This document shows positions 1 through 64,000 of a stretch of 64,000 nucleotides of DNA, one piece after another; positions within the stretch are counted from its first letter, which is position 1, and each line of letters opens with the position of its first letter. This DNA comes from an uncultured Candidatus Saccharibacteria bacterium (GTDB lineage Bacteria > Patescibacteriota > Minisyncoccia > 2-02-FULL-40-12 > GWA2-44-9). The notes beneath the pieces were generated by a model, which saw only the letters and a program-made list of their open reading frames with translations, did no database searches and was not told the DNA's origin. The translations under genes and the position numbers were made by a program. The stretch covers positions 40,048 through 104,047 of the forward strand of contig CAZAUE010000002.1 in NCBI GenBank assembly GCA_964488565.1, in the 5' to 3' direction.

Positions 1-339
1 ATAAAAAGCACTGTAAACCCTCTGCTTATTTTTGCCCTTGTTTTTTCCAGAATCCGCAAAGGCCTCCACCCTAACCTTGGCTCCCAAAGGAAGCATCGTG
101 GCAGGAACTTCATTGTCCGGACTTATAACAAACTCCCACCGAACCTTGTTTACATAAACATAAACAGTCAAAGGATCGCCCGTCCTGTTTTCAAGAAAGT
201 AAGGATAGGTAGGGATTTCCGAATTTGTCGCCAACGGCCGTTCCTGATAATAAGGACGGTAATACGTCTGCGCATTTGCCATCACTGGAAAAGAAACAAT
301 AACCAACAAGACGAGAAGCAGTCTCTTCACGTTGTTCAC
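1..339 (-). CDS. hypothetical secreted protein, partial (3' end beyond window edge)
   Basis: Open frame with no stops from GTG at 337-339 (alternative GTG 328-330, Met 280-282) to position 1. N-terminus VNNVKRLLLVLLVIVSFPVMANA looks like a signal peptide. Not in the ORF track because it has no stop inside the window. Confidence 0.35.
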   Translation of the reverse strand, partial: MNNVKRLLLVLLVIVSFPVMANAQTYYRPYYQERPLATNSEIPTYPYFLENRTGDPLTVYVYVNKVRWEFVISPDNEVPATMLPLGAKVRVEAFADSGKNKGKNKQRVYSAFY

Positions 340-440
340 CTTTTATATTTCAAGAAACTTCAAATATCATATAGAATTATCCAATTTTGTCAACCATAAT
401 TAAAACACCACAGCTCAATCATTTTCCCCATCACCTTCCC

Positions 441-586
441 AACCCCTCGTCAAGCATCCTCTCACTACGCTCGCTCACCCAGCGTGTTCGCTCCCTGCTA
501 TTGCTCATAAGCTCGTCTGTCTACTGACAGACACCATGCCCGCTTATTTCGCAAAAGCCGCTCGAGAATGCATTGGCTCGGGTTAA
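441..586. repeat. left copy of a roughly 165-bp inverted repeat pair (partner 5128..5306)
   Basis: 94 bp are identical to the reverse complement of 5213-5306 (caagcatcctctcactacgctcgctcacccagcgtgttcgctccctgctattgctcataagctcgtctgtctactgacagacaccatgcccgct). A further 42 bp match with 1 mismatch. The copy contains the internal palindrome gtctgtctactgacagac. Confidence 0.85.
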
Positions 587-967
587 TTTAGTTAGCGAGC
601 CAGCCCATCTCTGATTTTGCCTTTTCTGAGGAGGAGAAAATATATGAAAGCGAATTAAGGGATTTATCCAAAATAATAGGTGCTCGGAGGGCGGTGCTTT
701 AGCCCGCCCTAGAATCTCTGTCGAGCGCCGAGCCGTCAGCCTGCCTGCGGTAGTCAGGCAATAGGCTGACGAAGCGAGGAGGCAAGCGAGGGTTACTTAT
801 TATAGCTGCGAGTGAGGACAAATGTAAGCTTACTTACAGTTTGTCCGAACGAAGCAGATATACAACGTATTTTGGCTTAAATCCCAAATGAGCTAAGTAT
901 ATTTTAGAAGACGAGGACCGAGGTCAAAATTAGAGATGGACTAGGGAGAGGTAAGTTCCGCGCGGAA

Positions 968-1342
968 CTAAACATCAATATTTTTGAAGTGTTTAATTTT
1001 GGCAACCCCCTTAGATTCATCTAATCCGACCGAGATTATATCAATCTGCCACTCCTGTTCTGAATCATATTTCTTTTCCGCGAGATAAGTCCTCGCTGTT
1101 CTGACTACTTTAATCATTTTGGAACTATTGGCTCTTAGTTCTGGCTCGAAGCCGACAATTATTTTCCTGTTAGCTTTAACTTCGACAAAAACCAAAATCC
1201 CCTCTTTCAAAGCAATGATATCTATCTCGCCCCACGGCTTTCTATAATTTAATTCCAGCACAGTATATCCCCTTTTCTCCAAATAACGGGCGACTAAGTT
1301 TTCTGCCAAAAATCCCAGTTCGGATGTTTTACCTTGAGTCAT
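968..1342 (-). CDS. yraN: YraN/UPF0102 family endonuclease-like protein
   Basis: C-terminal region GYTVLELNYRKPWGEIDIIALKEGILVFVEVKANRK matches the UPF0102/YraN core. I place the start at the internal Met (MTQGKTSELGFLAENLVARYLEKRGY, ATG revcomp at 1340-1342), because the 30-aa N-terminal extension in the ORF track is atypical for this family. Confidence 0.65.
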   Translation of the reverse strand: MTQGKTSELGFLAENLVARYLEKRGYTVLELNYRKPWGEIDIIALKEGILVFVEVKANRKIIVGFEPELRANSSKMIKVVRTARTYLAEKKYDSEQEWQIDIISVGLDESKGVAKIKHFKNIDV

Positions 1343-1677
1343 TTTGACCAAATTATCACTAATTTTTTGTCCACACAACCAAATTGACTTTTGGGCCCAA
1401 AAAATGCTAAACTCAGTAGGTAATTCTCGCAAGAGGATTTTTGCTTTATATATAGGAAATACCTGTTTTTTGGTCCCGATGGCTTTGCCATCGAGGATCC
1501 TCGACTGTGTCGGGACTTAATAGGCTAAAAGACTGGCAAGGCTAACTAATTTAAAAATCAATTAGTAAATTACTCAAAAAAATCATAGCCCTGACACTAA
1601 AAGGTCAAGGGGAAGGGTCATTTTGGCCCAAATTAAAAAGCTTCAAAGAAAGCCCCTCGTTTAATTTTTATGGGACC

Positions 1678-2703
1678 TTGGTCCTTGTTATGTTTGTCCT
1701 GATTTTCAAAGGAACTTCTGGTGAGGGTCAGGCAAATCTGTTCAGTAATCTTATTAGGAGCTATATAGAGGAAACCTCTGCGTCAATCATTACTGTCTCC
1801 CAGTCTCAAAATCAGTTAGCTGACATCAATAGTTTGACGGCTTTAAGCGGACAAAACCTGGGACGAGGAGGAGAAGTTTCAAAAAACTTAGATCCTTCAA
1901 CAGTTCAGGAAAATTCGCTAATGGCCAGCAATCCTGTCGCAACAGACTACATTGAAGCTGGATTTACCAGTAACCAAATAATTGAATATACAGTTCAACC
2001 GGGAGATTTGTTGTCTTTTATTGCCTCCGACTATGGAGTAAGTATTGATTCTATACTCTGGGCAAACAGTTTAGCCAATGCTAACAGTATAAAACCAGAC
2101 CAAGTCTTGAGAATTCCTCCTGTTTCCGGTGTAATTCATAAAGTAAAGAGTGGCGATACTGTAGCCTCAATTGCCAAGAAATACGGAGCTACCACAGATA
2201 AAATACTGGCATTTAATCATTTAGAAGATGGGCAGTCATTGGAATTAAATGAGGAATTAATCATTCCTGATGGAAAAATTAAGTCCTCAGTAACAACCAA
2301 ACCCGGAACACAAACAGCAGTTGCTAAAAGATTTTCATATCTTCCTGATTTAGGTGATTATTTCATGATTCCCACACAGGGACGAACAAGCCAAGGGATT
2401 CATGGAAGAAATGGGGTTGATAAAGCCAATCCTTGCGGTACTCCTATCTATGCGGCAGCAGATGGAAATGCTGTAACTGTTGATGGTGTTGGATATAATG
2501 GCGGATTTGGGCAATTTATTAAATTAGCCCACCCCAATGGCACAGAAACACTTTATGCTCATGCAAGTAAGTTGCTTATTACAGCCGGACAAAACGTTGC
2601 CAAAGGCCAATTAATAGCCCTGATGGGCTCCACAGGTCGTTCTACTGGCTGTCACCTTCACTTTGAAGTCCACGGGGCAAGAAACCCCCTCGTTAAGTAC
2701 TAA
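1678..2703 (+). CDS. LysM-domain M23 family metallopeptidase (cell-wall hydrolase)
   Basis: Two LysM-like segments (YTVQPGDLLSFIASDYGVSIDSILWANSL; HKVKSGDTVASIAKKYGATTDKILAFNHL). C-terminal M23 signature (HGRNGVDKA...GSTGRSTGCHLHFEV). Confidence 0.8.
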   Translation: MVLVMFVLIFKGTSGEGQANLFSNLIRSYIEETSASIITVSQSQNQLADINSLTALSGQNLGRGGEVSKNLDPSTVQENSLMASNPVATDYIEAGFTSNQIIEYTVQPGDLLSFIASDYGVSIDSILWANSLANANSIKPDQVLRIPPVSGVIHKVKSGDTVASIAKKYGATTDKILAFNHLEDGQSLELNEELIIPDGKIKSSVTTKPGTQTAVAKRFSYLPDLGDYFMIPTQGRTSQGIHGRNGVDKANPCGTPIYAAADGNAVTVDGVGYNGGFGQFIKLAHPNGTETLYAHASKLLITAGQNVAKGQLIALMGSTGRSTGCHLHFEVHGARNPLVKY

Positions 2704-2728
2704 AAACCACCTTTTCGGTGGTTTTTTG
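2703..2728 (+). terminator. rho-independent terminator after the M23 peptidase gene
   Basis: aaaccaccttttcggtggtttttt: a GC-containing stem followed by a T tract immediately after the stop codon. Confidence 0.7.
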
Positions 2729-2777
2729 ATAGTTCCGCACGGAACAATGCCAAATAAAAAGCCCCGCTACGCTGGGG

Positions 2778-3239
2778 CTAGGACTTCTGTTCTTGCGATA
2801 TTCTACTCTTGAGACTCATTAGGGCTGAGACAAGGACTTCCAGATTGTCTCTAGTCAGCGTCCAAAGGACGTCGTTTTTAAAATCAAACCATAAATTAAT
2901 TTTTAGTTGATTTTTGCGATTAGTCTTAATACCTAACTGGATTTTCACGGCATCAGCAAAAAAGGTCTTTTTGCTTGTTTTTGATCCCCCATCAACAATG
3001 TACTGTAAATACGGCTGGTAATCACTAAAAGAAAAACCATTACCAGCCACCATAAACACTGCGGCCACCTTATCTCCAACCTTCACCACACTCGAACCGG
3101 ACCGTATACCTTTCTTTATAATCCTTCCGAGGGATTGATGTTGTTCATTTAAATAAGGATTGCGAAAGCACCTTCTTAGGTCAATAACTATCATTCCTCT
3201 TCTTAACTGGCAACGTTGAACTGATTGAGGACTAAACAT
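2778..3239 (-). CDS. hypothetical protein
   Basis: 153-aa ORF with a good coding look (start may be the internal MIVIDLRR). No family recognised by eye. A hairpin agccccgctacgctggggct followed by T-run overlaps the stop on the minus strand. Confidence 0.4.
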   Translation of the reverse strand: MFSPQSVQRCQLRRGMIVIDLRRCFRNPYLNEQHQSLGRIIKKGIRSGSSVVKVGDKVAAVFMVAGNGFSFSDYQPYLQYIVDGGSKTSKKTFFADAVKIQLGIKTNRKNQLKINLWFDFKNDVLWTLTRDNLEVLVSALMSLKSRISQEQKS

Positions 3240-3352
3240 CTAGTCTCCTTGATGATTGTTAAGCTTAAAACCTGATATATAATATGCCATTTTAAATAAA
3301 TTACAAGGCGAAAACGGGCCTTTTAAGCCGATTTAATTGTTCCGTGCGGAAC

Positions 3353-4885
3353 TTATGCCAACTCGCTTAGCATCTTCTCATTAATGCGTAGATTTACAGC
3401 TTCGGCCACGTGTTGCTCTTTAATTATCTCAGAACCGTCTAAATCAGCGATAGTGCGGGCAAGCTTCTTGGTTTTATGATATGCCCTTAGTGATTGATTC
3501 TTTGCATTAATAGCTTGTTTGAGCAGATTCTCAGCCTCTTTGGTCAAAATACAGTATTTGTCTATGTTTTTATAATCAATCTCGGAATTATAAAACAAAC
3601 CAGTATTTCTGAACCTAGCCATCTGAATTTCTTTGGCTTTATTGATTTGAGCTTTAATTTCCGCCATTTTTACATTTCCTGAAGGGTAGACCTGTCCAAC
3701 TGTTTCGCGCGGAACATTGATTTGAATGTCTATTCTGTCTAATAACGGCCCAGACACCTTCTTTCTATATTTTAATACTTGAGTAGGGGAGCAGGAGCAA
3801 ATCCCCTTATCCTCGCCAAAATTACCACAGGGACAAGCATTCATAGCGGCCACCAAAGTGAAATTAGCTGGTAGGGTAATTGAGCTAGAGGCCCTAGAAA
3901 CAGAAATGGTGCCTTCTTCAAGGGGTTGCCTTAAGCTTTCTAGGACATTTCTTGGGAATTCCGGAAGTTCATCTAGAAACAAAACACCCCTGTGAGCTAA
4001 GCTTATTTCTCCTGGTTTTGGCCAAGTACCACCACCAACCATTGCTGGAGAAGACGTTGTATGATGCGGGCTTCTAAATGGGCGTTTAAACGAAAGAGGG
4101 GAGTTCTTAAATAGTCCGACTGAACTATAAATCTTGGCAACCTCAATCGCCTCCTCAAAAGACATTTTTGGCAACAACTCAGATAAGGCCTTAGCTAGTA
4201 ATGTTTTTCCTGAACCTGGAGGACCAGACATCAAGATGTTGTGAGCTCCAGCAGCTGCAATAATTAGGGCCCTTTTGGCCGTTTCTTGGCCCTTTATGGA
4301 CAACAATAGACCGTCGTCACCATCTTCAGGAGATTCATTTGTCTTTGCCCGCTCACTAAACAATGGTCGCGTGTTGTTTAAATGACCAACTACTTCTTTA
4401 ATATTCTTTGCCCCAACAACATTAATTCCTTGAACTATTTGCGCCTCAACAAGATTAGAATGGGGGACTATCAACTCTTTAAAACCCTTATTTTTTGCCA
4501 ATATTGCCGTAGCCAACACACCGTTGGTATGCTTTAAAGAGCCGTCTAAAGAAAGCTCGCCAATAAATAATTTTTTAGAGGAATCAAACTGTATTTGTTT
4601 GGTTTCCATCAAATAACCCACGGCAATCGGAAGGTCGTAGGATGGACCTTCTTTTTTAATATCAGCTGGGGCTAGGTTTATAATAATCTTTCTGTGCTTT
4701 GAGTTTGGCGCTGCCAAAGCGCTGTTCTTAATGGCTGAAGCAATCCTGTCTTTGGATTCTTGAACTGCTTTATCGGGAAGTCCGACAATATTAAAAACGT
4801 GAATACCTGGAGTTGAATCAACCTCAACCTCTATGAGTTGCGCGTCTATTCCGCTTATTGCGGAGGAAAAAAGTCTGATGGACAA
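3353..4885 (-). CDS. comM: ComM/YifB family Mg-chelatase-like AAA+ ATPase
   Basis: N-terminal Lon-like domain, Walker A GPPGSGKT, Walker B LFLDELPEF, and a C-terminal segment typical of YifB/ComM. 510 aa. Confidence 0.85.
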   Translation of the reverse strand: MSIRLFSSAISGIDAQLIEVEVDSTPGIHVFNIVGLPDKAVQESKDRIASAIKNSALAAPNSKHRKIIINLAPADIKKEGPSYDLPIAVGYLMETKQIQFDSSKKLFIGELSLDGSLKHTNGVLATAILAKNKGFKELIVPHSNLVEAQIVQGINVVGAKNIKEVVGHLNNTRPLFSERAKTNESPEDGDDGLLLSIKGQETAKRALIIAAAGAHNILMSGPPGSGKTLLAKALSELLPKMSFEEAIEVAKIYSSVGLFKNSPLSFKRPFRSPHHTTSSPAMVGGGTWPKPGEISLAHRGVLFLDELPEFPRNVLESLRQPLEEGTISVSRASSSITLPANFTLVAAMNACPCGNFGEDKGICSCSPTQVLKYRKKVSGPLLDRIDIQINVPRETVGQVYPSGNVKMAEIKAQINKAKEIQMARFRNTGLFYNSEIDYKNIDKYCILTKEAENLLKQAINAKNQSLRAYHKTKKLARTIADLDGSEIIKEQHVAEAVNLRINEKMLSELA

Positions 4886-5127
4886 AAAAGTGTATCGCCC
4901 CTCCTACGACTAGTTATGTTTAATATTAGAATAATAACCCTTATGTTTTAAAAAGCAATCTCTAATATCGCTCTCGCCCCTTATTATTTCCGCTCCCCAG
5001 CCACATACTCTTGAAAAACCGCAATTGGTTTTCTCCTGCGAAAAACCATTGCTTCATGCTCAGCGTTCCGAAGAACCAAGCCGAAACGCTTCCGCAACAT
5101 TTTTCAAGAATACGTGACTGGTTCGCT

Positions 5128-5306
5128 TAACCCGAGCCAATGCATTCTCGAACGGCTTTTGCGAAATAGCTCGGAGTGTGCCGTGCTTTAGCCGGCTTAA
5201 CTCTCTGTAGCGGGCATGGTGTCTGTCAGTAGACAGACGAGCTTATGAGCAATAGCAGGGAGCGAACACGCTGGGTGAGCGAGCGTAGTGAGAGGATGCT
5301 TGGAGA
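5128..5306. repeat. right (inverted) copy of the inverted repeat pair; carries a 40-bp extra module
   Basis: Reverse complement matches 441-586. An additional 40 bp (about 5173-5212) contains the GTGCTTTAGCC module also seen at 693-727 and 11303-11336. Confidence 0.85.
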
Positions 5307-5651
5307 GGGGTTGAAGAAATTTTAAGAATCAAAAAAGGCGCAGAACGCCCCTAATAAGTATGTAGTGTGGGCTCTGCGCCTTTGGGTCTCTTGCGAGACA
5401 TGAATTGCCGGCAATCCACGAATGTGTCTGACCACCAGCTAAAGATCTATACTAATTATACAAAGTCATTGGTGACACTGCAATAGCCAAACTGTGGATA
5501 AGGTGACACCATCAAACCATGGTGACATATTCATGGTGACACCATCAAATATTGGCTAATAGTGTCATTATTCCAAATAATCAGCCCCGCCAAGCGGGGC
5601 TGATTATTTACTAAATTTTATGGTGACAACAGGTTATGCACAAACCATCAC

Positions 5652-7079
5652 CTAAAATCCTTTGAGCTTATCTATTGTTCCAAAGATGGCTTCTCTCGAG
5701 TTTGTTACAACAAAATATGTTTTACCATTAGATGCCACAACAATTGAATAGTCTATCGTTCTGTCGGCAAATGGGAAATTCCAGAATCTAATGTTTGTGT
5801 TCCTGTATGAGTTGTTTGTAAAACCAGTTTGGTCTTTATTGCTTTTACCTAAAGAAAACAGGACCTTAAGATCGTTACTTAAACTATTTTCCCAACTGGT
5901 AATTACTTCGGAAGCACTGGCGGAATCTTTTAGTTCTGCGACAGCCACAATTCTATTAGAGGCAGTGGGTTCAATCAACAAATTACCCTTGGAGTCAAAA
6001 GATTCTTTTTGACCATAAACGAACATGGCGGAATCGTTTCCAATATTGCTTACTAATCCCACTGGAACGTTTAAGGCAAGTTTGGACAATAAATCAACAA
6101 AACCATAGGAAGTAGATGCGTTTTGAGCGTCGATAGTATTCAATATTTTAAATGATCCTGGAACCACAACCACCTTGCCAGTATCAGATACAAAAGACGC
6201 TAGTGCTCCAGTCTGTTTGATACTGACACTCTCTCTTACTACTCCGGAAAACATAGAGCTCAATGTTGGAGTAGGGGTTGGAACTGGTGTTTCTGTTGGA
6301 GTTGGCGTAGGAGTTTCAATTACAATCTCCGGGGCTGGTGCTCTTAAGATAAAGAACCAGTATGCAAATCCGGCCACCAATGCTATAGCGCCGATTCCCA
6401 AAAATAACACATTACGATTACCGCCCTTGGACCCAGCCTCAGGAACATAAATTTGTGACTTTTCCTCTGAAGTTGCTGGTGGTTTTGGGGCATCTTTCAT
6501 TTGAGCTAGTGGGCCCGTTTTCTGGCTTTCGCCCAAATTTACACTTGGAACTTTGAATTGCTGACCTGGTACTGCTGGCTTAGGAACGACGGGTTGAGGA
6601 GCAGGAGCTGCTTGTTCAACCTTTCTGGGAATATTAATTCCGGCTGGTTTTTGGCCTTGTTTTATATTAGAAATATCCTCACTCATTGTTCTGATTGAAG
6701 ATTGATATTCTTTTACGCCCGAGGTTGGTGGGGGAGTAACAGAAGATGGAGCTGGGGCTGGTTTTGATTGAGCAAATGACTGAGGGGGAACATTAAATTG
6801 TGGTCGTGGTGCTTCTGGTTTAGGTGTTGGAGTTGGAACAACTGGAGGTCTCACCGTGGTTGGTGGGACAAATGGTTTTGGTGCTGGCGAAGGAGGAGTT
6901 GCGGGTAAACCAGCCATTGGGGGAGATACTGGCGGTTTAGGTGTTGAGGGAATAGGTCTTGGTGCCTGAGTTGAAGGCGCAAGGGGCGGTGTCGGTGCTA
7001 CAGGATTTGTAGAACTTTTACTTAATTCCCTAACCAAGTCATTTATGTCCATAGTTTGGGGTTTCTGGTCATCTGCCAT
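5652..7079 (-). CDS. proline-rich membrane protein, hypothetical
   Basis: 475 aa. An N-terminal low-complexity P/T/A-rich region of about 200 aa, one TM helix (VLFLGIGAIALVAGFAYWFFIL), and a C-terminal globular domain. No recognisable family. Confidence 0.5.
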   Translation of the reverse strand: MADDQKPQTMDINDLVRELSKSSTNPVAPTPPLAPSTQAPRPIPSTPKPPVSPPMAGLPATPPSPAPKPFVPPTTVRPPVVPTPTPKPEAPRPQFNVPPQSFAQSKPAPAPSSVTPPPTSGVKEYQSSIRTMSEDISNIKQGQKPAGINIPRKVEQAAPAPQPVVPKPAVPGQQFKVPSVNLGESQKTGPLAQMKDAPKPPATSEEKSQIYVPEAGSKGGNRNVLFLGIGAIALVAGFAYWFFILRAPAPEIVIETPTPTPTETPVPTPTPTLSSMFSGVVRESVSIKQTGALASFVSDTGKVVVVPGSFKILNTIDAQNASTSYGFVDLLSKLALNVPVGLVSNIGNDSAMFVYGQKESFDSKGNLLIEPTASNRIVAVAELKDSASASEVITSWENSLSNDLKVLFSLGKSNKDQTGFTNNSYRNTNIRFWNFPFADRTIDYSIVVASNGKTYFVVTNSREAIFGTIDKLKGF

Positions 7080-7212
7080 GAGTAGTGTTTAAATCTGGTA
7101 TTCAGAAATTTAGTATCAAAACTAAAAACCAAAAAACAGATTATGATTATGCTTGAGATAATTTTAACACAACCAAAGAATAAGTTGTAAACATTTGTAA
7201 ACAAAAAAGACC

Positions 7213-7250
7213 TCAACACAGTGAGCTTCACGCTATGCGTGAGGTCTCTT
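7213..7250 (-). terminator. rho-independent terminator (minus strand) downstream of the GC-rich islet gene
   Basis: Minus-strand reading gagacctcacgcatagcgtgaagctcactgtgttgaggtctttttt: an 8-bp stem followed by a U tract. Confidence 0.6.
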
Positions 7251-7412
7251 CTGTGCCGAGGTCGACCTAGGACCGAACGACAGGTTGCTGTTTGACGGGG
7301 CAACCCGTCATCGTCATGGGGTTGCGACGACGGAGCTTCAGGAGCATCCGCCAGAACCAGAATGTCTTTGATTTCTTCATGGATTCTCCTATCTTGGTCG
7401 ATGGGTCAACAA

Positions 7413-7745
7413 CTACTTGATGATGTTGCTGACCTCAGCGATGCCCCAGCCAACTCGATTGATGCCGACGAGGCGTCCGTAGCGGGAAACATTTCCATCT
7501 TCCCGCATCTCTCCACATGCCCAGACGTGGTTCTGACCCTTCTCGTCAGTCCAGGTGACACGATCGAGGTTGACGTCGTCAAAGCCCTCGGCGGGCCAGA
7601 CGTAGACAACGGCGCCGTCGTCCTTGGGTTGAGCAGCAGCGAGTTGTGCCTTGAGCGACCCAATCTCGCTGTTCTTGCTGATCCTGTCCGCTACACTTGG
7701 ACCGATAATGAGCAAGCAGATCATTACCCAACGAAGTTGCGTCAT
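7413..7745 (-). CDS. small secreted protein of foreign (high-GC) origin, hypothetical
   Basis: 110-aa ORF with a strong SD (GGAGGcagtATG) and signal peptide MTQLRWVMICLLIIGPSVA. GC and third-codon-position GC are far above the surrounding genome. Overlapping ORFs on other frames (7362..7820, 7406..7663, 7579..7881) are typical high-GC shadow ORFs. Confidence 0.45.
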   Translation of the reverse strand: MTQLRWVMICLLIIGPSVADRISKNSEIGSLKAQLAAAQPKDDGAVVYVWPAEGFDDVNLDRVTWTDEKGQNHVWACGEMREDGNVSRYGRLVGINRVGWGIAEVSNIIK

Positions 7746-8060
7746 ACTGCCTCCTGCGCGCTAAGCGCGCGTACCGAATTTTTACAGAACGAATCGTATT
7801 TAAATTATACCACATTTTAAGCCATTTTGTCAAACCATGATTTATAACAAAAAACCAGCTTTTTGAGCCGATTTTTAACATTAGCGCAGGAACTCAGTCA
7901 TCTGAAGACATTTGAGACGTTGGCTGAACCGACTGATACAATATTGGACGAAGTCTATCAGTCGGCGATTAGACAATGCGATTATAGCCGAGATAAAACC
8001 GCTCACGGAGGAGCGGTTTTATCGGAGGCGTGTCTGAAGGTGGCTGGGTTCTGGAGCGAT

Positions 8061-10172
8061 CTATCTGTGCCCCTTCATCGTCAAACTTATCTTTCCTGTG
8101 TCATCTACGGCTTTGACCCAGACGTGGACTTCCTGACCCACCTTCAAAACATCAGTTACTTTGCTTACTCTTTCGTTGCTGATTTCAGATACATGAACCA
8201 TTCCATCTTTGCCAGGCATTATTTCCACAAAGGCCCCGAAGTCTCTGATGCTTACAACTGTGCCATCAAATTCATCTCCAGTTTTTACTTCGTAAGTAAC
8301 CTCGGCGATAAGAGCTAAGGCCTTTTTCATTCCTTCTGGAGTCATAGATGTGACGAATACGGAACCATCATCTTCAATATCTATTTCAGCTCCGGTTTTC
8401 TCAATGATTTCATTAATTACTTTTCCGCCTGGGCCAATAAGGGCTCCTATCTTGGCGGGATTTATTTTCACGGTTTGTATGCGAGGTGCATGAGCTGATA
8501 ATTCAGCTCTCGGAGCAGAAATTGCTTTATTTATAACATCCAAAATTTCCAAGCGAGCCTTAAGGGCTTGCGCTAATGTTTCTTCAACTATTTTGGGAGT
8601 AATACCATCAACTTTTACATCCATCTGCATACCAGTAACACCATCTTTGGTTCCAGCAACTTTCAAGTCCATGTCACCATGATGATCTTCTGGTCCCTGA
8701 ATGTCGGTAAGGATTTTATACTTCTCATTTTTTTCATCAAACATCAATCCCATAGCAATACCGGCAGCAGGGGATTTGATAGGAACTCCACCATCCATTA
8801 ACGCTAGAGTGGAACCGCAAACCGAGGCCATGGATGAAGAACCGTTAGACGATAGAATTTCTGACACCAAACGAATGGTGTAAGGAAATGCGTCTTTGTC
8901 GGGAATTATTGGCTCAAGAGAACGTTCTGCCAAATATCCATGTCCAACCTCTCTGCGTCCAAGGGCACCGACACGTTTTACCTCACCAGTTGAATATGGA
9001 GGAAAGCTGTAATGATGCATAAAGCGCTTCTTTGTAAGATTTATTTCCATGGTTTCAAGCCATTGTTCCATGCCTGGAGCAGCAAGTGTCAAAATAGACA
9101 AAGCTTGTGTTGTTCCCCGATTAAACAATCCTGAACCGTGAACACGAGGAAGAATTGAGGTGTCAGCTGATAGAGCACGAAGTTGATCAATCTTTCTTCC
9201 GTCTGGTCGTTTTCCTTCCTCAAGGACATTCTTGTGAACCATTCGATCTATTTCTTCTTCAAAAATTACGCTTACTTCGCTTAATTTTTTAGCAAGATTA
9301 AGGTCTGCTTCATATGTAGCCTTAAAATGGTCCATGAGTTCAGTCTTAATCTGACCAATTCCTTCATACAATTCGTCCTTGCCTTTGCCAGGTAAATAAA
9401 GAGCAACCCGAAGCTTGTCTTCGGTAAGTTTTCGGACCTCTTCAACTAATGCGACATCATGTACTGCAATAGTAAGCTCTTTCTTTGGTTTTCCGACTTC
9501 GCTCGCAATTTTTTTCTGAAAATCAGTCAATTGTTTGAGGGACTCAAAACCAGCATTGATTGCATCAGACATATCTTTTTCAGGAACGATCTTTGCACCG
9601 GCTTCAATCATGTTAATTCTTGTTTCTGTTCCAGCAACAACAATGTCAAAATCACTCAAAGCTCGTTCGGCATAAGTAGGGTTAAAGATCAGTTTTCCGT
9701 CTACGCGGCCAACACGAACACCAGCAATCGGGCCATCAAAAGGTATGTCGGAAATCATCAACGCAAGAGATGCGCCAAAAAGCGCCACGATATCTGAATC
9801 GTTAACGTAATCAAACGACAAAACTGTTGCAACAACCTGAATTTCGTTTCTGATTTTATTATTAAATCTGGGTCGGAGAGGTCGATCAATTAATCGGCCT
9901 GCAAGTATGGCTTCTTCTGTTGGTCTGCCATCGCGTTTTACCCAATTTGAGCCCTTAATTTTTCCGGCGGCATAATATTTTTCTTCGTACTCAACCTGAA
10001 GAGGGAGGTAGTCAACGGCTTTTTCAGCGTTCGACATGGTGGCATTAACCATAACGGTAGTTTCACCATATTGAACAACACAAACACCATTAGCCTGTCC
10101 ACCGAGACGACCTAATTCGACCTTGAGGGTTTTCCCCGCAAAGTCCATACTATATGTTTTTACTTCTGCCAT
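8061..10172 (-). CDS. pnp: polynucleotide phosphorylase (PNPase)
   Basis: 703 aa with two RNase PH domains, KH and a C-terminal S1 domain (GTVVSIRDFGAFVEI). Classic PNPase order. Confidence 0.95.
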   Translation of the reverse strand: MAEVKTYSMDFAGKTLKVELGRLGGQANGVCVVQYGETTVMVNATMSNAEKAVDYLPLQVEYEEKYYAAGKIKGSNWVKRDGRPTEEAILAGRLIDRPLRPRFNNKIRNEIQVVATVLSFDYVNDSDIVALFGASLALMISDIPFDGPIAGVRVGRVDGKLIFNPTYAERALSDFDIVVAGTETRINMIEAGAKIVPEKDMSDAINAGFESLKQLTDFQKKIASEVGKPKKELTIAVHDVALVEEVRKLTEDKLRVALYLPGKGKDELYEGIGQIKTELMDHFKATYEADLNLAKKLSEVSVIFEEEIDRMVHKNVLEEGKRPDGRKIDQLRALSADTSILPRVHGSGLFNRGTTQALSILTLAAPGMEQWLETMEINLTKKRFMHHYSFPPYSTGEVKRVGALGRREVGHGYLAERSLEPIIPDKDAFPYTIRLVSEILSSNGSSSMASVCGSTLALMDGGVPIKSPAAGIAMGLMFDEKNEKYKILTDIQGPEDHHGDMDLKVAGTKDGVTGMQMDVKVDGITPKIVEETLAQALKARLEILDVINKAISAPRAELSAHAPRIQTVKINPAKIGALIGPGGKVINEIIEKTGAEIDIEDDGSVFVTSMTPEGMKKALALIAEVTYEVKTGDEFDGTVVSIRDFGAFVEIMPGKDGMVHVSEISNERVSKVTDVLKVGQEVHVWVKAVDDTGKISLTMKGHR

Positions 10173-10368
10173 GTTTAAATACCAACAAAAGAGTGACCTG
10201 CCTGCGCAGGCAGGGAAACAAACTGGCCGAATATCTCAAGTAATAATTAAGATATTTGGCCAAATTATAGCCCCTTATAGTTAGTTTTTTGCGCCCTTGT
10301 TGGTTGTTAATTAACTTATCATGAAGATACCACAACACTTAAGAAAAATCCAGCCTTTAGCTGGATTT

Positions 10369-10881
10369 TTACTTCAGAAGAATCTTATCTTTCAACTCCT
10401 CTAGATCTGTGAAATTATTGGCAACATCTATTAATTTTGAACTGGCGCTTCTTTTGAAACCAACGACTTCTACGATTATTCCACTGAATTTAAGGTATTC
10501 TACCAATGGCTCATAGTCACCATCTCCTGATACAAGCACCACAACATCAAGTTGTTTAGATAAGCTGATTGCATCTACAGCAATAGCCACATCCCAATCT
10601 CCCTTTTTCATTCCCCCTGGGAATATCTGAAGGTCTTTGGATTTTAATTCGTAACCAGCCTTTTCAAGGGCATCAAAAAAGGCCTTCTCTTCATCGGTAT
10701 CGGATTTAACCACGTAGGCAATAGCTCTAACCAACTCTCTATTTGCGGTTGCGACCTTCAAAAGTTCACGAAAATTTACTCGTGATTTATAGAGATTTTT
10801 TGCCGAATGGTACATGTTTGAGACATCGACAAAAACACCAATTCTGTGATTCTTTCTTTGAGGGACCGTTACTTTGTGCAT
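10369..10881 (-). CDS. NYN/LabA-like (PIN-related) domain protein
   Basis: IGVFVDVSNMYH...DVAIAVDAI...VVLVSGDGDY motifs typical of the NYN/LabA family. Encoded immediately upstream of rpsO-pnp. Confidence 0.65.
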   Translation of the reverse strand: MHKVTVPQRKNHRIGVFVDVSNMYHSAKNLYKSRVNFRELLKVATANRELVRAIAYVVKSDTDEEKAFFDALEKAGYELKSKDLQIFPGGMKKGDWDVAIAVDAISLSKQLDVVVLVSGDGDYEPLVEYLKFSGIIVEVVGFKRSASSKLIDVANNFTDLEELKDKILLK

Positions 10882-10899
10882 GAGATAGTGAAAACTCTA

Positions 10900-11166
10900 T
10901 TATTTATCCAAACCTAACTTCTTAACAACTGAAGAGTGTCTTTTTGGAGCTTCTCTTTTCAAGTAATCCAGGAGTCGTTTTCTTTTTGAAACCATCTTTA
11001 AAAGTCCGAGTCTGGATGAGTTGTCTTTTCCGTGCTTTTTGAGGTGCTTAGCCAACTGTTCAATTTCTTCAGTAAACAAAGCAATCTGCGCTTCAGCAGA
11101 TCCTGTATCCTTGTCGTGAATCTTGACCTTGTCTATGACTTTTGTTTTTTCCTTTGGAGTTAACAT
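10900..11166 (-). CDS. rpsO: 30S ribosomal protein S15
   Basis: 88 aa. Matches the S15 consensus (DTGSAEAQIALFTEEIEQLAKHLKKHGKDNSSRLGLLKMVSKRKRLLDYLK). Confidence 0.9.
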   Translation of the reverse strand: MLTPKEKTKVIDKVKIHDKDTGSAEAQIALFTEEIEQLAKHLKKHGKDNSSRLGLLKMVSKRKRLLDYLKREAPKRHSSVVKKLGLDK

Positions 11167-11358
11167 GAATTTGTGCGTATCTTCCAGTCGTAACCAGATG
11201 ACCGCGGTTAATATTTCAATATCTGCTTATTTTACCACAACAAAAACAAATCTGCAAACCCTCTTTTCTTTCCATTTTTTACAGAAAATTCTATACTTAT
11301 TATGCGACAGAGTTCCTCGGTGGGCTAAAGCACCACCAGGAAACCACTCCGCCCACCC

Positions 11359-12270
11359 ATGGACATTAAGACACTAAAAATCCAATATCTTGAACATCTA
11401 GAAATAGAGAAGAATCGTTCAGCTAAAACCCTTGAGAATTACGGGCGTTATTTGGATAGATTTTTACAATTCGCAAAAGTTTCCAATCCATCAGGAATTA
11501 CCGAAGATTTAATAAGACAGTACCGACTTCACTTAAACCGCCTGAAAGACAAAGAGGGGAACACTCTAAAAAAAGTCACCCAAAACTATCACATCATTGC
11601 CTTAAGAAATTTTTTGAAGTATTTAGCCAAAAGAGATATAAAATCCGTCCCAGCTGAAAAGGTTGAATTAGGAAAACAAGAAGATAGAGAAGTCACATTT
11701 CTTGAGGCTGATGAATTAGAAAGATTATTAAAATCACCCGAAGGAGATAATTTAGACACATTAAGAGACAGGGCTGTTCTTGGTACTTTGTTTAGTACTG
11801 GCATGCGTGTCTCTGAGCTTTGTTCATTGGATAGAAATAAAATAGACACAACTCGAGGAGAGCTAAGCATACGCGGGAAGGGGAGTAAGATTAGGGTGGT
11901 GTTTCTTTCTGATGACGCCAAAGAAGACATCAGTAAATACCTCTCTAAGCGTTCCGACATTGATGAGGCTCTTTTTATTCGAATTCCTAAATCAAAAACT
12001 TTTTCCAAAGACGACAACTTAAGGCTTACCCCACGAAGCATCCAAAGAATAGTTCAAAAATACGCCACCAAATCCGGCATCATGGGAAAGAGTGTCAGCC
12101 CTCACACCTTGCGTCACAGTTATGCCACCGACCTTCTACGCAATGGTGCCGACATCCGCTCCGTTCAGTCAATGCTCGGACACTCATCCGTCACTACAAC
12201 TCAAATCTATACTCACGTTACAGACAAGCAACTTAGAGAAGTGCACAAGAAATTTCATAACAAAAAATGA
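11359..12270 (+). CDS. xerC: tyrosine recombinase XerC/XerD family
   Basis: N-terminal SAM-like domain. Catalytic region with R...HTLRHSYAT...Y (TQIYTHV). 303 aa. Confidence 0.85.
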   Translation: MDIKTLKIQYLEHLEIEKNRSAKTLENYGRYLDRFLQFAKVSNPSGITEDLIRQYRLHLNRLKDKEGNTLKKVTQNYHIIALRNFLKYLAKRDIKSVPAEKVELGKQEDREVTFLEADELERLLKSPEGDNLDTLRDRAVLGTLFSTGMRVSELCSLDRNKIDTTRGELSIRGKGSKIRVVFLSDDAKEDISKYLSKRSDIDEALFIRIPKSKTFSKDDNLRLTPRSIQRIVQKYATKSGIMGKSVSPHTLRHSYATDLLRNGADIRSVQSMLGHSSVTTTQIYTHVTDKQLREVHKKFHNKK

Positions 12271-12287
12271 ACCGACAAATCGGTTCA

Positions 12288-12683
12288 TTAAAATCTTTTA
12301 GATCTAAGTTCTGGTCCATAATATGGATGTTTTCTTTTCTCGCCACAATGAGGACACTTGAAACTCAACCAATACTTATAGACATGGGAATGTAATCTCT
12401 CTGGGTCACCGCCCAACCACTTACACTCGTATTCATAATCTGGCAAAACCGGACCTTCAATTTTCACAATTTTACCTATGGCCATATAGCTAAAAGAAGA
12501 ATTTTTAGCACAAAATCTTGCTTCAATGGCCAAAGCCATATCACCAACTCTAAAAACTTTCTTTTCTTTTGTTCTTGATTCACATTCTATGGCTTTTCTT
12601 TGAGTACGATATTTAGTTCCACAAACTTCACATTGAAAAGAGCGGACTGTATGCGCAGGAACTCGTCTGATTATCTTCTTCAT
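12288..12683 (-). CDS. zinc-ribbon protein, hypothetical
   Basis: CEVCG...CPHCGEK Cys pairs. 131 aa. Overlaps the start of the downstream M23 gene by 4 nt (operon). Confidence 0.4.
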   Translation of the reverse strand: MKKIIRRVPAHTVRSFQCEVCGTKYRTQRKAIECESRTKEKKVFRVGDMALAIEARFCAKNSSFSYMAIGKIVKIEGPVLPDYEYECKWLGGDPERLHSHVYKYWLSFKCPHCGEKRKHPYYGPELRSKRF

Positions 12684-13612
12684 TGTATTTCTCCATAAGG
12701 AAGGGCTGAGTTGATTGTATCAATAAACACTAGCGGGTCAACGTTCGTTCCATGAACTTTAATCATGAAATGAAGATGTGGAGATGCTTTCCGAGGCGTT
12801 GCTCCTGTTAAGGCAACAACCTGCCCCTTTTTAACAACATCTCCAACCTTAACTTTAAATTTAGACAAGTGCAGATACAAAGAAATAACTCCGGAGCCGT
12901 GATCAATGATGAGCATGTTTCCTTCTGTCCCTTGAATCGGAAAATTATGGGCCAGCAGAACTCGTCCTGAATTAATTGCAACAACAGGTAGGGGAGTTCT
13001 GGCCCTTAAGTCCGTTCCGGCATGATAAACAGTTTGTTGAATTTTTATTTTCTTTGTCTTTTTATCACGCTGTCCGTACAAGCGGGGAGTGCCAAAGTTA
13101 TCGGTTTTTTCAATACTTTCTAATGGATACAAGAATGGCCCCACCGCATAATTTTCATAAAAATTGGCGGATTTATATGCTTTGTTTTTTATTGCCTGCT
13201 CTTTGGCACGTTGCTCTTGAATGAGTTTATTTTTGGGTCTAAGTGAACCAACAAACCAAGGATCTCCGAAAACAGTTTCCTTAACATCTATGTGAGTATA
13301 ATAGAAATCAAACTGTTTAGCTTTCTGATATTCTTGATATTCAACCAAATAGACCAAATAACTACCCGGCTTTTGACTGATCTCGACTCCAACAAAAACA
13401 AATCCATTAGAGTCAAAAGGGTAGTCTCTATCAAAAACACGAAGCCCCAAATTTTTACCAACCAAATCGGAAGCGACTCTCACCACTAAAACTTCGCCCT
13501 GATTAACAAATGACTTACGGTTGTAAACCTCGAAGCTCTGAGCATAAGCTTGGGATAGTGATAAAAACATAAAGCAAATAATGGCCCCGGCCATTCGTAC
13601 ACATTTTTGCAT
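12680..13612 (-). CDS. M23 family metallopeptidase, secreted
   Basis: Signal peptide, then C-terminal M23 motifs (HAGTDL...; GNMLIIDHGSGVISLYLHL; GATPRKASPHLHFMIKVHG). Confidence 0.75.
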   Translation of the reverse strand: MQKCVRMAGAIICFMFLSLSQAYAQSFEVYNRKSFVNQGEVLVVRVASDLVGKNLGLRVFDRDYPFDSNGFVFVGVEISQKPGSYLVYLVEYQEYQKAKQFDFYYTHIDVKETVFGDPWFVGSLRPKNKLIQEQRAKEQAIKNKAYKSANFYENYAVGPFLYPLESIEKTDNFGTPRLYGQRDKKTKKIKIQQTVYHAGTDLRARTPLPVVAINSGRVLLAHNFPIQGTEGNMLIIDHGSGVISLYLHLSKFKVKVGDVVKKGQVVALTGATPRKASPHLHFMIKVHGTNVDPLVFIDTINSALPYGEIQ

Positions 13613-13702
13613 TGTAAAGGTCCTTCTTTGATACTAATTGCTTACAAAAATACCGCATTTAGCGGTATTGGTAAAGGAGGAGGAAGTCTGGGGGGGACTC
13701 GG

Positions 13703-13880
13703 TCACAGATAATTCTTCACTACTGGGGAGGGACTCGCCCACAAGTTGAATTGTCTTCCGACAATTCTCTTGCGGGCCCAGCTCGTGGTTTCGCTCGCCA
13801 ATTGCTCGCGAAACATCACTGCGCTTTTCGAGTCACTACGCGAGCCAAGCAGTTGGCTCGCTCCCTCGGGCTACTGAGTA
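13703..13880. repeat. GC-rich insert downstream of tRNA-Leu carrying a partial duplicate of the tRNA 3' end
   Basis: ctggggagggactcg at 13723-13737 duplicates the tRNA-Leu T-arm and acceptor sequence (13929-13943). It shares the cccagctcgtggttt...aacatcactgcgcttt module with 32470-32530. GC content is far above the flanks. Confidence 0.6.
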
Positions 13881-13920
13881 GTAAATTAAAATCGCTGTAA
13901 TTACAGCGATTTTAATTTAC
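13881..13920. repeat. perfect 40-bp palindrome (bidirectional hairpin terminator) at the tRNA-Leu 3' end
   Basis: gtaaattaaaatcgctgtaa|ttacagcgattttaatttac: perfect 20-bp arms. Separates tRNA-Leu from the GC-rich insert. Confidence 0.7.
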
Positions 13921-13925
13921 TAAAG

Positions 13926-14007
13926 TGCCCGGGGAGGGACTCGAACCCTCAATCCTTACGGAACACGATTTTAAGTCGTGCGTGTATACCAATTCCACCA
14001 CCCGGGC
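13926..14007 (-). tRNA. tRNA-Leu (anticodon TAA), long variable arm
   Basis: Minus-strand cloverleaf: acceptor gcccggg/cccgggc, anticodon loop cuUAAaa, T arm gaggg-ttcgagt-ccctc. No encoded CCA. Confidence 0.75.
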
Positions 14008-14121
14008 AAACATATTTCTGCCTTAATTTATCATAAATTCCAAATAATATAAACCCTCCTTTACAGCCCTCGGGACTTGTGAGAAAATCTTCTTGCTCTT
14101 TAAAATCAGAGGACTCAAAAA

Positions 14122-14787
14122 GTGTTGGGAACAAAACCATCCAAAAAAGTTATTACTTTTGCCATATCCGACAAGGAATATAAAAAATTTGGCTGTCCTG
14201 TTTGCGGACACGCTACAAGTAAGTGGTCATTCATGGGTGGTGGTGGATTAGTCGTAACATGTAAAAATACTAACTGCGAATCTATTTTTTATATCCTCAT
14301 TGGAAACTTCAAATCTTTTTACGTTAGATTTACCGATAAAACCGGCAAGTGTTTTACCCCAAAACTAGAAACGCATCCACGCAAAAACATACCTGCGTGG
14401 GGTGCAAGAGAGGATAAGAGATCACCAAAGACGGGCGAATTTTTTACGAACCCAAGCCAGTCTGAATATCGACACGGCCTTTGTTTTATTTGCAAAGATG
14501 TTTGCCGACTCCCGATTGACATAGAATGGCCAATGAAAAATCTTTTTTCTGTTAGCTTTAAAACACCCTGCGAAGAAGCGGCAAAAAGAATTCAAAAAAT
14601 CTTTGAAGCAAATGGACTTTGCATAAACACAGTAGGAAGTGGGGAAGAATATCCTCCTTCATTTTATCTTATAAACGTTTCCAGTTGCGTTGCTCACAAA
14701 CCCAATCTCTTAGAACTCCAAAAGGTTGCAAGAGAGAAGGGGGTCATCAACAAGAAAATCCTTTCAAAAATAAAGGCCCTCAAGTAG
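14122..14787 (+). CDS. hypothetical Cys-rich (zinc-finger-like) protein
   Basis: 221 aa with CPVCGH...CKNTNC and further Cys/His clusters. Lies between two tRNA genes. Terminator hairpin at 14788-14820. Confidence 0.4.
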   Translation: MLGTKPSKKVITFAISDKEYKKFGCPVCGHATSKWSFMGGGGLVVTCKNTNCESIFYILIGNFKSFYVRFTDKTGKCFTPKLETHPRKNIPAWGAREDKRSPKTGEFFTNPSQSEYRHGLCFICKDVCRLPIDIEWPMKNLFSVSFKTPCEEAAKRIQKIFEANGLCINTVGSGEEYPPSFYLINVSSCVAHKPNLLELQKVAREKGVINKKILSKIKALK

Positions 14788-14817
14788 GGTCTTTTTTATA
14801 TCTGATATTTTTACTTG

Positions 14818-14889
14818 AGGCGGCGGGCGGAATCGAACCGCCGTATAGGAGTTTTGCAGACTCCTGCCTTACCACTTGGCTACGCCGCC
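14818..14889 (-). tRNA. tRNA-Cys (anticodon GCA)
   Basis: Acceptor ggcggcg/cgccgcc, anticodon loop cuGCAaa, T arm ggcgg-ttcgatt-ccgcc, discriminator U73 as expected for Cys. Confidence 0.75.
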
Positions 14890-14895
14890 CTAACC

Positions 14896-16425
14896 TTAAA
14901 TAGAACGCTTGATTCTTTCCTCCTCGTATATATCTAATATATCTCCAACCTTAACATCTGCAAAATCTTTAGAAACAATATCAAACCTAATTCCAGCTTC
15001 AAGACCTTCTTTAACTTCAGGCATATCTTCTTTATTGTGCTGAAGTTGGCCAATCTTGCCCGTAATCACAACTAAACCGTTTCTTGTAACATCTCCCATT
15101 GCCCCCCTGACAACTTTGCCTGACATAACTCTGCCTCCAAATATTTGAGCTCTAGCATCTTTTTTAAACGTTGCCAAAACTTTTAATTTTCCAAGAGGAT
15201 TTTTCTTTATCTCCGCTCCCAAGAGAGCTGACATTTCTTCTCTAACATATTCTATTAATTCATAAATAATATCAAAATTAGATATTTTGATTCCTTCTTT
15301 GTCTGCTATTTTTTTTGCTGACTCTTCTGTTCCAACCCTAAAACCAATAACCTGACATTTTGAAGCAACAGCTGTTTTAATGTCGGCTTCAGAAATATTA
15401 CCAATATCATACGATATAACACGATAACCAATCTCAACTGATTTTATTGCCTTAAGTGAAGCTTCTATTGCTTCTAAAGAACTTGAGACGTCAGATTTAA
15501 AAACAAGATTCAAAAACTTTTTATTTTCATCACCAGTCTCAACGGAACCCTTAAAGAAAGTGAATAGGGGAGCGAGGTTAATATTACCTTCAGCAATTTT
15601 AGTTGCTTCGTCTTTGTTTGGAGCCACAACAAATTCTTTGCCGATATCCGGAGTTGTTGGCCATCCTGTAACCAAAACAGGCTGAGATGGTTTGGCCTGA
15701 ACAATGGCTTTGCCCATGAAATCTTCCATAGATTTTACTTTTCCAACAACAGTTCCAACAACGAGCCAGTCGCCCACACTAAGAATTCCTTTTTGAATCA
15801 ATACGGTGGCGACGTAGCCCCTTCTTTTATCTAGATTGGATTCAATTATTATTCCCGTAGCCGGTGATTCTAAATCTTCATTTAATTCTTCGAGCTCTGC
15901 CACCAAAAGAATCATGTCTAAAAGGGCATCTATGTTTCTGCCTTCTTTAGCTGAAATTTCTATAACAGGAACTGTTCCACCCCAATCTTCAACCAAAACA
16001 TCTTCTGTCGCTAAGTCTTGTTTAACCTTTTGAACATTTGCCCCTTCTTTGTCCATCTTATTTAATGCAACAATAAAAGGAATCTTCGCTTCTTTGATAA
16101 TTTTAATAGCTTCTTTTGTTTGAGGCTTTACGCTTTCATCGGCGGCAACCACCAAAATAGCAATGTCGGCCACTTTTGCCCCACGAGAACGAATGGCAGT
16201 AAAAGCTTCATGACCAGGTGTATCTAAAAAGGTAATAATCTTCCCATTAATATCTGTCTGATATGCTCCGATATGCTGAGTTATCCCACCAGATTCTCCT
16301 TCAGCTATTTTTGTTTTTCTTATTGTATCCAAGAGTTTTGTCTTGCCATGGTCGACATGACCCAAAACGACCACCACTGGTGGTCTTACGTTTTTGCCGT
16401 TTTTTATATCTTTAATGTCTGCCAT
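14896..16425 (-). CDS. infB: translation initiation factor IF-2 (short form lacking N-terminal domains)
   Basis: G domain VVLGHVDHGKTKLLD...DTPGHEAF...NKMD, followed by the IF-2 beta-barrel domains. Only 509 aa. Confidence 0.9.
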   Translation of the reverse strand: MADIKDIKNGKNVRPPVVVVLGHVDHGKTKLLDTIRKTKIAEGESGGITQHIGAYQTDINGKIITFLDTPGHEAFTAIRSRGAKVADIAILVVAADESVKPQTKEAIKIIKEAKIPFIVALNKMDKEGANVQKVKQDLATEDVLVEDWGGTVPVIEISAKEGRNIDALLDMILLVAELEELNEDLESPATGIIIESNLDKRRGYVATVLIQKGILSVGDWLVVGTVVGKVKSMEDFMGKAIVQAKPSQPVLVTGWPTTPDIGKEFVVAPNKDEATKIAEGNINLAPLFTFFKGSVETGDENKKFLNLVFKSDVSSSLEAIEASLKAIKSVEIGYRVISYDIGNISEADIKTAVASKCQVIGFRVGTEESAKKIADKEGIKISNFDIIYELIEYVREEMSALLGAEIKKNPLGKLKVLATFKKDARAQIFGGRVMSGKVVRGAMGDVTRNGLVVITGKIGQLQHNKEDMPEVKEGLEAGIRFDIVSKDFADVKVGDILDIYEEERIKRSI

Positions 16426-16525
16426 TTGAACCCGTAAATTATATCATTTTAAGCCCAAAATATCAATAAAAACCTACCTAAGAAGTTGAAATGAAACAAA
16501 AATAATGTTAAAATAGTATGGATTT

Positions 16526-16615
16526 GGAGACGTGTCAGAGTGGTCTAATGTGCCTCTTTGCTAAAGAGGTGATCGGTTTATCCCGGTCCGGAGGTTCGAA
16601 TCCTCCCGTCTCCGC
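16526..16615 (+). tRNA. tRNA-Ser (anticodon GCT), long variable arm
   Basis: Acceptor ggagacg/cgtctcc, anticodon loop uuGCUaa, long variable arm, T arm ggagg-ttcgaat-cctcc. Confidence 0.75.
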
Positions 16616-16761
16616 AGTGATAAATAAGGACAGCCGGTGGCTGTCCTTATTTAGTATCAATGCGTGATAGGGAGGATGAGAAAGGCGGAGCGCTGGCGCG
16701 AGCCGGGGTCGCGGAATTTTTCAGTAGAAAAATATCTGTGACCGAATCCTCCCGTCTCCGC
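16616..16761. repeat. about 145-bp GC-rich insert after tRNA-Ser ending in a 19-bp duplicate of the tRNA 3' end
   Basis: cgaatcctcccgtctccgc at 16597-16615 is repeated at 16743-16761. The insert begins with a terminator hairpin (aaataaggacagccggtggctgtccttattt) and contains the cgcgagccggggtcgcgg module. Confidence 0.65.
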
Positions 16762-16765
16762 CAAC

Positions 16766-17488
16766 TTACCCCCTCGCAACCACCAAAGCTACAACTCTTG
16801 AGGCTCCACCAGCCTTCAAGATCTTGGCACATTCATTTAATGTTGCTCCCGTGGTGCAAACATCATCTACCAACAACACCTCTCGCCCAATTATTTTTTC
16901 TTTATTTTTTATCCTAAAAATTCCATTCAAATTTTTTAATCTTTCTTCTCTCTCTTTAATGTCTGCCTGTGGGGTGGCGTTAATTGTTCGCTCAACAACA
17001 TCAACCGCCATTTCCATTTGAAATGTATCGGAGATATTTTTGGCCAATAATTCTGACTGATTAAAACCTCTCCAATTTAAACGCCTCAAATGAAGAGGCA
17101 CGGGAATCAAAAGGGGATTAGACTCAAAGACATTAAACTTTTTATCCAACGTTAGCCACTTAAGATACTTCTTAATTAAAACAGATAATGGCTGTTCCAA
17201 ATCAGATATAAATTTATACTTAAAGAACTTGAGAGTTTTTTCAACTAAGTGATTCTTATAATCCGCCACAATTAACAACTGATCAGCGGGGTTGGTCTTG
17301 GTGCAAAGAAAACAGGTTTGCCCAAAAGGAGTGTTCCTTTTACATCCTATGCATTCAAAGGACTTCTTTGTTGGTATTGCCCCAAGACATCCTCGACAAA
17401 CATAATCGCCAAAATCACCACAATCTATACATCTAATAGGGAAAATTGTATCCAAGAGCCAAACAAGGCCTTTCTGGGGATAATTCAT
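16766..17488 (-). CDS. comFC: competence protein ComFC (phosphoribosyltransferase-type)
   Basis: N-terminal Cys4 zinc finger (CIDCGDFGDYVCRGC). C-terminal PRTase motif VLLVDDVCTTGATL. Confidence 0.8.
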   Translation of the reverse strand: MNYPQKGLVWLLDTIFPIRCIDCGDFGDYVCRGCLGAIPTKKSFECIGCKRNTPFGQTCFLCTKTNPADQLLIVADYKNHLVEKTLKFFKYKFISDLEQPLSVLIKKYLKWLTLDKKFNVFESNPLLIPVPLHLRRLNWRGFNQSELLAKNISDTFQMEMAVDVVERTINATPQADIKEREERLKNLNGIFRIKNKEKIIGREVLLVDDVCTTGATLNECAKILKAGGASRVVALVVARG

Positions 17489-17530
17489 AATATATAGACA
17501 AAGATATTATGCTATACTTTTATTGTAGTA

Positions 17531-18616
17531 ATGTTTAATCTTTTTAAAGAAAAAGGCAAACTCGGCATCGACATCGGGACAGCTGCCATCAAAATTGTTG
17601 AACTTGATAAATCAGGCGGTCGTTTTGCTTTAAAAAATTACGGCCTTTTTGAACTAAAAGGCACAGACGTCCAATCATCCGGACCAGGCATGGGTCAGAG
17701 TATTTTGAAACTACCAGATCAAGAAATTATTTGGGGATTAAAAGAGTTAATAAGAAAAAGCAATATTAAATCCACAGACGCCATAGCCTCGATTCCATCT
17801 TTTTCAACTTTTACAACAATTATTGAGGTACCATATCTTTCAGAACAAGAATTGGCCAAGTCCTTACCTTTTGAAGCTCGCAAATATATTCCGATACCTC
17901 TGGATGAAGTTATTCTTGATTGGTCTATTATTGATATTACGAATCCGACTGTTTCAAAAGTTGTTGGTTCGGTTCCAAAACCGACCACAGTACAAGTATT
18001 TCTTGCTGCCGTACCAAAGGATGAGACTGAAAAGTATAGAAGAATAATGAAAGGTGCTGGATTAAACCTAAAAGCTCTTGAGTTGGAAAACACTGCTCTC
18101 ATTAGAGCTCTCCTTGGAAATGACCTGTCCCCAACAGCCATAGTAAACATTGGGGGGCGCAGCACTTCAATTGTTATCGTTGATAAGGGGTACGAACGAG
18201 TAAGTCATAATTATGAAATAGGTGGTTTTGAAATAACGAAGTCCATTGCCCGTTCTTTAAATGTAAGCATTGAGAAAGCGGAAGAGTTAAAAAGAAAGAT
18301 GGGTATGAATAAGGCCGATGAAAATATTGTTAACGAGGCCATGGTTTCTTTGATTGATATGATGGTTTTTGAAACCAAAAAAACTATCAGCAACTATGAA
18401 GGTGCCAAAAAACAAAAAATATCTAGGGTTCTCCTTGTTGGGGGATTGACCAATATGCCCAGCTTCGTAGATTACTTTAAACAAAAACTGAATATGGATG
18501 TTTATGGCGCTAATGCTTTTGCAAGAATTATTTACCCCGAACAATTAAAGCCCGTCATTCAAGAATTGGCCAACACATTTTCTATCGCCGCGGGCCTTGC
18601 CATGAGAGATATCTAA
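17531..18616 (+). CDS. pilM: type IV pilus assembly protein PilM (actin-like ATPase)
   Basis: LGIDIGTAAIKIVEL N-terminus, 361 aa, first gene of the pil operon. Confidence 0.8.
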   Translation: MFNLFKEKGKLGIDIGTAAIKIVELDKSGGRFALKNYGLFELKGTDVQSSGPGMGQSILKLPDQEIIWGLKELIRKSNIKSTDAIASIPSFSTFTTIIEVPYLSEQELAKSLPFEARKYIPIPLDEVILDWSIIDITNPTVSKVVGSVPKPTTVQVFLAAVPKDETEKYRRIMKGAGLNLKALELENTALIRALLGNDLSPTAIVNIGGRSTSIVIVDKGYERVSHNYEIGGFEITKSIARSLNVSIEKAEELKRKMGMNKADENIVNEAMVSLIDMMVFETKKTISNYEGAKKQKISRVLLVGGLTNMPSFVDYFKQKLNMDVYGANAFARIIYPEQLKPVIQELANTFSIAAGLAMRDI

Positions 18617-18658
18617 TGTTGATAACAAGTTTAGTCTATTAAGGTATACTTTATTAAG

Positions 18659-19213
18659 ATGCCAGATCAAGGTGGATTACAATTGCTTCCCGAGACAAGG
18701 AGAAAGATAGATGTAAAAGTTCCGGGAGAAAACAGACTTCTTTACTCAGGAGTCGCTATTTTTGTCTTAATTCTTATTGCCATAGGTGGTCTTTATTTTT
18801 ACAAGAACACCATGGAAAACAAGTTGGTAGAATTAGATGCGCAAATACTAGACCTTGAGAAAGCTCGAGACAAAAACGTTGAGACAAATCTTTTAGTCCT
18901 AAACAAACAGTTGTCCCTTATCTCAACTCTTCTTGATTCGCATATTGTTTGGTCAAAAGCATTTGGTAAGGTTGAGAGTTTATTACATCCACAAGTTCAG
19001 TTCCTAACTTTTGCTGCTGCTGTTTCTGATAATAGGTTTGAGTTTAAAGCTCTAGCTCCAAATTATACCGTAGTAGCAAAACAAATGGCCGCCCTTGTTT
19101 CAGACGATTCAATAAAAGATTTGGCCCTTATCAATGTTCACGTCTTAACTTCAGGAAAATTAGAATTCAGTATTAAGATAGAATTTGATAAAACTAAATT
19201 CATAAAAGAATGA
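18659..19213 (+). CDS. pilN: PilN-like bitopic membrane protein
   Basis: Short cytoplasmic N-terminus, single TM, coiled-coil periplasmic part. Positioned after pilM. Confidence 0.55.
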   Translation: MPDQGGLQLLPETRRKIDVKVPGENRLLYSGVAIFVLILIAIGGLYFYKNTMENKLVELDAQILDLEKARDKNVETNLLVLNKQLSLISTLLDSHIVWSKAFGKVESLLHPQVQFLTFAAAVSDNRFEFKALAPNYTVVAKQMAALVSDDSIKDLALINVHVLTSGKLEFSIKIEFDKTKFIKE

Positions 19214-19737
19214 ACAAAAACTACACCGGAGCAGGATTGATAGCCATAACCATTGTTTTGTTTTGGGCAATGGCTTTTCCAACCTATAACAGAATTTCTG
19301 ACCTAGATGTTGCCATTAAAGAACGAGAAGAGCTTTTAAGTTCCAGAAACACAATCATCGCTAATATAAAAAAATTAAATACTGAATACCAAAAAAGGAT
19401 TCCTGAAATCACCAAGCTGTCAGCAATTGTCCCTTCAAAGAAAAGTGTCGCTGAAATCTTATCAGCCATTAATGATGTGTCCGCAAAAAATGGAGTTGAA
19501 CTGTTTAGCTCGTCAATAATCGGCCAAAAAACATCTAACGCAGATGCTAGTCCTTTTAATCTTTTGTCTTTGGACATTGGTCTGAATGGAACCTACCCCG
19601 GCTTAACTAATTTCCTTAGAGGTTTAGAAAAAAACCTACGACTTGTAGACATAACATCGGTTGATGCAGCGGTCGGAACAGGGACAATTTCAGTTTTAAA
19701 TTTCACAATTAAAGGAAACGCGTATTATTTAAAATAA
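19210..19737 (+). CDS. pilO: PilO-like bitopic membrane protein
   Basis: N-terminal TM followed by a coiled coil. Start codon overlaps the pilN stop. Confidence 0.5.
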   Translation: MNKNYTGAGLIAITIVLFWAMAFPTYNRISDLDVAIKEREELLSSRNTIIANIKKLNTEYQKRIPEITKLSAIVPSKKSVAEILSAINDVSAKNGVELFSSSIIGQKTSNADASPFNLLSLDIGLNGTYPGLTNFLRGLEKNLRLVDITSVDAAVGTGTISVLNFTIKGNAYYLK

Positions 19738-20021
19738 TGGCTCCACAACAATCAAACAACCAGAACACACTTATAATAGCCTTAATATTGGTGGCCGGTT
19801 TCGCTGTGGGATATTTTTACTACTCACAATGGGTAGTTCCAGCAAGAGTCCTTATTGATCCACCTCCAGTAGCGGCAAGAGACGATCTTAAAAAATTTGA
19901 GAATTTAAAAATAGATTTTTCAATATTAGACAATAAAAAATACAAAGCCTTAGAAATTTTTGGAGAGTCACCTGTAAATCCTGGAGTTACAGGAAAGAGA
20001 GATATTTTTGCCCCGATTTAA
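19737..20021 (+). CDS. small TM protein of the pilus operon (PilP-like?)
   Basis: 94 aa, one TM helix, overlaps the pilO stop. Function inferred only from position. Confidence 0.35.
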   Translation: MAPQQSNNQNTLIIALILVAGFAVGYFYYSQWVVPARVLIDPPPVAARDDLKKFENLKIDFSILDNKKYKALEIFGESPVNPGVTGKRDIFAPI

Positions 20022-20120
20022 GCATTTGTCCAAAAGCGAAGCGATTGGCTACAAATGCTTACCCGCCTAAGGCGGGTGACAAGTTTATAACTATTCGCTT
20101 CGCTCATAGATAAACATGTC

Positions 20121-21875
20121 ATGCCGATAAAAATACCCCAAACTCTTATAGACGAATTAGTTCGTCTTAATGTAATCACGACAGAAGACATCGCGCCTTT
20201 TTCAGATCTGGCCCAAAACGAGAACAAAGATTTTGGTCAAATTTTAATAGACAAAGCACTTATATCTGATCCAGACCTTCTGGTGTTAAAATCAAAGCTT
20301 TACCACTTACCCACCGTTGACCTAGAAGGATATGAATTTAATCGTGAAGTTTTAAAAGAATTTTCCGAAGATATTGTTAATTTTTACAGAATTGCCCCAT
20401 TTGAAAAAGAGGGGAATGTGTTGAAGGTGGCCATAATTAATCCGGAAGCCATTGATGCTCTTGAGGCTTTAAAATTTATAGCAGAGGATAAACAATTAGT
20501 ACTAGATAAATATTTAGTAAGTTATCGTGATTTTGAAACAATCATTAGAAACTATAGAACCTTGTCAGGTGAAGTTGGTAAGGCTCTTGAATCCCTAACC
20601 GAAGAAAAGGCCGGAGAAGAAGAAGGGGGCGCTATTAAATCCATTGAAGACATCACAGCTGAGGCACCTGTGTCCAAAATAGTAGCCGTCTTAGTAAAAC
20701 ATGCCGTTGAATCAAGAGCTTCTGATATTCACATTGAACCATTTGAGGATAGGGTTAGAACACGTTTCAGAATTGATGGCATTCTTGTCACGACACTAAC
20801 GTTGCCAAAAGCTCTCCAATCAGCAGTCGTAACTCGCATCAAAATATTATCTGATTTAAAAATAGACGAAACTCGCCTAGCTCAAGATGGAAGATTTTCT
20901 ACCAAACTTGGTACGCGCAGAGTAGATTTTCGTGTTTCAACATTTCCTACAAAAAACGGAGAAAAGGTTGTAATGCGTATTTTGGATCCTCTGACAGGTA
21001 AAGTTGAGTTGGCAGACTTGGGATTAGATGGAAGATCAGAAGAAGTAATACAAAAAGCGATGGATAAACCTTTTGGAAGCATCCTCATAACTGGTCCAAC
21101 GGGTTCGGGTAAATCCACAACCTTGGCCGGAATGCTTAAAAGAATGAACAGTGAAGACGTAAACATTGTTACCCTTGAAGATCCAATTGAATACTTTGTT
21201 GATGGAGTTAACCAATCCCAAGTTCACGAAGAAATTGGGTACACCTTCGCTAGTGGTTTACGTCACATTTTGAGGCAAGACCCTGATGTTATTGTGGTGG
21301 GAGAGATAAGAGACAGAGAAACAGCAAGCTTGGCCACTCAAGCTGCTTTGACTGGCCACATCGTTCTTTCAACCCTACATACTAACGACGCTTTAGGGGT
21401 CGTCCCTCGTTTAATAGATATGGGCGTTGAGAAATATTTAATTCCATCAACTTTAAATGTTGCTGCTGCTCAAAGACTATTGCGACGATTATGTGCAGAA
21501 TGCAAACTTGAAGTTAAGGCTAACACCGCCGAAGAGCAAATGATAACTACGGCAATCCTTGATATGCCTGATAGCTATCAAAAAGAGCATCTTTCCAAGT
21601 CTGGCTACACCATACACAAACCAAATCTAGAAAATCCGTGCAAAAAATGTGGAGGTAAGGCTTTTAAGGGCCGAATAGCTATCTTTGAAATGTTGGAAAT
21701 GAGTGATGATCTGGAAAAAATAATTTTGGGAGATATCTCTGAATCAGCTCTTCGTGCAGAGGCGAAAAAGCAAGGAATGATTACAATGTTTCAAGATGGA
21801 ATTTTGAAAGTATTAAAAGGGGTAGTATCATTAGAGGAGTTACTTGAGATTGCTCAAGCAGGCGATAGTGCATAA
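20121..21875 (+). CDS. pilB: type IV pilus assembly ATPase PilB (GspE family)
   Basis: N-terminal GSPII domain, Walker A GPTGSGKST, Asp box, Walker B, His box, and a tetracysteine motif (CAECK...CKKCGG). Confidence 0.9.
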   Translation: MPIKIPQTLIDELVRLNVITTEDIAPFSDLAQNENKDFGQILIDKALISDPDLLVLKSKLYHLPTVDLEGYEFNREVLKEFSEDIVNFYRIAPFEKEGNVLKVAIINPEAIDALEALKFIAEDKQLVLDKYLVSYRDFETIIRNYRTLSGEVGKALESLTEEKAGEEEGGAIKSIEDITAEAPVSKIVAVLVKHAVESRASDIHIEPFEDRVRTRFRIDGILVTTLTLPKALQSAVVTRIKILSDLKIDETRLAQDGRFSTKLGTRRVDFRVSTFPTKNGEKVVMRILDPLTGKVELADLGLDGRSEEVIQKAMDKPFGSILITGPTGSGKSTTLAGMLKRMNSEDVNIVTLEDPIEYFVDGVNQSQVHEEIGYTFASGLRHILRQDPDVIVVGEIRDRETASLATQAALTGHIVLSTLHTNDALGVVPRLIDMGVEKYLIPSTLNVAAAQRLLRRLCAECKLEVKANTAEEQMITTAILDMPDSYQKEHLSKSGYTIHKPNLENPCKKCGGKAFKGRIAIFEMLEMSDDLEKIILGDISESALRAEAKKQGMITMFQDGILKVLKGVVSLEELLEIAQAGDSA

Positions 21876-21876
21876 C

Positions 21877-22944
21877 ATGATTGATTCAAAAAAATATTTA
21901 GAAGAATTACTTTTAACAACCGCTCAGCAAGGAGCGACTGATTTACATTTATCTCCCGGACACTATCCAACAATAAGAATAGACAGTCGCCTAATAATGC
22001 TAAATCAGCAGAAGATTTTAGATCGAGAAACCTTAGAAGGTTTAATTTTCGCTCTTTTGGGAGAAGAACGTAAGGCCAGATTTCTTTCAGAAAAAGAGTT
22101 GGATTTTTCCTATGAATTAGAGGGGCAGAACAGATTCAGGGTGGATGCATATCAAACTAAGGGTGGTTTAGCCGCCTCTTTAAGATTGATTCCCAACGAG
22201 GTCAAAACAATTGATGAGTTAAACCTGCCCCAAATAACCAAAATATTCTCAAAATTGTCTCAGGGTTTCGTTTTGGTTGTAGGACCAAATGGTCACGGTA
22301 AATCCACGACACTGGCAGCCATAGTGGACATGATAAACAAAGAGCGCGCTGAAAAGATCGTAACCATCGAAGATCCGATTGAATACATTTTTACACCCAA
22401 CAAAAGCATCATAGATCAAAGAGAGGTTTACCAAGATACATTTTCTTTTCATAAAGCCATCCGATCAACCTTTAGGCAGAATGCCAATGTTATTATGGTA
22501 GGGGAGGTAAGAGACTATGAAACCATGAGTGCAGTGGTAACTGCGGCAGAAACAGGACACTTAGTTTTAACTTCATTGCACACCAACAGTGCCTCTCAGA
22601 CGATTGAAAGAATTATTGATAGTTTTCCACCCAACCAAGAATCTCAAATCAGAAATCAACTCGCCAACACCATCTCGGGTATAATTTCACAAAGATTAAT
22701 ACCAAGAATAAAGGGTGGCCTTATTCCCGCAGTAGAAGTCATGATTGCTACTCCAGCAATCAGAACCCTCATTCGAGATAATCGCCCAAGACAAATGGAC
22801 ATGGTTATTGAGACCAGCCAAGACATCGGAATGATAAGTCTAGACAGGTCATTAGCAGATCTTGTCAGAAGAAAAGAAATTAGCTGGGAAAGAGCGGAGT
22901 TCTATTCAGTTAATCAGGCCGAATTAAAAAACTTGTTACAATAA
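21877..22944 (+). CDS. pilT: twitching motility/retraction ATPase PilT
   Basis: Walker A GPNGHGKSTT, AIRSTFRQNANVIMVGEVRD, and the His box. I use the Met at 21877 rather than the track start at 21844, which overlaps pilB by 32 nt. Confidence 0.88.
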   Translation: MIDSKKYLEELLLTTAQQGATDLHLSPGHYPTIRIDSRLIMLNQQKILDRETLEGLIFALLGEERKARFLSEKELDFSYELEGQNRFRVDAYQTKGGLAASLRLIPNEVKTIDELNLPQITKIFSKLSQGFVLVVGPNGHGKSTTLAAIVDMINKERAEKIVTIEDPIEYIFTPNKSIIDQREVYQDTFSFHKAIRSTFRQNANVIMVGEVRDYETMSAVVTAAETGHLVLTSLHTNSASQTIERIIDSFPPNQESQIRNQLANTISGIISQRLIPRIKGGLIPAVEVMIATPAIRTLIRDNRPRQMDMVIETSQDIGMISLDRSLADLVRRKEISWERAEFYSVNQAELKNLLQ

Positions 22945-22945
22945 T

Positions 22946-24154
22946 ATGAATTTTTTATACAAAATCAAAACCCAAAGCGGTGAAATAATAGAAGGGAAAA
23001 TAGAAGCTCCAGATGAAAACGTAGCAGTTAATACTCTTCAAAGTAAGGGTTACTTAATTTTATCCATTAAACAACTAGAAGGGGATATTTTTTCAATAGA
23101 TTTAAATAAGTACTTTCAAAAACCCACAAATAAAGACGTTGTTATTTTTACTCGCCAACTTTCAACACTAATAGATGCCGACATGCCTTTGGCTGAAGGA
23201 TTGAGAACTCTGGCTCGTCAATTCGAAAAACCCACCTTAAGAAAAATATTATCAGAAATATCTGATGCGGTTGAAGGGGGTTCTTCTTTGTCGAATGCGT
23301 TGGCTGTTCACCCTGAGCAATTTTCCTCTTTTTACATCAAACTTGTTCAATCAGGAGAAGTGTCCGGAAAACTTCATGAGGCATTACTTTATTTAGCTGA
23401 TCACCTTGAAAGAAGTCAGGAAATAAATTCAAAAATAAAAGGCGCGTTGGCCTATCCAGCATTCGTAGTTTTTGCCCTTATTGTTGTTACTGGCATTATG
23501 GTTGTTTATGTTTTGCCTCAATTATTAGCTATTTTTAAAGATGTCGGCGCTAATGACCTACCACTAACCACGCGGGCTTTGATTTGGGTAACTACTTTTG
23601 TTAATGATTATCTTTATTACCTTGCTGGTTTAATTTTTGGATCCCTTTTCTTCGGGTGGCAATATATTAAAACACCTGGAGGTAAAACCGCGTTTGATAA
23701 TTTCAAAATAAACATGCCAGCATTAGGAACAGTAGTTAGGAATCTATATCTGGCCAGAATATCAGAGAGTTTGTCTACCCTGATTAAATCGGGAATACCA
23801 ATCCTAGATACCATCCACATCACATCTGATCTTGTTGGTAATGAAAATTATAGAAGAATTCTCCTTGATGCTGAAGAAAATGTCAGAGGAGGAGGAACCA
23901 TTTCTGATGTGTTTATTAAATACAAAGAAATCCCACCACTAATGTCCTCCATGGTGGCAATAGGGGAGAAGACTGGAAAATTAGATTTTATGCTTGAACA
24001 TATTTCTAAATTTTATAAATCTGAATCCGATACAACCATAGACAACATAGCCACATTGATTGAGCCTATCTTAGTATTGGTTCTTGGTGTCGCTGTGGCA
24101 GTTTTGGTGTCCGCAATTTTGCTCCCAATATATAATCTAGTAAACGTAACCTAG
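22946..24154 (+). CDS. pilC: type IV pilus platform protein PilC (GspF family)
   Basis: Two GspF repeats, three TM segments, 402 aa. Confidence 0.85.
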   Translation: MNFLYKIKTQSGEIIEGKIEAPDENVAVNTLQSKGYLILSIKQLEGDIFSIDLNKYFQKPTNKDVVIFTRQLSTLIDADMPLAEGLRTLARQFEKPTLRKILSEISDAVEGGSSLSNALAVHPEQFSSFYIKLVQSGEVSGKLHEALLYLADHLERSQEINSKIKGALAYPAFVVFALIVVTGIMVVYVLPQLLAIFKDVGANDLPLTTRALIWVTTFVNDYLYYLAGLIFGSLFFGWQYIKTPGGKTAFDNFKINMPALGTVVRNLYLARISESLSTLIKSGIPILDTIHITSDLVGNENYRRILLDAEENVRGGGTISDVFIKYKEIPPLMSSMVAIGEKTGKLDFMLEHISKFYKSESDTTIDNIATLIEPILVLVLGVAVAVLVSAILLPIYNLVNVT

Positions 24155-24238
24155 TGTATTGCCCCATATCAAACACCTTATCTTAATGTTGATAACTAGA
24201 GTTTGTTAACATAATAATTTAAGTTGTATACTTAGTGT

Positions 24239-24727
24239 ATGAAAAATAAAAACCAAAAAGGTTTCACATTGGTCGAATTGCTAGTCGTCATTGCTATTAT
24301 TGGTATCTTGGCCACACTACTTTTGCTTCAATTAGGTGTTGCCAGACAAAGAGCAAGAGATGCAAAGAGAATTGTTGACGTAAGCCAGGTAAGAACCGCA
24401 GCGGAACTCTACTTTGACGATTCAGGTCAATATCCTCAGGTTGCAACTTGGGCTGCTTTGGCTGCACTTTTTGTTCCTAAGTACATGACCCAACTTCCAT
24501 CAGATCCATTAAACAACGGCAATTACACTTACAATTATGCCTACAGTGGACTGACAAAATATCACATGTGGGCTGAGCTTGAACAGTCTGCCGCCGCCCT
24601 AAAAAGCGATGCGGATATTGATTCTACTGGATGGACAGGACAAACCCAAAACGGAGCTGACGCTAATGGTGTCAACTGCACAACAGCTGCCATAGATTGT
24701 GTCTACGACCAAGGTCAAAGCCAATAG
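24239..24727 (+). CDS. pilA: type IV major pilin (class III signal peptide)
   Basis: MKNKNQKGFTLVELLVVIAIIGILA prepilin leader with G|F cleavage site and E+5. Strong double hairpin terminator follows at 24737-24793. Confidence 0.85.
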   Translation: MKNKNQKGFTLVELLVVIAIIGILATLLLLQLGVARQRARDAKRIVDVSQVRTAAELYFDDSGQYPQVATWAALAALFVPKYMTQLPSDPLNNGNYTYNYAYSGLTKYHMWAELEQSAAALKSDADIDSTGWTGQTQNGADANGVNCTTAAIDCVYDQGQSQ

Positions 24728-24736
24728 AATGATCTC

Positions 24737-24793
24737 TCAAACAAAACTCCGCTAGTAGCGGAGTTTTGTTTTTATCTCCACATCCATGAGTAG
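24737..24793 (+). terminator. tandem hairpin terminator after the pilin gene
   Basis: aaactccgctagtagcggagtttt followed by T-run, then a second hairpin atctccacatccatgagtaggcgtggagat. Attenuation of this kind after pilA is typical. Confidence 0.7.
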
Positions 24794-24823
24794 GCGTGGA
24801 GATAAATCTGATATAATTAACCC

Positions 24824-25576
24824 ATGGACATTTTCTTTATCTTTTTGATCGGATTAATCATTGGGAGTTTTTTAAACGTCGTTATTTTTAGATTAGATAA
24901 AAAGGGCGGTATTTTGATGGGTCGGTCTGAGTGTCCTAAGTGTCTAGAACGACTTAAATGGTATGACCTACTTCCTGTTTTAAGTTATGTGTTTTTAAAA
25001 GGAAAGTGCCGAAGTTGTAAAAACAAAATATCCAAAATCTATCCTCTAACCGAGATAGTCACTGCATTTTCTTTTTCATTGTTTTACCTAATATATAAAC
25101 CCACAATTGGGATAACTGATTTTTATTTCCTGCTGATTATAACCTCTTTCGTTGTTTTGGTCTTTTTTGATTATCTTTATTTTTTAATTCCAGACAAGAT
25201 AGTTTTACCACTAATCATTATTGCGTCTTTATATAATTATTTTTTCAGACAACCAGATTTTATAAGCTTATTATTATCCGCTTTAGTCATGGGCGGTATT
25301 TTTGCTATAATACACTTATCCTCTAGGGGGGAGTGGATGGGCTTTGGAGATGCCAAGCTTATGTTCTTGATTGGATTGGTACTTGGCTATCCTTTGGGAT
25401 TTTTAGCTCTGATACTATCAGTTTGGACGGCAGCATTGGTGGGGATCGTCTTAATGCTACTTGGAAGAGCTAATCGTAAAACTGCTTTACCTTTCGGTTC
25501 TTTCTTGGCCGGAATTTCAATTATAATAATTATTTTTCAAAATGAACTACAAAAAATTACTAATCAGTTTTTTTAA
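24824..25576 (+). CDS. pilD: prepilin peptidase PilD (A24 family)
   Basis: N-terminal CxxC...CxxC zinc motif, multi-TM, catalytic GFGDAKL. 250 aa. Confidence 0.85.
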   Translation: MDIFFIFLIGLIIGSFLNVVIFRLDKKGGILMGRSECPKCLERLKWYDLLPVLSYVFLKGKCRSCKNKISKIYPLTEIVTAFSFSLFYLIYKPTIGITDFYFLLIITSFVVLVFFDYLYFLIPDKIVLPLIIIASLYNYFFRQPDFISLLLSALVMGGIFAIIHLSSRGEWMGFGDAKLMFLIGLVLGYPLGFLALILSVWTAALVGIVLMLLGRANRKTALPFGSFLAGISIIIIIFQNELQKITNQFF

Positions 25577-25970
25577 GAAACCAGTCTTTGCTCAAATTAT
25601 TCTTTTAATAGCCCTACTGGGGGTGGCTTCTTTCCTTAAACTATCTTTTAATTTTTCAGGTGACTCTGCACCGGAACTAGCTACATTGTTTATAAATTTT
25701 GAAACAGAAAAAAGATTCTTTGAGGGTGAAGTGACTGACAATATGACAGTGTTGGATGCGCTTAACGCTGCAGTTTCAATTGGAAAAATTAAATTTAATT
25801 ATGCTATTAACGAATCCTCCGATGTAAGTGTTCTAGAGATAGATGGTCACACAAACGGGGCTGGTAACAAATACTTTGTTTTTTATCTTAACTCCAGAAA
25901 AATTCCCGTTCAAGACCTAAACAAGAAAGAAGTTCGCGGCGGAGATAGGATAGAAATTATAAATGAATAA
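25542..25970 (+). CDS. hypothetical membrane-anchored protein in the pil operon
   Basis: N-terminal TM. No pilin leader. Overlaps the pilD end. Confidence 0.35.
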   Translation: MNYKKLLISFFKKPVFAQIILLIALLGVASFLKLSFNFSGDSAPELATLFINFETEKRFFEGEVTDNMTVLDALNAAVSIGKIKFNYAINESSDVSVLEIDGHTNGAGNKYFVFYLNSRKIPVQDLNKKEVRGGDRIEIINE

Positions 25971-26517
25971 TTTAAAATTAAAAACCGAAAACACGAAAAC
26001 TGGTTTTACTCTGATTGAGGTCGTGGTGGTAGCCACAATAACCGCGATTATTAGTACTTTTATGCTTCTAAGTTTTCAAAGAACTCGCTTAGACTTAAAC
26101 GAAAGTACTACTGTTATCATAGCAGACCTAAGGTCTGCTCAGTCCAAAGCTCTTGCAAGCACAAAGTATGACAGTGGCTCTGGGTCCAAAATAAGGTGTG
26201 GCTATGGAGTTCATTACATCAACACAACTTCATATTCTATCTATGTTGGCCCTGACGCAAGTTCAGGTGATTGTAAATCACTGAACAGAAATCTTGACGG
26301 CGCAGATTCAGTAATTGCAACTAAAATTTTTAGTAACGAAAAGGTTGAATTTAAAGGTAGTTTCAGTGACATATTCTGGGAACCGCCTCATCCCTATACC
26401 TACATTAGCAATTCTTCATCGAGTGCCTCTGTAACTATCACAATCGGCAAAAAGGGCGGTGTCTGTCCTGGAGATTGTAAAACTATAAATGTATCAACAT
26501 CTGGAAAAATTGAATAA
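25963..26517 (+). CDS. minor pilin / pseudopilin
   Basis: GFTLIEVVVVATI prepilin-type N-terminal methylation motif. Confidence 0.6.
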   Translation: MNNLKLKTENTKTGFTLIEVVVVATITAIISTFMLLSFQRTRLDLNESTTVIIADLRSAQSKALASTKYDSGSGSKIRCGYGVHYINTTSYSIYVGPDASSGDCKSLNRNLDGADSVIATKIFSNEKVEFKGSFSDIFWEPPHPYTYISNSSSSASVTITIGKKGGVCPGDCKTINVSTSGKIE

Positions 26518-27001
26518 TAATTCATCATTAAGATCATCTAAAGGATTCACCTTAATTGAGGCTTTAGTGTCCTTGGTTGTCTTAACTGTCGCGTTGGGGC
26601 CAGCATTAGTTCTCTCTAGTAATATTTCTTCTACCGCGTCCATCATCCAAAACAACTTAGTTGCGGCCAACCTTTCCCAGGAAGGTCTTGAGGTCATCCG
26701 AGCACTAAGAGATGCTAATTGGTATAACGGATTGTCTTTTGATTCTGGACTACCTGATGGAATTTACAGAATTGACTGGAATTCAATTGATCTTATTTCT
26801 TTAGGAGGCAATCCGCCCCTTAAAATAACAAATGGTCTATATAACTATTCCTCAGGGGCAGATACGATATTCAGAAGAACTATAACCATAACAAAAATAA
26901 ACTCTGAAGAATTAAGAATTATAAGCGAGGTCAACTGGACAGAAAGGGGGGAAAGGGCAAGAAGTGTAAAAGCCGAATCACATTTGTTTGATTGGAAATA
27001 A
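26489..27001 (+). CDS. minor pilin / pseudopilin
   Basis: KGFTLIEALVSLVVL prepilin-type motif. Confidence 0.6.
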   Translation: MYQHLEKLNNNSSLRSSKGFTLIEALVSLVVLTVALGPALVLSSNISSTASIIQNNLVAANLSQEGLEVIRALRDANWYNGLSFDSGLPDGIYRIDWNSIDLISLGGNPPLKITNGLYNYSSGADTIFRRTITITKINSEELRIISEVNWTERGERARSVKAESHLFDWK

Positions 27002-27533
27002 AATTATGAAAAGTCATAAAAATGAAAATGGTTTTACTTTAGTAGAAGTTTTAGTGACTTCTTTGATTTTTTCAATAATCGCACTGAGTGTTAATGCTAT
27101 TTTTGTACAGATTATAAATTTGCAAAGACGAGGGTTTGCTGTTCAAAAAATTCAGGACAATTCTCTTTTAGCACTAGAGGAGATGTCCAGAGACATAAGA
27201 GTAAGTAGGATTTCTGACCAAGAATCTTCTGGTTGCACTGCGACCACCATAACTCTCACACACCCAACAAAAGGAGCCGTGATTTATCGAACAAACGGTG
27301 GAATAGTTCAGAGAAGTGTTGGAGGCGGAAGCTATGAAGATGTTAGTGGTTCCAATGTTAATTTCACCAGAATGAATTTCTGCATTATTGGATCTTTGAC
27401 CAATGACAACCAGAGCCCGCGAGTATCCGTAGTTGCTTCTGTTCAAAATCGAACAGGTAAAGACATACTGCAAATAAACATCCAAACAACTACCACTTCT
27501 AGAAATGTGGCAGATGAGTTTCAAAATCCATGA
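26988..27533 (+). CDS. minor pilin / pseudopilin
   Basis: NGFTLVEVLVTSLIF prepilin-type motif. True start is probably the Met at about 27006. Confidence 0.6.
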   Translation: MIGNKIMKSHKNENGFTLVEVLVTSLIFSIIALSVNAIFVQIINLQRRGFAVQKIQDNSLLALEEMSRDIRVSRISDQESSGCTATTITLTHPTKGAVIYRTNGGIVQRSVGGGSYEDVSGSNVNFTRMNFCIIGSLTNDNQSPRVSVVASVQNRTGKDILQINIQTTTTSRNVADEFQNP

Positions 27534-27883
27534 TAAATCAAAAAGGTTCAATTTTAATTTTTTCAGTCTTAATGCTTGGGGTTATTTTAACCATAACCTT
27601 GTCTTTGGGTAATATTTATTTACCTCGCCTTAAAACATCAACCGAAGCCATAAATTCAGTTGCTGCGGTCTACACTGCCGACAGTGCCCTAGAATGGTGT
27701 TTACACGAACAAAGAGGAAGAACCCCGTCAGTAGTTACTCCAACAATATCAATTATCGCAACCTATACAATTTATTTTGGTTCTGGAATAGCCACATGTG
27801 CTCCAGCAGAAGACCCCTTAAACCATCGGGCGGTAGGAACATATAAAGGAGTCACGAGATCGCTTGATATAGTTGAGGATTAA
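27530..27883 (+). CDS. pilus-associated small membrane protein (PilX-like?)
   Basis: 117 aa with an N-terminal hydrophobic helix. Last gene of the operon, start overlapping the previous stop. Confidence 0.35.
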   Translation: MINQKGSILIFSVLMLGVILTITLSLGNIYLPRLKTSTEAINSVAAVYTADSALEWCLHEQRGRTPSVVTPTISIIATYTIYFGSGIATCAPAEDPLNHRAVGTYKGVTRSLDIVED

Positions 27884-27973
27884 TTAACTAAGATTTGATT
27901 AAAAAGTTAACCAAAAGACTCTTTTCAGAGCCTTTTGGTTTGGTATACTACGGTCAGATAATTAACCTAACAC

Positions 27974-29992
27974 ATGAACAAGGATGCAGCCAAAGAAAGA
28001 ATATGGAAACTCAAGAAAACGATTAACCATCACCGTTATCTTTATCATGTTTTAGATCGTCAAGAAATATCGGATGAGGCTTTGGATTCTCTAAAAAAAG
28101 AGTTGTTTGACTTAGAACAAGAGTTCCCTAATTTAGTTACCACCGATTCACCAACTCAACGCGTTGCTGGCGAGCCACTAGAAGGGTTCACAAAAGTCAC
28201 ACACCCAGGACGAATGATTTCATTAAATGACGCTTTCAGTCACCAAGACTTACGAAACTGGCAAGAACGCTTAAACAACTTCCTCGGCCAAGATTATACT
28301 GGAAACTACTATTGCGATCTAAAAATGGATGGCCTCGCCATTGAACTTAGATATGAGAACGGAGAACTCACACAAGCATCTACCAGGGGTAATGGCCTTG
28401 TTGGTGAAGATGTCACTCAAAACATCCGAACGGTAGATGCTGTTCCATTACGCCTTCGCAGCGAAGACCGCCCCATTCCAAAAACACTTCTCGTCCGAGG
28501 TGAGGTATTTTTAACCAAAAAAGAATTTGCCAGAATAAATAAAGAGCAAGTCAAAAAAAATGAAAAAACTTATGCCAATCCACGTAATTTTGCCGCCGGA
28601 ACAATACGCCAACTTGATCCACGTATTACCGCTGGCAGAAAACTTTCTTTTTATGCCTACAGCGTAGTCGGTATTGATGGAACATATGGCGATGATTTTA
28701 AAAGTCATGCCGATGAATACCGAGCTCTAAACGAGTGGGGGATCGGAACTAATCCTCATGGTAAAGTCGCCAACACCCTGGAAGATATAATTTCATTCTG
28801 GGAAACATGGCAAGAAAAACGCGATAAATTAGATTATGAGTTTGATGGCATTGTCGTTTCAATAAATGACAATGGGGTTTATCGACGTGCTGGTGTCATT
28901 GGTAAATCGCCTCGAGGTGCGATTGCATTCAAGTTTTCACCAAAGTCCGCTCAGACAATTATTGAGGATATTCAAATTCAAGTCGGAAGAACAGGGGTCC
29001 TTACTCCTGTTGCTCATCTTAAGCCTGTTTCAATTGGAGGCACCACTGTTTCTAGAGCAACCCTCCACAATATGGATGAAATTAAACGCCTCGGTGTAAA
29101 AATAGGAGACACTGTTGTCGTCGGAAGAGCTGGAGATGTAATACCCGACATCCTTAATGTTCTGACGGAATTAAGAACTGGCAAAGAAAAAAACTTCCAA
29201 CTTCCGACAAAGTGTCCTGTTTGTAATACCCCCATCAAAAAAGAAGCTGAACAGGTTGCATCCTATTGTCCAAACATTGATTGTCCAGCTCGCCAACGAA
29301 TCACCATTTATCATTTTTGCTCCCGCAATGCCCTGAATATTGACGGTGTTGGTCCAAAAATTATAGATGCTCTCATGGATGCTGGTCTAGTCCAAGACTA
29401 TGCAGACTTATTTACCCTCAAAATCGAAGATCTCCAAAACCTAGATCGGTTTGCCGAAGTATCAAGCGCAAACGTTATTAAGGCCATCAATGACAGCAGA
29501 GAAGTTCCTCTCGCACGATTCGTTTATGCTCTCGGCATCATGCATGTGGGAGAAGAGACTGCTCGCGTTCTAGCTCAACACTTCCACACACTAGAGAAGA
29601 TCGCGGAAGCATCGGAAGAAGAACTCACCACAGTTGAAGATGTCGGTCCGGTTGTCGCTCATAGCATTGCCGAATGGTTTAAACGTCCGTACCATAAAAA
29701 AATATTAAAAAAGTTTGAACAAGCAGGATTAAAAATAATCACTGACAAAGGATTGGTTAAGGGCAAACTGTTCGGAAAAACATTTGTTCTGACTGGCACT
29801 CTTGAAACAATGAGCCGAGAAGAAGCTGGAGCAAAAATACGAACTCTTGGTGGTAAAATTTCATCTTCAGTTAGCAAAGATACGAGTTTTGTTATTGCTG
29901 GAGACAATCCTGGCTCTAAATATGACCAAGCTCAAAAACTTGGAGTAAAGATTCTGGATGAAAAAGAATTTTTGGAAATGCTGGCAATGTGA
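27974..29992 (+). CDS. ligA: NAD-dependent DNA ligase LigA
   Basis: Adenylation motif CDLKMDG, OB fold, Cys4 zinc finger (CPVCNTP...CPNIDC), HhH repeats, C-terminal BRCT. 672 aa. Confidence 0.92.
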   Translation: MNKDAAKERIWKLKKTINHHRYLYHVLDRQEISDEALDSLKKELFDLEQEFPNLVTTDSPTQRVAGEPLEGFTKVTHPGRMISLNDAFSHQDLRNWQERLNNFLGQDYTGNYYCDLKMDGLAIELRYENGELTQASTRGNGLVGEDVTQNIRTVDAVPLRLRSEDRPIPKTLLVRGEVFLTKKEFARINKEQVKKNEKTYANPRNFAAGTIRQLDPRITAGRKLSFYAYSVVGIDGTYGDDFKSHADEYRALNEWGIGTNPHGKVANTLEDIISFWETWQEKRDKLDYEFDGIVVSINDNGVYRRAGVIGKSPRGAIAFKFSPKSAQTIIEDIQIQVGRTGVLTPVAHLKPVSIGGTTVSRATLHNMDEIKRLGVKIGDTVVVGRAGDVIPDILNVLTELRTGKEKNFQLPTKCPVCNTPIKKEAEQVASYCPNIDCPARQRITIYHFCSRNALNIDGVGPKIIDALMDAGLVQDYADLFTLKIEDLQNLDRFAEVSSANVIKAINDSREVPLARFVYALGIMHVGEETARVLAQHFHTLEKIAEASEEELTTVEDVGPVVAHSIAEWFKRPYHKKILKKFEQAGLKIITDKGLVKGKLFGKTFVLTGTLETMSREEAGAKIRTLGGKISSSVSKDTSFVIAGDNPGSKYDQAQKLGVKILDEKEFLEMLAM

Positions 29993-30088
29993 TAATCTAA
30001 AAATGTGGGTATGGCCGAGAAAAAGGCGCATGGCAGGCAATCCATGATTCGGTAGGCTGAAATCCCTACCTACCCACTACATCTATTT

Positions 30089-30394
30089 ATGCTAACCGAT
30101 AAAGAAGTAAAACATATCGCTGAGCTAGCGAGAATAAAAATAAGTGAAAAAGAAGAACAAAGTCTCAAAAAAGATCTGTCTTCAATTTTAGAATACATCA
30201 ACAAATTAAACGAGGTGGATACAACCGGAGTTGAGCCATTATATCAGACAACCGGATTGGTTGATTCGTTCCGCAGTGATGAGTCAAGAGGGGAGTTTAA
30301 GATGGATGAAAATTTGAACGAAAAACTTATTGGCCAAGCACCACACAAAGACGACAGGTTTATAAAAGTTAAATCAGTTTTAGCACACAAATAA
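30089..30394 (+). CDS. gatC: Asp/Glu-tRNA amidotransferase subunit C
   Basis: 101 aa, [23 protein letters not shown], followed directly by gatA with overlapping stop/start. Confidence 0.8.
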
Positions 30395-31794
30395 TGGAAC
30401 CATCACTTACAATCAAGGATGTCCGAGATGGCCTTTCAAAGAGTCATTTTACGACTGAGGAGATTTTTAAAAAGTACTCAGATAAAATTAGCAAAGAAAA
30501 CAAAGAATTAAACGCGTATCTTTCTGTTTTTGAAAAACCAAAAGAAAGTCCTCCTCATGGTGAACTTTATGGCATTCCATGTGCGATTAAAGACAATATG
30601 CTAATTGAAGGAACTATCGCAACTGCTGGTTCTAAAATACTTAAAAATTATATTTCTTCTTACGATGCAACAGTTATTAAGAAGCTTAATAAGACTGGCG
30701 CAATGATTCTTGGAAAAACCAACATGGATGAATTCGCCATGGGAACTTCTACTGAGAACTCCGCTTTTGGACCAACAAAGAACCCCCACGACTTAACTCG
30801 AGTCCCCGGTGGTTCTTCTGGTGGTTCTGCTGCTGCCGTGGCTGCTGATCTTTGTGTTTTTGCTCTTGGCTCTGATACTGGGGGTTCTGTTCGCCAACCG
30901 GCTAGTCTGTGTGGGGTTGTTGGTTTAAAACCCACCTACGGTAGAGTTTCGCGGCACGGATTAATGGCCATGGCTTCATCTTTAGATCAGATTGGCCCTC
31001 TAACCAAAAATGTTTATGACTCGGCTTTGGTTTTAAATACTATCTGCGGACAAGATATTTTTGATTCCACTACCGTATCAAACAAAGTTCCCGACTTTAC
31101 TGAAAATCTTGAAAATGAAGTAAAAGGATTAAAAGTCGGTGTTCCAAAAGAATTTTTTGGAAAAGGATTAGATGGAGAGGTTGAAGAAAAAATACGATCA
31201 ACCATTACCAAACTCGAGAAGTTGGGTGCTGAAATTGTTGAAATAAGTTTACCTAATTTTGAATATGCTTTAGCTACTTATTACATAATCGTTCCCAGTG
31301 AAGTTTCCGCTAATTTATCGAGGTTTGATGGTATTCGATATGGCCACTCATCCAAAGAAGCCAAAACTCTTCTGGATACTTATTTAGAATCCCGTTCTGA
31401 AGGATTTGGGGCTGAACCAAAGAGAAGAATAATGCTCGGGGCATATGCATTATCGTCGGGTTATTATGATGCTTATTATTTAAAGGCTCAAAAGGTGCGG
31501 GCTTTAATAAAAAAAGATTTTGATAATGCTTTCAAAATAGTTGATGTTATTGTTGGACCCACTGCTCCTCACACAGCATTTAAGATTGGGGAAAAAATAT
31601 CAGACCCACTGTCTCTCTATATGGAAGACGTTTATACCGTTCCGGTTAATCTTACAGGCCTACCCGGAATCTCAATTCCGTGTGGAAATGGGACAACGAG
31701 TGGAATGCCTGTAGGCTTTCAAATAATCGGTCGTTCTTTTGACGAAGAGACTCTTTTAAAGGTATCCTACCAACTCGAGCAATCAATGAAATAA
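30394..31794 (+). CDS. gatA: Asp/Glu-tRNA amidotransferase subunit A (amidase family)
   Basis: Amidase signature [13 protein letters not shown]...[13 protein letters not shown]. 466 aa. Confidence 0.9.
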
Positions 31795-31808
31795 CAGCCG
31801 CGAGAATA

Positions 31809-32399
31809 ATGCTAATAAACAACGACAACCTTATAGAGAGTACCGTCTCGAGCTTGTATCAAGTGTCCGATTTTGAAATTGGAAAACTTACGGTTGCTCA
31901 AGCTTTAGAATATCTTCCTGGATTCGGAGCCGATGCAAACTGGAATATCGTAAAAATAATCATGATAGTGATTAGTGTATTGATTGGGATATTTTGGGTA
32001 AGGATATTATTAAAAACAAGAGAATTGTTTTCCACAAAAACAGACCTCTCCAAAAACCTCTTGCCACCATCAGGTACCACATCGGGATTAGATGCTCGTT
32101 GGGTTGAAATTGAGAAACACATTAACTCAACACGTGAAGCAGAATGGAAATTTGCAGTTATAGAAGCGGACAAATTAACTGACGAATTATTAAAATCATC
32201 TGGATTCCAAGGAGACACAATGGGGGATAGACTGATGAATATTCAACCTGGCCAACTAGTGACCATACAAGGCCTCTGGGAGGCTCACAAGATAAGGAAT
32301 CGCCTGGTTCATGATACTAATTACTTCCTACGCTACACTGAAGCAAAAAGAGCTGTCGGTCTATATGAAAAAACTTTAAAAGAATTACAGGCATTATAA
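31809..32399 (+). CDS. membrane-anchored hypothetical protein with a HEPN-like Rx4H motif
   Basis: Central TM helix (IIMIVISVLIGIFWVRILL). C-terminal AHKIRNRLVHD resembles the HEPN R-x4-6-H motif. Terminator aaactccctttagggagtttt follows. Confidence 0.35.
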   Translation: MLINNDNLIESTVSSLYQVSDFEIGKLTVAQALEYLPGFGADANWNIVKIIMIVISVLIGIFWVRILLKTRELFSTKTDLSKNLLPPSGTTSGLDARWVEIEKHINSTREAEWKFAVIEADKLTDELLKSSGFQGDTMGDRLMNIQPGQLVTIQGLWEAHKIRNRLVHDTNYFLRYTEAKRAVGLYEKTLKELQAL

Positions 32400-32569
32400 A
32401 ACTCCCTTTAGGGAGTTTTATAATCTGGTGGTCACAAGTATTTTTCCTGACGGAAAAATCTCGCGACCCCAGCTCGTGGTTTTTGCCTTTCGCTATCGCT
32501 CAAACAAAAACATCACTGCGCTTTCCAAAAGCTAAAAATCTAAAGCAGTTTAGATTTTCTGACGCTTTG

Positions 32570-32640
32570 TGGACCTACCGAGAGTCGAACTCGGCCCTCT
32601 TCCATGCCATGGAAGCGTAATACCGATTTACTATAGGCCC
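32570..32640 (-). tRNA. tRNA-Ala (anticodon GGC)
   Basis: Acceptor gggccua with a G3:U70 pair (Ala identity), anticodon loop auGGCau, T arm ccgag-ttcgact-ctcgg. Confidence 0.7.
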
Positions 32641-32804
32641 GAACGAGGATGTGGGAATGTTTTACATTCACATCATCCGAGTGAAGGGTATATACCTCTT
32701 GGTATAGGCCCTAATCCCATCAAAACTATACAAACATCATTCTCTTAATTTAATTGAAAAAATACCACAAAAATGCTACTATATCAAGATAAATTAACTT
32801 ATTC

Positions 32805-32876
32805 GCCCTCGTAGTTCAATGGATAGAACAAATCCGTCCTAAGGATAAAATGGGGGTCCGATTCCCTCCGAGGGCA
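32805..32876 (+). tRNA. tRNA-Arg (anticodon CCT)
   Basis: Acceptor gccctcg/cgagggc, D arm with GG, anticodon loop guCCUaa. The T loop reads tccgatt (C at position 55), which is unusual, so confidence is moderate. Confidence 0.55.
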
Positions 32877-33031
32877 CAAATTATGTTACGTTTTACGTAA
32901 AGCAAGTGAACTGCTTCACTTGCGTCAGAATTTGTGAGTTCGGAACTTATGACAGTCAATAGACTGTCATGTGAGAACGGGGTCGCGACCGAGCCAAGCG
33001 ACGGCGAGGCGAGAGTTGTGACCAAAAAGAT

Positions 33032-34465
33032 ATGAAATTACCAGAAGAAGTCCAAAATATAATCAAAAAGCTTCAAGATTCAGGATTTGAGGGGTATGCC
33101 GTGGGTGGCTGTGTCCGAGATTTATTATTGGGCAAAGAACCCAAAGATTGGGACATTACAACCAACGCCAAGCCGGAGGAAATACAAAACATATTTCCTG
33201 AACATGTTTACGAAAACACATTTGGAACCGTAGCGGTTAAAACCGGTTCAGAAAAATCTGAGCTTACTCTTGTTGAAGTTACACCGTATCGCATTGAAGG
33301 CAAATACACGGACAAACGCCATCCTGATGATGTTAAATTTGCCGACAAACTTGAAGACGATTTATCGCGTCGTGATTTTACGGTTAATGCTCTGGCGATG
33401 GATATTGATGGCAAAATCATAGATCTTTTTGATGGCAAAAAAGACTTGAAATCAAAAACAATAAGAACTGTAGGCGAGCCGGAAGAAAGATTTAATGAGG
33501 ATGCTTTGAGGTTGCTACGGGCCGTAAGATTCGCAACAATTCTTGATTTTAAAATAGAAAAGAAAACATTAGAAGCGGTAACCAAAAATTCAGATTGGTT
33601 GATAGCTATATCCAAAGAAAGAATCAGAGATGAGTTTGTTAAAATAATCAATTCTGACAACGCATATGATGGAATTGTACTTCTTAATGAAACAGGGTTA
33701 TTAAAACATATTGTTCCGGAACTATTAGAAGGAATCGGAGTTGGTCAAAACCTTCATCATATTTATACAGTCTGGGAACACAATCTTTTAGCTCTTAAGT
33801 ATGCCGTCAGTAAAAACTACTCACTGGAGGTAAGGCTTGGTTCATTGTTTCATGACATTGGTAAACCTCAAACAAAAAGAGGGGACGGGAAACATTCAAC
33901 CTTTTATGGACATGATGTGGTTGGGGCTAGAATAACCGCTGAGGTAATGGATAGATTAAAGTTCCCCAAAGAAACAGCCGAGAAAGTTATCAAACTTGTC
34001 CGTTACCATCTTTTCTATTACAACGTAGATGAGGTGACCGAATCCTCTGTAAGACGATTATTGGTGAACGTTGGTCCTGAAAACATGAGCGACCTAATAA
34101 AAATACGAGAAGCAGATAGAATTGGTTCAGGGACACCAAAAGCAGTTCCTTATAAATTAAGGCACCTGCAATATATCATTGATAAGGTTTCCCATGACCC
34201 GATTTCTGTAAAAATGTTAAAGGTCGGCGGAGAAGATGTTATAAAGGAACTTAAAACCCAACCAGGACCTAAGGTTGGATTGATTTTAAACTATCTTTTA
34301 GCTGAAGTAATAGATGATCCGTCAAAAAATACAAAAGAATATCTAGAACAAAGAATCCATGAATTAGATAAAGAGTCCCCAGAAGAATTAAAAAAATCAT
34401 TAGAAAAGATAGAGAAGGCGATTGAGGAGGAGGAGAAGGAAAGAATGAAGAAGTATTACGTTTAA
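33032..34465 (+). CDS. cca: CCA-adding tRNA nucleotidyltransferase with C-terminal HD domain
   Basis: Pol-beta NTase motif GGCVRDLLLG..DWDI, RRDFTVNALA, and an HD domain (HHIYTVWEH...FHDIGK). All tRNAs in the window lack an encoded CCA. Confidence 0.85.
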   Translation: MKLPEEVQNIIKKLQDSGFEGYAVGGCVRDLLLGKEPKDWDITTNAKPEEIQNIFPEHVYENTFGTVAVKTGSEKSELTLVEVTPYRIEGKYTDKRHPDDVKFADKLEDDLSRRDFTVNALAMDIDGKIIDLFDGKKDLKSKTIRTVGEPEERFNEDALRLLRAVRFATILDFKIEKKTLEAVTKNSDWLIAISKERIRDEFVKIINSDNAYDGIVLLNETGLLKHIVPELLEGIGVGQNLHHIYTVWEHNLLALKYAVSKNYSLEVRLGSLFHDIGKPQTKRGDGKHSTFYGHDVVGARITAEVMDRLKFPKETAEKVIKLVRYHLFYYNVDEVTESSVRRLLVNVGPENMSDLIKIREADRIGSGTPKAVPYKLRHLQYIIDKVSHDPISVKMLKVGGEDVIKELKTQPGPKVGLILNYLLAEVIDDPSKNTKEYLEQRIHELDKESPEELKKSLEKIEKAIEEEEKERMKKYYV

Positions 34466-34468
34466 TTT

Positions 34469-34540
34469 CGGGCCGTAGTGTAACGGTAACACGCACGATT
34501 CGGGTTCGTGAGACTCCGGGTTCAAATCCCGGCGGCCCGA
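34469..34540 (+). tRNA. tRNA-Pro (anticodon CGG)
   Basis: Acceptor cgggccg/cggcccg, anticodon stem cacga/tcgtg, loop uuCGGgu, T arm ccggg-ttcaaat-cccgg. Confidence 0.75.
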
Positions 34541-34710
34541 CTGGAGCAACGCGAAAGGAGGGGTGCAGCAAACAAACTACTTTGTTTGCGTCGAGAAGTG
34601 AAAAGCGGAGCGATATTTCTCGAACAGTTGGTGAGAGAAATCGCGAGCTGGGCCTGCGACCGAGCCGACGGAAGTCGGCGAGAGTTGTAGGCAAATCCCG
34701 GCGGCCCGAC
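34541..34710. repeat. about 170-bp GC-rich insert after tRNA-Pro ending in a perfect 19-bp duplicate of the tRNA 3' end
   Basis: caaatcccggcggcccgac at 34523-34541 is repeated at 34692-34710. The insert carries the gcgaccgagcc...cggcgagagttgt module shared with 32985-33020. Confidence 0.7.
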
Positions 34711-34720
34711 AAGCATCTGG

Positions 34721-35215
34721 TCAGTTAGGCTTTTTTCTTATTATTATTTTTATAGCTCTTTTCATGGTTTCAAAAATAACTGGAAGTTCAAGATAGTCTA
34801 TAGATATGGCTAGCCATGCAACGATATGGTTCCAGTGACCCACCAAACTTGCGTAACCCAAAACCTGGATAACCATTTCGTCGGTTATCCATAAAATATG
34901 CAACCACTGAACATTCAAGAAAATAAGGAAAAACAAATCTTTCCTGTTTGGTTTAATTTTGTATGATCTTAGATACACCAAAGAAGTTGCCACTATGGCC
35001 GGAATTTCAGTATAATCAACAACCGCTATGGTAGTATTGAAAAGGTGATTAATTAAAAACGGGGCAACGTCAAAAATTCTAGGAATTACCACGTTTGTAG
35101 TCAACCACAGAAGATGAATCAGTTGAATTGAAAATAATGCCCCAGCAAAGACAACATTGAAATCATCATGGTTGTCATACCACCTTAAAAATTTGCGCAC
35201 GATATTAGAAAACAT
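34721..35215 (-). CDS. hypothetical polytopic membrane protein
   Basis: 164 aa, 4-5 predicted TM helices. No recognisable family. Confidence 0.4.
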   Translation of the reverse strand: MFSNIVRKFLRWYDNHDDFNVVFAGALFSIQLIHLLWLTTNVVIPRIFDVAPFLINHLFNTTIAVVDYTEIPAIVATSLVYLRSYKIKPNRKDLFFLIFLNVQWLHILWITDEMVIQVLGYASLVGHWNHIVAWLAISIDYLELPVIFETMKRAIKIIIRKKPN

Positions 35216-35254
35216 TGTTTAAACATAATACCAGAAAAATATTAATTTTCAAAC

Positions 35255-35326
35255 GGGCCCGCCCTCACACCTACTTAGCACTGAGGGCCTCCGGCCCTAA
35301 AGTGTTATTGTGCTAAGTAGGTGTGA
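35255..35326. repeat. 65-bp palindromic insert flanked by a 7-bp direct repeat (gggcccg) at the 5' end of tRNA-Ala(CGC)
   Basis: Perfect 20-bp arms ccctcacacctacttagcac / gtgctaagtaggtgtgaggg (35262-35281 / 35310-35329) with a GC hairpin in the loop. gggcccg at 35255-35261 duplicates the tRNA acceptor 5' strand at 35327-35333. Confidence 0.65.
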
Positions 35327-35397
35327 GGGCCCGTAGTTAAGTGGCATAACGCGACATTCGCATTGTCGAGGCGGGAGTTCGATTCTCCCCGGGTCCA
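35327..35397 (+). tRNA. tRNA-Ala (anticodon CGC)
   Basis: Acceptor gggcccg/cgggucc with G3:U70, anticodon stem cgaca/tgtcg, loop uuCGCau, T arm gggag-ttcgatt-ctccc. Confidence 0.7.
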
Positions 35398-35399
35398 CA

Positions 35400-35424
35400 A
35401 TAAAAACCCCACCTAGGTGGGGTC
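35400..35424 (-). terminator. bidirectional hairpin terminator (CDF gene on minus strand, tRNA-Ala on plus strand)
   Basis: aaaaaccccacctaggtggggtc. The minus-strand reading ends in a U tract. Confidence 0.65.
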
Positions 35425-36354
35425 AGAAGAACATCTTGTCTCAATTGTTAGGTGCACATTTTTTAATTCAGGAAATTCTTCCTGAAGATGAGTCTTAATT
35501 AGGTCGGGGACAGAGTCGTGCAGGGTGTGACTACTAATCAAGACGCTACCACTTAAAACCGTTAGGTCGGAGCTGATTTTGTTTATATGTAAATCTAAAA
35601 CATCACTTACTCCATAAACTTTATTAATTGATGCTGTGACTTTATTAAAATCGATATCTATTGGCACAGCTTCCATTATCATGTTGAAAATTATTTTCGG
35701 AGTTTTTCTAAAACTCCAGATCAACATACCAGCAATCATAATCGCGGCTAAAATATCTACCCAGAATAAACGTTGGTCAATCAAAACAACAACGGAACCG
35801 ATAATAACAGCAACAGAACCTAACGCATCGGTAACAGCACAGGCAATAGCGCTTTTTATTCCTTCTTCTCCGTGACTATGAACACTTAGGGTCTTGAAGA
35901 CCGCTAGATTTACCACAAGTCCGAGTGTGCCGACCAAAAATACCGGCCACGCAAGAATCTCGGTGTGTCCAAACATTAATCGCAAATACGCTTCTCTGAC
36001 AATCCAAAAAATCGCGGTCCCCACCAAAAGAGTGTTGAGAATAATAATTAATAACTCCAAACGACGGAAACCAAAACTTAGATAGCCAACAACCGAATCT
36101 CTTGGGGGAACACTCCTTAATTTATAAACCCAGTAGGTCAGAACCAGAACAAAACCATCAGTGAGCATGTGAATACTATCACCCAACATTGCCAAACTGT
36201 TTGTTAGGTAGCCGGTTATAAATTCAACCGCAAAGTAAGCAAGTGTTATGAAAATACCTTTTTTTAAATCACCCAATTTAAGATGCTCGTGATGTACGTG
36301 TTCATGTCCGTGATGTATATGTACATCTTTTTGTTCCTGAAATGTGCAACTCAT
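35413..36354 (-). CDS. cation diffusion facilitator family divalent-metal efflux transporter
   Basis: Six TM helices, HxxxD metal-binding motifs in TM2/TM5, His-rich N-terminus (HIHHGHEHVHHEH), and a C-terminal cytoplasmic domain. Confidence 0.8.
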   Translation of the reverse strand: MSCTFQEQKDVHIHHGHEHVHHEHLKLGDLKKGIFITLAYFAVEFITGYLTNSLAMLGDSIHMLTDGFVLVLTYWVYKLRSVPPRDSVVGYLSFGFRRLELLIIILNTLLVGTAIFWIVREAYLRLMFGHTEILAWPVFLVGTLGLVVNLAVFKTLSVHSHGEEGIKSAIACAVTDALGSVAVIIGSVVVLIDQRLFWVDILAAIMIAGMLIWSFRKTPKIIFNMIMEAVPIDIDFNKVTASINKVYGVSDVLDLHINKISSDLTVLSGSVLISSHTLHDSVPDLIKTHLQEEFPELKNVHLTIETRCSSDPT

Positions 36355-36437
36355 ACTTGTCCTTTTAAAGGTACCTAATTACTATCTTTATACGCTAAAT
36401 CTAAAACTTATTCAAAATTACGAATTTTCATAAATGT

Positions 36438-38444
36438 GTGGTAATGTCAGATATAAACATGGAAGAAATATTCAAGAATTTAAATGACAAACAGATAGAA
36501 GCCGTGAAAGCCGTTGAGGGTCCGGTTTTAGTCATTTCAGGTCCTGGTTCAGGTAAAACTCGATGCCTAACTCACAGGGTGGCTTATTTAATTTCTCAGG
36601 GAATAAGGCCTGATAATATTTTGGCCATAACTTTTACAAACAAAGCATCAAACGAAATGAAGGAGAGGATTAATGTACTACTCAACCAAGAAAATAAACC
36701 TTCTTTCGGTCGAATGGGTCAACCGGTAATCGGCACATTTCATTCAGTCTGCTTAAGAATATTAAGGAGAGAAATTACCATCTTAGGATATAAATCAAAC
36801 TTCTCAATTTTTGATACTAATGACCAGCTAAGCCTAATAAAAAAAGTAATGACTGGTTTGGAAATAGATTCCAAAAGATATAACCCTCGTTTGGTATTAA
36901 ATAAAATTTCCAAACTTAAAACAGATTTAATTTTCCCAGAGAACTACAACCCAACAGAATTTTTCACAAAAATTGTTTCACGAGTCTATAATGGCTACCA
37001 AGATGAGTTAAAAAAGATGAACGGTTTAGACTTTGATGATTTAATTGTTTTAACTGTTAAAATTTTCAAACAAAATCCGGAAATATTGGAAAAATATCAA
37101 AGTTTTTGGAAATACATCCTCGTGGACGAATATCAAGATACCAGTCATGACCAGTATACATTAGTAAAACTATTATCGGCCAAGGACAAGAACATCTTCG
37201 CCATAGGTGATGACGCTCAATCAATTTATGCTTTTCGTGATGCTGACATAAGAAATATTTTAAATTTTCAAAAAGATTATCCTGATGCTCAGGTTATTTT
37301 TCTTGAACAAAACTATCGCTCAACCAAGAACATACTAGCCGCAGCTCAAAATCTTATCTCAAATAACCAAGCTCGTGTTCCTAAAGAATTATGGACCGAA
37401 AACACGAAAGGGGAGAAGATCTATGTTAAAGAAACTCTCAACGAACGAGATGAGGCTGAATTTGTGGTTGATAAAATAGATGAACTAATGGAATCGGGTT
37501 ACAAGATTCAGGATTTTACAATTCTATATCGCACTCATGCCCAATCAAGAGCTATTGAGGAGGGCTTAATCACCAGAGGATTTCCGTATCAAATCGTGGG
37601 CGGTATCAGATTCTACGAAAGGAAAGAGATTAAAGACATTCTGTCTTACCTTAAATTTATGGTTAATCCAACTGATTTAATGAGTCTTGAGAGGATATAC
37701 AATGTCCCAACAAGAGGGATCGGCGAAACAACTTTCAACAAAATCACTGCAATTGATGCGCCTGACCTAATTCAATCAATCGGGATACTTGCCAAAGAGA
37801 GGGGCGACACCAAGCAAGCCAGATCTTTAAATGAATTTGAAAAACTCCTAACCGATCTATCTGAAAGAAAAAATGATAAAAATTTAACTTCCGTCATAAA
37901 GTACATAATCAAAAGAATTGACTATGAAGATTATCTGAAGAGTTTAGTTGCAAAAAAAGAACTCTACGACAACGTTGAGGACAAAATGGAAAACTTAAAA
38001 GAACTTTTAACTGTTTCAAAAAAATACGACCTACTAAAAGGCGAAGAGGGGATAGAAAAGTTTCTCGAAGAAATAGCCCTGCTCCAGGAAACAGACAAAA
38101 TGAAGGCTTCTGCTGACAGAATCACACTCATGACAGTTCACTCATCAAAAGGCTTGGAATTTCCTGTTGTTTTTATTGCCGGAATGGAAGAGGGTCTTTT
38201 TCCACACAGCAGAGCGACATTGGTGCCATTGGAACTGGAAGAAGAACGTCGTCTTTGTTATGTGGCTATTACAAGGGCAAAAGATCGCTTGGTCATGACT
38301 CATGCCAAATACCGAACCATTTATGGTACCACTCAAACCAACCTGCCCTCGCGATTTATTTATGAAATACCCAAAGACGTTCTTCATGTTCAACCATTAT
38401 TTGAAAGCATTAGTCGTTATGATGAGGATATTATAGAATACTAG
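36438..38444 (+). CDS. pcrA: ATP-dependent DNA helicase UvrD/PcrA family
   Basis: Motif I GPGSGKT, motif II DEYQD, and the later motifs through TVHSSKGLEF...VAITRAK. 668 aa. Confidence 0.9.
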   Translation: MVMSDINMEEIFKNLNDKQIEAVKAVEGPVLVISGPGSGKTRCLTHRVAYLISQGIRPDNILAITFTNKASNEMKERINVLLNQENKPSFGRMGQPVIGTFHSVCLRILRREITILGYKSNFSIFDTNDQLSLIKKVMTGLEIDSKRYNPRLVLNKISKLKTDLIFPENYNPTEFFTKIVSRVYNGYQDELKKMNGLDFDDLIVLTVKIFKQNPEILEKYQSFWKYILVDEYQDTSHDQYTLVKLLSAKDKNIFAIGDDAQSIYAFRDADIRNILNFQKDYPDAQVIFLEQNYRSTKNILAAAQNLISNNQARVPKELWTENTKGEKIYVKETLNERDEAEFVVDKIDELMESGYKIQDFTILYRTHAQSRAIEEGLITRGFPYQIVGGIRFYERKEIKDILSYLKFMVNPTDLMSLERIYNVPTRGIGETTFNKITAIDAPDLIQSIGILAKERGDTKQARSLNEFEKLLTDLSERKNDKNLTSVIKYIIKRIDYEDYLKSLVAKKELYDNVEDKMENLKELLTVSKKYDLLKGEEGIEKFLEEIALLQETDKMKASADRITLMTVHSSKGLEFPVVFIAGMEEGLFPHSRATLVPLELEEERRLCYVAITRAKDRLVMTHAKYRTIYGTTQTNLPSRFIYEIPKDVLHVQPLFESISRYDEDIIEY

Positions 38445-38445
38445 A

Positions 38446-39189
38446 ATGGAAATAAATCCTAAAAAATCACTGGGTCAAAACTTTTTAATAAATGCTGGCG
38501 TATTAGAAAAGATTGTTGATGCAGCAGAAATAACTAAAGAGGATACGGTCTTAGAAGTTGGTCCCGGAACAGGAAATCTAACTAAACTAATATCCGAAAG
38601 AGCCGGTAGCGTTGTGGCAATTGAAAAAGATTACCGATTAATAGAAGACCTCAAACTAAAATTTCCTGCCATCAAATTGATTGAGGATGATATCCTTAAA
38701 TTTAAACCGGAAGAACATGGCCTAAAAGATAACGCCTACAAAATTGTTGCCAATATTCCTTACTATTTAACTTCAAATTTACTGAGGATCATCTTTGAAA
38801 AATGGCCTAGGCCAAAATTAATAGTTTTAACTATTCAAAAAGAAGTTGCCCAAAGAATCATTGCCAAATCTCCTGACATGAACTTACTTGCTCTATCAAT
38901 CCAACTTTATTCAGAGCCTAAAATAATTGGATATATCTCTAAGGGCAGTTTTCGCCCCATACCTAAAGTAGACTCGGCAATCATTAAGCTAACACCCAAA
39001 GAGGGGACAAACACGGAAGACAATGAAAAAGTTATTGAGGTTGCAAAAAAAGCTTTTGCTGGTAAAAGAAAACAACTACAAAACACTCTCTCGGAAATAA
39101 ATCTTGAATCTCTTGGAATCAATCCCAAGTCTAGGCCAGAGGAACTTTCTATCTCTGATTGGCTAAAAATGGCTGAGGATAGCTTTTAG
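38446..39189 (+). CDS. rsmA: 16S rRNA (adenine1518/1519-N6) dimethyltransferase RsmA/KsgA
   Basis: LGQNFLIN...VLEVGPGTGNLT SAM-binding motifs. 247 aa. Confidence 0.9.
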   Translation: MEINPKKSLGQNFLINAGVLEKIVDAAEITKEDTVLEVGPGTGNLTKLISERAGSVVAIEKDYRLIEDLKLKFPAIKLIEDDILKFKPEEHGLKDNAYKIVANIPYYLTSNLLRIIFEKWPRPKLIVLTIQKEVAQRIIAKSPDMNLLALSIQLYSEPKIIGYISKGSFRPIPKVDSAIIKLTPKEGTNTEDNEKVIEVAKKAFAGKRKQLQNTLSEINLESLGINPKSRPEELSISDWLKMAEDSF

Positions 39190-39204
39190 TGCTAAGATTA
39201 ATAG

Positions 39205-39765
39205 ATGAATCGTCGTCTCACTACAGTAATTGTTTTATTAGGAGTTGTGGTTCTGTTTGTTCCAAGGAGCACTCAAGCTGCCAACCCGTTCAGTATCTTT
39301 AAAATTATCGGTACAATAAATGATGCGGTCCGTTCAGCACAAATCCCTAGTGGCCCATCAGCATTGGCTCCTTTTGGAGGGAGAATAACAGAAAGCGGGA
39401 CGGCATGTAAGCTGAATTACTGGACAGGATATCCCATTCCCTTTTTTCCTTTTTATGTTACTCACCCAGGACCACCCATTCCTCTTTTTGGAACAAAAAT
39501 TAGTGTAAGTCGTCCAGGAATTCCGGTATCGGATGTTTTCACATTCCCAGGTATCACCAAAATTTACCCCAATCACAATGAGGACAAGGTGGGGAAATGG
39601 ACACTTGGTCAGGTTTATAGGACTAATTTTATGGGACCACTCATAGACAAAATAAACTCTACCCTAAGCTCAATGCCTCCTATAGTGGTTGGGCCAGTAA
39701 CCTTTTATAATTTTAGTTTAAGTTGCCCAGACGGTAAGGCAATCTTCAAGATTGGCACAAGTTAA
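39205..39765 (+). CDS. secreted hypothetical protein, first gene of the T4SS-like operon
   Basis: Signal peptide MNRRLTTVIVLLGVVVLFVPRSTQA. Pro/Gly-rich mature part. No recognisable family. Confidence 0.45.
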   Translation: MNRRLTTVIVLLGVVVLFVPRSTQAANPFSIFKIIGTINDAVRSAQIPSGPSALAPFGGRITESGTACKLNYWTGYPIPFFPFYVTHPGPPIPLFGTKISVSRPGIPVSDVFTFPGITKIYPNHNEDKVGKWTLGQVYRTNFMGPLIDKINSTLSSMPPIVVGPVTFYNFSLSCPDGKAIFKIGTS

Positions 39766-39814
39766 CATATCAACACTCTTATTGTTGGTTTAGTGCTATA
39801 ATTAGGGCACAGAA

Positions 39815-40732
39815 ATGGCAAATAAATTCAAACTTTTTGTCGGTTTTTTGGCATTGATAGCCCTATTTTCGGTTTACAGTTTCTTCAATTCTTTTAGCTC
39901 TCCTTCTCCGATTACAAAAACCGCAAACATGCTCCAAAATTCTACATCCTTTAAGGTTGATGCCGATACAGATAAAGATGGTTTAACCAATCGAGACGAA
40001 TCCTATTGGAACACAGATTTTCAAAACCCCGATACTGATGGTGATGGATTTTTAGATGGAGAAGAAGTTTCATCCGGCCATGATCCTTTAATCCCTAGCC
40101 CAAACGACCTTTTAAATACTGGCAACACGACATACAAACTATCAAATCTCACACTCTCTGGTCTTTATGAAGGTTCTCTTGCTCCGAATAATCCAAATTA
40201 CAACAAATCCATATATGACATGGCACTTGCAGTTATGGATGATGCCTCCAGCGAGTTAAGCTCTAAAATTTCTCCTGAAAAAATAAAGACCTCAAAATCC
40301 AACAAAGAAAACCAGGAAAAATACATTAGGGAGATATCTCCTCTAATCGAGCAGATGTTCTCAGCTTATGTATTTGAGTTAAATAAAATTGCAAGCGACT
40401 TCAATAATTCAGAACTATCTAACTCAGACGATCAAATAATTGAATTTTTCAAGAATCAATCTGAACAATATGATGAGTATCTCAACACAGCACTAAACAT
40501 CGTCCCGCCTAAAAATTGGGAGTCTGATCATGTTGGGCTTTTAAAACTTCTTGAAGACCTAAAAAATGTTCATGCGGCAATCTTTAAAAATAATACTGAC
40601 CCGATCACAGCACTTGTTGCAATGAATCGACTCAGTGGTCTTTTGGAAATAATCCCCAAAATAACACTATCTTACGCTGAAAAAGTTGAGGTTGAAAAAA
40701 TAAAAACCGAATCAACTATTTTCCACAAATGA
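39815..40732 (+). CDS. secreted/membrane-anchored protein with thrombospondin type-3-like Ca-binding repeats
   Basis: N-terminal hydrophobic segment. DADTDKDGLTNRDE...DTDGDGFLDGEE repeats (DxDxDG). Remainder helical. Stop overlaps the next start (ATGA). Confidence 0.5.
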   Translation: MANKFKLFVGFLALIALFSVYSFFNSFSSPSPITKTANMLQNSTSFKVDADTDKDGLTNRDESYWNTDFQNPDTDGDGFLDGEEVSSGHDPLIPSPNDLLNTGNTTYKLSNLTLSGLYEGSLAPNNPNYNKSIYDMALAVMDDASSELSSKISPEKIKTSKSNKENQEKYIREISPLIEQMFSAYVFELNKIASDFNNSELSNSDDQIIEFFKNQSEQYDEYLNTALNIVPPKNWESDHVGLLKLLEDLKNVHAAIFKNNTDPITALVAMNRLSGLLEIIPKITLSYAEKVEVEKIKTESTIFHK

Positions 40733-42282
40733 GAGTAATCTTTTTAAAAACAATTACCTGCTTACTCTTTGTTATTCTTATTTATCCCAACAACACCGCA
40801 TTTGCAGCACCAACGGTTGGTTCAATTTCTGTGGGTGCCGCTAGATTTGGTGCTTGCTCCATAGGAGGAAAAATATCTCCCTACTTAAGCCAAGTATTGG
40901 ATGACGGCTACAAAAATCTCAATAAAGGAATAAATAAAATTATCGCCCGAATTCCTGGATTATCTAGAATACCAGGTATCGGAGGATTGGCTGGTGGGGT
41001 TCTCGGTGGAGATTCTGTTCCGGTCAATGATGCTGGTTTAAATACTATTCAAAGCAGGCTTTTGGCAAAAGAAACTTCTGGTGACATTGCAACCAGATGC
41101 GCTTCTATGGAGGTTTTGAATTTTATGAACACAAGCATAAATGATCTAGCCAGAAATAGTGGTAGAAATGGCGGAGCGTCCTGGATTAGAAATTGGAGAA
41201 ACTTTCAAACCGACTCCCAATACAGAGGAGAGGGAATATTTAGAGCGATGCTTTCAAATACAAAACTTTGCGATTACTTTAGCGGTGACCTTAAGGGGTT
41301 ATTTGGAGCAACAACACCAACGGCTGCACCCAGAAATACCAGAACAGGCAATCTTGATCCCTACGCCCTTCGTGCTAATTGCACTATGCCCTCAGGTTTT
41401 AATTTAACCAATTATCAGAACGATTTTTCTGGAAATGGTGGTTGGAATGCTTTTTCGAGAATGCTTGAACCACAAAATAATTACTATGGAGCTTTGTTCG
41501 GGGCTTTAGATGAGGTGTCCAAGCAAAGATCGTTAGAGGAGTCGGCTGATTTAAACCAAGTTATAGCAAACAGGGGTTTCACTGGAAGGAGTGGTGGAAA
41601 TGCAGCTGAAAGTTGCTCTTCAAGAGACCCAAGTGGTAAATGTCTTAGCTACAACGACATAAAGACACCCGGAAGTGTAATCGCAGATAGTATTGCCGCA
41701 TCAATAAAAACAGAACTTGATGTGGCTGTTTCGGCAGATGAAATAAGTGAACTAATAAGCACCGCCACCGATGTTTTAATAAACAGATTAAAAGACCTTG
41801 GTAATCCTAATGAAGGTGAGTACTTATCATATACACCTCCCGAAGTGTCTGAAGAAGCACCACCCGGAGGTGGTGGTCGTTGTGCTGGAACAAGCACGGG
41901 TCCAATCTATGAGGGAGCTCTTGATGGTGCAATTAGTGCTGTTATTACTGCCAATCCGGGAGGAATAGCCGATGAACTTAACACCGCCAATAATGGTTTT
42001 GTTTTTCTAAGCTATTTAGGCCCAGAACTAGAGCGAAGAGGATTTAACGCTACCGCTACGGTCTTGAATGGAAATGACAATCCCAACCAAGGAGATTTAA
42101 TTGCGCTTCAGAGACCAAACGAGCCGGAATGGGAACGATATGATGTAATTGTTAATTCCGGAGCAGGAGATGCTCCACTAAGGACAGTGGTCGGTACTGA
42201 CTATGTAGGCACCATTCCTTTGAGTTGTGTTACGGGTGGTAGTGGTGGTGGTGGAACACCAACTCCTGAACCGGCATTTTAA
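40729..42282 (+). CDS. large secreted Cys-containing hypothetical protein
   Basis: Signal peptide ending NNTAFA|AP. 517 aa. Gly-rich segments and a C-terminal GGSGGGGTPTPEPAF tail. Translationally coupled to the flanking genes. Confidence 0.45.
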   Translation: MRVIFLKTITCLLFVILIYPNNTAFAAPTVGSISVGAARFGACSIGGKISPYLSQVLDDGYKNLNKGINKIIARIPGLSRIPGIGGLAGGVLGGDSVPVNDAGLNTIQSRLLAKETSGDIATRCASMEVLNFMNTSINDLARNSGRNGGASWIRNWRNFQTDSQYRGEGIFRAMLSNTKLCDYFSGDLKGLFGATTPTAAPRNTRTGNLDPYALRANCTMPSGFNLTNYQNDFSGNGGWNAFSRMLEPQNNYYGALFGALDEVSKQRSLEESADLNQVIANRGFTGRSGGNAAESCSSRDPSGKCLSYNDIKTPGSVIADSIAASIKTELDVAVSADEISELISTATDVLINRLKDLGNPNEGEYLSYTPPEVSEEAPPGGGGRCAGTSTGPIYEGALDGAISAVITANPGGIADELNTANNGFVFLSYLGPELERRGFNATATVLNGNDNPNQGDLIALQRPNEPEWERYDVIVNSGAGDAPLRTVVGTDYVGTIPLSCVTGGSGGGGTPTPEPAF

Positions 42283-44741
42283 TGATAAAAATAAAACTAT
42301 CAAAACTTAGTTTATTATTTGTACTAATCGCGGTGAGCGCAATGGTTTTGCTTCCAACACATCCAGTTAATGCCGCGTGTATTGCTGGATTTTTCCCCAT
42401 AACAGACTGCATTCTTGTGGGAACATCCTATCTTGTTTATTTAGTATTCACGATAGTTGGTCAAGGCATCGCTGCTCTGGTTGGGGTTCTTCAGTGGGTT
42501 ATAAATCTTCCTGTTTACCCAGCTGACGGCCAGAGAATCGCTGTTATTGATGAAAGTTGGAAAATAATGAGAGACTTTGCCAACATGTTTTTCATCTTAG
42601 CTCTTATTCTGATGGCGTTTGCAACTATTTTTGACGTTCTTCCTGGAGCGGCTAAATATAATGCTCGGGCTTTGTTCGGTAAATTTATTTTTACAGCACT
42701 TCTTATAAATTTCAGTCTAGTGCTCGGGGTTATGGTTATTCAAGGAACTCAAGTTCTAAATAATACATTTCTGACATCAATAGGGGACATGTCTAGTCAA
42801 TTGGGGCAAGCATTAAATCCGTCACTTTTACTTCCAAATATTAGTTCCGCAACAATTTCCCAAGCAGTAGATCAGGGCTTGTTTGGATCTCTTATTTCAC
42901 TAGTATTTGCTGTTGTTTTGGCTTTTACTTTTTTATTCAGTCTTTTGACAGCAGTTATCTTTTCCTTCATTAGAATTCCGATTCTCTGGGCCCTGTTAGT
43001 GATTTCACCGATTGCCTGGATTTTAAATATTTTTCCGGCAGGAGAAGGTATGTTTAAAAAATGGTGGAGTACATTCATAGGTTGGAATATGTTTCTTCCA
43101 ATCTTTCTGTTTTTCCTTTATTTCGGTCTTTATTTCCTTAAGAGCCAAGGCACCACAATGCAGGCAATAGCAGGAAGCTCTGGTACTGGTACTATTCTGG
43201 GTGACACTGTCACAAGTTTCACTTTTCAAATGTTGTTCATGTATGTCATGGCAGGAATATTCTTAATTGGTGGAACAATCGTCGCCATGAAAGCATCTAT
43301 GTTGTCTGGAACTGGAGTGCTGGGAATTGCGAAGTGGTCACGAGGAAAAGCGGCGCGCTGGACAGGATTAACCGGAGCAAATCAAGCTTGGCAGGAAAAG
43401 AGAAAAGAAATTGAAGGAGGAGAGGGGAGATTGGGCAGAATTTTTGGTGGTCCACCGATGGGACTTGAGTCATCCAGAAGACTGCTCGGTGTCAGAGGAG
43501 GAGATTACAAAACCCAAAAGGAATTCGTTGATAGGGCTGGAAAAGAATATGACCTTATTCAAAATCAATATGACACTGGCAAAATTAGTGTTAATGACAT
43601 AGTTGCCCGAGCTAGCCAAGGAAGTGCTACTAATCCAGAGACATACGCCTACAGAAAAATGGCTGCCAAAATGGGTAAACTTACTGATCCTATTTTTGAA
43701 AAAACAGTTAACGACTTGTCGGAAAATCCTTATGCTCTGCAAGACTTTATTAAAACAGCCAAAGAGGGCAAGTTTTCCGATGTTGGTGCTGGTACAATAC
43801 TTGATTTTGCCTCTCGACAAGGTGGTTTTGCGAATACCGGACCCAATGCACTTCCAGGTAGACGAGAAACATATAGACACATTCAGTCTAATGCCAAAAT
43901 AATGTCTAATCCGAGATTTGGTCAAAGTGAATTCAATCAAGGTGTAGACATTTTTGGCGGACATACAACCGCTGAAGGTCAAAGCTTCTTAGAAGATGTT
44001 GGCAAAACCAGACCTGACTTGGTCATAGATTACAATATGGGAAATGAGGATGTAATGAGAAAGATAAACGATAGAAGGAGAGAAGAGGGTAAAAATCCAG
44101 TTACTCGTTCAGAAATGTTTGATGGTTATATTAAAGACGCAAAAGATATCGCCAACCTTCCCAAGACTGTGTGGACAAATCAAGACTTTCAAAAAGCTCT
44201 CGAAAGAAAACTGTCTTTCGGTAGCCCCAAGGCTCAAAGAAATTTCCGAAACCGTATCATTGATAACCTTAGGACTGCCATGAACGGCGAGGACAAGAAA
44301 AATATTTTAAACACATTGTCAGGAGCTAGAGATGATGGACAAACACCAGACAATGACAACTTTGGAGAAGACGACTTGGATTTAGATAACGATGAAACTC
44401 CACCAACAGGGGGTGGTCCTGGTCCAACAACACCGCCAACCCCAACAACTCCTCGAACTAACAATGTAAACCCTAACAACGTCGTTAATTTAAGAAACCC
44501 CACAACTCAAAACACTAGGGGGTCAGGATGGCTATCTGATGTACAACAAAACATTGAGAGGCTCGGCAAACAAGAATTTACACTTGAAGATGCGTATAGT
44601 TTTGAGGGCGAACTAAGCACACTTCATCCTGAAAATAAATTTGTAAAAGATAAAATCCGACAACAACTACAGGTTCTACGTGATAAAGGATACCTTGAAT
44701 TTACTGGCCCAGGAAAATACCGAATAAAAAATAGCCCATGA
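42282..44741 (+). CDS. VirB6/TrbL-like polytopic membrane protein with large C-terminal hydrophilic extension
   Basis: N-terminal signal or TM segment plus about 7 further TM helices over about 330 aa (the VirB6/TrbL architecture). Then a roughly 450-aa soluble domain containing a PT-rich linker (GGGPGPTTPPTPTTP). Position immediately upstream of VirB3-like and VirB4 genes. Confidence 0.5.
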   Translation: MIKIKLSKLSLLFVLIAVSAMVLLPTHPVNAACIAGFFPITDCILVGTSYLVYLVFTIVGQGIAALVGVLQWVINLPVYPADGQRIAVIDESWKIMRDFANMFFILALILMAFATIFDVLPGAAKYNARALFGKFIFTALLINFSLVLGVMVIQGTQVLNNTFLTSIGDMSSQLGQALNPSLLLPNISSATISQAVDQGLFGSLISLVFAVVLAFTFLFSLLTAVIFSFIRIPILWALLVISPIAWILNIFPAGEGMFKKWWSTFIGWNMFLPIFLFFLYFGLYFLKSQGTTMQAIAGSSGTGTILGDTVTSFTFQMLFMYVMAGIFLIGGTIVAMKASMLSGTGVLGIAKWSRGKAARWTGLTGANQAWQEKRKEIEGGEGRLGRIFGGPPMGLESSRRLLGVRGGDYKTQKEFVDRAGKEYDLIQNQYDTGKISVNDIVARASQGSATNPETYAYRKMAAKMGKLTDPIFEKTVNDLSENPYALQDFIKTAKEGKFSDVGAGTILDFASRQGGFANTGPNALPGRRETYRHIQSNAKIMSNPRFGQSEFNQGVDIFGGHTTAEGQSFLEDVGKTRPDLVIDYNMGNEDVMRKINDRRREEGKNPVTRSEMFDGYIKDAKDIANLPKTVWTNQDFQKALERKLSFGSPKAQRNFRNRIIDNLRTAMNGEDKKNILNTLSGARDDGQTPDNDNFGEDDLDLDNDETPPTGGGPGPTTPPTPTTPRTNNVNPNNVVNLRNPTTQNTRGSGWLSDVQQNIERLGKQEFTLEDAYSFEGELSTLHPENKFVKDKIRQQLQVLRDKGYLEFTGPGKYRIKNSP

Positions 44742-45046
44742 GATTTCAATTACCACAATTTATTGAGACAGAGACCAAAATAATTGGTCCGTTTACTCTT
44801 CAACAATTCCTGTGGATTGCCGGCGGGGTAGCTTTCATTTTTTTGTTCTATACTTTAATCAAGGGGGTTTTATTCTTCTTTCTTGCAATTCCGGTGGCTG
44901 TAATTTTCGGAGCCCTGGCCTTTGTTAAAATAGATGGCGTTCCGCTTATTGTTTATGCATCTTATAGTATTTCTTATTTCACGAATCCCAAAAAATATGT
45001 TTTCAAAAAAGACGATGAGGGTATAAAAGATTACACTAAGCAATAG
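44738..45046 (+). CDS. VirB3-like small two-TM membrane protein
   Basis: 102 aa with two hydrophobic helices. Encoded directly upstream of the VirB4 ATPase, as VirB3/PrgI-type proteins are. Confidence 0.4.
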   Translation: MRFQLPQFIETETKIIGPFTLQQFLWIAGGVAFIFLFYTLIKGVLFFFLAIPVAVIFGALAFVKIDGVPLIVYASYSISYFTNPKKYVFKKDDEGIKDYTKQ

Positions 45047-45054
45047 ATACAAGC

Positions 45055-45711
45055 ATGGCAACCCAATCCACCAAACAATTAGTCGAAATTTCTAACATCA
45101 TAGACAATGTTGTTTTACTAAAAAACGGATCATTAAGATCTGTGATTGAGGTTACAGCAATAAACTTTGAGCTCCGCTCAGAAGGGGAGCAGATAGCCAT
45201 TCTTCAGAATTTTCAACGATTTGTAAATTCAATAGATTTTCCACTTCAGATAGTAATTAACTCCAGAAAGTTAAACATAGACGAGTATGTTAAGTTTGTT
45301 GAAAAATCTTCAGGCGAACTTACCAATGAATTGTTAAAAATACAGGCCACGGAGTATTCCAAATTCATTAAGGAGCTTTCCGACCTTTCTAATATCATGT
45401 CCAAGAAATTCTATATTGTTATACCTTTCTATGTTTTTGAGGCGCCTTCAAAGGCGGGGATAACCCAAAGCTTAAAAAGTATATTCAAACCCTCTACTGT
45501 TGCAAAAGAGCTTACTCCAGAACAATTGGAAACCTACAAAAGCCAACTTCTTCAAAGAACTGAACTGATTTTTGATGGCTTGGTTGGAATGGGACTAAAA
45601 ACAAGAACATTAGAAAAGGATGACTTAATGAATCTTTTCTATGGACTATATAATCCATCCACTAAAAGCGATTTTAAAAGCACTGAAGATAACACGCTAG
45701 ACTTAAAATAA
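45055..45711 (+). CDS. VirB4/TraC-type ATPase, N-terminal domain (separate ORF)
   Basis: IIDNVVLLKNGSLRSVIEVTAINFELRSEGEQIAILQNFQRFVNSIDFPLQIVI resembles the N-terminal domain of Gram-positive-type VirB4 (ConE/PrgJ/TcpF-like). Ends in TAATG overlapping the next start in a different frame. Confidence 0.6.
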   Translation: MATQSTKQLVEISNIIDNVVLLKNGSLRSVIEVTAINFELRSEGEQIAILQNFQRFVNSIDFPLQIVINSRKLNIDEYVKFVEKSSGELTNELLKIQATEYSKFIKELSDLSNIMSKKFYIVIPFYVFEAPSKAGITQSLKSIFKPSTVAKELTPEQLETYKSQLLQRTELIFDGLVGMGLKTRTLEKDDLMNLFYGLYNPSTKSDFKSTEDNTLDLK

Positions 45712-47456
45712 TGGATATCGGACAAAATAAAAAATTAGACGAATTGTTTGCCCCTTCGGCTTTCAGCGTTTCACCTAACTATTTTCAGATAGGGGATAGA
45801 TATGCTCGCACGATCTTTCTTGCAACTTATCCGCGCTATCTCCAAACCAGTTGGTTTTCACCGGTAATAAATCTTGACCGAGTATTTGATGTTTCGATTT
45901 TTATATTACCAAAAAATACGGCCACGGTTCTCAAGCAGTTACGAGACCAGCTGGCCAGACTCCAATCTCAAGTGATGGAGGAATCCTCAAAGGGAAAAGT
46001 TCGTGATCCAATGCTTGAGACGGCTATCCAAGACATAGAGACACTAAGAGACAAACTCCAGCAAGGAACTGATAAGTTCTTTGAACTTGGGGTCTATATT
46101 ACGATTTATGAAAACAGCGTAAAAGAATTAGATGAAACTGAAAATAAAATTAAAGGTTTTTTGGAATATCAACTAGTCTATCCGAAACCGGCTATTTTCA
46201 GAATGAATGAAGGTTTTAATTCAACCCTTCCTATTAATGACGACCAGCTTAATGTTCACACCTCACTAAACACAGAGCCACTTTCTTCTTTGTTTCCGTT
46301 CGTTTCTTTTGACCTGACATCCGATTCGGGAATCCTTTATGGCATAAACACACACAATAATTCACTAGTCTTGTTCGACAGATTTGGTTTAGAAAACGCC
46401 AATGCTGTAGTTTTTGGAAAATCTGGAGGTGGTAAAAGCTATACAATCAAGTTGGAAATATTAAGAAGTCTTCTTTTTGGAACTCAGGTTTTAATTATTG
46501 ATCCAGAAAACGAATACAAATATCTCTCAGACACAATTGGAGGATCGTCGATAAAAATTTCGATTAATTCAGACCAACACATCAATCCATTTGATTTACC
46601 AACACCAAAATCCGACGAGTCGCCGGCTGACGTTTTCAAATCCCACATTTTAGAGCTTACTGGTCTTTTAAGACTCATGCTCGGAGAACTAACCCCAGAA
46701 GAGTCAGCCATCTTAGATGAAGCTCTTATCCAGACATATGCCATCAAGGACATAACTCCAGAATCAGATTTCTCTCAGTCATCTCCACCATTACTTTCTG
46801 ACCTTCAAAGTATTCTTGAGGGATTAACTGGGGCAGAATCAATGGCCATAAGACTACGAAAGTATACACAGGGAACTTATTCAGGGTTCTTGAATAAGCC
46901 AACCAACGTATCTCTTGATAATCAACTCATTACGTTTAGTATACGAGAAATGGAAGAGGAGTTAAGACCTATCGCCATGTACCTAATCTTGAATTTTATG
47001 TGGGTAACAATAAGAAGAACCCTCAAGAAACGCATTCTTGTTGTTGATGAGGCTTGGGTACTTATGAAATATGAAGTTGGCGCAAACTTTTTATCCAATA
47101 TCGCCAAGAGAGCTCGAAAATATTATGCTGGGCTGACAACAATCACTCAAGACATACCCGATTTCCTCTCATCGCCACAAGGAAAAACTATTCTGAGTAA
47201 TTCTTCAATACAAGTACTAATGAAGCAGTCGCCATCATCAATTGAGGTGGTAAAAGAAACCTTCAACCTAACTGATGCTGAAAAATATTACCTATTAGAG
47301 GCACGTGTAGGTTTTGGATTATTCTTCCTTGGGCAAAATCATATCGGCATTAGGGTTGTTGCCTCTTATGCTGAAGATCAAATAATTACTTCTGATCCAC
47401 GCCAAATACTTGAGATAGAAAAGGCAAAAGAGGAGTGGGCTAAATTAAGAGGGTAA
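45711..47456 (+). CDS. VirB4/TraC/CagE-type T4SS ATPase, C-terminal ATPase domain
   Basis: Walker A VVFGKSGGGKS, Walker B RILVVDEAW, a TQ sensor motif (LTTITQD), and VirB4-type linker regions. 581 aa. Together with the 218-aa ORF it makes about 799 aa, the size of a full VirB4. Confidence 0.75.
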   Translation: MDIGQNKKLDELFAPSAFSVSPNYFQIGDRYARTIFLATYPRYLQTSWFSPVINLDRVFDVSIFILPKNTATVLKQLRDQLARLQSQVMEESSKGKVRDPMLETAIQDIETLRDKLQQGTDKFFELGVYITIYENSVKELDETENKIKGFLEYQLVYPKPAIFRMNEGFNSTLPINDDQLNVHTSLNTEPLSSLFPFVSFDLTSDSGILYGINTHNNSLVLFDRFGLENANAVVFGKSGGGKSYTIKLEILRSLLFGTQVLIIDPENEYKYLSDTIGGSSIKISINSDQHINPFDLPTPKSDESPADVFKSHILELTGLLRLMLGELTPEESAILDEALIQTYAIKDITPESDFSQSSPPLLSDLQSILEGLTGAESMAIRLRKYTQGTYSGFLNKPTNVSLDNQLITFSIREMEEELRPIAMYLILNFMWVTIRRTLKKRILVVDEAWVLMKYEVGANFLSNIAKRARKYYAGLTTITQDIPDFLSSPQGKTILSNSSIQVLMKQSPSSIEVVKETFNLTDAEKYYLLEARVGFGLFFLGQNHIGIRVVASYAEDQIITSDPRQILEIEKAKEEWAKLRG

Positions 47457-47465
47457 TCAATAACC

Positions 47466-48029
47466 ATGGGATACGAATCAGAAGAAAAAAAAGAGTCGTT
47501 AAATCCAGAAAATAAACAAAACAGGCTGGACCGGATCTGGGAACAACAAGAGGGGCTTGAGCCAGGTAGCGCTAATCAGTCAAAGCAGGAAAGACTGGAA
47601 CGAATCTTGGAACAACAAGAACAGCTCGAATCAGACAGGGCTGTTTATCAAAACGAGCAAGAAAGAGAAAGTGCGGAAGCAAAAAATCAATCTCCACAAG
47701 CACAACCATACAAAATGGGGGCTGGGTCTTATGTCCTTATACTCTTTGCTCTTTTCGTTGATATAATTGAAATAATAACAACCTACACAGGGGTTGGTGC
47801 TATAATTTCTATCCCACTGGGTCTTCTTGTGGATGTTATAATATTTTTAGGGGTTGGCATGTCCAAAGATGCTCGAAAACAGTGGAAACGATTTGCTGTT
47901 GGGTTTGTTGGAGAAAATTTCCCCATACTTGCCTCAGTTCTTGAATTCATACCATTCCGAACACTTTCTTTAATCTGGATGTATCGAGGCATGAGTAGTC
48001 CTCAACAAGAAGATCCTGGGGTAAACTAA
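47466..48029 (+). CDS. hypothetical protein with charged N-terminal repeats and C-terminal two-TM hairpin
   Basis: Repeats RLDRIWEQQEGLE / RLERILEQQEQLE. C-terminal hydrophobic hairpin (VLILFALFVDIIEIITTYTGVGAIISIPLGLLVDVIIFLGVG). Operon position follows VirB4. Confidence 0.4.
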   Translation: MGYESEEKKESLNPENKQNRLDRIWEQQEGLEPGSANQSKQERLERILEQQEQLESDRAVYQNEQERESAEAKNQSPQAQPYKMGAGSYVLILFALFVDIIEIITTYTGVGAIISIPLGLLVDVIIFLGVGMSKDARKQWKRFAVGFVGENFPILASVLEFIPFRTLSLIWMYRGMSSPQQEDPGVN

Positions 48030-48030
48030 T

Positions 48031-49104
48031 ATGAATAGGAAATTTTTAATCTTTTTAACGGTTATTTCTTTATCTTTTACGGCTTTTTTATCCGGATATT
48101 TAGTAAGCCAAAAAGATTTTCATAGAAACCCTGATTCAATCCCTACCGGAAACATCCTTGATAAATTTAACGGTGTTAGCTCGGAATCAAATTCGCAAAT
48201 AAATTCATCTAACACACCAAAACTCCTAGGCCCAAGAAATGTAATATCTCCAATCCTCTCCAAAGAAAAAGATGGTATTATTTACTACGAAAAAGGCACG
48301 GGCAAGGTTTTTGAAATCACACCAAAAAACCTAAGAGAGAAGCCTGTTTCTGATATTTTTTTAGAAAATCTAGTTAAAACAATATGGGCACCATCGAGAA
48401 AAGAGGTTGTATCTGTTTTTTACTACCCGAAAGGAAATAGTTACAAATACTTTAATTACAAAACAAAATCTTCTGTTGATCTTGGGACAGATATTGAATC
48501 TTTGGTTTTCTCTCCTGATGGAAGTCAGATAGCTTATTTCGGAACAAAAAATGATTCCCGTGGTGTTTTTATTTCCCAACCTGACGGCAGTGCCTTAAAA
48601 CAAATACTCTCAAGTCGCTTGGAGGACGTGGAAGTTTATTGGCCTTCAAGTGAACTTCTCTCTTTTAAAACAACTTCGACTAATGGTTCTGAATTATATA
48701 GTCTATCCAAAGTAGGGGAGGTTAAAAAGATATTAGGCATAAAAGACGGTCTGGATATTAAATGGTCCGAAGACGGTTCGCGAATGTTGTTTTCTCAGAA
48801 AACAGAATCTGGCACTAGTTTGTTTTATAAAGATATCAACTCTGAAAAAGAGACTGGCCTGGGGATATCAACTCGAGCATCAAAATGTGATTGGGGCATG
48901 AGTGGAGAGACTGTGGTTTGTGGAGTTTCCAGAGCATCTATGTCTGGCGATGAAATATATGAAATTAATATAAATGGGGCAATAAAACTTATTTCCTCAC
49001 CAACCACAAAAATAAACACCTCAGAACTCTTTCTTTCTGGATTAGATAGTCACATTATTATTTTTAATAGTTTAGACAACAGATTGTACGTAATTAATAA
49101 ATAA
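48031..49104 (+). CDS. membrane-anchored TolB-like beta-propeller (PD40 repeat) protein
   Basis: N-terminal TM helix. PD40-like repeats (FSPDGSQIAYFG, WSEDGSRMLFS). Last gene of the operon. Terminator aaccccgcaattgcggggtt at 49106-49125. Confidence 0.5.
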   Translation: MNRKFLIFLTVISLSFTAFLSGYLVSQKDFHRNPDSIPTGNILDKFNGVSSESNSQINSSNTPKLLGPRNVISPILSKEKDGIIYYEKGTGKVFEITPKNLREKPVSDIFLENLVKTIWAPSRKEVVSVFYYPKGNSYKYFNYKTKSSVDLGTDIESLVFSPDGSQIAYFGTKNDSRGVFISQPDGSALKQILSSRLEDVEVYWPSSELLSFKTTSTNGSELYSLSKVGEVKKILGIKDGLDIKWSEDGSRMLFSQKTESGTSLFYKDINSEKETGLGISTRASKCDWGMSGETVVCGVSRASMSGDEIYEININGAIKLISSPTTKINTSELFLSGLDSHIIIFNSLDNRLYVINK

Positions 49105-49145
49105 CCCCGCAATTGCGGGGTTATTTATTAATTACTAGTTAGGGT

Positions 49146-49622
49146 CTATGGATAAGGCTTAATAACAATTCGTCTCTGTGGCTCATCTCCAATACTCTCT
49201 GTGGCCACATCAGGATAAGAAGCTAATTCCATGTGAACTATTCGTCTCTCATAAGCCGACATTGGAATAAGAACTTCTGCCTTCTGAGTATTTCTTACTC
49301 TGGTTACTGCCTGCTTGGCTGTATCTACAACAAATGATGCTCTGGATTTTTTGTAATCGTTAATGTCTATAATTATATTTTGTCCGTCATTATTTTTTAA
49401 AAGCATAGCTCTGACTAAGTGCTCAAAAGCTTTAAGATTCTGACCATTTTTACCAATAATAAACCTAACATTGTCAGGAGTATAAACAGAGACCACCACA
49501 GCCTTTGATTCAGGACCATTTTCTTCTCGTATTTCTACCTGGCAATCAAGGTTCATAAAACCAATAATCTTTTTGATTGTTGTAACTACTTTTTCTTTGT
49601 TTTGTTCGATTATATTATCCAC
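49146..49622 (-). CDS. jag: Jag/KhpB-like RNA-binding protein (KH + R3H domains)
   Basis: Conserved position downstream of yidC. R3H-like motif near the C-terminus. 158 aa. Confidence 0.7.
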   Translation of the reverse strand: MDNIIEQNKEKVVTTIKKIIGFMNLDCQVEIREENGPESKAVVVSVYTPDNVRFIIGKNGQNLKAFEHLVRAMLLKNNDGQNIIIDINDYKKSRASFVVDTAKQAVTRVRNTQKAEVLIPMSAYERRIVHMELASYPDVATESIGDEPQRRIVIKPYP

Positions 49623-50307
49623 AATATTTAATATATACCTGCTCTAGAATTGAAAAGACTGTAGTTGTTATCCAGTATAATACCAGACCTGCGGGTAAAT
49701 TCCAACCAATAATTATTATCATAACGGGGAAAAAATACAACATCTGACTATTCAAGGCTTTCATTTCTTTACTGACTCCTGCGCCTTGGTTTTGCGCTTT
49801 AGACACCCATGCTTGAGCAAACTGAGCCGCTCCAGCAATTATTGCCAAAAGAGGTATCTTGGAGGTTATGTTCATAAAACCAAAAGACATTTCGTTTATT
49901 GTTCCAGGATTAAGCACAAACGCATAAAGCATGCTTAGGTTTTCTGGTTTTAATCCAGCTATAAAAGCTTGGTACAGAGCAATCAAAATTGGTAGTTGAA
50001 TTAAAAGAGGAAGGCATCCTGCAAGGGGATTAACATTATGGTCTTTATACAATTTCATAATCTCAGCCGACTGAGCGGAAGAATCACCCTTGAGTCTCTG
50101 TTTTATCTCCTGCATCTTAGGGTTTAATTGATTTAGCTCTTTTTGAGACCTAACGGTTTTAATAGACAGAGGAAAGAAGAGTACTCTTATTACAGCCGTA
50201 AGAGCAATTATGGCTAACCCAAAATCATTCCCTGGCAAAACATTGTAAAGAAAAACAACGGCGTTAAATAATGGGCGGTATAAAATTTCAGTATATAGTG
50301 TCATCAT
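49615..50307 (-). CDS. yidC: membrane protein insertase YidC (short Gram-positive/CPR type)
   Basis: Five TM helices with the conserved YidC/Oxa1 core. 230 aa. Position within rnpA-yidD-yidC-jag. Confidence 0.85.
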   Translation of the reverse strand: MMTLYTEILYRPLFNAVVFLYNVLPGNDFGLAIIALTAVIRVLFFPLSIKTVRSQKELNQLNPKMQEIKQRLKGDSSAQSAEIMKLYKDHNVNPLAGCLPLLIQLPILIALYQAFIAGLKPENLSMLYAFVLNPGTINEMSFGFMNITSKIPLLAIIAGAAQFAQAWVSKAQNQGAGVSKEMKALNSQMLYFFPVMIIIIGWNLPAGLVLYWITTTVFSILEQVYIKYCG

Positions 50308-50327
50308 AATATTATAACTGGCAGTGA

Positions 50328-50558
50328 TTACGCTTCGTCTATGCCTGCTTTAGACAAAGGATTACATCTTAAAACTCTACCCACGGCTTTTATTGTCCCT
50401 CTTGTGGCTCCATATTTAGAAACCGCATCAAGAGCATAATCGGAACAGGTTGGATAAAACCTACAAGAAGAATTAAATGATCCGAAAGGACTACTGGCCC
50501 AAAAAGGGGATATTGCCCCTTTATAAAACTTAATTAATTTAATTATTATTATTTTCAT
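50328..50558 (-). CDS. yidD: membrane protein insertion efficiency factor YidD
   Basis: 76 aa with conserved Cys and the YidD motif FYKGAISPF...CRFYPTCSDYA. Confidence 0.75.
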   Translation of the reverse strand: MKIIIIKLIKFYKGAISPFWASSPFGSFNSSCRFYPTCSDYALDAVSKYGATRGTIKAVGRVLRCNPLSKAGIDEA

Positions 50559-50908
50559 TTAATTTTCTTAATAACCTCCAAAAAATCATCGACCAGATCC
50601 TTCTTGTCCGCAATGATTGTTTTCTTGGTTGCAAATACAATAATGTCGTGACCTTCTAAATTTTTAATCCTACCTCTTGCTGCTTCGGAAATAATTCTCC
50701 TTATCTTATTTCTTTCAACTGCTTTCTTTGCAATTTTAGCCGATACAACAAACCCGAAACGGGGGATACCTAATTCGTTTGTTCTGTGTTTTATAAACAA
50801 AAAGCTGCCATTAACAGCTTTCCCTTTTTTAAAAACGTCCTCGAAGTCTCGTTTTTTCTTAAGCCTGTTTTTTATATTCAAAGCCATGCGATAATTGTCC
50901 GCGAACAC
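50555..50908 (-). CDS. rnpA: ribonuclease P protein component
   Basis: 117 aa, basic, RNR-like motif (KIAKKAVERNKIRR). Position after rpmH. Confidence 0.8.
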   Translation of the reverse strand: MFADNYRMALNIKNRLKKKRDFEDVFKKGKAVNGSFLFIKHRTNELGIPRFGFVVSAKIAKKAVERNKIRRIISEAARGRIKNLEGHDIIVFATKKTIIADKKDLVDDFLEVIKKIK

Positions 50909-50987
50909 AGTGAGTGGTTACAATTATCAGCACCCGCCTTAGGCGGGTAACTTTTTGTTTCCAATCGCTAAGCTCTTGGACAAAAAG

Positions 50988-51125
50988 TTAGACAGCTAAA
51001 CTCTTCCTGCCTTTTCTCCTTCGCCTGGTCAAAACATTCCTTCCAGACTTAGTTTGCATCCTTCCCAGAAAGCCATGTTTTACTTTCCTTTTCTTCTTTT
51101 TTGGTCTAAATAAAGTAGATTTCAT
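50988..51125 (-). CDS. rpmH: 50S ribosomal protein L34
   Basis: The C-terminal 45 aa [45 protein letters not shown] match L34. I start at the internal Met (ATG revcomp at 51123-51125), because the 25-aa N-terminal extension in the ORF track is not L34-like. Confidence 0.8.
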
Positions 51126-51375
51126 AAGTTTTAGTATACTTTTTATTTCTTGGAGGGTCAACCCCGCCGTTGAAGAGCAGAATTTATAATTATTAACCAA
51201 TTAACCCTAAAATCTCCATTGATTAACTATTTTTTAAAATAAAAAATTTAATTTTATGATTACACTGCTTTTCAACGGCGGGGTCAATATTGTTTTAATA
51301 TTTTCCACTTGTTATACACAATATATCAACTAATTTCTTGTCCCGCTAAATTTTTAACAAGGTATAATAAAACGT

Positions 51376-52749
51376 ATGACCAACGAAGAACTATGGAAAG
51401 CGGTGTTAGGAGAAATGGAATTGTCTTTAACCAAGGCAAATTTTACTACTTGGTTTAGGAACACCACTATTTTATCTAAAGATAAAAACGCTGTCGTTGT
51501 AAGTGTGCCTAATGGTTTTATTAAAGAATGGCTTGAAAACAAATTTAACAAAAGAATTCTTCAGTCTATTAGAAACCAGACCCCTGAAATAAGAGAGATA
51601 AAATATCTCATCGGCCGACCCAAAATAGAGCTTGCAAAACAAGACCTATCAAAAATGAATCTCGATACTGAGATAGACGAGAAAGCCGAATCGGATCTTG
51701 ATAAGGATCTAGATAAGACAACCAACCTAAACAGGAAATATACATTTGATTCTTTTGTTGTAGGTTCAAATAATGAGCTGGCTCATGCTGCTGCTTCGGC
51801 TGTAACCAAAAATCTTGGACGACTTTATAATCCACTATTCCTTTATGGTGGTGTTGGGTTAGGCAAAACCCACCTCCTTCAGTCTATTGGCAATAAGATA
51901 GCCGCGGAAAATAGGGATAAGAAAATATATTACATTCCCGCAGAAAGATTTACTGCTGAAATTGTGGAGGCAATCAGAAACAAAAACATAGAAGAGTTAA
52001 AAAATCAGTATTCAAAACTAGACCTACTCATGATTGATGATGTTCAGTTTATCGCCGGCAAAGAAAAGACTCAGGACATATTCTTTTCAACGTTCAATGA
52101 ACTCTATAGCCGAAACAAGCAAATAATTCTTTCCTCGGATCGACCTCCTCAAACAATTCCCGCACTTGAAGAACGTTTACGTTCACGCTTTCAAGGTGGC
52201 ATGGTCGCTGATGTTGGTCTGCCTGATTTTGAAACTAGGTTAGCTATCTTGAAATTAAAAGCTGCTGAAAGAAATTATGATCTTAATTTAGAGGTCCTCA
52301 CTTATATAGCTACTCACATCCAGAAAAATGTCAGAGAGCTTGAAGGAGCCTTAAACAGGGTAGTGGCTTTTGGTCAAATCTATAATAGAGTTCCCGATAT
52401 AAAAGAAGTAAAAAACATTCTAAACACCTACCTAAGCACTCCTTATAGAAAAACTTCTCCTCAGGTAATTCTTAAGTCGGTTGCCGATTTTTATAGTATT
52501 TCTTTGGCTGATTTAGTAAAAAGAAGTCGAAAGAAAGAAATTGTTAGACCTAGACAAATAGCCATGTTTTTACTTAGAGAGGAGACTAAATTATCCTTCC
52601 CTGAAATAGGTCAAAAATTAGGTGGGCGTGACCATTCAACTGTTATCCATGCTTGTGAGAAAATTAAAAACGAAGTTTCAGTAGATGAACCATTAAAACA
52701 AGAATTAATTTTGATAAAAGAACGTGTTTATAATTCGTTTGATAAGTAG
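51376..52749 (+). CDS. dnaA: chromosomal replication initiator DnaA
   Basis: N-terminal domain I, AAA+ Walker A GGVGLGKTHL, Walker B LLMIDDVQF, sensor and Arg finger, and a C-terminal DnaA-box-binding HTH. 457 aa. Confidence 0.95.
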   Translation: MTNEELWKAVLGEMELSLTKANFTTWFRNTTILSKDKNAVVVSVPNGFIKEWLENKFNKRILQSIRNQTPEIREIKYLIGRPKIELAKQDLSKMNLDTEIDEKAESDLDKDLDKTTNLNRKYTFDSFVVGSNNELAHAAASAVTKNLGRLYNPLFLYGGVGLGKTHLLQSIGNKIAAENRDKKIYYIPAERFTAEIVEAIRNKNIEELKNQYSKLDLLMIDDVQFIAGKEKTQDIFFSTFNELYSRNKQIILSSDRPPQTIPALEERLRSRFQGGMVADVGLPDFETRLAILKLKAAERNYDLNLEVLTYIATHIQKNVRELEGALNRVVAFGQIYNRVPDIKEVKNILNTYLSTPYRKTSPQVILKSVADFYSISLADLVKRSRKKEIVRPRQIAMFLLREETKLSFPEIGQKLGGRDHSTVIHACEKIKNEVSVDEPLKQELILIKERVYNSFDK

Positions 52750-52752
52750 TGA

Positions 52753-53022
52753 GGTCAGGTAATTAACATATTTAACAATCTTAGCGGAGCGGATTTTAGC
52801 CAAATCCGAGACGCGAGGATGAAGCTGTAGTTTATTCTACTGCGAGTCCGAGTAACGAAGGATTTGGTCTAAAATCAGCCCGCCCTCAGAGGGAAGCAAT
52901 GAATAGACCGATTTCTTTATCACTCCTCCTTGTCATAGAACAATCTATGTCTTCGTCGTCGTTTCTTGAACTCGGTCTATTCATTAGTTTCTAATGTTGT
53001 TAAATATGTTAATTACCTGACC
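52753..53022. mobile_element. MITE-like element with 26-bp perfect terminal inverted repeats inserted at the dnaA stop codon
   Basis: ggtcaggtaattaacatatttaacaa (52753-52778) pairs with ttgttaaatatgttaattacctgacc (52997-53022). The roughly 220-bp core has further internal inverted repeats (ggattttagccaaatcc / ggatttggtctaaaatc). No ORF. Confidence 0.6.
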
Positions 53023-53026
53023 ACAA

Positions 53027-53244
53027 ACTTGTTGATAAATTTGGAAATAAAAAGTTATCATTTATATATCCAGATGTAATTAGTACTTTATTAACATTTA
53101 AACAAAACAAAATTTAACCAATTTAGTTAATGATTACGTGATAAAAGTAATATCATCCACAAAGTTTTCAACATTTCCACAGCCCTAATAATAGTAATAA
53201 TATTTTAATCTAATAGTTATAAGAAGAGATCCACTATCCACTTT
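53027..53244. promoter_or_regulatory. putative oriC segment / dnaN promoter region with DnaA-box-like motifs and an AT-rich unwinding region
   Basis: TCATCCACA (53153-53161), ATTTCCACA (53173-53181), CTATCCACT and GATCCACT (53229-53243) approximate the TTATCCACA consensus. The intervening sequence is more than 80% AT. Classic dnaA-dnaN intergenic location. Confidence 0.5.
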
Positions 53245-54336
53245 ATGAAAATAACAGTTAATCAAAAAAATCTTAAGAAAGCATTAAGTCTGGTTGAGAA
53301 GGTTGTTTCTAAAAATTCATCTCTTCCGATTTTAAATAACATTCTTCTTAAAACTGAAAATGGGCGTCTTAAAATTTCAGCCACAAATCTTGAGATAGGA
53401 ATTAATTATATTATTGGCGCTAAAATTGAAGAGGTAGGTCAGATAGCCGTACCCGCAAGAATTATTTCAGATTTTATAGGAAATATAATGGACGACAAAG
53501 TTTCCTTAACAACAAAGAATAATATTTTAAGCATAAATTCCGACAGGTATAAGACTCAAATTCTTGGTTTTGATGCTAAAGATTTTCCAATAATACCTAA
53601 AATAAAATCCCAACCCCTAGCTGCTATTCCGACTAAACTTCTTAAAAATTCACTTATGACAGTTTTAGATTCAGTAGCTGTATCAGAAACAAGACCAGAA
53701 CTAGCAGGAGTCTATATGAATTTTAATAACGACAAGATTGTATTTGCAGCCACTGATAGTTTTAGATTAACTGAAAAAAGTGTTGATTTTAAAAATGTTC
53801 AAAAACAATTTTTCATCATTCCAAGAAACACAGTCGTAGAATTAATAAGAATAGCAGGAGAGATAGAAGGGGATTTATCGTTTAATACTAGCGATAATCA
53901 AGTATCTTTCTTTAATGATGATTTTGAAATGGTATCAAGGATTGTAGATGGAAATTATCCTGATTATAAAAAAATAATTCCTGAAAAATCTGTATCTAGG
54001 GTATTGGTAAACAAAAACGAATTAGATAAAAACATACGCATAGCAGGTTTATTCTCAACAAACATATCCGATATAAAAATTAACTGTTCTGAAGGTAAGA
54101 TGGCTATTTTAGCCAAAAACTCAGACAAAGGAGAAATTGAGACTCTTGTTGAAGCATCTCTTAAGAATGAACCATTTGAAGTTTCTTTAAACTTCCACTA
54201 CCTTCTTGATGGTTTAAAAATATTAGATACAGAAAAAATTATTATAGAATTTACAGGACAAGGTAGTCCTTTGGTAATAAGACCTAATGATGACAAAAAA
54301 GATGTGGTCTATCTCATTATGCCCCTAAGAAGTTAA
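53245..54336 (+). CDS. dnaN: DNA polymerase III beta sliding clamp
   Basis: 363 aa, three-domain clamp architecture, conserved position after dnaA. Confidence 0.9.
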   Translation: MKITVNQKNLKKALSLVEKVVSKNSSLPILNNILLKTENGRLKISATNLEIGINYIIGAKIEEVGQIAVPARIISDFIGNIMDDKVSLTTKNNILSINSDRYKTQILGFDAKDFPIIPKIKSQPLAAIPTKLLKNSLMTVLDSVAVSETRPELAGVYMNFNNDKIVFAATDSFRLTEKSVDFKNVQKQFFIIPRNTVVELIRIAGEIEGDLSFNTSDNQVSFFNDDFEMVSRIVDGNYPDYKKIIPEKSVSRVLVNKNELDKNIRIAGLFSTNISDIKINCSEGKMAILAKNSDKGEIETLVEASLKNEPFEVSLNFHYLLDGLKILDTEKIIIEFTGQGSPLVIRPNDDKKDVVYLIMPLRS

Positions 54337-54350
54337 CTGAATTACTAAAA

Positions 54351-54638
54351 ATGTTCAGATCAATAGGTGGAACTATAGACAGAAAGAAAAATAATTTAAT
54401 TAAAGCTGGAGAAAAAAGCTCAGATATTAGTTTGATTTTTAATAAGTTTTTGAATAAGTATTTTGCGGATTATAAAGATTTATTCGAATGGGAAGCTTCT
54501 TATAGTCCTAAAGATGGAAAAGTTATTATCAATACTGGCAGTAAACTAATAGCTGGAGAACTCAGTTTAAAAATTAAGGAGCTCTCACAGCTCCTTAAAG
54601 AGGCAAACCTAAAAGTTACTCAAATTGTTATTGTATAG
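54351..54638 (+). CDS. small hypothetical protein downstream of dnaN (DUF721/DciA-like position)
   Basis: 95 aa. Only the position after dnaN is suggestive. No motif confirmed. Confidence 0.3.
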   Translation: MFRSIGGTIDRKKNNLIKAGEKSSDISLIFNKFLNKYFADYKDLFEWEASYSPKDGKVIINTGSKLIAGELSLKIKELSQLLKEANLKVTQIVIV

Positions 54639-56757
54639 GAGGATTGTAAAAATTAGTTACAGGCCATTCCCAGTTTTTAAATTGAGGATCAGTGCTTGGA
54701 TTTAATGGGATTGGACCAAGAGGATTACTTCTGTCTACATAATAAAGAACTTCATGATATTCGGGGAACGAGCTACCTTCTCTCAGATAGGTGTAATTGC
54801 CGTCTAACATCACTTTGTTGACGATTACGGGGTCTGGGTTGGTGAATCTCTCATTTGGCATTGTACTTAACGCCTTAGCCATAAATTCATGCCACATTGG
54901 ACCTGATGCACTTATACCAGCTCCTTCTTTTGTCATGGATTCGTTTTTATTGTTTCCTGTCCAAACACCGGCAACAAGATTAGGAGAATAACCAACAACC
55001 CAAGCATCTCTATTTTCTTGAGTCGTTCCTGTTTTAGCAGCCACATCTCTTCCAGGGAAATATAAAGAGCTTGAATAGCCAAACACAGGAGCTCTTGCCA
55101 CATTATCTGAAAGCATGTTGCTAATAAGGCGGGCTATTTGAGAATCAATAACTCTTTCTTGCTCATTAGTTTTTTCCTCTAACACTTGGCCATTAGAAGA
55201 TTCAATTTTTTGAATAAAAGACCAAGGACTTCTCATTCCATCATTTGCAAAAACTCCGTAAGCAGAAACCAAATCAACTAGTTTTACTTCAGCACCTCCT
55301 AAAACAAGTGATAATCCAAAACGTGACTTGTCACCTAATGTTGTAATTCCCATATTTTCAGCAAGCGTTATTGTGTCATCTATTCCTGCCAAGTAAAGAG
55401 CTTTAACAGAAGGAACGTTTAAGGACTGCGAGAGTCCTTGTCGGAAAGTAACTGGGCCACGATATCGGCCGTCATAGTTTTGAGGATGATAACAATCTAA
55501 ACCATACTGATCTTTTGTTTGAGAACTATTGGGATTACAGTTAGGATTAAATTCTGTTTTAAGGTCAAAAACAACAGTGTCATCAGGATAGCCTTTTGCC
55601 AGCGCGGCAGCGTAAGCAAAAGGCTTGAAAGAAGATCCAGGTTGGCGATTAGCTATGGCAACATTAAAATTTCCTTCATCTTCAATATTAAAATAATCTT
55701 TTGAACCGACTAAAGCTAAAAGATCACCATTTCTTGGATTTATGGCCACCAAAGAAGCATTTACAGCTTTATATTTTTCCTTATTTATTGTGGCATATTT
55801 AGAAACAGCTTCTTCGGCAATTTTTTGAAGATTTGAATCAAGAGTTGTGATTATTTTAAAACCGCCGCTTTCAACAGCATCCTCTCCGTATTTAGAGCTC
55901 ATATATTCCTTGACCATGATTACGAAGTGAGGGGCTTGGATATCATCATCAACCGCTTTGAATTCTAGTTTTTGAGACAAAGCTTCCTGATACTCAGTTT
56001 CGTTTATGTAACCAAGATTTTTCATACTAGCTAGAACAGAATTTTTTACTCCCATAAGAGCATCGACGTGATTACCAAAGGGAGAATAGAATGATGGAGC
56101 TTTGGGTAGAGAAGCTAGGGTGGCGGCTTCAGCTAAGGTCAGACCATAAGCATTTTTACCAAAGAATTCTTTAGCAGCCGCCTCTATGCCATAAGCATTA
56201 GATCCATATGGAATTTGGTTTAAGTACATCCAAAAGATTTGATCTTTAGTAAACTTTCTTTCTATTTCAATTGCCAAGACAGCTTCTTTTATTTTTCTTG
56301 AAATGGTTCTCTCATCTCCAAGTAAAGCTTTTTTGACTAATTGTTGAGTAATAGTAGAACCTCCCTGAGAAACACCGAGATTAATAATGTCCTTAAAGAA
56401 CGCTCTTGCAATACCCTTGAGATCTAGTCCTTTGTGGTTATAAAAATCGCTATCTTCGGAAGCTAAAGTGGCTTTCTTGATGTTCTCGGGGATTTGCTCC
56501 CAAGGAATGATGGTTCGTTTTTCTTCGCCATGAATGTCATACAGGAGTATTTCGCCGGTATTATCATATATCTTTGTAGATTCGCCGACTTTTCTAGTTG
56601 CAATTGACTCTGGATCAGGCAGTGTTCTTTGGAGGTATAAAAAGAAGGAAAGAAGCATGATTGTTCCAATTACGAATAACCACAAAAAAAGCATTGCCAA
56701 TGCCTTGAAATTCTTAAATGTTCCTATTTTTCTGAACTTTCTTAGTAGATTAGTCAT
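54628..56757 (-). CDS. mrcA: class A penicillin-binding protein (PBP1A; glycosyltransferase + transpeptidase)
   Basis: N-terminal TM, GT51 motifs EDSDFYNHKG and RKxxE, transpeptidase SxxK (SSFKPF), SxN and KTG(T) motifs. 709 aa. Confidence 0.9.
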   Translation of the reverse strand: MTNLLRKFRKIGTFKNFKALAMLFLWLFVIGTIMLLSFFLYLQRTLPDPESIATRKVGESTKIYDNTGEILLYDIHGEEKRTIIPWEQIPENIKKATLASEDSDFYNHKGLDLKGIARAFFKDIINLGVSQGGSTITQQLVKKALLGDERTISRKIKEAVLAIEIERKFTKDQIFWMYLNQIPYGSNAYGIEAAAKEFFGKNAYGLTLAEAATLASLPKAPSFYSPFGNHVDALMGVKNSVLASMKNLGYINETEYQEALSQKLEFKAVDDDIQAPHFVIMVKEYMSSKYGEDAVESGGFKIITTLDSNLQKIAEEAVSKYATINKEKYKAVNASLVAINPRNGDLLALVGSKDYFNIEDEGNFNVAIANRQPGSSFKPFAYAAALAKGYPDDTVVFDLKTEFNPNCNPNSSQTKDQYGLDCYHPQNYDGRYRGPVTFRQGLSQSLNVPSVKALYLAGIDDTITLAENMGITTLGDKSRFGLSLVLGGAEVKLVDLVSAYGVFANDGMRSPWSFIQKIESSNGQVLEEKTNEQERVIDSQIARLISNMLSDNVARAPVFGYSSSLYFPGRDVAAKTGTTQENRDAWVVGYSPNLVAGVWTGNNKNESMTKEGAGISASGPMWHEFMAKALSTMPNERFTNPDPVIVNKVMLDGNYTYLREGSSFPEYHEVLYYVDRSNPLGPIPLNPSTDPQFKNWEWPVTNFYNPPIQ

Positions 56758-56821
56758 GTGCGCTTGTGTTTAATTGTGCCACAAAAAAGTGACATTTACA
56801 AGGATTTAAATTAGCGATAAT

Positions 56822-58021
56822 ATGAAGCATATGTTTGGAACTAAAATAAATACTGACCCTGAAAAGATTAAAGAAATTCTTGAACGAGGTGTTGATGAAG
56901 TTATCAATAAAGAACACCTTCAAGAACTTTTGCAAAGCGGAAAACAACTAAGAATAAAACTTGGCATAGATCCAACGTCTCCGAGTATTCACATTGGGCG
57001 TGCTGTAGTGCTTTGGAAGTTACGGGCGTTTCAAGATTTGGGCCATAAGGCAGTTTTAATCGTCGGAGATTTTACGGGACTGATAGGGGATACCTCAGAT
57101 AAGGAGTCTGAGCGACCCATGCTCACAGAAAAACAAGTGCAAGAAAACAAAAAGACATATTTTGAACAAGCTTTTAAAGTTCTTGATAAATCAAAAACAG
57201 AAACTAGATATAACTCTAGTTGGTTAAAAAAACTAGGATTTCTTGAGATTGGAAAATTGGCCGACATGTTCGGATTGCATGAGTTTGAGGCTCGAGAAAA
57301 TATTTCCAAAAGACTTAAAGAGGGAAAACGAGTTTCTCTCCGTGAGTTGCTTTACCCGCTTATGCAAGGATACGACAGCGTAGAGGTTAGAGCCGATGTG
57401 GAGCTTGGCGGCACAGATCAGAGGTTTAATTTGTTGGCAGGAAGAACTATTCAGCCGGCTTATGGGCAGAAACCACAGGACATATTGATGACGAATCTCA
57501 TAGATGGAACTGATGGACGTAAAATGTCTTCTTCGTGGGGTAATGCTATTAATCTTACTGATGAGCCTAATGATATGTTTGGTAAGGTTATGTCTGTTCG
57601 TGATGATATGATTGTTAGGTATTTTGAGCATGCGACTAGGGTTCCCATGAATGAAGTAGAAGTCATTAAAAATGAGCTTGAAGCTGGAGCAAGTCCTCGC
57701 GATATTAAAAAACGATTGGCCACAGAAATTGTTTCATTGTATTACAACACTAAAACAGCACAGGAATCTTCTCTTGAATGGGAAAAAGTTTTTTCTAAGA
57801 AAGAAATGCCAAGTGAAATTCAGGAAGCACCAGGAGAGGGGATGAAGCTGGTTGATTTTATGACAGAACACGCCATGGCAACTTCATCTTCAGAAGCAAA
57901 AAGATTATTGGACCAAGGAGCGGTTAGTGTAAACGAAGAAGTTGTAAAAGAATGGGGACGTGTGCTTAGGGGTGGAGATGTTGTGAAGGTTGGCTCAAGA
58001 AAATTTCTCAAAGTAGTTTAA
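56822..58021 (+). CDS. tyrS: tyrosyl-tRNA synthetase
   Basis: HIGH-type motif GIDPTSPSIHIGRAV, a KMSKS variant KMSSS, and a C-terminal S4-like RNA-binding domain. 399 aa. Confidence 0.85.
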   Translation: MKHMFGTKINTDPEKIKEILERGVDEVINKEHLQELLQSGKQLRIKLGIDPTSPSIHIGRAVVLWKLRAFQDLGHKAVLIVGDFTGLIGDTSDKESERPMLTEKQVQENKKTYFEQAFKVLDKSKTETRYNSSWLKKLGFLEIGKLADMFGLHEFEARENISKRLKEGKRVSLRELLYPLMQGYDSVEVRADVELGGTDQRFNLLAGRTIQPAYGQKPQDILMTNLIDGTDGRKMSSSWGNAINLTDEPNDMFGKVMSVRDDMIVRYFEHATRVPMNEVEVIKNELEAGASPRDIKKRLATEIVSLYYNTKTAQESSLEWEKVFSKKEMPSEIQEAPGEGMKLVDFMTEHAMATSSSEAKRLLDQGAVSVNEEVVKEWGRVLRGGDVVKVGSRKFLKVV

Positions 58022-58022
58022 A

Positions 58023-58058
58023 TAACAAAACACCCCAGAAAGGGGTGTTTTGTTATTG
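58023..58058. terminator. bidirectional hairpin terminator between convergent tyrS and the acidic-protein gene
   Basis: aacaccccagaaaggggtgtt with T and A runs on either side. Confidence 0.65.
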
Positions 58059-58298
58059 TTAGATTACTTCTTCAAGTTCTTCTTCCTCGTCCTCATCATC
58101 CTCTTCGTCTTCGTCTAAGTCATCTTCGTCGTCATCCTCTTCCAAATCTTCAATAGCATCGTCTTTTTTCTCTTCCACTTCATCCGCTTTTAAAACGTAT
58201 AGCGGATCCATTATTTCGTTTATTGCCATGCTGGCCTTATTTATCTTGTTTCTATTGACGGGCCGCTTAAGAGCCGCCAGACCATATAAACGAGACAT
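58059..58298 (-). CDS. small protein with extremely acidic C-terminal tail, hypothetical
   Basis: 79 aa. The C-terminal 40 residues are almost entirely D/E. First gene downstream of ruvC in the same orientation. Confidence 0.4.
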   Translation of the reverse strand: MSRLYGLAALKRPVNRNKINKASMAINEIMDPLYVLKADEVEEKKDDAIEDLEEDDDEDDLDEDEEDDEDEEEELEEVI

Positions 58299-58309
58299 TT
58301 ATTAAAACT

Positions 58310-58780
58310 TTATCCAATTTTATTACTTACTCCGCAAATTGCAATAGCCAATGCATCTGCAGCATCATCGGGCCTGATTTCTTCTTTTATTCCCAGTATT
58401 AAACGAACCATTCTTTGGACCTGATTTTTGTCGGCTCCACCATGTCCTGATACAGCTTGTTTTACCTGCATAGGAGTAAACTCAAGAACGGGTAGGTTGT
58501 GATTGGCGAGAGTTAACATTAGTACCCCACGCATTTCCCCGACAGACATAACTGTTTTTTGGTTTTTAAAAAAGAATAGTCTTTCTACAACAGCTAGCTC
58601 TGGTTTGTGTTTCTTGATTAGTTTGGAGAGTTCTTTGGCTGTGTTTTTATAATCAAATAGTTTGTCTTTGCCATTATTTTTTATAATCCCGTAATCTAAA
58701 GACTCAAAACGATTACCCTCGTTTTTAATAACACCAAAACCTATTTGTGTGGTTCCAGGATCAATTCCAATAATTATCAT
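58310..58780 (-). CDS. ruvC: Holliday junction resolvase RuvC
   Basis: MIIIGIDPGTTQIGFGVI N-terminus, RNase H-like fold, conserved catalytic acidic residues. 156 aa. Confidence 0.85.
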   Translation of the reverse strand: MIIIGIDPGTTQIGFGVIKNEGNRFESLDYGIIKNNGKDKLFDYKNTAKELSKLIKKHKPELAVVERLFFFKNQKTVMSVGEMRGVLMLTLANHNLPVLEFTPMQVKQAVSGHGGADKNQVQRMVRLILGIKEEIRPDDAADALAIAICGVSNKIG

Positions 58781-58788
58781 ATTTACAA

Positions 58789-59298
58789 TTACTCAGCTAA
58801 ATTAGAGGTAACATCTTCTACTTCATCCTGATCATCTAGAGCTTCGAAAAGTTTCTCTACTTGCTCCTGAAGAGAGGAGTCATTGAGGGTCAATGGCTGA
58901 TTAAACATCCAAGTAAGACTTCCCGGTTGAACCAACTTAGAATTGTTTTCTCCTAATATTTTTTTAATTTCAGCCATTGTCCTGTTTCGGTTGTCAGTGA
59001 TGGCTTTTATTTTTAGAGCAACCCCTCCAGGGCCTAATGCTTCAATAGACAATTCTTCTAATTGAGCATGATCTTTATCGGCAACTTTTTTGATTGCCCT
59101 CTCTATGTTTTCGTTGGGCATGTTTACGGCTTTAGCATTTTCAATTGCTTGAACAAGAGAAGGATTAGATTTGGGATCAGGTCCTTTTTTGGCAGCCAAA
59201 GTAATCAGCCTAGAAAGCTTAGAAAATATTTGCCCTTTCTTCTTGTCAGTGATGGCTTTCTTGTGTTTTATTTGTGACCACTTGGAATGTCCTGACAT
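58789..59298 (-). CDS. yebC: YebC/PmpR family transcriptional regulator (shortened, 169 aa)
   Basis: MSGHSKWSQIKHKKAITDKKKGQIFSKL N-terminus is diagnostic. The protein lacks about 70 residues of the central domain compared with canonical 240-aa members. Confidence 0.75.
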   Translation of the reverse strand: MSGHSKWSQIKHKKAITDKKKGQIFSKLSRLITLAAKKGPDPKSNPSLVQAIENAKAVNMPNENIERAIKKVADKDHAQLEELSIEALGPGGVALKIKAITDNRNRTMAEIKKILGENNSKLVQPGSLTWMFNQPLTLNDSSLQEQVEKLFEALDDQDEVEDVTSNLAE

Positions 59299-59302
59299 AT
59301 AA

Positions 59303-60349
59303 TTACAATAAGGTTTCTTTTACGGGTCGGCCTATGTGTTTTAATCCATTTGAAGTGATAATTCGGCCTTTGGGTGTTCGAGATAAAAATCCCATTTGCA
59401 TTAAGTATGGTTCGTAGACATCTTCAATCGTTCCTTCTTCTTCTGAAATGGCTGCTGCGATGGATTTAAGGCCTACGGGTCCGCCATCGAATTTTTCTGC
59501 GATAGCCAAGAGAATCTTCCTGTCGGTTTCCTCGAGGCCCTTGTGGTCAATTTCTAGAAGCTTAAGGCTCTCTTTGGCCAAGGTCTCGTTAATATAATCA
59601 ACATCTTTCATTTGTGCGTAGTCGCGAACCCTCTTTAATAGACGATTGGCTACGCGAGGAGTGTATCTAGATGAGGTGGCCACTATCTGTATTGCTGGCT
59701 TATCTATTTTTACAGATAATAATTCAGCAGAGCGACTAATTATTTTTTCAATATCCTCGTCTTTGTAAAAATCTAATCTGAAACTTACTCCGAATCTTGA
59801 ACGAAATGGAGCAGAGAGAAGTGAAATCTTTGTTGTTGCAGCTATCAAAGTAAATCTCGGAAGATCAATCTGAAGGGTTTTTGCTGAATTGCCTTTGCCG
59901 ATAACGATATCGAGTTTGAAGTTCTCCATCGCTGGATATATGACTTCTTCCACCATCTTATTAAGTCTGTGAACCTCATCAATAAACAAAACATCTCCAT
60001 CACTAAGACCTGTTAGTATTGAGCCGACATCACCAGCTTTTTCCAAAGCCGTGCCCGAAGTTATTTTGATACTTGCCCCGAGTTCTTTGGCGATAAGATA
60101 GGCGAGTGTAGTCTTTCCTAGTCCGGATGGACCATGAAGAAGTAGGTGCTCTATGGGCTCTTTGCGCTTCTTTGCCGCTCCAATGACCACTTTTAGGTTT
60201 TCTTTTATTCTGTTTTGGCCAATATATTCGTCAAAAGTTTTGGGCCTCAAAGCCTGATCAAGTAATTGATCCTCAGGGACAGGTTTTGGGGTCATAGAAT
60301 TAGGCTTGACATTCATGGCAATTTGAACTAAAATATGTAGACTATACAA
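59303..60349 (-). CDS. ruvB: Holliday junction branch-migration helicase RuvB
   Basis: AAA+ Walker A GPSGLGKTTLA, Walker B VLFIDEVHRL, sensor 2, and a C-terminal winged helix. 348 aa. No ruvA seen between ruvC and ruvB. Confidence 0.9.
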   Translation of the reverse strand: MYSLHILVQIAMNVKPNSMTPKPVPEDQLLDQALRPKTFDEYIGQNRIKENLKVVIGAAKKRKEPIEHLLLHGPSGLGKTTLAYLIAKELGASIKITSGTALEKAGDVGSILTGLSDGDVLFIDEVHRLNKMVEEVIYPAMENFKLDIVIGKGNSAKTLQIDLPRFTLIAATTKISLLSAPFRSRFGVSFRLDFYKDEDIEKIISRSAELLSVKIDKPAIQIVATSSRYTPRVANRLLKRVRDYAQMKDVDYINETLAKESLKLLEIDHKGLEETDRKILLAIAEKFDGGPVGLKSIAAAISEEEGTIEDVYEPYLMQMGFLSRTPKGRIITSNGLKHIGRPVKETLL

Positions 60350-60548
60350 GGACCTTTATAATCTGTAGGCAATTGGGTCGGAGTATTTTAATACATAGAT
60401 CCAATCGGGATATTATCTAGTTTGGATAGTTTGGTTTCGACTGGGCTACTCCTCGGAATTATCCTGCCCCGCGTTTTGTAAATTCGGGCATTTGCCTACA
60501 GATTATATGGGTTCTTTTCTTTTCCCGCCAATTTTGGCGGGTTTAATT

Positions 60549-62207
60549 TTAACCCAAAACCCTATCAATCTCTTCCACAGATGTAATTCCCTTCAGTAGT
60601 TTTAAATAGGCATCCTGCAACATGGTAACCATGCCTTCTTTTTCAGCCAACTCTTGAATGTCTGAAATCGCTGGTGATTTTAAAATTAATTTCTCCATTT
60701 CCTTGCTAATTATAAAAGCCTCGTAAACTCCTATTCTCCCTTTATATCCAAGCTCATTGCACTCCTTACATCCCTTACCCTGAGAGTAAATATTGGAGGA
60801 ATCAATTTCGGACAGTTTAAAACGGTCTTTTATGGGAGCCATGATTTTTTGTATTTTTTCTAGCGTTTCTGGTTTGACCTCATCTTGTTTTTTGCAATCT
60901 GGACAGAGTTTTCGAACCAGTCGTTGGGCCATGGCCATATTGATCGCCGGAGCAATAATCTGGGGTTGAATACCTAAGTCGATAAGACGGGGGATAGTTC
61001 CAGCCGAATCATTGGTGTGAATTGTAGACAAAACCAAGTGTCCAGTCAGAGCTGCTTGTAGGGCAATATCAGCCGTTTCTTCATCTCGTATTTCACCAAC
61101 AAGAATAATGTCTGGATCTTGTCTGACTATCGCTCTTAAGCCGTTAGCAAAACTATATCCCTTTTTAGTATCAACTTGAGTTTGGGAAATGCCTTGGATG
61201 TGGTATTCAATTGGATCTTCAATCGTGATTACTTTAGTGCCGGAAGAGTTTAGATAAGTAACAAAGGCATATAGACTGGTGGTCTTACCAGAACCAGTGG
61301 GTCCTGTGGTAAGAATGGCACCAGTAGCTTTGGTTAATTGTTCCCGCACTAACACCAAAAGGTCTTCACGCATTCCAAGATCTTCCAGGTTGGTTTTGAT
61401 AGATCGGGGATCTAGTAAGCGCATTACAATTGTTTCTCCATATTCACTTGGGAGAACAGAAACTCTGACCTCAATGTTGGCAACTTTTTGTTTGATGGTA
61501 AATCTGCCATCTTGTGGGGAACTGTGAATGTTTAGTTTTAGTTTGGACAAAACTTTAATACGATTCAAAAGTTTCTCGTACGTGGGTTTATCTAGAATGG
61601 TGACATCGTTTAAAACTCCATCAAATCTGTATCGAAGGCGAGTGTTTTCTGATTCTGGTTCAAAATGAATATCGGACGCACCTATCTTGAGGGCCCCCGC
61701 AATCAAAGTTTCAAGCATTTCGGTTGCTGAAATTTTATTTACCTTGTCCTTTAGGTCTCCAATATTTTTTATCTCATCCTGGATTTTTTTTAATTCTTCT
61801 TCTTTTATTTCTATGGCTCCAACTTCAAAAAGTTCATGCGTTTGGGCATATTTATATCGACTCAGTATATTATCAAGAACGGAAGGGGAAGTGACAATGG
61901 GGTTGATGACAAACCCTTTATCCTTGAGGCTATCTAATGTCTTTTGTGTCGCTGAGCTTTCTGGATTGGTTATGGCTACCGTTAGTTTGTTTCCTGCTTT
62001 GTATATAATAGCTAAATTTGAAGAGCGAGCTGTGTTTTCATCAATCAACATCAAAGCATCACTATCAATAGGGGCTGACTTTAAGTCCGAAAAAGGAAGG
62101 TTAAACTTTTTAGCCAAAGACACAGAGTCTTCCTCGGTTCTTTTTGTGGCCATTTCAGAAAGTTTCTTTTCTAACTCTTCTTCTTTTGTGTTTGTTGGTT
62201 CTGTCAT
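60549..62207 (-). CDS. second GspE/PilB-family secretion ATPase (orphan)
   Basis: Walker A GPTGSGKTTS, Asp box, Walker B, His box, and a tetracysteine motif (CPDCKK...CKECN). 552 aa. Not adjacent to other pilus genes. Confidence 0.85.
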   Translation of the reverse strand: MTEPTNTKEEELEKKLSEMATKRTEEDSVSLAKKFNLPFSDLKSAPIDSDALMLIDENTARSSNLAIIYKAGNKLTVAITNPESSATQKTLDSLKDKGFVINPIVTSPSVLDNILSRYKYAQTHELFEVGAIEIKEEELKKIQDEIKNIGDLKDKVNKISATEMLETLIAGALKIGASDIHFEPESENTRLRYRFDGVLNDVTILDKPTYEKLLNRIKVLSKLKLNIHSSPQDGRFTIKQKVANIEVRVSVLPSEYGETIVMRLLDPRSIKTNLEDLGMREDLLVLVREQLTKATGAILTTGPTGSGKTTSLYAFVTYLNSSGTKVITIEDPIEYHIQGISQTQVDTKKGYSFANGLRAIVRQDPDIILVGEIRDEETADIALQAALTGHLVLSTIHTNDSAGTIPRLIDLGIQPQIIAPAINMAMAQRLVRKLCPDCKKQDEVKPETLEKIQKIMAPIKDRFKLSEIDSSNIYSQGKGCKECNELGYKGRIGVYEAFIISKEMEKLILKSPAISDIQELAEKEGMVTMLQDAYLKLLKGITSVEEIDRVLG

Positions 62208-62295
62208 TTTTAATCTTATTTTACCATGCTCTTAAGTATGCCTCAATCTAACGAATCAAGGTCTTTTGTAAAGATAAATTTGTGGATAAACCAGA

Positions 62296-63084
62296 TTAGA
62301 TGTTGATATGTTCTGCTGAAATAGTTTTTTTCATCAAAGTAGATGCAACATTTGAGAAAATCTTGCTATCTCCAGTCGTTAGATAATAGGTTTTACCACC
62401 TCTAGTGTTCAGGGAATCAGAATCTTTAAGAATGCTCAAAGTTCTTTTAGCGACCGCTTTTCCAGAATCAATAATTTTAACATTTGGACCCAGTTTCGAT
62501 TTAATCTTTGTTTTTAAAAAGGGATAGTGGGTACAACCAAGAACAATAGCATCAGCCCTGGCTATCTTTATTGGTTGCAAGAATTTTTGTAGAAGCAACT
62601 CTGTTTCTTTAGAATTTAGATCTCCATTTTCAACAACATTTTCAAGCCCAAAACAGCCGACATTAATAACCCTAACTCCTTGTGTGTGGTTGGAAATAAG
62701 ATCTGAAAGATAACCACTTTCAGAGGTGGATGGGGTAGAGATAATTCCAACACACTTGTTCGTGGTTTTTTCGGCGGCAGTTTTGATGGCCGGTACTGTA
62801 CCCACAAAAGGCACGGCGAATTTCTTTCTCAAAAAACCTATTGAATTACAGGTCGCGGTGTTGCAGGCCACTACTATCAACTTGGATTCGCTTTTTACAA
62901 GAAAATCGGAAATATTAGATGTAAGTCGGCAGAGCTGAGATTGAGATTTTTCTCCATAGGGAACATTGGCCTGATCGGCTAAAAAAATAAAGTCTTCTTT
63001 GGGGAGGAGTTTGTGGAGTTCCTTGAGTATGCTCAACCCTCCGACACCTGAATCAAACACCCCGATTGGACGTTTATCACTCAT
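62296..63084 (-). CDS. murI: glutamate racemase
   Basis: VFDSGVGGLS and the two catalytic Cys motifs (VVACNTAT; LGCTHYP). 262 aa. Confidence 0.85.
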   Translation of the reverse strand: MSDKRPIGVFDSGVGGLSILKELHKLLPKEDFIFLADQANVPYGEKSQSQLCRLTSNISDFLVKSESKLIVVACNTATCNSIGFLRKKFAVPFVGTVPAIKTAAEKTTNKCVGIISTPSTSESGYLSDLISNHTQGVRVINVGCFGLENVVENGDLNSKETELLLQKFLQPIKIARADAIVLGCTHYPFLKTKIKSKLGPNVKIIDSGKAVAKRTLSILKDSDSLNTRGGKTYYLTTGDSKIFSNVASTLMKKTISAEHINI

Positions 63085-63219
63085 AGGATAAGTATACTAC
63101 AACCCTAAATATTCGCATTTGACTTTGTTTTTAAAAACTGATATTATGTATCTATAGATTGATTACTACTGATGTCCGCCGATGGCGGTCATTTGTTTAA
63201 TACAGTCCAAAAACTAAAT

Positions 63220-64000
63220 ATGGATACAAAACAATTCGTTTCGGCAATCAAACAAATTTCCGAAGAAAAAGGCATATCAGAAGCAAGCGTTCTGGAGACA
63301 ATAGAAGCGGCCATCGCAGCTGCTTACAAGAGAGACTATGGCAAGAAGGGTCAAATAATTAAAGCTAAACTCGATACTGAAAGCGGGGATCTTGTCATGA
63401 CCCAAACTCACTATGTCGTTGAGGGTGTTGATGAAGAGGGTTATTTAACCGGAACTTTGCCGACTAAGGTTATGGAAGAGAAGCCAGATCCTCAGGACTA
63501 TGATTCCAGATCAAGAAGAGAATATAGAGAGGTAGAAACTTCTGGAGAAGACGACATAATCAAGATAAAATATAATCCCGAAAAACATCTCTTGCTAGAA
63601 GAGGCAAAAAAGAAAAGCAAAAAAGCCAAAATTGGAGACGAAATTATCGTTAAACTTGAAACGCATACCGATTTCGGACGTATTGCTGCTCAGACCGCAA
63701 AGCAGGTTATTATTCAGCGATTGAGAGAGGCAGAGAGAGAAGCCATCTTCTCTGAATTTAAAGGAAGAGAGGGAGAAATAATTAGCGGTGTTGTTCAGAG
63801 AAAAGAGGGCCAATTGGTCTTTATTGATCTTGGAAAAACCAACGGATTGTTGATTCCTGCAGAACAAATACCGACAGATAATTACAGAATGAATCAAAGG
63901 TTCCGATTTATGATTTTAAAGGTTGAAGAAACTCCTCGTGGACCAGTCGTTTTGCTTTCTCGTTCTCACCCAAAGCTTGTGTTGGGATTGTTTAAGGTTG
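63220..64000 (+). CDS. nusA: transcription termination/antitermination factor NusA (N-terminal part; continues beyond window)
   Basis: N-terminal domain MDTKQFVSAIKQISEEKGISEASVLETIEAAIAAAYKRDYGKKGQIIKAK, followed by an S1 domain. The ORF runs off the window end. Confidence 0.8.
   Translation, partial: MDTKQFVSAIKQISEEKGISEASVLETIEAAIAAAYKRDYGKKGQIIKAKLDTESGDLVMTQTHYVVEGVDEEGYLTGTLPTKVMEEKPDPQDYDSRSRREYREVETSGEDDIIKIKYNPEKHLLLEEAKKKSKKAKIGDEIIVKLETHTDFGRIAAQTAKQVIIQRLREAEREAIFSEFKGREGEIISGVVQRKEGQLVFIDLGKTNGLLIPAEQIPTDNYRMNQRFRFMILKVEETPRGPVVLLSRSHPKLVLGLFKV

What the first reader, a model, noticed from the sequence alone, without database searches (positions are those of the whole stretch)
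16526..16761. tRNA-Ser followed by a 145-bp insert ending in a perfect 19-bp duplicate of the tRNA 3' end
cgaatcctcccgtctccgc at 16597-16615 (T-arm plus acceptor) is repeated exactly at 16743-16761. The intervening 127 bp is GC-rich and carries the cgcgagccggggtcgcgg module related to the inserts at tRNA-Pro and tRNA-Arg. The comFC stop lies 5 bp beyond the duplicate. This is the second instance of a mini-insert with att-like duplication at a tRNA 3' end.
Basis: seen in the sequence. Interest (0 to 1): 0.7.

Follow-up and report, generated by a model that had tools for sequence, protein, structure and literature searches.

The report
RtT-like structured insert behind tRNA-Ser
The 146 bases after tRNA-Ser are one copy of a widespread, undescribed family of small structured elements that sit behind tRNA genes of ultra-small (CPR) bacteria, duplicate the tRNA's last 19 bases, and are built like the enigmatic E. 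coli RtT repeats, whose function has been unknown since 1978.

Summary
tRNA-Ser(GCT) lies at 16526-16615, and its last 19 nt recur exactly at 16743-16761. The interpretation (a mini-insert with an att-like duplication) is only partly right.

The 127 nt in between belong to a conserved family. A covariance model finds exactly five copies in the window, each directly 3' of a tRNA (Ser, Pro, Leu, Arg, Ala-GGC). It finds about 125 more in CPR metagenome contigs, behind tRNAs of at least 16 isotypes and behind tmRNA.

Each element has three parts:
- a segment antisense to the neighbouring tRNA's T-loop and T-stem (positions 54-64);
- a scaffold with strong covariation (95% paired; strand-specific G:U pairs);
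- a copy of that tRNA starting exactly at C56.

Antisense and copy pair to close the scaffold, leaving an acceptor-strand/(N)CCA tail.

Filled and empty alleles exist (L128 vs L158; L127 vs L121/L248). The distal copy keeps the native flank, so it is the original tRNA end.

No protein gene travels with the element. It has no Rfam match. E. coli RtT (RF00391) has the same architecture but no detectable sequence relationship.

Best reading: an RtT-like, recombination-prone RNA module that is co-transcribed with the tRNA and ends in a tRNA-mimicking helix. Its function and mode of spread are unresolved.

The parts
16486..16514 (+). Promoter-like site of tRNA-Ser (TTGAAA-17-TAAAAT, with TG extension). 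It is the only + strand promoter-like site between the infB start and the distal copy, so the element is probably transcribed from it.
16526..16615 (+). tRNA-Ser(GCT). Its gene lacks CCA (..CCG C AG).
16597..16615 (+). Proximal 19-nt repeat, tRNA positions C56-C74 (part of the T-loop, the T-stem 3' strand, the acceptor 3' strand, the discriminator and C74).
16621..16653 (+). Perfect 15-bp hairpin (TAAATAAGGACAGCC/GGCTGTCCTTATTTA) directly after the tRNA. It looks like a terminator. Its stem can extend outward, pairing the tRNA 3' end with the antisense segment (28-nt imperfect inverted repeat 16595-16622 / 16655-16682).
16662..16682 (+). Antisense segment GCGTGATAGGGAGGATGAGAA. It matches the reverse complement of tRNA-Ser positions 54-74 at 15 of 21 positions; the GGGAGGAT part is exact. 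GAUGAGAA replaces GAUUCGAA, which gives tandem G.A/A.G opposite G57 and A58. It pairs with the distal copy to form helix P0.
16668..16752 (+). Covariance-model match of the element (71.6 bits, E about 3e-19): antisense segment, scaffold, and the first 10 nt of the distal copy.
16680..16742 (+). Conserved scaffold core, in order: GAAAGGCGGAG; a minimal P2 (GCGC-UG-GCGC); CGAGCCGGGG; and P3, GGUCGCGGA[AUUUUUC-AGUA-GAAAAAU]AUCUGUGAC(C). The R in GAAARGCG covaries with the Y in GAGCYGGG. One G:U pair in P3 is conserved.
16743..16761 (+). Distal 19-nt repeat (C56-C74). By comparison with other loci it is the original 3' end of the tRNA gene. It is the 3' strand of P0 plus a free acceptor-strand tail.
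16762..16763 (+). CA after the distal copy. It completes an encoded CCA that the working tRNA gene lacks. The relative L250 has the same tRNA-Ser with an encoded CCA.
34588..34701 (+). Sister element behind tRNA-Pro(CGG) (88.8 bits). Its 19-nt repeats are at 34523-34541 and 34692-34710.
13728..13841 (-). Sister element behind tRNA-Leu(UAA) (83.1 bits). It is followed by a 13-nt copy, the truncated end of an older element, and a degenerate third copy (13690-13743).
32421..32538 (-). Sister element behind tRNA-Ala(GGC) (65.3 bits). The scaffold is intact, but both the antisense match and the distal copy are lost.
32922..33035 (+). Divergent sister element behind tRNA-Arg(CCU) (45.3 bits; not in the model's training set). 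It has no distal copy and abuts the start of the CCA-adding enzyme gene.

Best explanation
The insert is a member of a family of small (about 110-170 nt), protein-less, structured elements that live at the 3' end of tRNA and tmRNA genes of Parcubacteria/Paceibacterota (CPR). They are built like the E. coli RtT (tyrT 178-bp) repeats.

Genetic level:
- Shown: the unit is [optional hairpin / antisense to the tRNA 3' end / conserved scaffold] plus one extra copy of tRNA positions 56-74(76).
- Shown: the distal copy is the gene's original end and keeps the native downstream flank. The tRNA now ends in the proximal copy.
- Shown: units are present or absent between near-identical strains, occur as identical tandem units, and exchange scaffold segments between loci.
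- Inferred: gain, loss and amplification go through recombination on the 19-21-nt direct repeats. The tRNA body and the distal copy serve as homology arms, which suits naturally competent CPR cells. How new tRNA specificities arise is not known.

Molecular level (all inferred):
- The element is transcribed from the tRNA promoter as a trailer.
- The antisense segment pairs with positions 56-64 of the distal copy, and in long forms a second antisense block pairs with the acceptor strand.
- A three-way-junction scaffold is thereby closed by a helix that imitates the stacked T-stem and acceptor stem of the neighbouring tRNA and ends in discriminator-(C)CA.
- That mimic lets tRNA end-processing enzymes cut out and stabilise a discrete RNA, as for E. 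coli rtT RNA, whose annotated 3' end is the CCA of the copy.
- The conserved junction (tandem G.A, invariant G:U) is the working part and probably binds a protein or ligand. What it does is unknown.
For: Family and position:
- Model R1 finds 5 hits in the window, all directly 3' of tRNAs and on the same strand.
- It finds 125-133 hits in 100 metagenome loci.
- It finds 0 hits in 0.95 Mb of viral and 0.73 Mb of non-CPR control DNA.
- 95 of 122 pattern hits have a same-strand tRNA just upstream, covering 16 isotypes. Others follow tmRNA.

Structure:
- 18 of 25 pairs show compensatory changes in the MAFFT alignment.
- In 117 distinct sequences, 95.1% of cells are paired, against 75% when shuffled and 37-49% when slid. 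All 25 pairs change on both sides. One G:U pair is kept in 107 of 117.

Antisense segment:
- Watson-Crick complementarity to the neighbouring tRNA is 88% at position 59, against 28% when partners are shuffled. It is 73% against 26% at position 64, and falls to background from position 65 on.
- An anti-acceptor block sits 25 nt upstream of the T-arm antisense. It matches at 8 or more of 10 positions in 21% of elements, against 2.6% in controls.

The distal copy is the original end:
- L128 vs L158; L127 vs L121/L248.
- An encoded CCA is found in 13.7% of element-bearing genes and 28% of element-free genes. By my count from the listing it is found in roughly 30% of distal copies.

The structural part of the copy is preferentially kept: 13 mismatches at positions 56-64 against 61 at 65-73.

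Dynamics:
- Identical tandem units in L225, L242 and L154.
- Mosaic or converted cores: L175 vs L172 are 96.7% identical exactly from TCGAA to GTGACCGA.
- Only 1 element in 138 kb from relatives.

No linked gene.

E. coli parallel:
- The sequence of the tyrT/tyrV region shows antisense GGGGAAGGATGAGAA, about 95 nt, then a 19-nt copy ending in CCA.
- The Rfam RtT consensus structure pairs the antisense segment with the copy.
- rttR is annotated to end at that CCA.

A promoter-like site is found only upstream of the tRNA.
Against: - No expression data are available for any CPR element.
- Long forms, including this one, carry a terminator-like hairpin between the tRNA and the scaffold. That would limit read-through.
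- G:T-tolerant hairpins are also compatible with a single-stranded DNA structure, so covariation does not prove an RNA.
- Two of the five window copies (Ala-GGC, Arg) have an intact scaffold but no distal copy, and Ala-GGC has no antisense match. The closing helix therefore cannot be indispensable.
- Passive recombination does not explain how antisense and copy came to match more than 16 different tRNAs and tmRNA.
- The RtT analogy is architectural only. RF00391 does not hit the window even at E<=5, and R1 does not hit the tyrT locus.
Confidence: 0.5

Rival explanations
1. Guide-RNA module. The scaffold is the handle of an RNA-guided nuclease, transposase or recombinase encoded elsewhere in the genome. 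The 19-21 nt after the last hairpin act as a 3' guide, as in TnpB omega-RNA or Cas12 crRNA. The target would be the tRNA gene next to a GGTT 'TAM'. Alternatively, the antisense segment is the guide. Either way the element would home to tRNA T-arms.
For: - The form fits: a conserved hairpin ending in ..YGUGAC lies directly before a variable 19-21-nt tRNA-specific stretch.
- The target in the gene is always preceded by GGTT.
- Many tRNA isotypes are served by one scaffold.
- The scaffold-proximal part of the copy is better kept than the far part, as for a seed.
- Near-identical scaffolds carry different flanking specificities.
Against: - No TnpB, IscB, Cas12, IS110 or reverse transcriptase gene occurs in the 64-kb window, and no gene family recurs next to the 119 loci.
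- There is no Rfam hit to any known guide-RNA family.
- The 'guide' is simply the displaced original gene end with its native flank.
- It is sequestered by pairing with the antisense segment.
- GGTT is universal in tRNAs, so it carries no information.
- A guide identical to the host's own essential genes would be self-targeting.
Confidence: 0.12
2. Single-stranded-DNA mobile element. The conserved hairpins are DNA structures read by an enzyme acting in trans: a HUH enzyme (as RAYT does for REPINs, or IS200/IS605 TnpA for PATEs) or a Xer/integron-type tyrosine recombinase. Antisense and copy would fold into a duplex that imitates the tRNA-gene target, like the folded attP of CTX phage or integron attC sites.
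For: - The structure is strand-specific, with tolerated G:T pairs and conserved unpaired motifs.
- Presence/absence polymorphism and target duplication are seen.
- No gene lies inside the element, which is the REPIN-like situation.
- Antisense and sense arms are separated by about 95 nt, as in the folded attP of CTX phage (own knowledge).
- A Xer-like recombinase gene lies at 11359-12270.
- An E. coli mobilome study reports raised exonuclease-resistant DNA coverage over the tyrT-rttR region under stress (10.1101/2024.07.17.603846).
Against: - That recombinase is syntenic in relatives that lack the elements at the nearby tRNAs, so it looks like a housekeeping gene.
- No HUH gene was seen.
- Copies within one genome are diverged (49% mean column identity) rather than forming a recent burst.
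- IS200/IS605-type insertion makes no 19-bp duplication.
- Retargeting would need both arms to change together.
- The E. coli counterpart is a detected RNA (Bosl and Kersten 1991, as cited in PMC3318445).
Confidence: 0.13
3. Scar of a classical tRNA-targeting integrative element. The 19-bp repeats would be attL and attR cores left after an integrase-carrying island or phage integrated and most of it was deleted.
For: - A direct repeat running from the T-loop to the tRNA 3' end is the textbook signature of tyrosine-integrase sites in tRNA genes (own knowledge, Williams 2002).
- Empty sites exist.
Against: - The 127 nt between the repeats are not random remnants. They are a conserved, covarying family found about 130 times, always the same size class and orientation, with no integrase fragment.
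- A specific pattern scan of viral contigs found nothing. Neither did model R1 over 100 viral loci that had been picked out by a 15-base motif match.
- The duplicate is part of the structure.
Confidence: 0.03
4. Cis-acting trailer for the upstream tRNA only. The antisense segment would pair with the nascent tRNA's T-arm and 3' end to control its folding, 3' maturation or termination. The distal copy would act as a competing decoy. No separate RNA product would matter.
For: - The antisense segment tracks the working tRNA rather than the decayed copy in the informative cases I read by hand (L141, L203, L219, L212, L239).
- In long forms the tRNA 3' end, hairpin and antisense segment make one long inverted repeat.
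- Every tRNA gene in this window lacks an encoded CCA, so each needs 3' processing and CCA addition.
Against: - Most tRNAs of close relatives do without it.
- The large conserved scaffold is unnecessary for a simple antisense switch.
- Orphan elements exist away from any tRNA (L147, behind dnaA).
- Tandem units would have no tRNA to act on.
Confidence: 0.15

Closest known systems
E. coli RtT RNA / tyrT 178-bp repeats (Rfam RF00391, gene rttR)
   Same: - It lies directly 3' of a tRNA gene on the same strand.
- It begins with a segment antisense to the tRNA T-arm, GGGGAAGGAUGAGAA. This even carries the same GAUGAGAA variant as the tRNA-Ser element here.
- A scaffold of about 95 nt follows, and it ends in a 19-nt copy of the tRNA 3' end.
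- The Rfam consensus pairs the antisense segment with the copy and leaves the acceptor strand plus ACCA free.
- It occurs in tandem units and varies in copy number between strains.
- No function is established.

   Different: - There is no detectable sequence or covariance-model relationship in either direction.
- The junction topology differs: P0[P1b-P2, P3] here, against one stem enclosing two hairpins in RtT.
- The copy starts at C56 here and at A58 in RtT.
- In MG1655 all four RtT units sit at the tyrT-tyrV locus and one unit encodes the small protein Tpr. From my own recollection of Rfam, the family is confined to enterobacteria.
- The CPR family serves at least 16 isotypes plus tmRNA and has no ORF.
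attL/attR duplications of tyrosine-integrase elements in tRNA genes
   Same: - A direct repeat reaches from the T-loop to the tRNA 3' end.
- The original end is displaced distally.
- Empty sites occur in relatives.
   Different: - There is no integrase, no cargo and an insert of only 127 nt.
- The insert is a conserved covarying structure.
- The repeat is part of that structure.
TnpB/IscB omega-RNAs and Cas12 crRNAs
   Same: A conserved structured handle whose last hairpin abuts a variable stretch of about 20 nt. That stretch equals DNA flanking the element.
   Different: - No effector gene is nearby.
- There is no family match.
- The variable stretch is paired within the element.
- The target would be the host's own essential tRNA gene.
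REPIN/RAYT and IS200/IS605-derived PATEs; folded single-stranded att sites (CTX phage attP, integron attC)
   Same: Short, gene-less, hairpin-rich, strand-specific repeats that depend on something acting in trans. The folded arms imitate a target duplex.
   Different: - A 19-21-bp duplication is made.
- The elements are strictly tied to tRNA 3' ends.
- Copies within a genome are diverged.
- No HUH enzyme or dedicated recombinase was found.
tRNA-mimic processing modules (viral tRNA-like structures, MALAT1 mascRNA, bacterial YrlA)
   Same: An acceptor/T-stem-like helix with an NCCA tail that could recruit RNase P, RNase Z or the CCA-adding enzyme to define RNA ends.
   Different: - The mimic here is assembled from an antisense segment and a literal copy of the neighbouring tRNA's end.
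- It therefore differs at every locus.
- There is no D-arm or anticodon-arm mimic.

Membership tests
RtT RNA (RF00391) / tyrT-type tRNA-linked repeats | Lies immediately 3' of a tRNA gene, on the same strand | tested here: met
   The element at 16616-16761 follows tRNA-Ser 16526-16615. All 5 window copies and 95 of 122 metagenome copies do the same.
RtT RNA (RF00391) / tyrT-type tRNA-linked repeats | The unit ends in a copy of about 19 nt of the adjacent tRNA's 3' end | tested here: met
   19 of 19 at 16743-16761. For E. coli.
RtT RNA (RF00391) / tyrT-type tRNA-linked repeats | A 5' segment antisense to the T-arm pairs with the copy to close the structure | tested here: met
   P0. The Rfam RtT consensus structure is shown.
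RtT RNA (RF00391) / tyrT-type tRNA-linked repeats | Scores at or above the Rfam gathering threshold (45 bits) for RF00391 | tested here: not met
   No RtT hit at the gathering threshold or at E<=5. The reciprocal search with R1 gives no hit on the tyrT locus.
RtT RNA (RF00391) / tyrT-type tRNA-linked repeats | Released as a discrete RNA from the tRNA transcript | not testable with these tools
   No expression data. The only promoter-like site lies upstream of the tRNA.
Integrase-mediated integrative element at a tRNA gene | Direct repeats of the tRNA 3' end flank the insert, and empty sites occur in relatives | tested here: met
Integrase-mediated integrative element at a tRNA gene | An integrase gene (or its remnant) and cargo lie between the repeats | tested here: not met
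   The 127-nt insert holds no ORF. No gene family recurs next to the 119 loci. The only tyrosine recombinase in the window lies about 4 kb away and is syntenic in relatives that lack elements at the neighbouring tRNAs.
omega-RNA / crRNA guide RNAs | A structured handle directly adjoins a variable guide of 16-24 nt | tested here: inconclusive
   The form is met. However, the 'guide' is the displaced gene end and is paired internally.
omega-RNA / crRNA guide RNAs | A cognate effector gene (TnpB, IscB, Cas12 or similar) is adjacent or in the same element | tested here: not met
MITE / REPIN-type non-autonomous transposon | Many near-identical copies within one genome, and a short fixed target duplication | tested here: not met
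   The five window copies share 49% mean column identity. The duplication is 19-21 nt and is tied to the tRNA end.
Group I intron in a Patescibacteria tRNA gene | It interrupts the tRNA (anticodon loop), and Rfam finds a group I core | tested here: not met
   The tRNA is intact. There is no intron hit. The introns reported for this phylum sit at position 35/36 (PMC13011429).

The most novel reading that the evidence does not exclude
The elements may be self-contained targeting modules of a still unknown nucleic-acid-guided system. In this reading the antisense segment, and/or the tRNA-derived 3' stretch, reads the T-arm of tRNA and tmRNA genes or of the RNAs themselves. A factor acting in trans then inserts or copies the scaffold there. 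This would make them a guided, tRNA-specific mobile element carrying no gene of its own, and it would make E. coli RtT its long-overlooked relative.
Probability: 0.15. Interest if true: 0.9.

Novelty: new variant of a known kind. Interest (0 to 1): 0.72.

Why it matters
It would give a name and a model to a family of structured elements attached to most tRNA genes in some of the smallest known bacterial genomes: 5 of 7 tRNAs in this window. Such genomes are expected to shed useless DNA.

It also ties that family by architecture to E. coli RtT. RtT is present in 4741 of the 5426 complete E. coli genomes searched, and its function has been unknown since the tyrT repeats were sequenced in 1978.

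The CPR family supplies what RtT never had:
- hundreds of diverged copies at many different tRNAs;
- hence a covariation-supported structure;
- a clear rule for the tRNA-specific parts (antisense to positions 54-64, copy from position 56 onward);
- natural filled and empty alleles.

That makes three open questions directly testable: whether these are tRNA-mimicking regulatory RNAs, selfish recombination cassettes, or guided mobile elements.

Tried and rejected
It returned 120 chance hits in GC-rich genomes. R1 later found none of the 100 I tested (L021-L120) to be real, so they served only as a negative control.

2. Viral contigs. Two specific patterns gave 0 hits. A 15-mer pattern gave only chance hits, and R1 found nothing in the first 100 of them. 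I found no sign of phage carriage.

3. Rfam at permissive E-values gave nothing for the scaffold.

4. A search for a linked protein. ORFs within 4 kb of the elements in 119 loci were clustered. Only housekeeping families recur: RbfA-like, NifS, IF-2, MiaA and the CCA-adding enzyme. Pfam annotation of the window shows no TnpB, Cas, HUH or reverse transcriptase gene.

5. An orthologous empty site for this exact tRNA-Ser.
- L250 carries the same tRNA with an encoded CCA, but its contig ends 24 nt later.
- The L253 contig ends inside the T-loop.
- L252 has no tRNA-Ser.
- The filled/empty proof therefore comes from other loci.

6. A retro-copy origin for the distal CCA. I rejected this because the native flank continues beyond the CCA, and because the CCA frequency of distal copies matches that of element-free genes.

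7. Near-identical scaffolds at different tRNAs as proof of transposition. I weakened this claim because the identity block stops exactly at the scaffold borders and the P1 hairpins differ. That fits gene conversion between existing elements equally well.

8. The motif hit at 20033 is not a family member.

9. Literature searches found no description of the CPR family. One search was malformed, and the original rtT paper is not held.
Full report
OBSERVATION. The window comes from Candidatus Yanofskybacteria GW2011_GWA1_39_13 (CPR/Parcubacteria). Its ComFC is 100% identical to the protein of that name. ARAGORN and Rfam place tRNA-Ser(GCT) at 16526-16615. The only direct repeat in 16400-16900 is CGAATCCTCCCGTCTCCGC at 16597-16615 and 16743-16761, 19 of 19 identical. 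It begins exactly at C56, after GGTT of the T-loop, and ends at C74. The distal copy is followed by CA, so it reads CCA, which the gene itself lacks. The 127 nt in between are 51-54% G+C in a 26-43% background. The comFC stop codon starts 5 nt after the repeat. The description is correct and far beyond chance. The same 19/19 duplication occurs at tRNA-Pro.

WHAT LIES BETWEEN THE REPEATS. Aligning the regions downstream of five tRNAs (Ser, Pro, Leu, Arg, Ala-GGC) shows shared motifs: GAAARGCGSAGYGAU, CRCGAGCYGGG and YUGUGAC. They are separated by hairpins whose sequences differ while their pairing is kept. Rfam has no family for it, even at E<=5.

In 95 of 122 matches a tRNA lies just upstream on the same strand, covering 16 isotypes. 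Several others follow tmRNA. A few are orphans, for example L147 behind dnaA. Exact-protein look-ups place these contigs in Paceibacterota, Vogelbacteria, Nomura-/Yonathbacteria and Moranbacteria.

A covariance model built from 44 non-redundant copies gave these results:
- exactly five elements in the window, including the Arg copy that was not used in training;
- 125-133 in 100 metagenome loci;
- one in 138 kb from eleven loci of relatives;
- none in 1.7 Mb of unrelated control DNA.

ANATOMY.
(i) Scaffold. RNAalifold on the plain MAFFT alignment gives a three-way junction. It consists of P0, a 3-bp helix RGC/GCY enclosing P2, and P3 with a nested hairpin. 18 of 25 pairs show compensatory changes.

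On 117 distinct sequences, 95.1% of cells pair, against 75% when shuffled and 37-49% when slid by 1-3 columns. All 25 pairs change on both sides. That alignment is fitted to the model, which inflates these numbers somewhat.

One G:U pair is kept in 107 of 117 sequences, and another position alternates G:U and G:C. The structure therefore exists only on the tRNA-sense strand.

(ii) Antisense segment. The 11 nt ending in the GAA of GAAAGGCG are the reverse complement of positions 54-64 of the neighbouring tRNA. Watson-Crick frequency is 88% at position 59 against 28% with shuffled partners, and 73% against 26% at position 64. It is at background from position 65 on.

In 'long' forms a second block, antisense to positions 65-74, sits 25 nt further upstream, before a P1 hairpin (examples).

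(iii) Distal copy. It always starts at C56, immediately after ..GUGAC. It is perfect over 18 nt in 28 of 56 in-register elements.

The antisense segment and positions 56-64 of the copy form P0, which closes the scaffold. Where the anti-acceptor block is present, the result imitates the stacked acceptor and T stems of that tRNA. P1 stands where the D and anticodon arms would be, the scaffold stands in the T-loop, and the tail is discriminator-(C)CA.

In the tRNA-Ser element the antisense segment is contiguous (16662-16682, 15 of 21 matching) and there is no P1. P2 is minimal. GAUGAGAA replaces GAUUCGAA, which gives tandem G.A/A.G opposite G57 and A58.

INSERTION OR ORIGINAL DESIGN? Both.

Filled and empty alleles exist. 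L128 and L158 are identical over the tRNA-Gly gene and more than 100 nt of flank. The only difference is a 173-nt block, which is the element plus one copy of CGATTCTCCCTACCCGCAC.

In L127 (another Yanofskybacteria) the tRNA-Ser ends ..CACCGC|TAATG.., while the distal copy reads ..CACCGCCAGTTAGGAA. That is the native end and flank seen in the element-free L248. L121 shares its first part, CCAGTTA. The distal copy is therefore the gene's original 3' end.

The CCA statistics agree. An encoded CCA occurs in 28% of element-free tRNA genes of these contigs, but in only 13.7% of element-bearing ones. By my count from the listing it occurs in about 30% of distal copies. This also removes the need for a retro-copy of mature tRNA.

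Other dynamics:
- Tandem units are identical (L225, L242, L154).
- Older truncated units lie distal to newer ones (the tRNA-Leu locus here; L131).
- Scaffold cores can be 92-98% identical at different tRNAs, with the identity block running exactly from TCGAA to GTGACCGA. The Gly and Arg elements of L128 share P3 but not their 5' halves. I read both as recombination or gene conversion between resident elements.

The degenerate 5' half of the L128 Gly element suggests that the L128/L158 difference is a precise deletion across the 19-nt repeats rather than a fresh insertion. This is inference.

When copies decay, they do so mainly at positions 65-73 (61 mismatches) rather than 56-64 (13 mismatches). 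The P0-forming part is therefore retained.

NO PARTNER GENE. Nothing is encoded inside the element. Only housekeeping families recur within 4 kb of the 119 loci. The window has no TnpB, Cas, HUH or reverse transcriptase gene. Its single Xer-like recombinase (11359-12270) is syntenic in relatives that lack elements at the neighbouring tRNAs. Only the tRNA-Ser promoter is predicted upstream.

CLOSEST KNOWN. The E. coli tyrT/tyrV locus carries four RtT units (Rfam RF00391; rttR). Each unit begins with GGGGAAGGATGAGAA, which is antisense to the tRNA-Tyr T-arm and has the same GAUGAGAA variant. About 95 structured nt follow, and each unit ends in the 19-nt tRNA-Tyr 3' end including CCA.

Rfam's consensus pairs the antisense segment with the copy. 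The annotated rttR RNA ends at that CCA. RtT is present in 4741 of 5426 complete E. coli genomes and varies between strains. Its function is still called unknown. From my own knowledge, the repeats were first described by Egan and Landy (1978) and the RNA by Bosl and Kersten (1991).

The architecture is thus the same, but neither model detects the other family, and the junction topology differs. I therefore file the CPR family as a new variant of this kind, not as a member of RF00391.

HOW IT MOST LIKELY WORKS.
Shown:
- the anatomy;
- covariation on the sense strand;
- complementarity specific to the neighbouring tRNA;
- that the distal copy is the original gene end;
- indel polymorphism, tandem amplification and mosaicism;
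- the absence of a linked gene.

Inferred:
- co-transcription with the tRNA;
- folding into a scaffold capped by a tRNA-like helix;
- excision by tRNA-processing enzymes into a stable RNA whose junction binds an unknown partner;
- gain, loss and amplification by recombination on the direct repeats, with the tRNA gene and the distal copy as homology arms.

Unexplained:
- how antisense and copy became matched to more than 16 tRNAs and tmRNA;
- why long forms carry a terminator-like hairpin;
- why two window copies keep the scaffold without the arms.

The rivals are a guide RNA for an unlinked effector, an ssDNA element moved in trans, a purely cis-acting trailer, and an integrase scar. They are weighed in their own sections. 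Only the last is essentially excluded.

VERDICT. The feature is real and non-random. It belongs to a large, apparently undescribed CPR family with an RtT-like design. I found no description of it in Rfam or in the literature searched.

Noticed in passing
window 16486-16765, compared with L121-L127 and L247-L250: The whole tRNA-Ser cassette (promoter, tRNA, element, distal copy) is inverted relative to comFC and infB. In every relative that carries the tRNA, comFC, tRNA-Ser and infB lie on one strand. L250 has the same tRNA-Ser sequence with an encoded CCA 27 nt after the comFC stop.
   Followed up: partly
window 14122-14787 (+): A 221-aa cysteine-rich ORF with no Pfam match sits between tRNA-Cys and tRNA-Leu. 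Those two tRNAs are only 15-25 nt apart in all relatives examined, so this looks like a lineage-specific gene insertion.
   Followed up: no
window 35253-35334: A 21-nt perfect inverted repeat (35261-35281 / 35310-35330) overlaps the 5' end of tRNA-Ala(CGC). The acceptor 5' strand GGGCCCG is duplicated upstream. This is a different, 5'-side tRNA-linked structure.
   Followed up: no
window 32805-32877 and 32922-33035: tRNA-Arg(CCU) has an unusual T-loop, TCCGATT, with C at position 55. Its element reads ..TCGGAAC.. where the family has TCGAAAG. That places a G opposite C55, which hints that even the 'constant' GAA tracks the tRNA.
   Followed up: partly
window 13690-13743 (-): Behind the tRNA-Leu element lie a 13-nt copy, the last ~23 nt of an older element (..GAATTATCTGTGAC), and a degenerate third copy. 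These are nested remnants of successive units.
   Followed up: partly
window 39205-49104: A block of mostly unannotatable genes. It includes a TraG/VirB4-like P-loop ATPase (45711-47456) and an 819-aa protein with a DpnI_C domain (42282-44741). It may be an integrated conjugative or defence island. dnaA and dnaN follow at 51376-54336.
   Followed up: no
L128:12900-13260 (-) vs L158:5270-5617 (+): Two metagenome strains, identical in the tRNA-Gly(GCC) gene and its flank, differ only by one element plus one 19-nt repeat. This is a clean filled/empty allele pair.
   Followed up: yes
L251 (E. coli MG1655, 1286000-1288200), 711-1495 (-): All four RtT units carry GAUGAGAA instead of the perfect antisense GAUUCGAA, as does a subset of the CPR elements. 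Opposite G57 and A58 of the copy this makes tandem G.A/A.G mismatches. It could be a shared protein-binding motif or convergence.
   Followed up: partly
L131:7050-8470 (-): Four tRNAs (Cys, Leu-UAA, Lys, Leu-UAG) within 1.4 kb each carry an element. There are also an orphan element and truncated remnants, so in some CPR genomes nearly every tRNA of a cluster is occupied.
   Followed up: partly
L253:8753-8825: The contig ends inside the T-loop of tRNA-Ser. This is consistent with assemblers breaking at the duplicated 19-mer, so short-read assemblies may undercount these elements.
   Followed up: no
L147:5150-5380: An orphan element sits behind dnaA. Its distal copy is a good tmRNA-type 3' end (CGATTCCCGGCATCTCCACCA), but no tmRNA gene lies upstream. 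The element seems to have been separated from its gene by rearrangement.
   Followed up: partly

What the first reader, a model, noticed from the sequence alone, without database searches (positions are those of the whole stretch)
32440..33031. Family of GC-rich intergenic modules shared between tRNA-flanking inserts
Module A (cccagctcgtggttt ... aaacatcactgcgcttt) is present next to tRNA-Leu at 13770-13845 and next to tRNA-Ala at 32470-32530. Module B (gcgaccgagcc ... cggcgag..gagagttgt) is present after tRNA-Arg at 32985-33020, after tRNA-Pro at 34640-34690, in diverged form after tRNA-Ser at 16690-16720, and around 760-800. These blocks are 55-65% GC in a sub-40% GC genome and encode nothing. 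They behave like a dispersed repeat family tied to tRNA loci, which is unexpected in a reduced genome.
Basis: seen in the sequence. Interest (0 to 1): 0.6.

Follow-up and report, generated by a model that had tools for sequence, protein, structure and literature searches.

The report
Structured mobile inserts behind tRNA genes
The GC-rich blocks are copies of one small, protein-less, tightly folded element that sits directly behind tRNA genes, carries arms copied from the tRNA it sits next to, and comes and goes between related genomes of ultra-small (CPR) bacteria; it looks like an undescribed kind of tRNA-targeting selfish element.

Summary
The repeat is real, but "module A" and "module B" are the two halves of ONE unit read on opposite strands. 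A covariance model finds exactly five units in the window. Each lies 40-100 nt downstream of a tRNA gene on the tRNA's strand: Leu, Ser, Ala-GGC, Arg and Pro. The block at 760-800 is not a member.

The unit is a conserved three-way junction of about 90 nt: AAGCGSAGYGAU, hairpin P2, CRCGAGCUGG, long hairpin P3. In 87 copies, 96% of cells pair and 18 of 19 pairs show compensatory changes. It is preceded by a hairpin with a CUGC tetraloop and by 9-14 nt antisense to the local tRNA's 3' region. In three window copies it is followed by an exact 12-18-nt copy of the tRNA 3' end, starting at T-loop position 57.

The family occurs across many Patescibacteria lineages and some Elusimicrobia. It matches no Rfam family, no viral contig and no paper I found, and has no linked protein gene. 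Orthologous tRNA loci in close relatives are mostly empty. An identical 97-nt unit sits at a different tRNA-Ala gene in another genome.

Best reading: a non-autonomous, site-specific insertion element for tRNA 3' ends, moved in trans as a folded single strand. The enzyme and chemistry are unknown.

The parts
13925..14007 (-). tRNA-Leu(taa), target of a type I element
   Evidence: ARAGORN; Rfam tRNA
13840..13861 (-). Leu element: hairpin H1 (GCGAGCCAA-CUGC-UUGGCUCGC) with the family's CUGC tetraloop
13827..13839 (-). Leu element: antisense arm (GTAGTGACTCGAA). 8 nt are complementary to the tRNA-Leu T-loop TTCGAGTC.
13737..13829 (-). Leu element: three-way-junction unit (P1/P2/P3)
   Evidence: R1 75.8 bits; fold z -6.6
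13725..13736 (-). Direct copy of the tRNA-Leu 3' part from position 57 (GAGTCCCTCCCC)
13690..13724 (-). Older, 5'-truncated unit: the last 24 nt of a P3 hairpin ending CTGTGACC, plus a second, decayed tRNA-Leu 3' copy (GAGTCCCCCCC)
   Evidence: (I13)
16526..16615 (+). tRNA-Ser(gct), target of a type I element
16670..16682 (+). Ser element: antisense arm GGGAGGATGAGAA, 11 of 13 nt complementary to TTCGAATCCTCCC
16680..16743 (+). Ser element: unit with P2 deleted
   Evidence: R1 51.6 bits
16744..16761 (+). Exact 18-nt copy of the tRNA-Ser 3' end (positions 57 to the 3' end)
32569..32640 (-). tRNA-Ala(ggc), target of a type II element
32524..32569 (-). Ala element: extended hairpin H1 (CAAAGCG..AAAAUCUAAA-CUGC-UUUAGAUUUU..GCUUUUGGA). 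Its outer stem pairs with the tRNA's last nucleotides.
32430..32526 (-). Ala element: unit, 97/97 identical to L087 4638-4734
   Evidence: R1 74 bits; identity
32805..32877 (+). tRNA-Arg(cct), target of a type II element
32875..32936 (+). Arg element: H1 (GCAAGUGAA-CUGC-UUCACUUGC) with outer stem CACAAAUU/AAUUUGUG pairing the tRNA end and trailer
32934..33023 (+). Arg element: unit with a degenerate 5' half and intact P3. It ends 8 nt before the CCA-adding enzyme start codon.
   Evidence: R1 43.1 bits
34469..34541 (+). tRNA-Pro(cgg), target of a type I element
34568..34602 (+). Pro element: H1 (GCAAACAAA-CUAC-UUUGUUUGC) plus a decayed antisense arm GTCGAGAAGTGAA
34600..34692 (+). Pro element: unit
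   Evidence: R1 76.5 bits; fold z -4.9
34693..34710 (+). Exact 18-nt copy of the tRNA-Pro 3' end. It is followed by CAAG, the native trailer seen directly after tRNA-Pro in relatives.

Best explanation
The blocks are copies of a family of small (about 130-170 nt), non-coding, highly structured, non-autonomous insertion elements that target the 3' end of tRNA genes on the tRNA-sense strand.

Anatomy, 5' to 3':
- Hairpin H1 with a conserved CUGC tetraloop.
- A segment ending a fixed 21-23 nt after that loop, complementary to the local tRNA across the insertion junction. In type I it is the reverse complement of T54-N65. In type II it is T plus the complement of the last three acceptor nucleotides.
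- A conserved three-way-junction core: P1 AGC/GCU, P1b GYG/CRC, P2, P3.
- A 3' terminus that imitates a tRNA 3' end. In type I it is a real copy of positions 57 to the 3' end of the tRNA. In type II it is helix P3 (..GACC) followed by A.

Shown: the fold, the tRNA linkage, the target-derived arms, the presence/absence turnover, and the transfer of an identical copy between different tRNA-Ala genes.

Inferred: the element moves as a folded single strand (DNA or RNA). Its antisense arm pairs with the tRNA 3'-end sequence and positions the joint. This resembles the guide pairing of IS200/IS605 ends, a group I internal guide sequence, or the folded attP/attC sites of CTX phage and integrons. An enzyme supplied in trans by the host genome or another element would do the chemistry. 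The tRNA stays intact, so the insert is tolerated. The displaced or duplicated 3' fragment and the arms then decay.
For: Fold. RNAalifold finds 11 of 19 pairs compensated in 34 copies. On 87 copies, 96.3% of cells pair, 18 of 19 pairs show double changes, 0 of 500 shuffles reach the observed values, and slid controls pair at 25-54%. A conserved G.U pair in P3 (74 of 85) places the fold on the tRNA-sense strand.

Linkage. 54 of 87 units lie within 120 nt downstream of a same-strand tRNA, covering 17 tRNA identities, and none lies by an opposite-strand tRNA.

Arms. The sense copy starts exactly at position 57 in about 20 loci. The antisense arm starts at T54 and runs 11-14 nt in about 18 loci. 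In type II the nucleotides abutting AAGCG pair with the tRNA's last nucleotides in about 20 of 26 units.

Spacing. The distance from the H1 loop to the unit is 21-23 nt in 51 of 58 units. The CUGC loop occurs in 48 of 85.

Insertion polymorphism. In the closest relatives, tRNA-Arg abuts the CCA-enzyme gene and tRNA-Pro abuts tRNA-Ala(cgc). Only 2 units are found in 80 related loci (436 kb). The native trailer CAAG follows the second tRNA-Pro copy.

Independent insertions. tRNA-Leu carries different elements in the window (two) and in L174, and none in L175-L177.

Recent transfer. The window Ala-GGC unit is 97/97 identical to L087's unit behind tRNA-Ala(cgc), while the CCA enzymes are only 83% identical.

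Arrays and secondary targets. Tandem and nested arrays occur in L035, L037, L064 and L021. In L021 a type II element is inserted behind a displaced tRNA 3' copy.

No linked gene. Clustering ORFs from about 60 loci gives no recurrent protein family.
Against: - No transposase, integrase, reverse transcriptase or nuclease is linked to the units, and none was seen in the 64-kb window apart from a syntenic Xer-type recombinase.
- No circular or excised form was observed.
- How the antisense arm comes to match each local tRNA is unexplained.
- Copies within the window are only about 45-70% identical to each other, so there was no recent burst here.
- Some genomes carry a unit behind every tRNA in view (L025: 5 of 5), which would also fit a useful function.
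- Units sit on both strands of one replichore (5 copies), which is not what a strictly lagging-strand ssDNA transposon predicts.
Confidence: 0.6

Rival explanations
1. It is a functional cis-acting RNA in the tRNA 3' trailer. The unit would be co-transcribed with the tRNA. Its antisense arm could pair either with the tRNA's own T-arm or acceptor end, or with the downstream decoy copy. That would make a processing, quality-control or ligand- or protein-responsive switch, or a tRNA-like minihelix handled by RNase P, RNase Z or the CCA-adding enzyme.
For: - Strong covariation, and a conserved G.U pair on the tRNA-sense strand.
- The unit is always on the tRNA's strand and downstream of it.
- In type I the native terminator follows the second copy, so read-through transcription would include the unit (L048, L005, L055; L174).
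- Type II units end in helix + A(CCA).
- Core sequence is 86-92% conserved across phyla.
- All tRNAs in view carry a unit in L025.
Against: - Orthologous tRNA loci in close relatives lack the unit: 2 units in 80 loci.
- Different, independently inserted units occupy the same tRNA in sister genomes.
- The decoy copy and the antisense arm decay at similar rates, each perfect in about half of loci.
- Truncated and nested copies exist.
- In type II a terminator-like A-tract/hairpin/T-tract lies between the tRNA and the unit.
Confidence: 0.2
2. The units are scars of ordinary integrase-type integrative elements (prophages, ICEs). Such elements recombine in the tRNA T-loop and leave attL/attR with a duplicated tRNA 3' end. 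The conserved block would be the arm of attP.
For: The duplication runs from the T-loop to the exact tRNA 3' end, the classic pattern for tRNA-integrating elements (established knowledge, Williams 2002). The native trailer follows the second copy. A tyrosine recombinase gene lies at 11359-12270.
Against: - The whole insert is 130-170 nt at every locus, with no cargo and no integrase inside.
- The recombinase at 11359-12270 is syntenic in relatives that lack units, so it is Xer-like.
- Type II junctions share only 1-5 nt with the target, too little for a tyrosine-recombinase overlap.
- Covarying hairpins are not expected of double-stranded arm sites.
- No hit in 2.9 million viral contigs.
Confidence: 0.08
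3. It is an orphan guide RNA of an RNA-guided nuclease or recombinase, in the style of TnpB/IscB omega-RNA, Cas12k homing crRNA or an IS110 bridge RNA. The unit would be the scaffold. The tRNA-derived arm would be the guide, with GGTTC as the adjacent motif.
For: A scaffold followed by a 17-20-nt exact match to the tRNA gene, which in the gene is preceded by GGTT(C). A fixed-length variable segment lies between conserved blocks. Cas12k transposons are known to home to tRNA genes with short delocalised crRNAs (established knowledge, Saito 2021).
Against: - No TnpB, IscB, Cas12 or DEDD recombinase gene near any of about 60 loci or in the window.
- No match to omega-RNA or HEARO families in Rfam.
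- The guide would target the intact tRNA gene 150 nt away, which is self-targeting.
- Type II copies have no 3' guide.
- The sense and antisense arms cover the same positions, unlike the left and right guides of a bridge RNA.
Confidence: 0.07
4. The similarities are chance matches or low-complexity GC-rich similarity between unrelated intergenic regions.
For: The 760-800 block and the plain-sequence similarity of the Ser copy are indeed at chance level.
Against: Model scores are 43-77 bits in the window against <=10 bits for background. There are 87 copies with covariation in independent genomes.
Confidence: 0.01

Closest known systems
Integrase-type integrative elements at tRNA genes (genomic islands, prophages; T-loop sublocation)
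   Same: They insert at the 3' part of a tRNA gene, leave the tRNA intact, and produce a direct repeat running from the T-loop to the tRNA 3' end. Repeated insertions build arrays.
   Different: This element is 130-170 nt with no integrase or cargo. It has a conserved covarying three-way-junction fold and an internal arm antisense to the target. A second insertion mode after A73 has almost no shared core.
IS200/IS605 ends, their miniature derivatives (PATEs), and REP/BIME elements with RAYT
   Same: They are small, strand-specific, hairpin-rich elements without classical terminal inverted repeats. The target and the element end are recognised by base pairing with a short internal guide next to a hairpin foot. 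A single-copy enzyme can act in trans.
   Different: No Y1 HUH transposase or RAYT was seen. The guide is up to 14 nt. The target is a tRNA 3' end. Type I carries or creates a 12-23-nt target copy. No replication-strand bias is visible.
Folded single-strand recombination sites: integron attC and CTX-phage attP(+)
   Same: An inverted arm, a structured loop and a direct arm fold into a duplex that imitates the double-stranded target. The layout after insertion (direct site, loop, inverted site, body, direct site) matches type I.
   Different: There are no RYYYAAC/GTTRRRY core sites, no dif-like site, no IntI and no phage body. The 'genome' would be only about 95 nt.
Group I intron internal guide sequence (P1/P10) and tRNA introns of Patescibacteria (PMC13011429)
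   Same: One antisense segment pairs with the sequence on both sides of the junction. The element's own 5' end and the downstream flank are alternative partners. The host is a tRNA gene in the same phylum.
   Different: The unit is far too small for a group I core and gives no Rfam intron hit. The tRNA is complete upstream, so no splicing is needed. The known Patescibacteria introns sit in the anticodon loop.
Free-standing homing-endonuclease cassettes that replace part of a tRNA gene (e.g. T4 SegB region; seen here in L063 and L085)
   Same: They are selfish inserts at tRNA genes that keep the tRNA functional by supplying or duplicating part of it. They occur in the same genomes.
   Different: Those cassettes encode LAGLIDADG or GIY-YIG enzymes and lack the unit. 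The unit family encodes nothing.

Membership tests
Any Rfam 15 RNA family | Covariance-model score at or above the gathering threshold | tested here: not met
   Only tRNAs pass in the whole window. E<=10 scans over three unit regions give only tRNA and noise.
MITE | Fixed terminal inverted repeats shared by all copies and derived from a parent IS | tested here: not met
   The inverted arms (antisense arm versus tRNA copy) differ at every locus and match the local tRNA. No parent IS was found in about 0.5 Mb of loci.
MITE | Short target-site duplication of fixed length | tested here: not met
   The repeat is 0-5 nt in type II, 7 nt in L064 and 12-23 nt in type I.
tRNA-integrating integrase element | Direct repeat of the tRNA 3' part bounding the element | tested here: met
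   18-nt exact repeats at Pro and Ser and a 12-nt repeat at Leu. About 20 loci elsewhere.
tRNA-integrating integrase element | Element-encoded tyrosine or serine integrase next to att | tested here: not met
   The inserts are 130-170 nt. No integrase family recurs near units. The window's recombinase is syntenic in unit-free relatives.
IS200/IS605-derived PATE or REP | Y1 HUH transposase (TnpA or RAYT) in the genome | not testable with these tools
   Only a 64-kb window and loci of at most 8 kb are available, and none was seen there.
IS200/IS605-derived PATE or REP | Insertion 3' of a short motif that pairs with an internal guide beside a hairpin | tested here: inconclusive
   Type II inserts after NNN-A73, and the 4 nt before the unit are complementary to it in about 20 of 26 units. 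Type I geometry does not fit simply.
IS200/IS605-derived PATE or REP | Orientation bias relative to replication (lagging-strand template) | tested here: not met
   Units lie on both strands on the same side of dnaA, 2 minus and 3 plus, with n = 5 only.
Integron attC | R''/R' core sites RYYYAAC...GTTRRRY, and IntI | tested here: not met
   The arms are GGATTYGAA...RAATCC or tRNA-end sequences. No IntI was seen.
Group I intron | P3-P9 catalytic core with a G-binding site | tested here: not met
   The unit has two hairpin arms and about 90 nt. There is no Intron_gpI hit.
TnpB/IscB omega-RNA or Cas12k crRNA | Adjacent or co-resident RNA-guided nuclease gene | tested here: not met
   None in the window or in about 60 loci. 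The rest of each genome could not be examined.
Riboswitch or cis-regulatory leader | Retention at orthologous loci of related genomes | tested here: not met
   2 units in 80 orthologous regions. Different units sit at the same tRNA-Leu in sister genomes.

The most novel reading that the evidence does not exclude
This would be a new class of protein-less mobile element, a 'tRNA-tail parasite'. It would use an internal guide to splint its own 5' end to the 3' end of a tRNA sequence, and it ends in a tRNA-like 3' terminus. On this reading its mobility depends on host tRNA-end enzymes such as RNase Z or P, the CCA-adding enzyme or a ligase, or on catalysis by the conserved three-way junction itself. 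It would move as a small, possibly circular, single-stranded RNA or DNA. Retargeting to another tRNA would then need only a change in a few guide nucleotides.
Probability: 0.25. Interest if true: 0.92.

Novelty: new variant of a known kind. Interest (0 to 1): 0.8.

Why it matters
CPR/Patescibacteria genomes are about 1 Mb and are thought to be poor in repeats and transposons. Here a single structured element occupies the 3' flank of most tRNA genes in some genomes and is shared with Elusimicrobia.

If it is mobile DNA, it is a site-specific, base-pairing-guided insertion system with no known enzyme. Such a system is a candidate for a programmable integration mechanism. It would also be a useful marker of horizontal exchange among uncultivated bacteria.

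If it is a functional RNA, it is one of the most widespread unannotated RNA motifs in a major branch of bacterial diversity, and it bears on how these organisms make tRNAs.

There are practical consequences too. The duplicated tRNA 3' ends and the units will confuse tRNA and att-site annotation and island callers. The covariance model built here can annotate them.

Tried and rejected
- Rfam, at gathering thresholds and at E<=10: only tRNAs.
- Viral contigs, two patterns: 0 hits, then 8 chance hits that the model rejects.
- About 20 non-CPR pattern hits in genome contigs (Pseudomonas, Eubacterium and others): they lie inside ORFs and the model rejects them; only L030 is marginal at 28 bits.
- The block at 715-800 as a family member: rejected.
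- A linked protein family: none. The best cluster occurs in 6 of about 60 loci and is housekeeping.
- LAGLIDADG gene in L063 as part of the element: rejected. It belongs to a separate tRNA-replacement cassette upstream of an old tRNA fragment.
- The variable ORFs next to tRNAs in the window and in relatives as shared cargo: they are unrelated to each other.
- The idea that the 22 nt before the unit are antisense to the whole tRNA 3' part (positions 54-76): only positions 54-65 match, and 66-75 are at chance, except in L061.
- H1 stems created anew at each insertion: rejected. H1 travels with the unit in the window/L087 pair.
- A kissing loop between the H1 and P2 loops: not above the shuffled control, 43% against 37 +/- 5%.
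- Promoter and terminator scans: uninformative.
- Empty site for the Ser locus: not usable, because the tRNA-Ser segment is inverted relative to relatives.
- Same-species contigs (L172, L173): they carry the same units, so no strain polymorphism was seen.
- Literature: six searches, including raw sequence strings, found no description.

Full report
CONTEXT. The window is a 39% GC chromosome segment of a Patescibacteria (CPR) bacterium. It comes from Rifle groundwater metagenomes. By IF-2 similarity it is closest to Candidatus Yanofskybacteria/Paceibacteria. It carries housekeeping genes, including IF-2, PNPase, GatCA, the CCA-adding enzyme, type IV pilus genes and dnaA/dnaN. It has seven tRNA genes.

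OBSERVATION. The shared stretches are real. However, module A as written is the reverse complement of the 5' half of a unit, and module B is the 3' half of the same unit. Read in the direction of the neighbouring tRNA, the Pro, Leu and Ala-GGC loci contain both halves.

I built a covariance model (R1) from 34 copies, 31 of them from other genomes. With filters off it finds exactly five units in the window:
- Pro, 34600-34692, + strand, 76.5 bits
- Leu, 13737-13829, - strand, 75.8 bits
- Ala-GGC, 32430-32526, - strand, 74.0 bits
- Ser, 16680-16743, + strand, 51.6 bits, with P2 deleted
- Arg, 32934-33023, + strand, 43.1 bits, with a degenerate 5' half

The next best hit scores 10 bits. The block near 760-800 is not a member. 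Unit GC is 47-58%.

ANATOMY. The core is a three-way junction:
- (GAA)AAGCG-S-AG-YG-AU
- hairpin P2
- CRC-GA-GCU-GG
- long hairpin P3, with 5' strand GGYYGCGR, a variable inner hairpin, and 3' strand YUYGURRYC

Single-sequence folds have z scores of -4.5 to -6.6. On 87 copies, 96.3% of cells form standard pairs and 18 of 19 pairs show changes on both sides. No shuffle out of 500 reaches the observed measures, and sliding the 3' partners drops pairing to 25-54%. A G.U pair in P3 is kept in 74 of 85 distinct copies, and a second pair alternates between G.U and G-C. The fold is therefore on the tRNA-sense strand.

Upstream of the core lies hairpin H1. Its stem sequence is free, but its tetraloop is CUGC in 48 of 85 copies, with CUAC in 5 and CUUC in 2. 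The loop ends 21-23 nt before AAGCG in 51 of 58 scorable copies.

FLANKS DERIVE FROM THE LOCAL tRNA. There are two arrangements.

Type I (window: Pro, Leu, Ser):
- The 11-14 nt before the core are the reverse complement of the tRNA's T54-N65 and always end in GAA, the complement of TTC.
- The core is followed at once by a sense copy of the tRNA from position 57 to its 3' end.
- In the window this copy is 18 nt exact for Pro and Ser and 12 nt for Leu.

Type II (window: Ala-GGC, Arg):
- The tRNA's A73 is followed by CAAA(G)C, an internal loop, an A-tract, a stem, CUGC, a stem, a T-tract, G(C)TTTG, then T-N'N'N'.
- N'N'N' complements the last three acceptor nucleotides of the local tRNA. Examples are TGGA for Ala (TCCA), TGGG for Val, TCCG for Lys and TGCG for Arg.
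- The core ends ..GTGACC followed by A.

The same core subfamily, 86-92% identical, occurs with type I flanks in L003 and L018 and with type II flanks in the window, L087, L019 and L076. L064 shows an intermediate form whose element ends in a 7-nt copy of the tRNA-Leu end. In both types the element ends like a tRNA 3' terminus, and its internal antisense segment spans the left junction.

DISTRIBUTION. An exact pattern scan of 185,579 species genomes returned 83 loci.
- About 60 are Patescibacteria of many classes (Saccharibacteria, Paceibacterota, Yanofsky-, Moran-, Nomura-, Kaiser- and Yonathbacteria), three are Elusimicrobia, and one is a MAG labelled Gammaproteobacteria.
- The remaining hits lie in ORFs of unrelated bacteria and are rejected by R1.
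- R1 finds 87 units in 65 loci. Of these, 54 lie within 120 nt downstream of a same-strand tRNA and 10 more within 400 nt in arrays. None lies beside an opposite-strand tRNA. Seventeen tRNA identities are represented.
- In L025 all five tRNA genes in 8 kb carry one.
- No Rfam family matches and no viral contig carries the unit.
- Clustering ORFs from about 60 loci reveals no recurrent neighbouring protein.
- The window contains no transposase, reverse transcriptase or RNA-guided nuclease. Its only recombinase is a Xer-like gene that is syntenic in relatives.

EVIDENCE FOR INSERTION AND TURNOVER. I retrieved 80 metagenomic loci encoding relatives of the window's CCA-adding enzyme, at 88-58% identity.
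- In the closest relatives (L084, L087, L089), tRNA-Arg ends 9 nt before the enzyme gene, against 154 nt with a unit in the window.
- In the same relatives, tRNA-Pro lies 12-44 nt from tRNA-Ala(cgc), against 785 nt in the window.
- The native trailer CAAG follows tRNA-Pro directly in the relatives. In the window it follows the second copy of the tRNA-Pro end.
- R1 finds only two units in these 436 kb. One is L087, behind tRNA-Ala(cgc), which is unit-free in the window. The other is L090, a type I unit behind tRNA-Ala(ggc), where the window has a type II unit.
- The L087 unit is 97/97 identical to the window's Ala-GGC unit, and its H1 differs at only 2-3 positions. The two genomes' CCA enzymes are only 83% identical. 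Both tRNAs end in GGTCCA.
- At tRNA-Leu(taa), the window has one complete and one truncated unit. The sister genome L174 (IF-2 92% identical) has a different unit, and L175-L177 have none.
- L089 retains what looks like a deletion scar of a type II H1.
- Arrays occur in L035, L037, L064 and L021. In L021 a type II element lies behind a displaced tRNA 3' copy, so the bare 3'-end sequence suffices as a target.
- The antisense arm and the sense copy are each perfect in about half of the type I loci and decayed in the rest. This argues against maintenance of either arm after insertion.

INTERPRETATION. The data fit a non-autonomous, site-specific insertion element for tRNA 3' ends better than they fit a conserved cis-regulatory RNA. 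The covarying fold, the strand specificity and the fixed geometry of loop, guide and core indicate that a folded single strand is the active form.

In that fold the antisense arm pairs with the tRNA 3'-end sequence. The partner can be either the tRNA's own end, which extends H1, or the downstream copy, which closes the three-way junction. This places the junction inside a duplex. The same principle is used by IS200/IS605 ends, group I internal guide sequences, integron attC sites and CTX-phage attP(+). None of those families' defining features is met (see the membership table).

Open points:
- Whether the strand is DNA or RNA, and which enzyme acts.
- Whether type I inserts at position 56|57 carrying a fresh tRNA 3' part or after A73 carrying the copy. 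In L174 the distal copy keeps the ancestral acceptor sequence while the functional tRNA has changed on both strands. This fits the first option slightly better.
- How the guide comes to match each tRNA. Possibilities are single-nucleotide guide changes before a move (compare L026 TGGA with L043 TGGG on cores about 80-84% identical), quasi-palindrome correction after insertion, or copying of the target.

RIVALS. A functional trailer RNA keeps about 0.2 probability because of the strong sequence conservation and the saturation of tRNAs in some genomes. Integrase scars and orphan guide RNAs are each below 0.1. Chance is excluded for the five tRNA-linked copies.

NOVELTY. I found no description in Rfam 15 or in six full-text searches, including searches for the motif's sequence strings. 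The only related paper on Patescibacteria tRNA genes concerns group I introns in the anticodon loop (PMC13011429). I file the element as a new variant of small site-specific mobile elements. There is a substantial chance that its mechanism is of a new kind.

Noticed in passing
window 35256-35333: A 64-nt insert with a 19-bp perfect palindromic stem abuts the 5' end of tRNA-Ala(cgc). It is flanked by a 7-nt direct repeat GGGCCCG, the tRNA's first 7 nt. It is absent in relatives L084, L087 and L089. It looks like a different small insertion element that targets the tRNA 5' end.
   Followed up: partly
window 440-586 and 5127-5313: An inverted repeat of about 147 nt at 98% identity brackets 4.5 kb holding YraN/UPF0102, LysM-M23 peptidase, an unknown ORF and ComM-like genes.
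   Followed up: partly
window 20025-20078 (+) and 50931-50984 (-): A second small intergenic repeat of 54 nt at 85% identity ends in the hairpin CACCCGCCTTAGGCGGGTG. One copy lies between rpmH and rnpA and the other lies upstream of a pilus ATPase gene.
   Followed up: no
L063 461-1291; L085 1600-1980; L175 5254-5898, L176 5197-5841, L177 5035-5796 and 6924-7595: LAGLIDADG and GIY-YIG homing-endonuclease ORFs lie beside tRNA genes in relatives. In L063 and L085 a new tRNA copy accompanies the ORF and a truncated old copy remains. tRNA genes in this clade are hot spots for several kinds of selfish insert.
   Followed up: partly
window 16526-16761 versus L174-L176: The tRNA-Ser(gct) gene with its unit is inverted relative to the comF-tRNA-Ser-infB order of close relatives.
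   Followed up: no
L035 2004-2160 and 3734-3830: A third, unrelated structured core (GCCCCATTGAGCC...CAATGGGGGC ACTGACCCTGTAAGGGTC) has the same layout: hairpins, an arm antisense to the T-loop (CAGGACTCGAA) and a sense tRNA copy. The flank logic is therefore shared by more than one core family.
   Followed up: no
window 13879-13922: A perfect 44-nt palindrome (two 22-nt arms with no loop) lies directly after tRNA-Leu, between the tRNA and the unit.
   Followed up: no
window 34721-35215 (-), 31809-32399 (+), 14122-14787 (+): ORFs without Pfam hits occupy tRNA flanks next to units. Relatives have unrelated ORFs (dUTPase, small unknown proteins) at the same positions, so tRNA flanks are variable cargo sites.
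   Followed up: partly
window 44738-47456: PrgI-like and VirB4/TraG-like ATPase genes, a type IV secretion or conjugation-like cluster, lie next to an 819-aa protein with a DpnI-type C-terminal domain.
   Followed up: no

What the first reader, a model, noticed from the sequence alone, without database searches (positions are those of the whole stretch)
32570..32711. tRNA-Ala(GGC) preceded by a 62-bp hairpin insert flanked by a 9-bp duplicate of the tRNA 5' end
tataggccc, the 5' acceptor strand of the minus-strand tRNA, occurs at 32632-32640 and again at 32703-32711. The two copies bracket a 62-bp segment that folds as an imperfect hairpin (ggatgtgggaatgttttacattcacatcatcc). This mirrors the arrangement at tRNA-Ala(CGC), with a small palindromic insert at the tRNA 5' end and short target-site-duplication-like repeats.
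Basis: seen in the sequence. Interest (0 to 1): 0.5.

Follow-up and report, generated by a model that had tools for sequence, protein, structure and literature searches.

The report
Hairpin insert duplicating tRNA-Ala 5' end
A 62-bp hairpin-forming insertion sits just in front of an alanine tRNA gene of an uncultured groundwater bacterium, flanked by two copies of the tRNA's first nine bases so that the gene stays intact. It looks like the footprint of a small mobile element, and it is one case of an unusually frequent invasion of tRNA gene ends in this bacterial group.

Summary
GGGCCTATA, nt 1-9 of the minus-strand tRNA-Ala(GGC), occurs only twice in 64 kb, 71 nt apart. The two copies bracket 62 nt that fold into two hairpins. 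The window comes from a Candidatus Yanofskybacteria (Patescibacteria/CPR) genome.

At least ten relatives have a clean empty site, with a conserved sigma-70-like promoter and a short leader running straight into the tRNA. Two other lineages (L167/L168 and L088) carry a homologous insert with the same 9-mer repeat. Each is nested among insert-free sister genomes.

The twin insert at tRNA-Ala(CGC) is an ORF-less miniature of a mobile element. Full-length copies carry an 86-87-aa GIY-YIG nuclease ORF between 19-20-bp inverted repeats (CCCCTCACTTG...). They sit at exactly this site of tRNA-Ala(CGC) in L170 and L184, and at a non-tRNA site in L176.

For the GGC insert the link to that family rests on architecture only. 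Sequence similarity is weak and no other copy was found.

Best reading: a tolerated miniature element or insertion scar. It lengthens the 5' leader to about 112 nt, and its repeat regenerates the tRNA 5' end. A cis-acting RNA role is not excluded, because the insert is far more conserved than neutral sites.

New variant of a known kind. Interest is moderate.

The parts
32569..32640 (-). tRNA-Ala(GGC) gene, intact, G3:U70, no encoded CCA
   Evidence: ARAGORN. Rfam tRNA, 55.1 bits.
32632..32640 (-). Downstream copy of the direct repeat GGGCCTATA, which is tRNA nt 1-9
32641..32702 (-). 62-bp insert, absent from the orthologous site of at least ten relatives
   Evidence: Alignment A1..
32647..32678 (-). 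Hairpin 2 (GGAUGAUGUGAAUGU-AAA-ACAUUCCCACAUCC). The stem base is kept in L167 and, through a compensatory G-C to A-U change, in L088. The loop varies.
32686..32711 (-). Hairpin 1. The upstream repeat copy GGGCCUAUACC pairs with an inverted copy of itself, GGUAUA(UA)CCC. Eight of its nine pairs are invariant in the three lineages.
32703..32711 (-). Upstream copy of the direct repeat GGGCCTATA. It occupies the position of tRNA +1 in empty-site relatives.
32712..32752 (-). Remaining 5' leader. It is not conserved: absent in L167 and different in L088.
32759..32787 (-). Conserved sigma-70-like promoter (TTGATA, 17 nt, TG-n-TATTTT) upstream of both repeat copies. The predicted leader is about 112 nt in the window, against about 10-25 nt in most empty-site relatives.
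   Evidence: Consensus match only. The hexamers are invariant in 8 genomes.
32419..32532 (-). Structured 'type A' element in the 3' flank of the same tRNA, followed by a degenerate tRNA 3'-end remnant (GACCACCA)
   Evidence: Covariance model R1, 55.9 bits, E = 1.8e-14. This copy was among the 12 sequences the model was built from..
35255..35330 (+). Twin at tRNA-Ala(CGC). It consists of the GGGCCCG repeat, a 21-bp perfect inverted repeat starting CCCTCAC, and a 28-nt loop. It is an ORF-less miniature of the GIY-YIG element with terminal inverted repeats.
35327..35398 (+). tRNA-Ala(CGC) gene

Best explanation
The 62-bp segment is a miniature, non-autonomous mobile element or its insertion scar. 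It entered the first nine bases of the tRNA-Ala(GGC) gene in one Yanofskybacteria lineage.

The insertion left two copies of GGGCCTATA. The downstream copy regenerates a complete tRNA gene, so the insertion is tolerated. The upstream copy is the old gene start.

Transcription from the unchanged promoter now yields a structured 5' leader of about 112 nt, which RNase P must remove at the downstream copy (inferred). The upstream copy is locked in hairpin 1 by an adjacent inverted copy of itself. This would stop the decoy 5' strand from competing for the tRNA's 3' acceptor strand (inferred).

The source is most likely the kind of element seen at the twin site: small hairpin-bounded elements whose autonomous members carry an 86-87-aa GIY-YIG nuclease ORF between 19-20-bp inverted repeats. 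These insert next to a GGG run with a short target duplication. tRNA-Ala begins with GGG and the element ends in GGG, so the duplication starts exactly at +1.

Shown: the insertion, the repeat, the hairpins, the empty sites, the patchy distribution, and the GIY-YIG family at tRNA-Ala(CGC).

Inferred: that the GGC insert derives from such an element, the transposition chemistry, and the RNA processing.
For: - The repeat is non-random, and its spacing (71 vs 72 nt) and architecture match the second tRNA-Ala.
- Clean empty sites occur in L166 (CCA-adding enzyme 92% identical), L085, L090, L094, L091, L095, L096 and L171-L173, all with an invariant promoter.
- In L167/L168 the upstream 9-mer directly follows the same short leader (caattaaaaatag) that precedes tRNA +1 in empty sites.
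- The distribution is patchy. The window, L167 and L088 each sit among insert-free sisters in the CCA-enzyme tree.
- Full-length elements occur at the same place of tRNA-Ala(CGC):
  - L170: GGGCCCG + CCCCTCACTTGGAAAGGAT..GIY-YIG ORF..ATCCTTTCCAAGTGAGGGG + CCCGTCG.
  - L184: GGGCCTG + CCCCTCACTTGAAAGCGAT..ORF..AAGTGAGGGG + CCTGTCG. Here the repeat follows the local tRNA sequence.
  - L176: the same inverted repeats at a non-tRNA site with a GGGGTTGA/TTGA repeat.
- The window's CGC insert has the same site, the same 7-mer repeat, and an inverted repeat starting CCCTCAC.
- GIY-YIG ORFs lie beside or inside tRNA genes with partial tRNA duplications in many loci, including L050, L144 and L060. In L058 two copies carry identical 25-bp inverted repeats.
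- No known RNA family or intron matches the insert.
Against: - No second copy of the GGC insert exists in the 64-kb window or in 175 loci, and no GIY-YIG ORF lies in the window.
- The GGC insert lacks clear terminal inverted repeats. Its similarity to the element ends (CCCTTCACTCGGA vs CCCCTCACTTGGA) has p about 0.02 for the window copy and is not significant for the L167 and L088 homologues.
- The motif lies 14 nt inside the insert, not at its edge.
- The repeat is 9 bp here, against 4 or 7-8 bp in the GIY-YIG family.
- The insert is 85% (L167) and 68% (L088) identical to the window copy, while four-fold degenerate sites of the adjacent gene are 44% and 39% identical. The upstream 10 nt are 100% conserved in all three. 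This means either selection on the sequence or recent transfer, not a neutral relic.
Confidence: 0.5

Rival explanations
1. The unit is a functional cis-acting RNA module in the pre-tRNA leader. It contains an anti-acceptor segment (GGUAUAUACCC, complementary to tRNA nt 1-11), a decoy copy of the tRNA 5' strand, and a structured core (hairpin 2). The anti-acceptor segment can pair with the decoy, leaving the tRNA free to fold. Or it can pair with the real 5' end, leaving the tRNA misfolded and unprocessed. The module would thereby tune maturation or stability of tRNA-Ala(GGC).
For: - The insert is much more conserved than neutral sites, and the upstream 10 nt are invariant in three lineages.
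- Substitutions fall in loops, and three stem pairs change on both sides with pairing kept.
- RNAalifold also finds an alternative helix, CUCGGAUGA / UCGUUCGGG, that includes tRNA G1-G3. Its four one-sided changes all keep pairing.
- The 3' 'type A' elements show the same layout of tRNA segment, inverted copy, conserved core and direct copy, with 18 of 20 pairs covarying.
- In the CGC precursor the minimum-energy fold pairs the upstream copy with the 3' acceptor strand.
Against: - Most relatives, including the closest (92% identity), lack the unit and use the same promoter and the same or another tRNA allele. It is therefore dispensable.
- There are only three sequences. Hairpin 1 never varies, so it gives no covariation evidence, and 12 of 500 shuffles reach the observed pairing.
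- The CGC twin has an unrelated sequence and a clear mobile-element relative.
- No ligand- or protein-binding motif is known, and no Rfam family matches.
Confidence: 0.22
2. The unit is a by-product of recombination or break repair at a tRNA gene, not a transposable element. One route is replacement of the tRNA allele by incoming DNA, anchored on the conserved tRNA with an illegitimate join at position 9. The other is repair of a nuclease-made break with snap-back, templated synthesis. Either would leave a direct copy, an inverted copy and filler.
For: - tRNA-Ala(GGC) alleles at this locus differ sharply between close relatives, with two sequence types under the same promoter.
- 5' fragments upstream of intact tRNAs have variable lengths of 7, 9, 11, 16, 21, 22 and 24 nt in other loci.
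- In L057 the 11-nt fragment is likewise followed at once by an inverted copy of its end (GGTGAT-aaa-ATCAC).
- The segment between the two inverted tRNA-Ala genes is inverted relative to L172.
- No other copy of the insert exists.
Against: - A one-off scar should decay neutrally, but it is conserved, shared by three lineages and shows structure-preserving changes.
- The same spacing at two tRNA-Ala genes and the element relative of the CGC twin point to a defined element.
Confidence: 0.18
3. The 71 nt (one repeat copy plus the insert) form an intervening sequence. It would be spliced out of a tRNA whose real 5' end is the upstream copy.
For: - The upstream copy could form the acceptor stem, as the minimum-energy fold of the CGC precursor does.
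- Patescibacteria are rich in tRNA group I introns (PMC13011429).
Against: - The downstream copy already gives a complete tRNA, so no splicing is needed.
- There is no group I or II core and no Rfam hit.
- 62 nt is too small for a self-splicing intron.
- Bacteria are not known to have the archaeal splicing endonuclease (own knowledge).
- Introns do not create flanking duplications.
Confidence: 0.03
4. The 9-mer recurs by chance next to an ordinary leader hairpin.
For: None beyond the short repeat length.
Against: The 9-mer has only two matches in the window, 71 nt apart, and the chance of this is about 4e-4. The same layout occurs at the second tRNA-Ala, and the repeat is kept in two other lineages.
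Confidence: 0.01

Closest known systems
[quoted passage not shown]
   Same: Small size (62-65 bp), hairpin-forming, flanked by short direct repeats, present or absent between close relatives. For the CGC twin there is an ORF-bearing relative with the same ends.
   Different: - The GGC insert has no clear terminal inverted repeats and is single-copy in all sequence held.
- The repeat starts exactly at tRNA +1.
- The putative autonomous partner encodes a GIY-YIG nuclease, which is not a known bacterial transposase class (own knowledge).
- The paper searches returned no title or abstract describing such an element. The hits were not read in full.
Integrative elements that target tRNA genes and restore them with a duplicated tRNA segment (att sites). 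tRNA gene fragments left by such integrations are described in PMC9897764 and PMC3293823.
   Same: A partial copy of the tRNA lies beside an intact gene, and the duplication keeps the tRNA functional.
   Different: The classical cases duplicate the 3' part, span kilobases and encode an integrase (own knowledge). Here the 5' nine bases are duplicated, the insert is 62 bp, and there is no recombinase.
Free-standing GIY-YIG homing endonuclease genes, for example phage T4 SegB in the tRNA gene cluster (own knowledge)
   Same: Small GIY-YIG ORFs are physically tied to tRNA genes.
   Different: Homing endonuclease genes are not flanked by 19-25-bp inverted repeats and target duplications. Cleavage specificity of the CPR proteins is untested.
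[quoted passage not shown]
   Same: Same phylum, and extra sequence inside tRNA genes.
   Different: Those introns lie in the anticodon loop (including position 35/36), are self-splicing ribozymes and interrupt the gene. This insert lies at the 5' end, has no ribozyme core and leaves a complete gene.
Dada DNA transposons of eukaryotes, which insert specifically into tRNA and snRNA genes (PMC8869645)
   Same: Target specificity for small RNA genes as safe havens.
   Different: Eukaryotic, with a different transposase and multicopy targets. There is no restoration of the gene end by duplication.

Membership tests
MITE / non-autonomous DNA transposon | Flanking target-site duplication | tested here: met
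   9-bp GGGCCTATA direct repeat. It is kept in L167/L168 and L088.
MITE / non-autonomous DNA transposon | Terminal inverted repeats matching those of an autonomous element | tested here: inconclusive
   For the GGC insert, only a weak end pairing (AAGAGG/CCTCGTT) and an internal TIR-like motif at p about 0.02, not seen in the homologues. For the CGC twin the feature is met: a 21-bp inverted repeat starting CCCTCAC, like L170, L184 and L176.
MITE / non-autonomous DNA transposon | Multiple copies in a genome | tested here: not met
   No other copy in the 64-kb window or in 175 loci. The rest of the genome was not available.
MITE / non-autonomous DNA transposon | Empty sites in related genomes | tested here: met
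   Alignment A1.. Patchy distribution on the tree.
GIY-YIG element with terminal inverted repeats, CCCCTCACTTG... (defined here from L170, L184, L176) | Insertion next to GGG with a repeat of GGG + 4 nt, and inverted repeats beginning CCC(C)TCAC | tested here: inconclusive
   The CGC twin meets it. The GGC insert has the GGG-led repeat, but the motif sits 14 nt inside the insert and the right end does not match.
GIY-YIG element with terminal inverted repeats, CCCCTCACTTG... | GIY-YIG ORF between the repeats (autonomous form) | tested here: not met
   Hairpin 2 has a 3-nt loop. tblastn finds no GIY-YIG ORF in the window. The insert can at most be a non-autonomous derivative.
tRNA intron (group I, or archaeal bulge-helix-bulge type) | Interrupts the mature tRNA sequence, so that splicing is needed | tested here: not met
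   The downstream copy gives a full 71-nt tRNA that scores 55 bits.
tRNA intron (group I, or archaeal bulge-helix-bulge type) | Ribozyme core or bulge-helix-bulge motif | tested here: not met
   No Rfam match even at E up to 10. Inspection found no 3-4-3 bulge-helix-bulge.
Decayed tandem duplicate of the tRNA gene | Residual similarity to the tRNA along the whole unit | tested here: not met
   Beyond nt 1-9 there is only a 14-nt match at p about 0.04 in the window copy, and none in L167 or L088.
Intrinsic terminator or promoter element | G+C-rich stem followed by a T run, or conserved hexamers in relatives | tested here: not met
   No terminator was called in the insert. The conserved promoter lies upstream of both repeat copies.

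The most novel reading that the evidence does not exclude
In Parcubacteria, tRNA genes are colonised by a previously undescribed class of small elements built as 'inverted copy of a tRNA end, structured core, direct copy of that tRNA end'.

The class would include the 5' units at tRNA-Ala, the 3' 'type A' module found after five of the seven tRNAs in this window, tRNA genes nested inside the anticodon loop of another tRNA-Ala gene, and GIY-YIG-carrying autonomous forms.

The ends of these elements are copied from, or co-evolve with, the particular tRNA they sit on. That implies either a tRNA-templated insertion mechanism or an RNA-level decoy/anti-tRNA switch that controls tRNA maturation.
Probability: 0.2. 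Interest if true: 0.85.

Novelty: new variant of a known kind. Interest (0 to 1): 0.55.

Why it matters
tRNA genes are classic landing sites for large integrative elements. Here tiny elements of 60-190 bp sit at both ends of most tRNA genes of a genome-reduced CPR bacterium, each carrying a copy of the tRNA end that keeps the gene whole.

If the GIY-YIG elements with terminal inverted repeats are truly mobile, they would be a nuclease-based transposon or homing system that targets the GGG start of tRNA-Ala.

If the inserts act at the RNA level, they would be a new way to control tRNA maturation.

Either way they create long structured leaders and trailers and partial tRNA copies. These confuse annotation, offer recombination substrates (an inversion between the two tRNA-Ala genes is seen here), and show how tRNA genes get split, nested or replaced.

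Tried and rejected
1. **Known RNA families.** The Rfam gathering scan of the whole window found only the seven tRNAs. Permissive scans of 32400-35600 and 34440-34740 found nothing credible.
2. **Archaeal-type intron or split tRNA.** The organism is bacterial (LigA, GatCA, CCA-adding enzyme, UvrD) and no bulge-helix-bulge motif is present.
3. **Group I intron.** The insert is too small and has no core. The Patescibacteria tRNA intron paper (PMC13011429) does not describe tRNA-Ala 5' inserts.
4. **Decayed tandem tRNA copy.** The unit is as long as the tRNA, but similarity beyond nt 1-9 is not significant.
5. **Other copies of either insert.** blastn-short against the window and all loci found none.
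6. **Similarity between the two inserts in the window.** None.
7. **GIY-YIG ORF in the window.** None by tblastn.
8. **Terminator or promoter role of the hairpin.** Not supported.
9. **Literature.** Searches for GIY-YIG elements with inverted repeats in tRNA genes, or for tRNA-end MITEs in CPR, returned no title or abstract describing such an element. The hits were not read in full.
10. **Strain polymorphism.** A Logan contig of the same sample ends inside the tRNA (L082), but this is not informative.

Full report
**1. Where the window comes from**

The genes around the finding are bacterial: NAD-dependent DNA ligase, GatC/GatA, a CCA-adding enzyme with an HD domain, and UvrD. The best relatives of the CCA-adding enzyme are metagenome-assembled genomes labelled Candidatus Yanofskybacteria, Paceibacterota or Patescibacteria. 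A nearly identical contig (4 differences in 3200 nt) comes from a groundwater metagenome, SRR1658343. tRNA genes here do not encode CCA.

**2. The observation**

- tRNA-Ala(GGC) lies at 32569-32640 on the minus strand.
- Its first nine bases, GGGCCTATA, recur 71 nt upstream (32703-32711).
- These are the only two matches in 64 kb on both strands, against 0.29 expected.
- The chance of a copy within 150 nt upstream is about 4e-4.

The 71-nt unit folds into two hairpins at -24.2 kcal/mol (z = -4.6).

- Hairpin 1 (32686-32711) pairs the upstream repeat copy with an inverted copy of itself: GGGCCUAUACC / GGUAUA-UA-CCC.

tRNA-Ala(CGC) at 35327-35398 has the mirror layout. GGGCCCG recurs 72 nt upstream, and a perfect 21-bp inverted repeat reaches into tRNA nt 1-4. 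That unit folds at -41.8 kcal/mol (z = -6.0). The other five tRNAs in the window have no 5' duplicate.

**3. It is an insertion**

Synteny is conserved in relatives: tRNA-Ala(GGC) on the minus strand, then tRNA-Arg(CCT), the CCA-adding enzyme, tRNA-Pro(CGG) and tRNA-Ala(CGC).

An alignment of the region upstream of tRNA-Ala(GGC) shows an invariant promoter-like block: CTTGAnAT, 17 nt, TG-n-TATTTT, then TCAATT (A1; consensus scan). In six aligned relatives a leader of about 10-25 nt follows, and then the tRNA. L166, L171 and L172/L173 show the same. The window and L088 carry an extra block of about 70 nt, bounded by the 9-mer repeat.

L167/L168 (CCA-adding enzyme 89% identical) also carry it. 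There the upstream 9-mer directly follows caattaaaaatag, the very leader that precedes tRNA +1 in the empty sites of L090 and L094. This is the signature of an insertion that duplicated tRNA nt 1-9. The promoter lies upstream of both copies, so the predicted leader is about 112 nt in the window.

**4. Distribution and conservation**

In a neighbour-joining tree of the CCA-adding enzyme, the three insert-bearing genomes each have insert-free sisters. The window groups with L165/L166, L167 with L090/L172, and L088 with L094/L002. This needs either several gains or transfers, or several precise losses. Deletion between the 9-bp repeats would restore an empty site.

| Comparison | Insert identity | Four-fold degenerate sites, adjacent gene |
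|---|---|---|
| Window vs L167 | 85% | 44% |
| Window vs L088 | 68% | 39% |

Random expectation at the four-fold sites is 28%. The upstream 10 nt are identical in all three lineages.

Differences concentrate in the loops. Three stem pairs of hairpin 2 change on both sides and stay paired. Hairpin 1 never varies. Overall, 93.9% of cells are paired, a value reached by 12 of 500 shuffles.

RNAalifold also proposes an alternative helix, CUCGGAUGA / UCGUUCGGG, that includes tRNA G1-G3 and is kept through four one-sided changes.

So the unit is either under selection or has been exchanged more recently than the flanking genes diverged. With three sequences I cannot separate these.

**5. The twin at tRNA-Ala(CGC) and its autonomous relatives**

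| Locus | Upstream repeat | Element | Downstream |
|---|---|---|---|
| L170/L169 | GGGCCCG | CCCCTCACTTGGAAAGGAT .. 86-aa GIY-YIG ORF .. ATCCTTTCCAAGTGAGGGG | CCCGTCGTATAG (tRNA-Ala(CGC), just after tRNA-Pro) |
| L184 | GGGCCTG | CCCCTCACTTGAAAGCGAT .. 87-aa ORF .. ATCGCTTTCAAGTGAGGGG | CCTGTCG (tRNA-Ala(CGC) that begins GGGCCTG) |
| L176/L179 | GGGGTTGA | CCCCTCACTTGAAAATAAT .. ORF .. AAGTGAGGGG | TTGA (not a tRNA site) |
| Window | GGGCCCG | CCCTCACACCTACTTAGCAC + 28-nt loop + GTGCTAAGTAGGTGTGAGGG | CCCGTAG (tRNA-Ala(CGC)) |

Relatives of L170 have the uninterrupted gene at that place (L171, L172, L088). In L184 the repeat follows the local tRNA sequence, so it is a true target duplication.

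The window's CGC insert is therefore an ORF-less miniature at the same site.

The sequences are compatible with a 4-bp duplication plus element ends CCC(C)...GGG(G), or with a 7-8-bp duplication. In either reading the element lands beside a GGG run and its own terminal GGG rebuilds the tRNA start. That would explain why the repeat begins exactly at +1 and why tRNAs starting with GGG are hit.

The ORF belongs to a large set of 'GIY-YIG nuclease family' proteins of Patescibacteria, with 626 hits at E up to 1e-15.

In the loci held, such ORFs often lie in or next to tRNA genes, with partial tRNA copies:
- L050 and L144: a 5' fragment of about 22 nt of tRNA-Lys, the ORF, then tRNA-Lys.
- L060: tRNA-Lys, the ORF, then a 17-nt 3' fragment.
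- L058: two copies with identical 25-bp inverted repeats.

**6. How far this carries over to the GGC insert**

By architecture the parallel is close:
- a tRNA-Ala gene;
- a repeat that starts with GGG at +1;
- the same unit length;
- a collapsed hairpin;
- an internal CCCTTCACTCGGA that resembles the element end CCCCTCACTTGGA.

By sequence it is weak:
- p is about 0.02 for the window copy and not significant for L167 or L088;
- the motif lies 14 nt inside the insert;
- the right end does not match;
- the two inserts in the window are unrelated in sequence;
- no other copy of the GGC insert exists in the window or the 175 loci;
- the window has no GIY-YIG ORF.

I therefore rate 'miniature element or insertion scar of this kind' at 0.5, not higher.

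The 13-16 nt between the upstream 9-mer and the CCC motif form the inverted copy that makes hairpin 1. A similar snap-back copy follows the 11-nt tRNA-Leu fragment in L057. This fits templated filling during insertion or break repair (inference).

**7. Consequences for the RNA (inferred)**

The precursor would carry the decoy 5' strand, the anti-acceptor segment and hairpin 2 ahead of the tRNA. In the predicted fold of the GGC precursor, hairpin 1 sequesters the decoy. In the CGC precursor the minimum-energy fold instead pairs the upstream copy with the 3' acceptor strand and buries tRNA G1-C4 in the 21-bp hairpin. Such a duplex is long enough to be an RNase III substrate before RNase P acts (own knowledge, untested).

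A regulatory role as a decoy/anti-acceptor switch is the main rival (0.22). A recombination or repair scar without a transposable element is second (0.18). An intron (0.03) and chance (0.01) are rejected for the reasons given in the rival explanations.

**8. The wider pattern, seen in passing**

About 8% of 583 non-redundant tRNAs in the window and loci have a fragment of themselves nearby. Three forms stand out.

*3' elements.* The commonest form is an intact tRNA, then 108-193 nt, then an exact copy of the last 17-21 nt running from the T-loop to the discriminator.
- Many of these inserts share a conserved structured core that I call type A.
- The core is preceded by an inverted copy of that tRNA's own T-arm.
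- 18 of its 20 predicted pairs covary.
- A covariance model finds it after five of the seven tRNAs in the window (Pro, Leu, Ser, Ala-GGC, Arg-CCT). These five copies were among the 12 sequences used to build the model. The new information is that the only other match in the window is a marginal one (E = 0.69).
- In the 80 genome loci it gives 11 hits. The ten I could place lie after tRNAs, and the context of the weakest (L072) was not checked.
- No Rfam family matches.

*Nested tRNA genes.* In L011, L012, L056, L068 (and in decayed form L025, L045, L063) a complete tRNA-Ala(CGC) sits inside the anticodon loop of another tRNA-Ala gene. It is bracketed by a covarying inverted repeat (TTCACCCCG-X ... 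X'-CGGGGCAAG). L093 has the same for tRNA-Ala(TGC).

*tRNA-Met palindromes.* tRNA-Met genes beginning GGGCCCA have 17-23-bp perfect palindromes that include tRNA nt 1-7, with different stem sequences in four lineages.

Together these suggest that tRNA ends are a general habitat for small structured elements in this group.

**9. Verdict**

The finding is real. The thing is best filed as a new variant of a known kind: small mobile insertions in tRNA genes that preserve the gene by duplicating its end. The literature searches run here returned no title or abstract describing it; the hits were not read in full. Interest is moderate (0.55). The wider pattern deserves a dedicated study.

Noticed in passing
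window 34594-34703 (+), 13726-13835 (-), 16674-16754 (+), 32419-32532 (-), 32928-33034 (+): A conserved structured 'type A' element of about 100 nt lies just downstream of five of the seven tRNAs (Pro-CGG, Leu-TAA, Ser-GCT, Ala-GGC, Arg-CCT). All five copies were in the model's training set. The rest of the window gives only one marginal match (E = 0.69). The element begins with an inverted copy of that tRNA's T-arm. For Pro, Ser and Leu it ends in an exact 13-19-nt copy of the tRNA 3' end. 18 of 20 predicted pairs covary. No Rfam family matches.
   Followed up: partly
L011 ~5450-5700, L012 ~5790-6020, L056 ~9680-9880, L068 ~1760-1960, L093 ~90-430 (also L025, L045, L063): A complete tRNA-Ala gene is nested inside the anticodon loop of a second, otherwise intact tRNA-Ala gene. 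It is bracketed by an inverted repeat whose sequence differs between loci while staying complementary (TTCACCCCG-X ... X'-CGGGGCAAG). The outer gene has no usable anticodon.
   Followed up: partly
L170 3024-3840 (and L169): One tRNA-Ala(CGC) gene carries two insertions. The first is a GIY-YIG element with terminal inverted repeats, after nt 7. The second lies in the anticodon region and holds a second GIY-YIG-like ORF plus a complete tRNA-Ala(CGC) identical to the window's copy apart from an encoded CCA.
   Followed up: partly
L018 ~3905-3950, L079 ~4065-4110, L095 ~313-360, L096 ~291-335: tRNA-Met(CAT) genes that start GGGCCCA are preceded by 17-23-bp perfect palindromes that include tRNA nt 1-7. 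The stem sequences are unrelated in the four lineages.
   Followed up: no
window 31809-32640 and 35327-38444, compared with L172/L173: The block between the two inverted tRNA-Ala genes is inverted relative to L172. The 196-aa ORF lies beside tRNA-Ala(GGC) here but beside tRNA-Ala(CGC) there, and UvrD is the other way round. The sequence downstream of the window's tRNA-Ala(GGC) matches the sequence downstream of tRNA-Ala(CGC) in L088.
   Followed up: partly
tRNA-Ala(GGC) locus in L166, L002, L007-L014 versus the window, L167, L091: Two very different tRNA-Ala(GGC) sequences (GGGCCTATAGTAAATCGG... and GGGCCGNTAGCTCAGCTGG...) occupy the same promoter context in close relatives. This implies replacement of the tRNA gene at a fixed locus.
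   Followed up: no
L026 ~2670, L050 ~3360, L144 ~1890, L037 ~5790: A short palindrome, CTGCCTGCCGGCAGGCAGG, recurs in different genomes. In L026, L050 and L144 it is inserted into dead 5' fragments of tRNA-Pro or tRNA-Lys.
   Followed up: no
window 32754-32787: Back-to-back promoter-like sites with TG-extended -10 boxes lie between the divergent tRNA-Ala(GGC) and tRNA-Arg(CCT) genes. The tRNA-Ala(GGC) promoter hexamers are invariant in the eight aligned genomes.
   Followed up: partly
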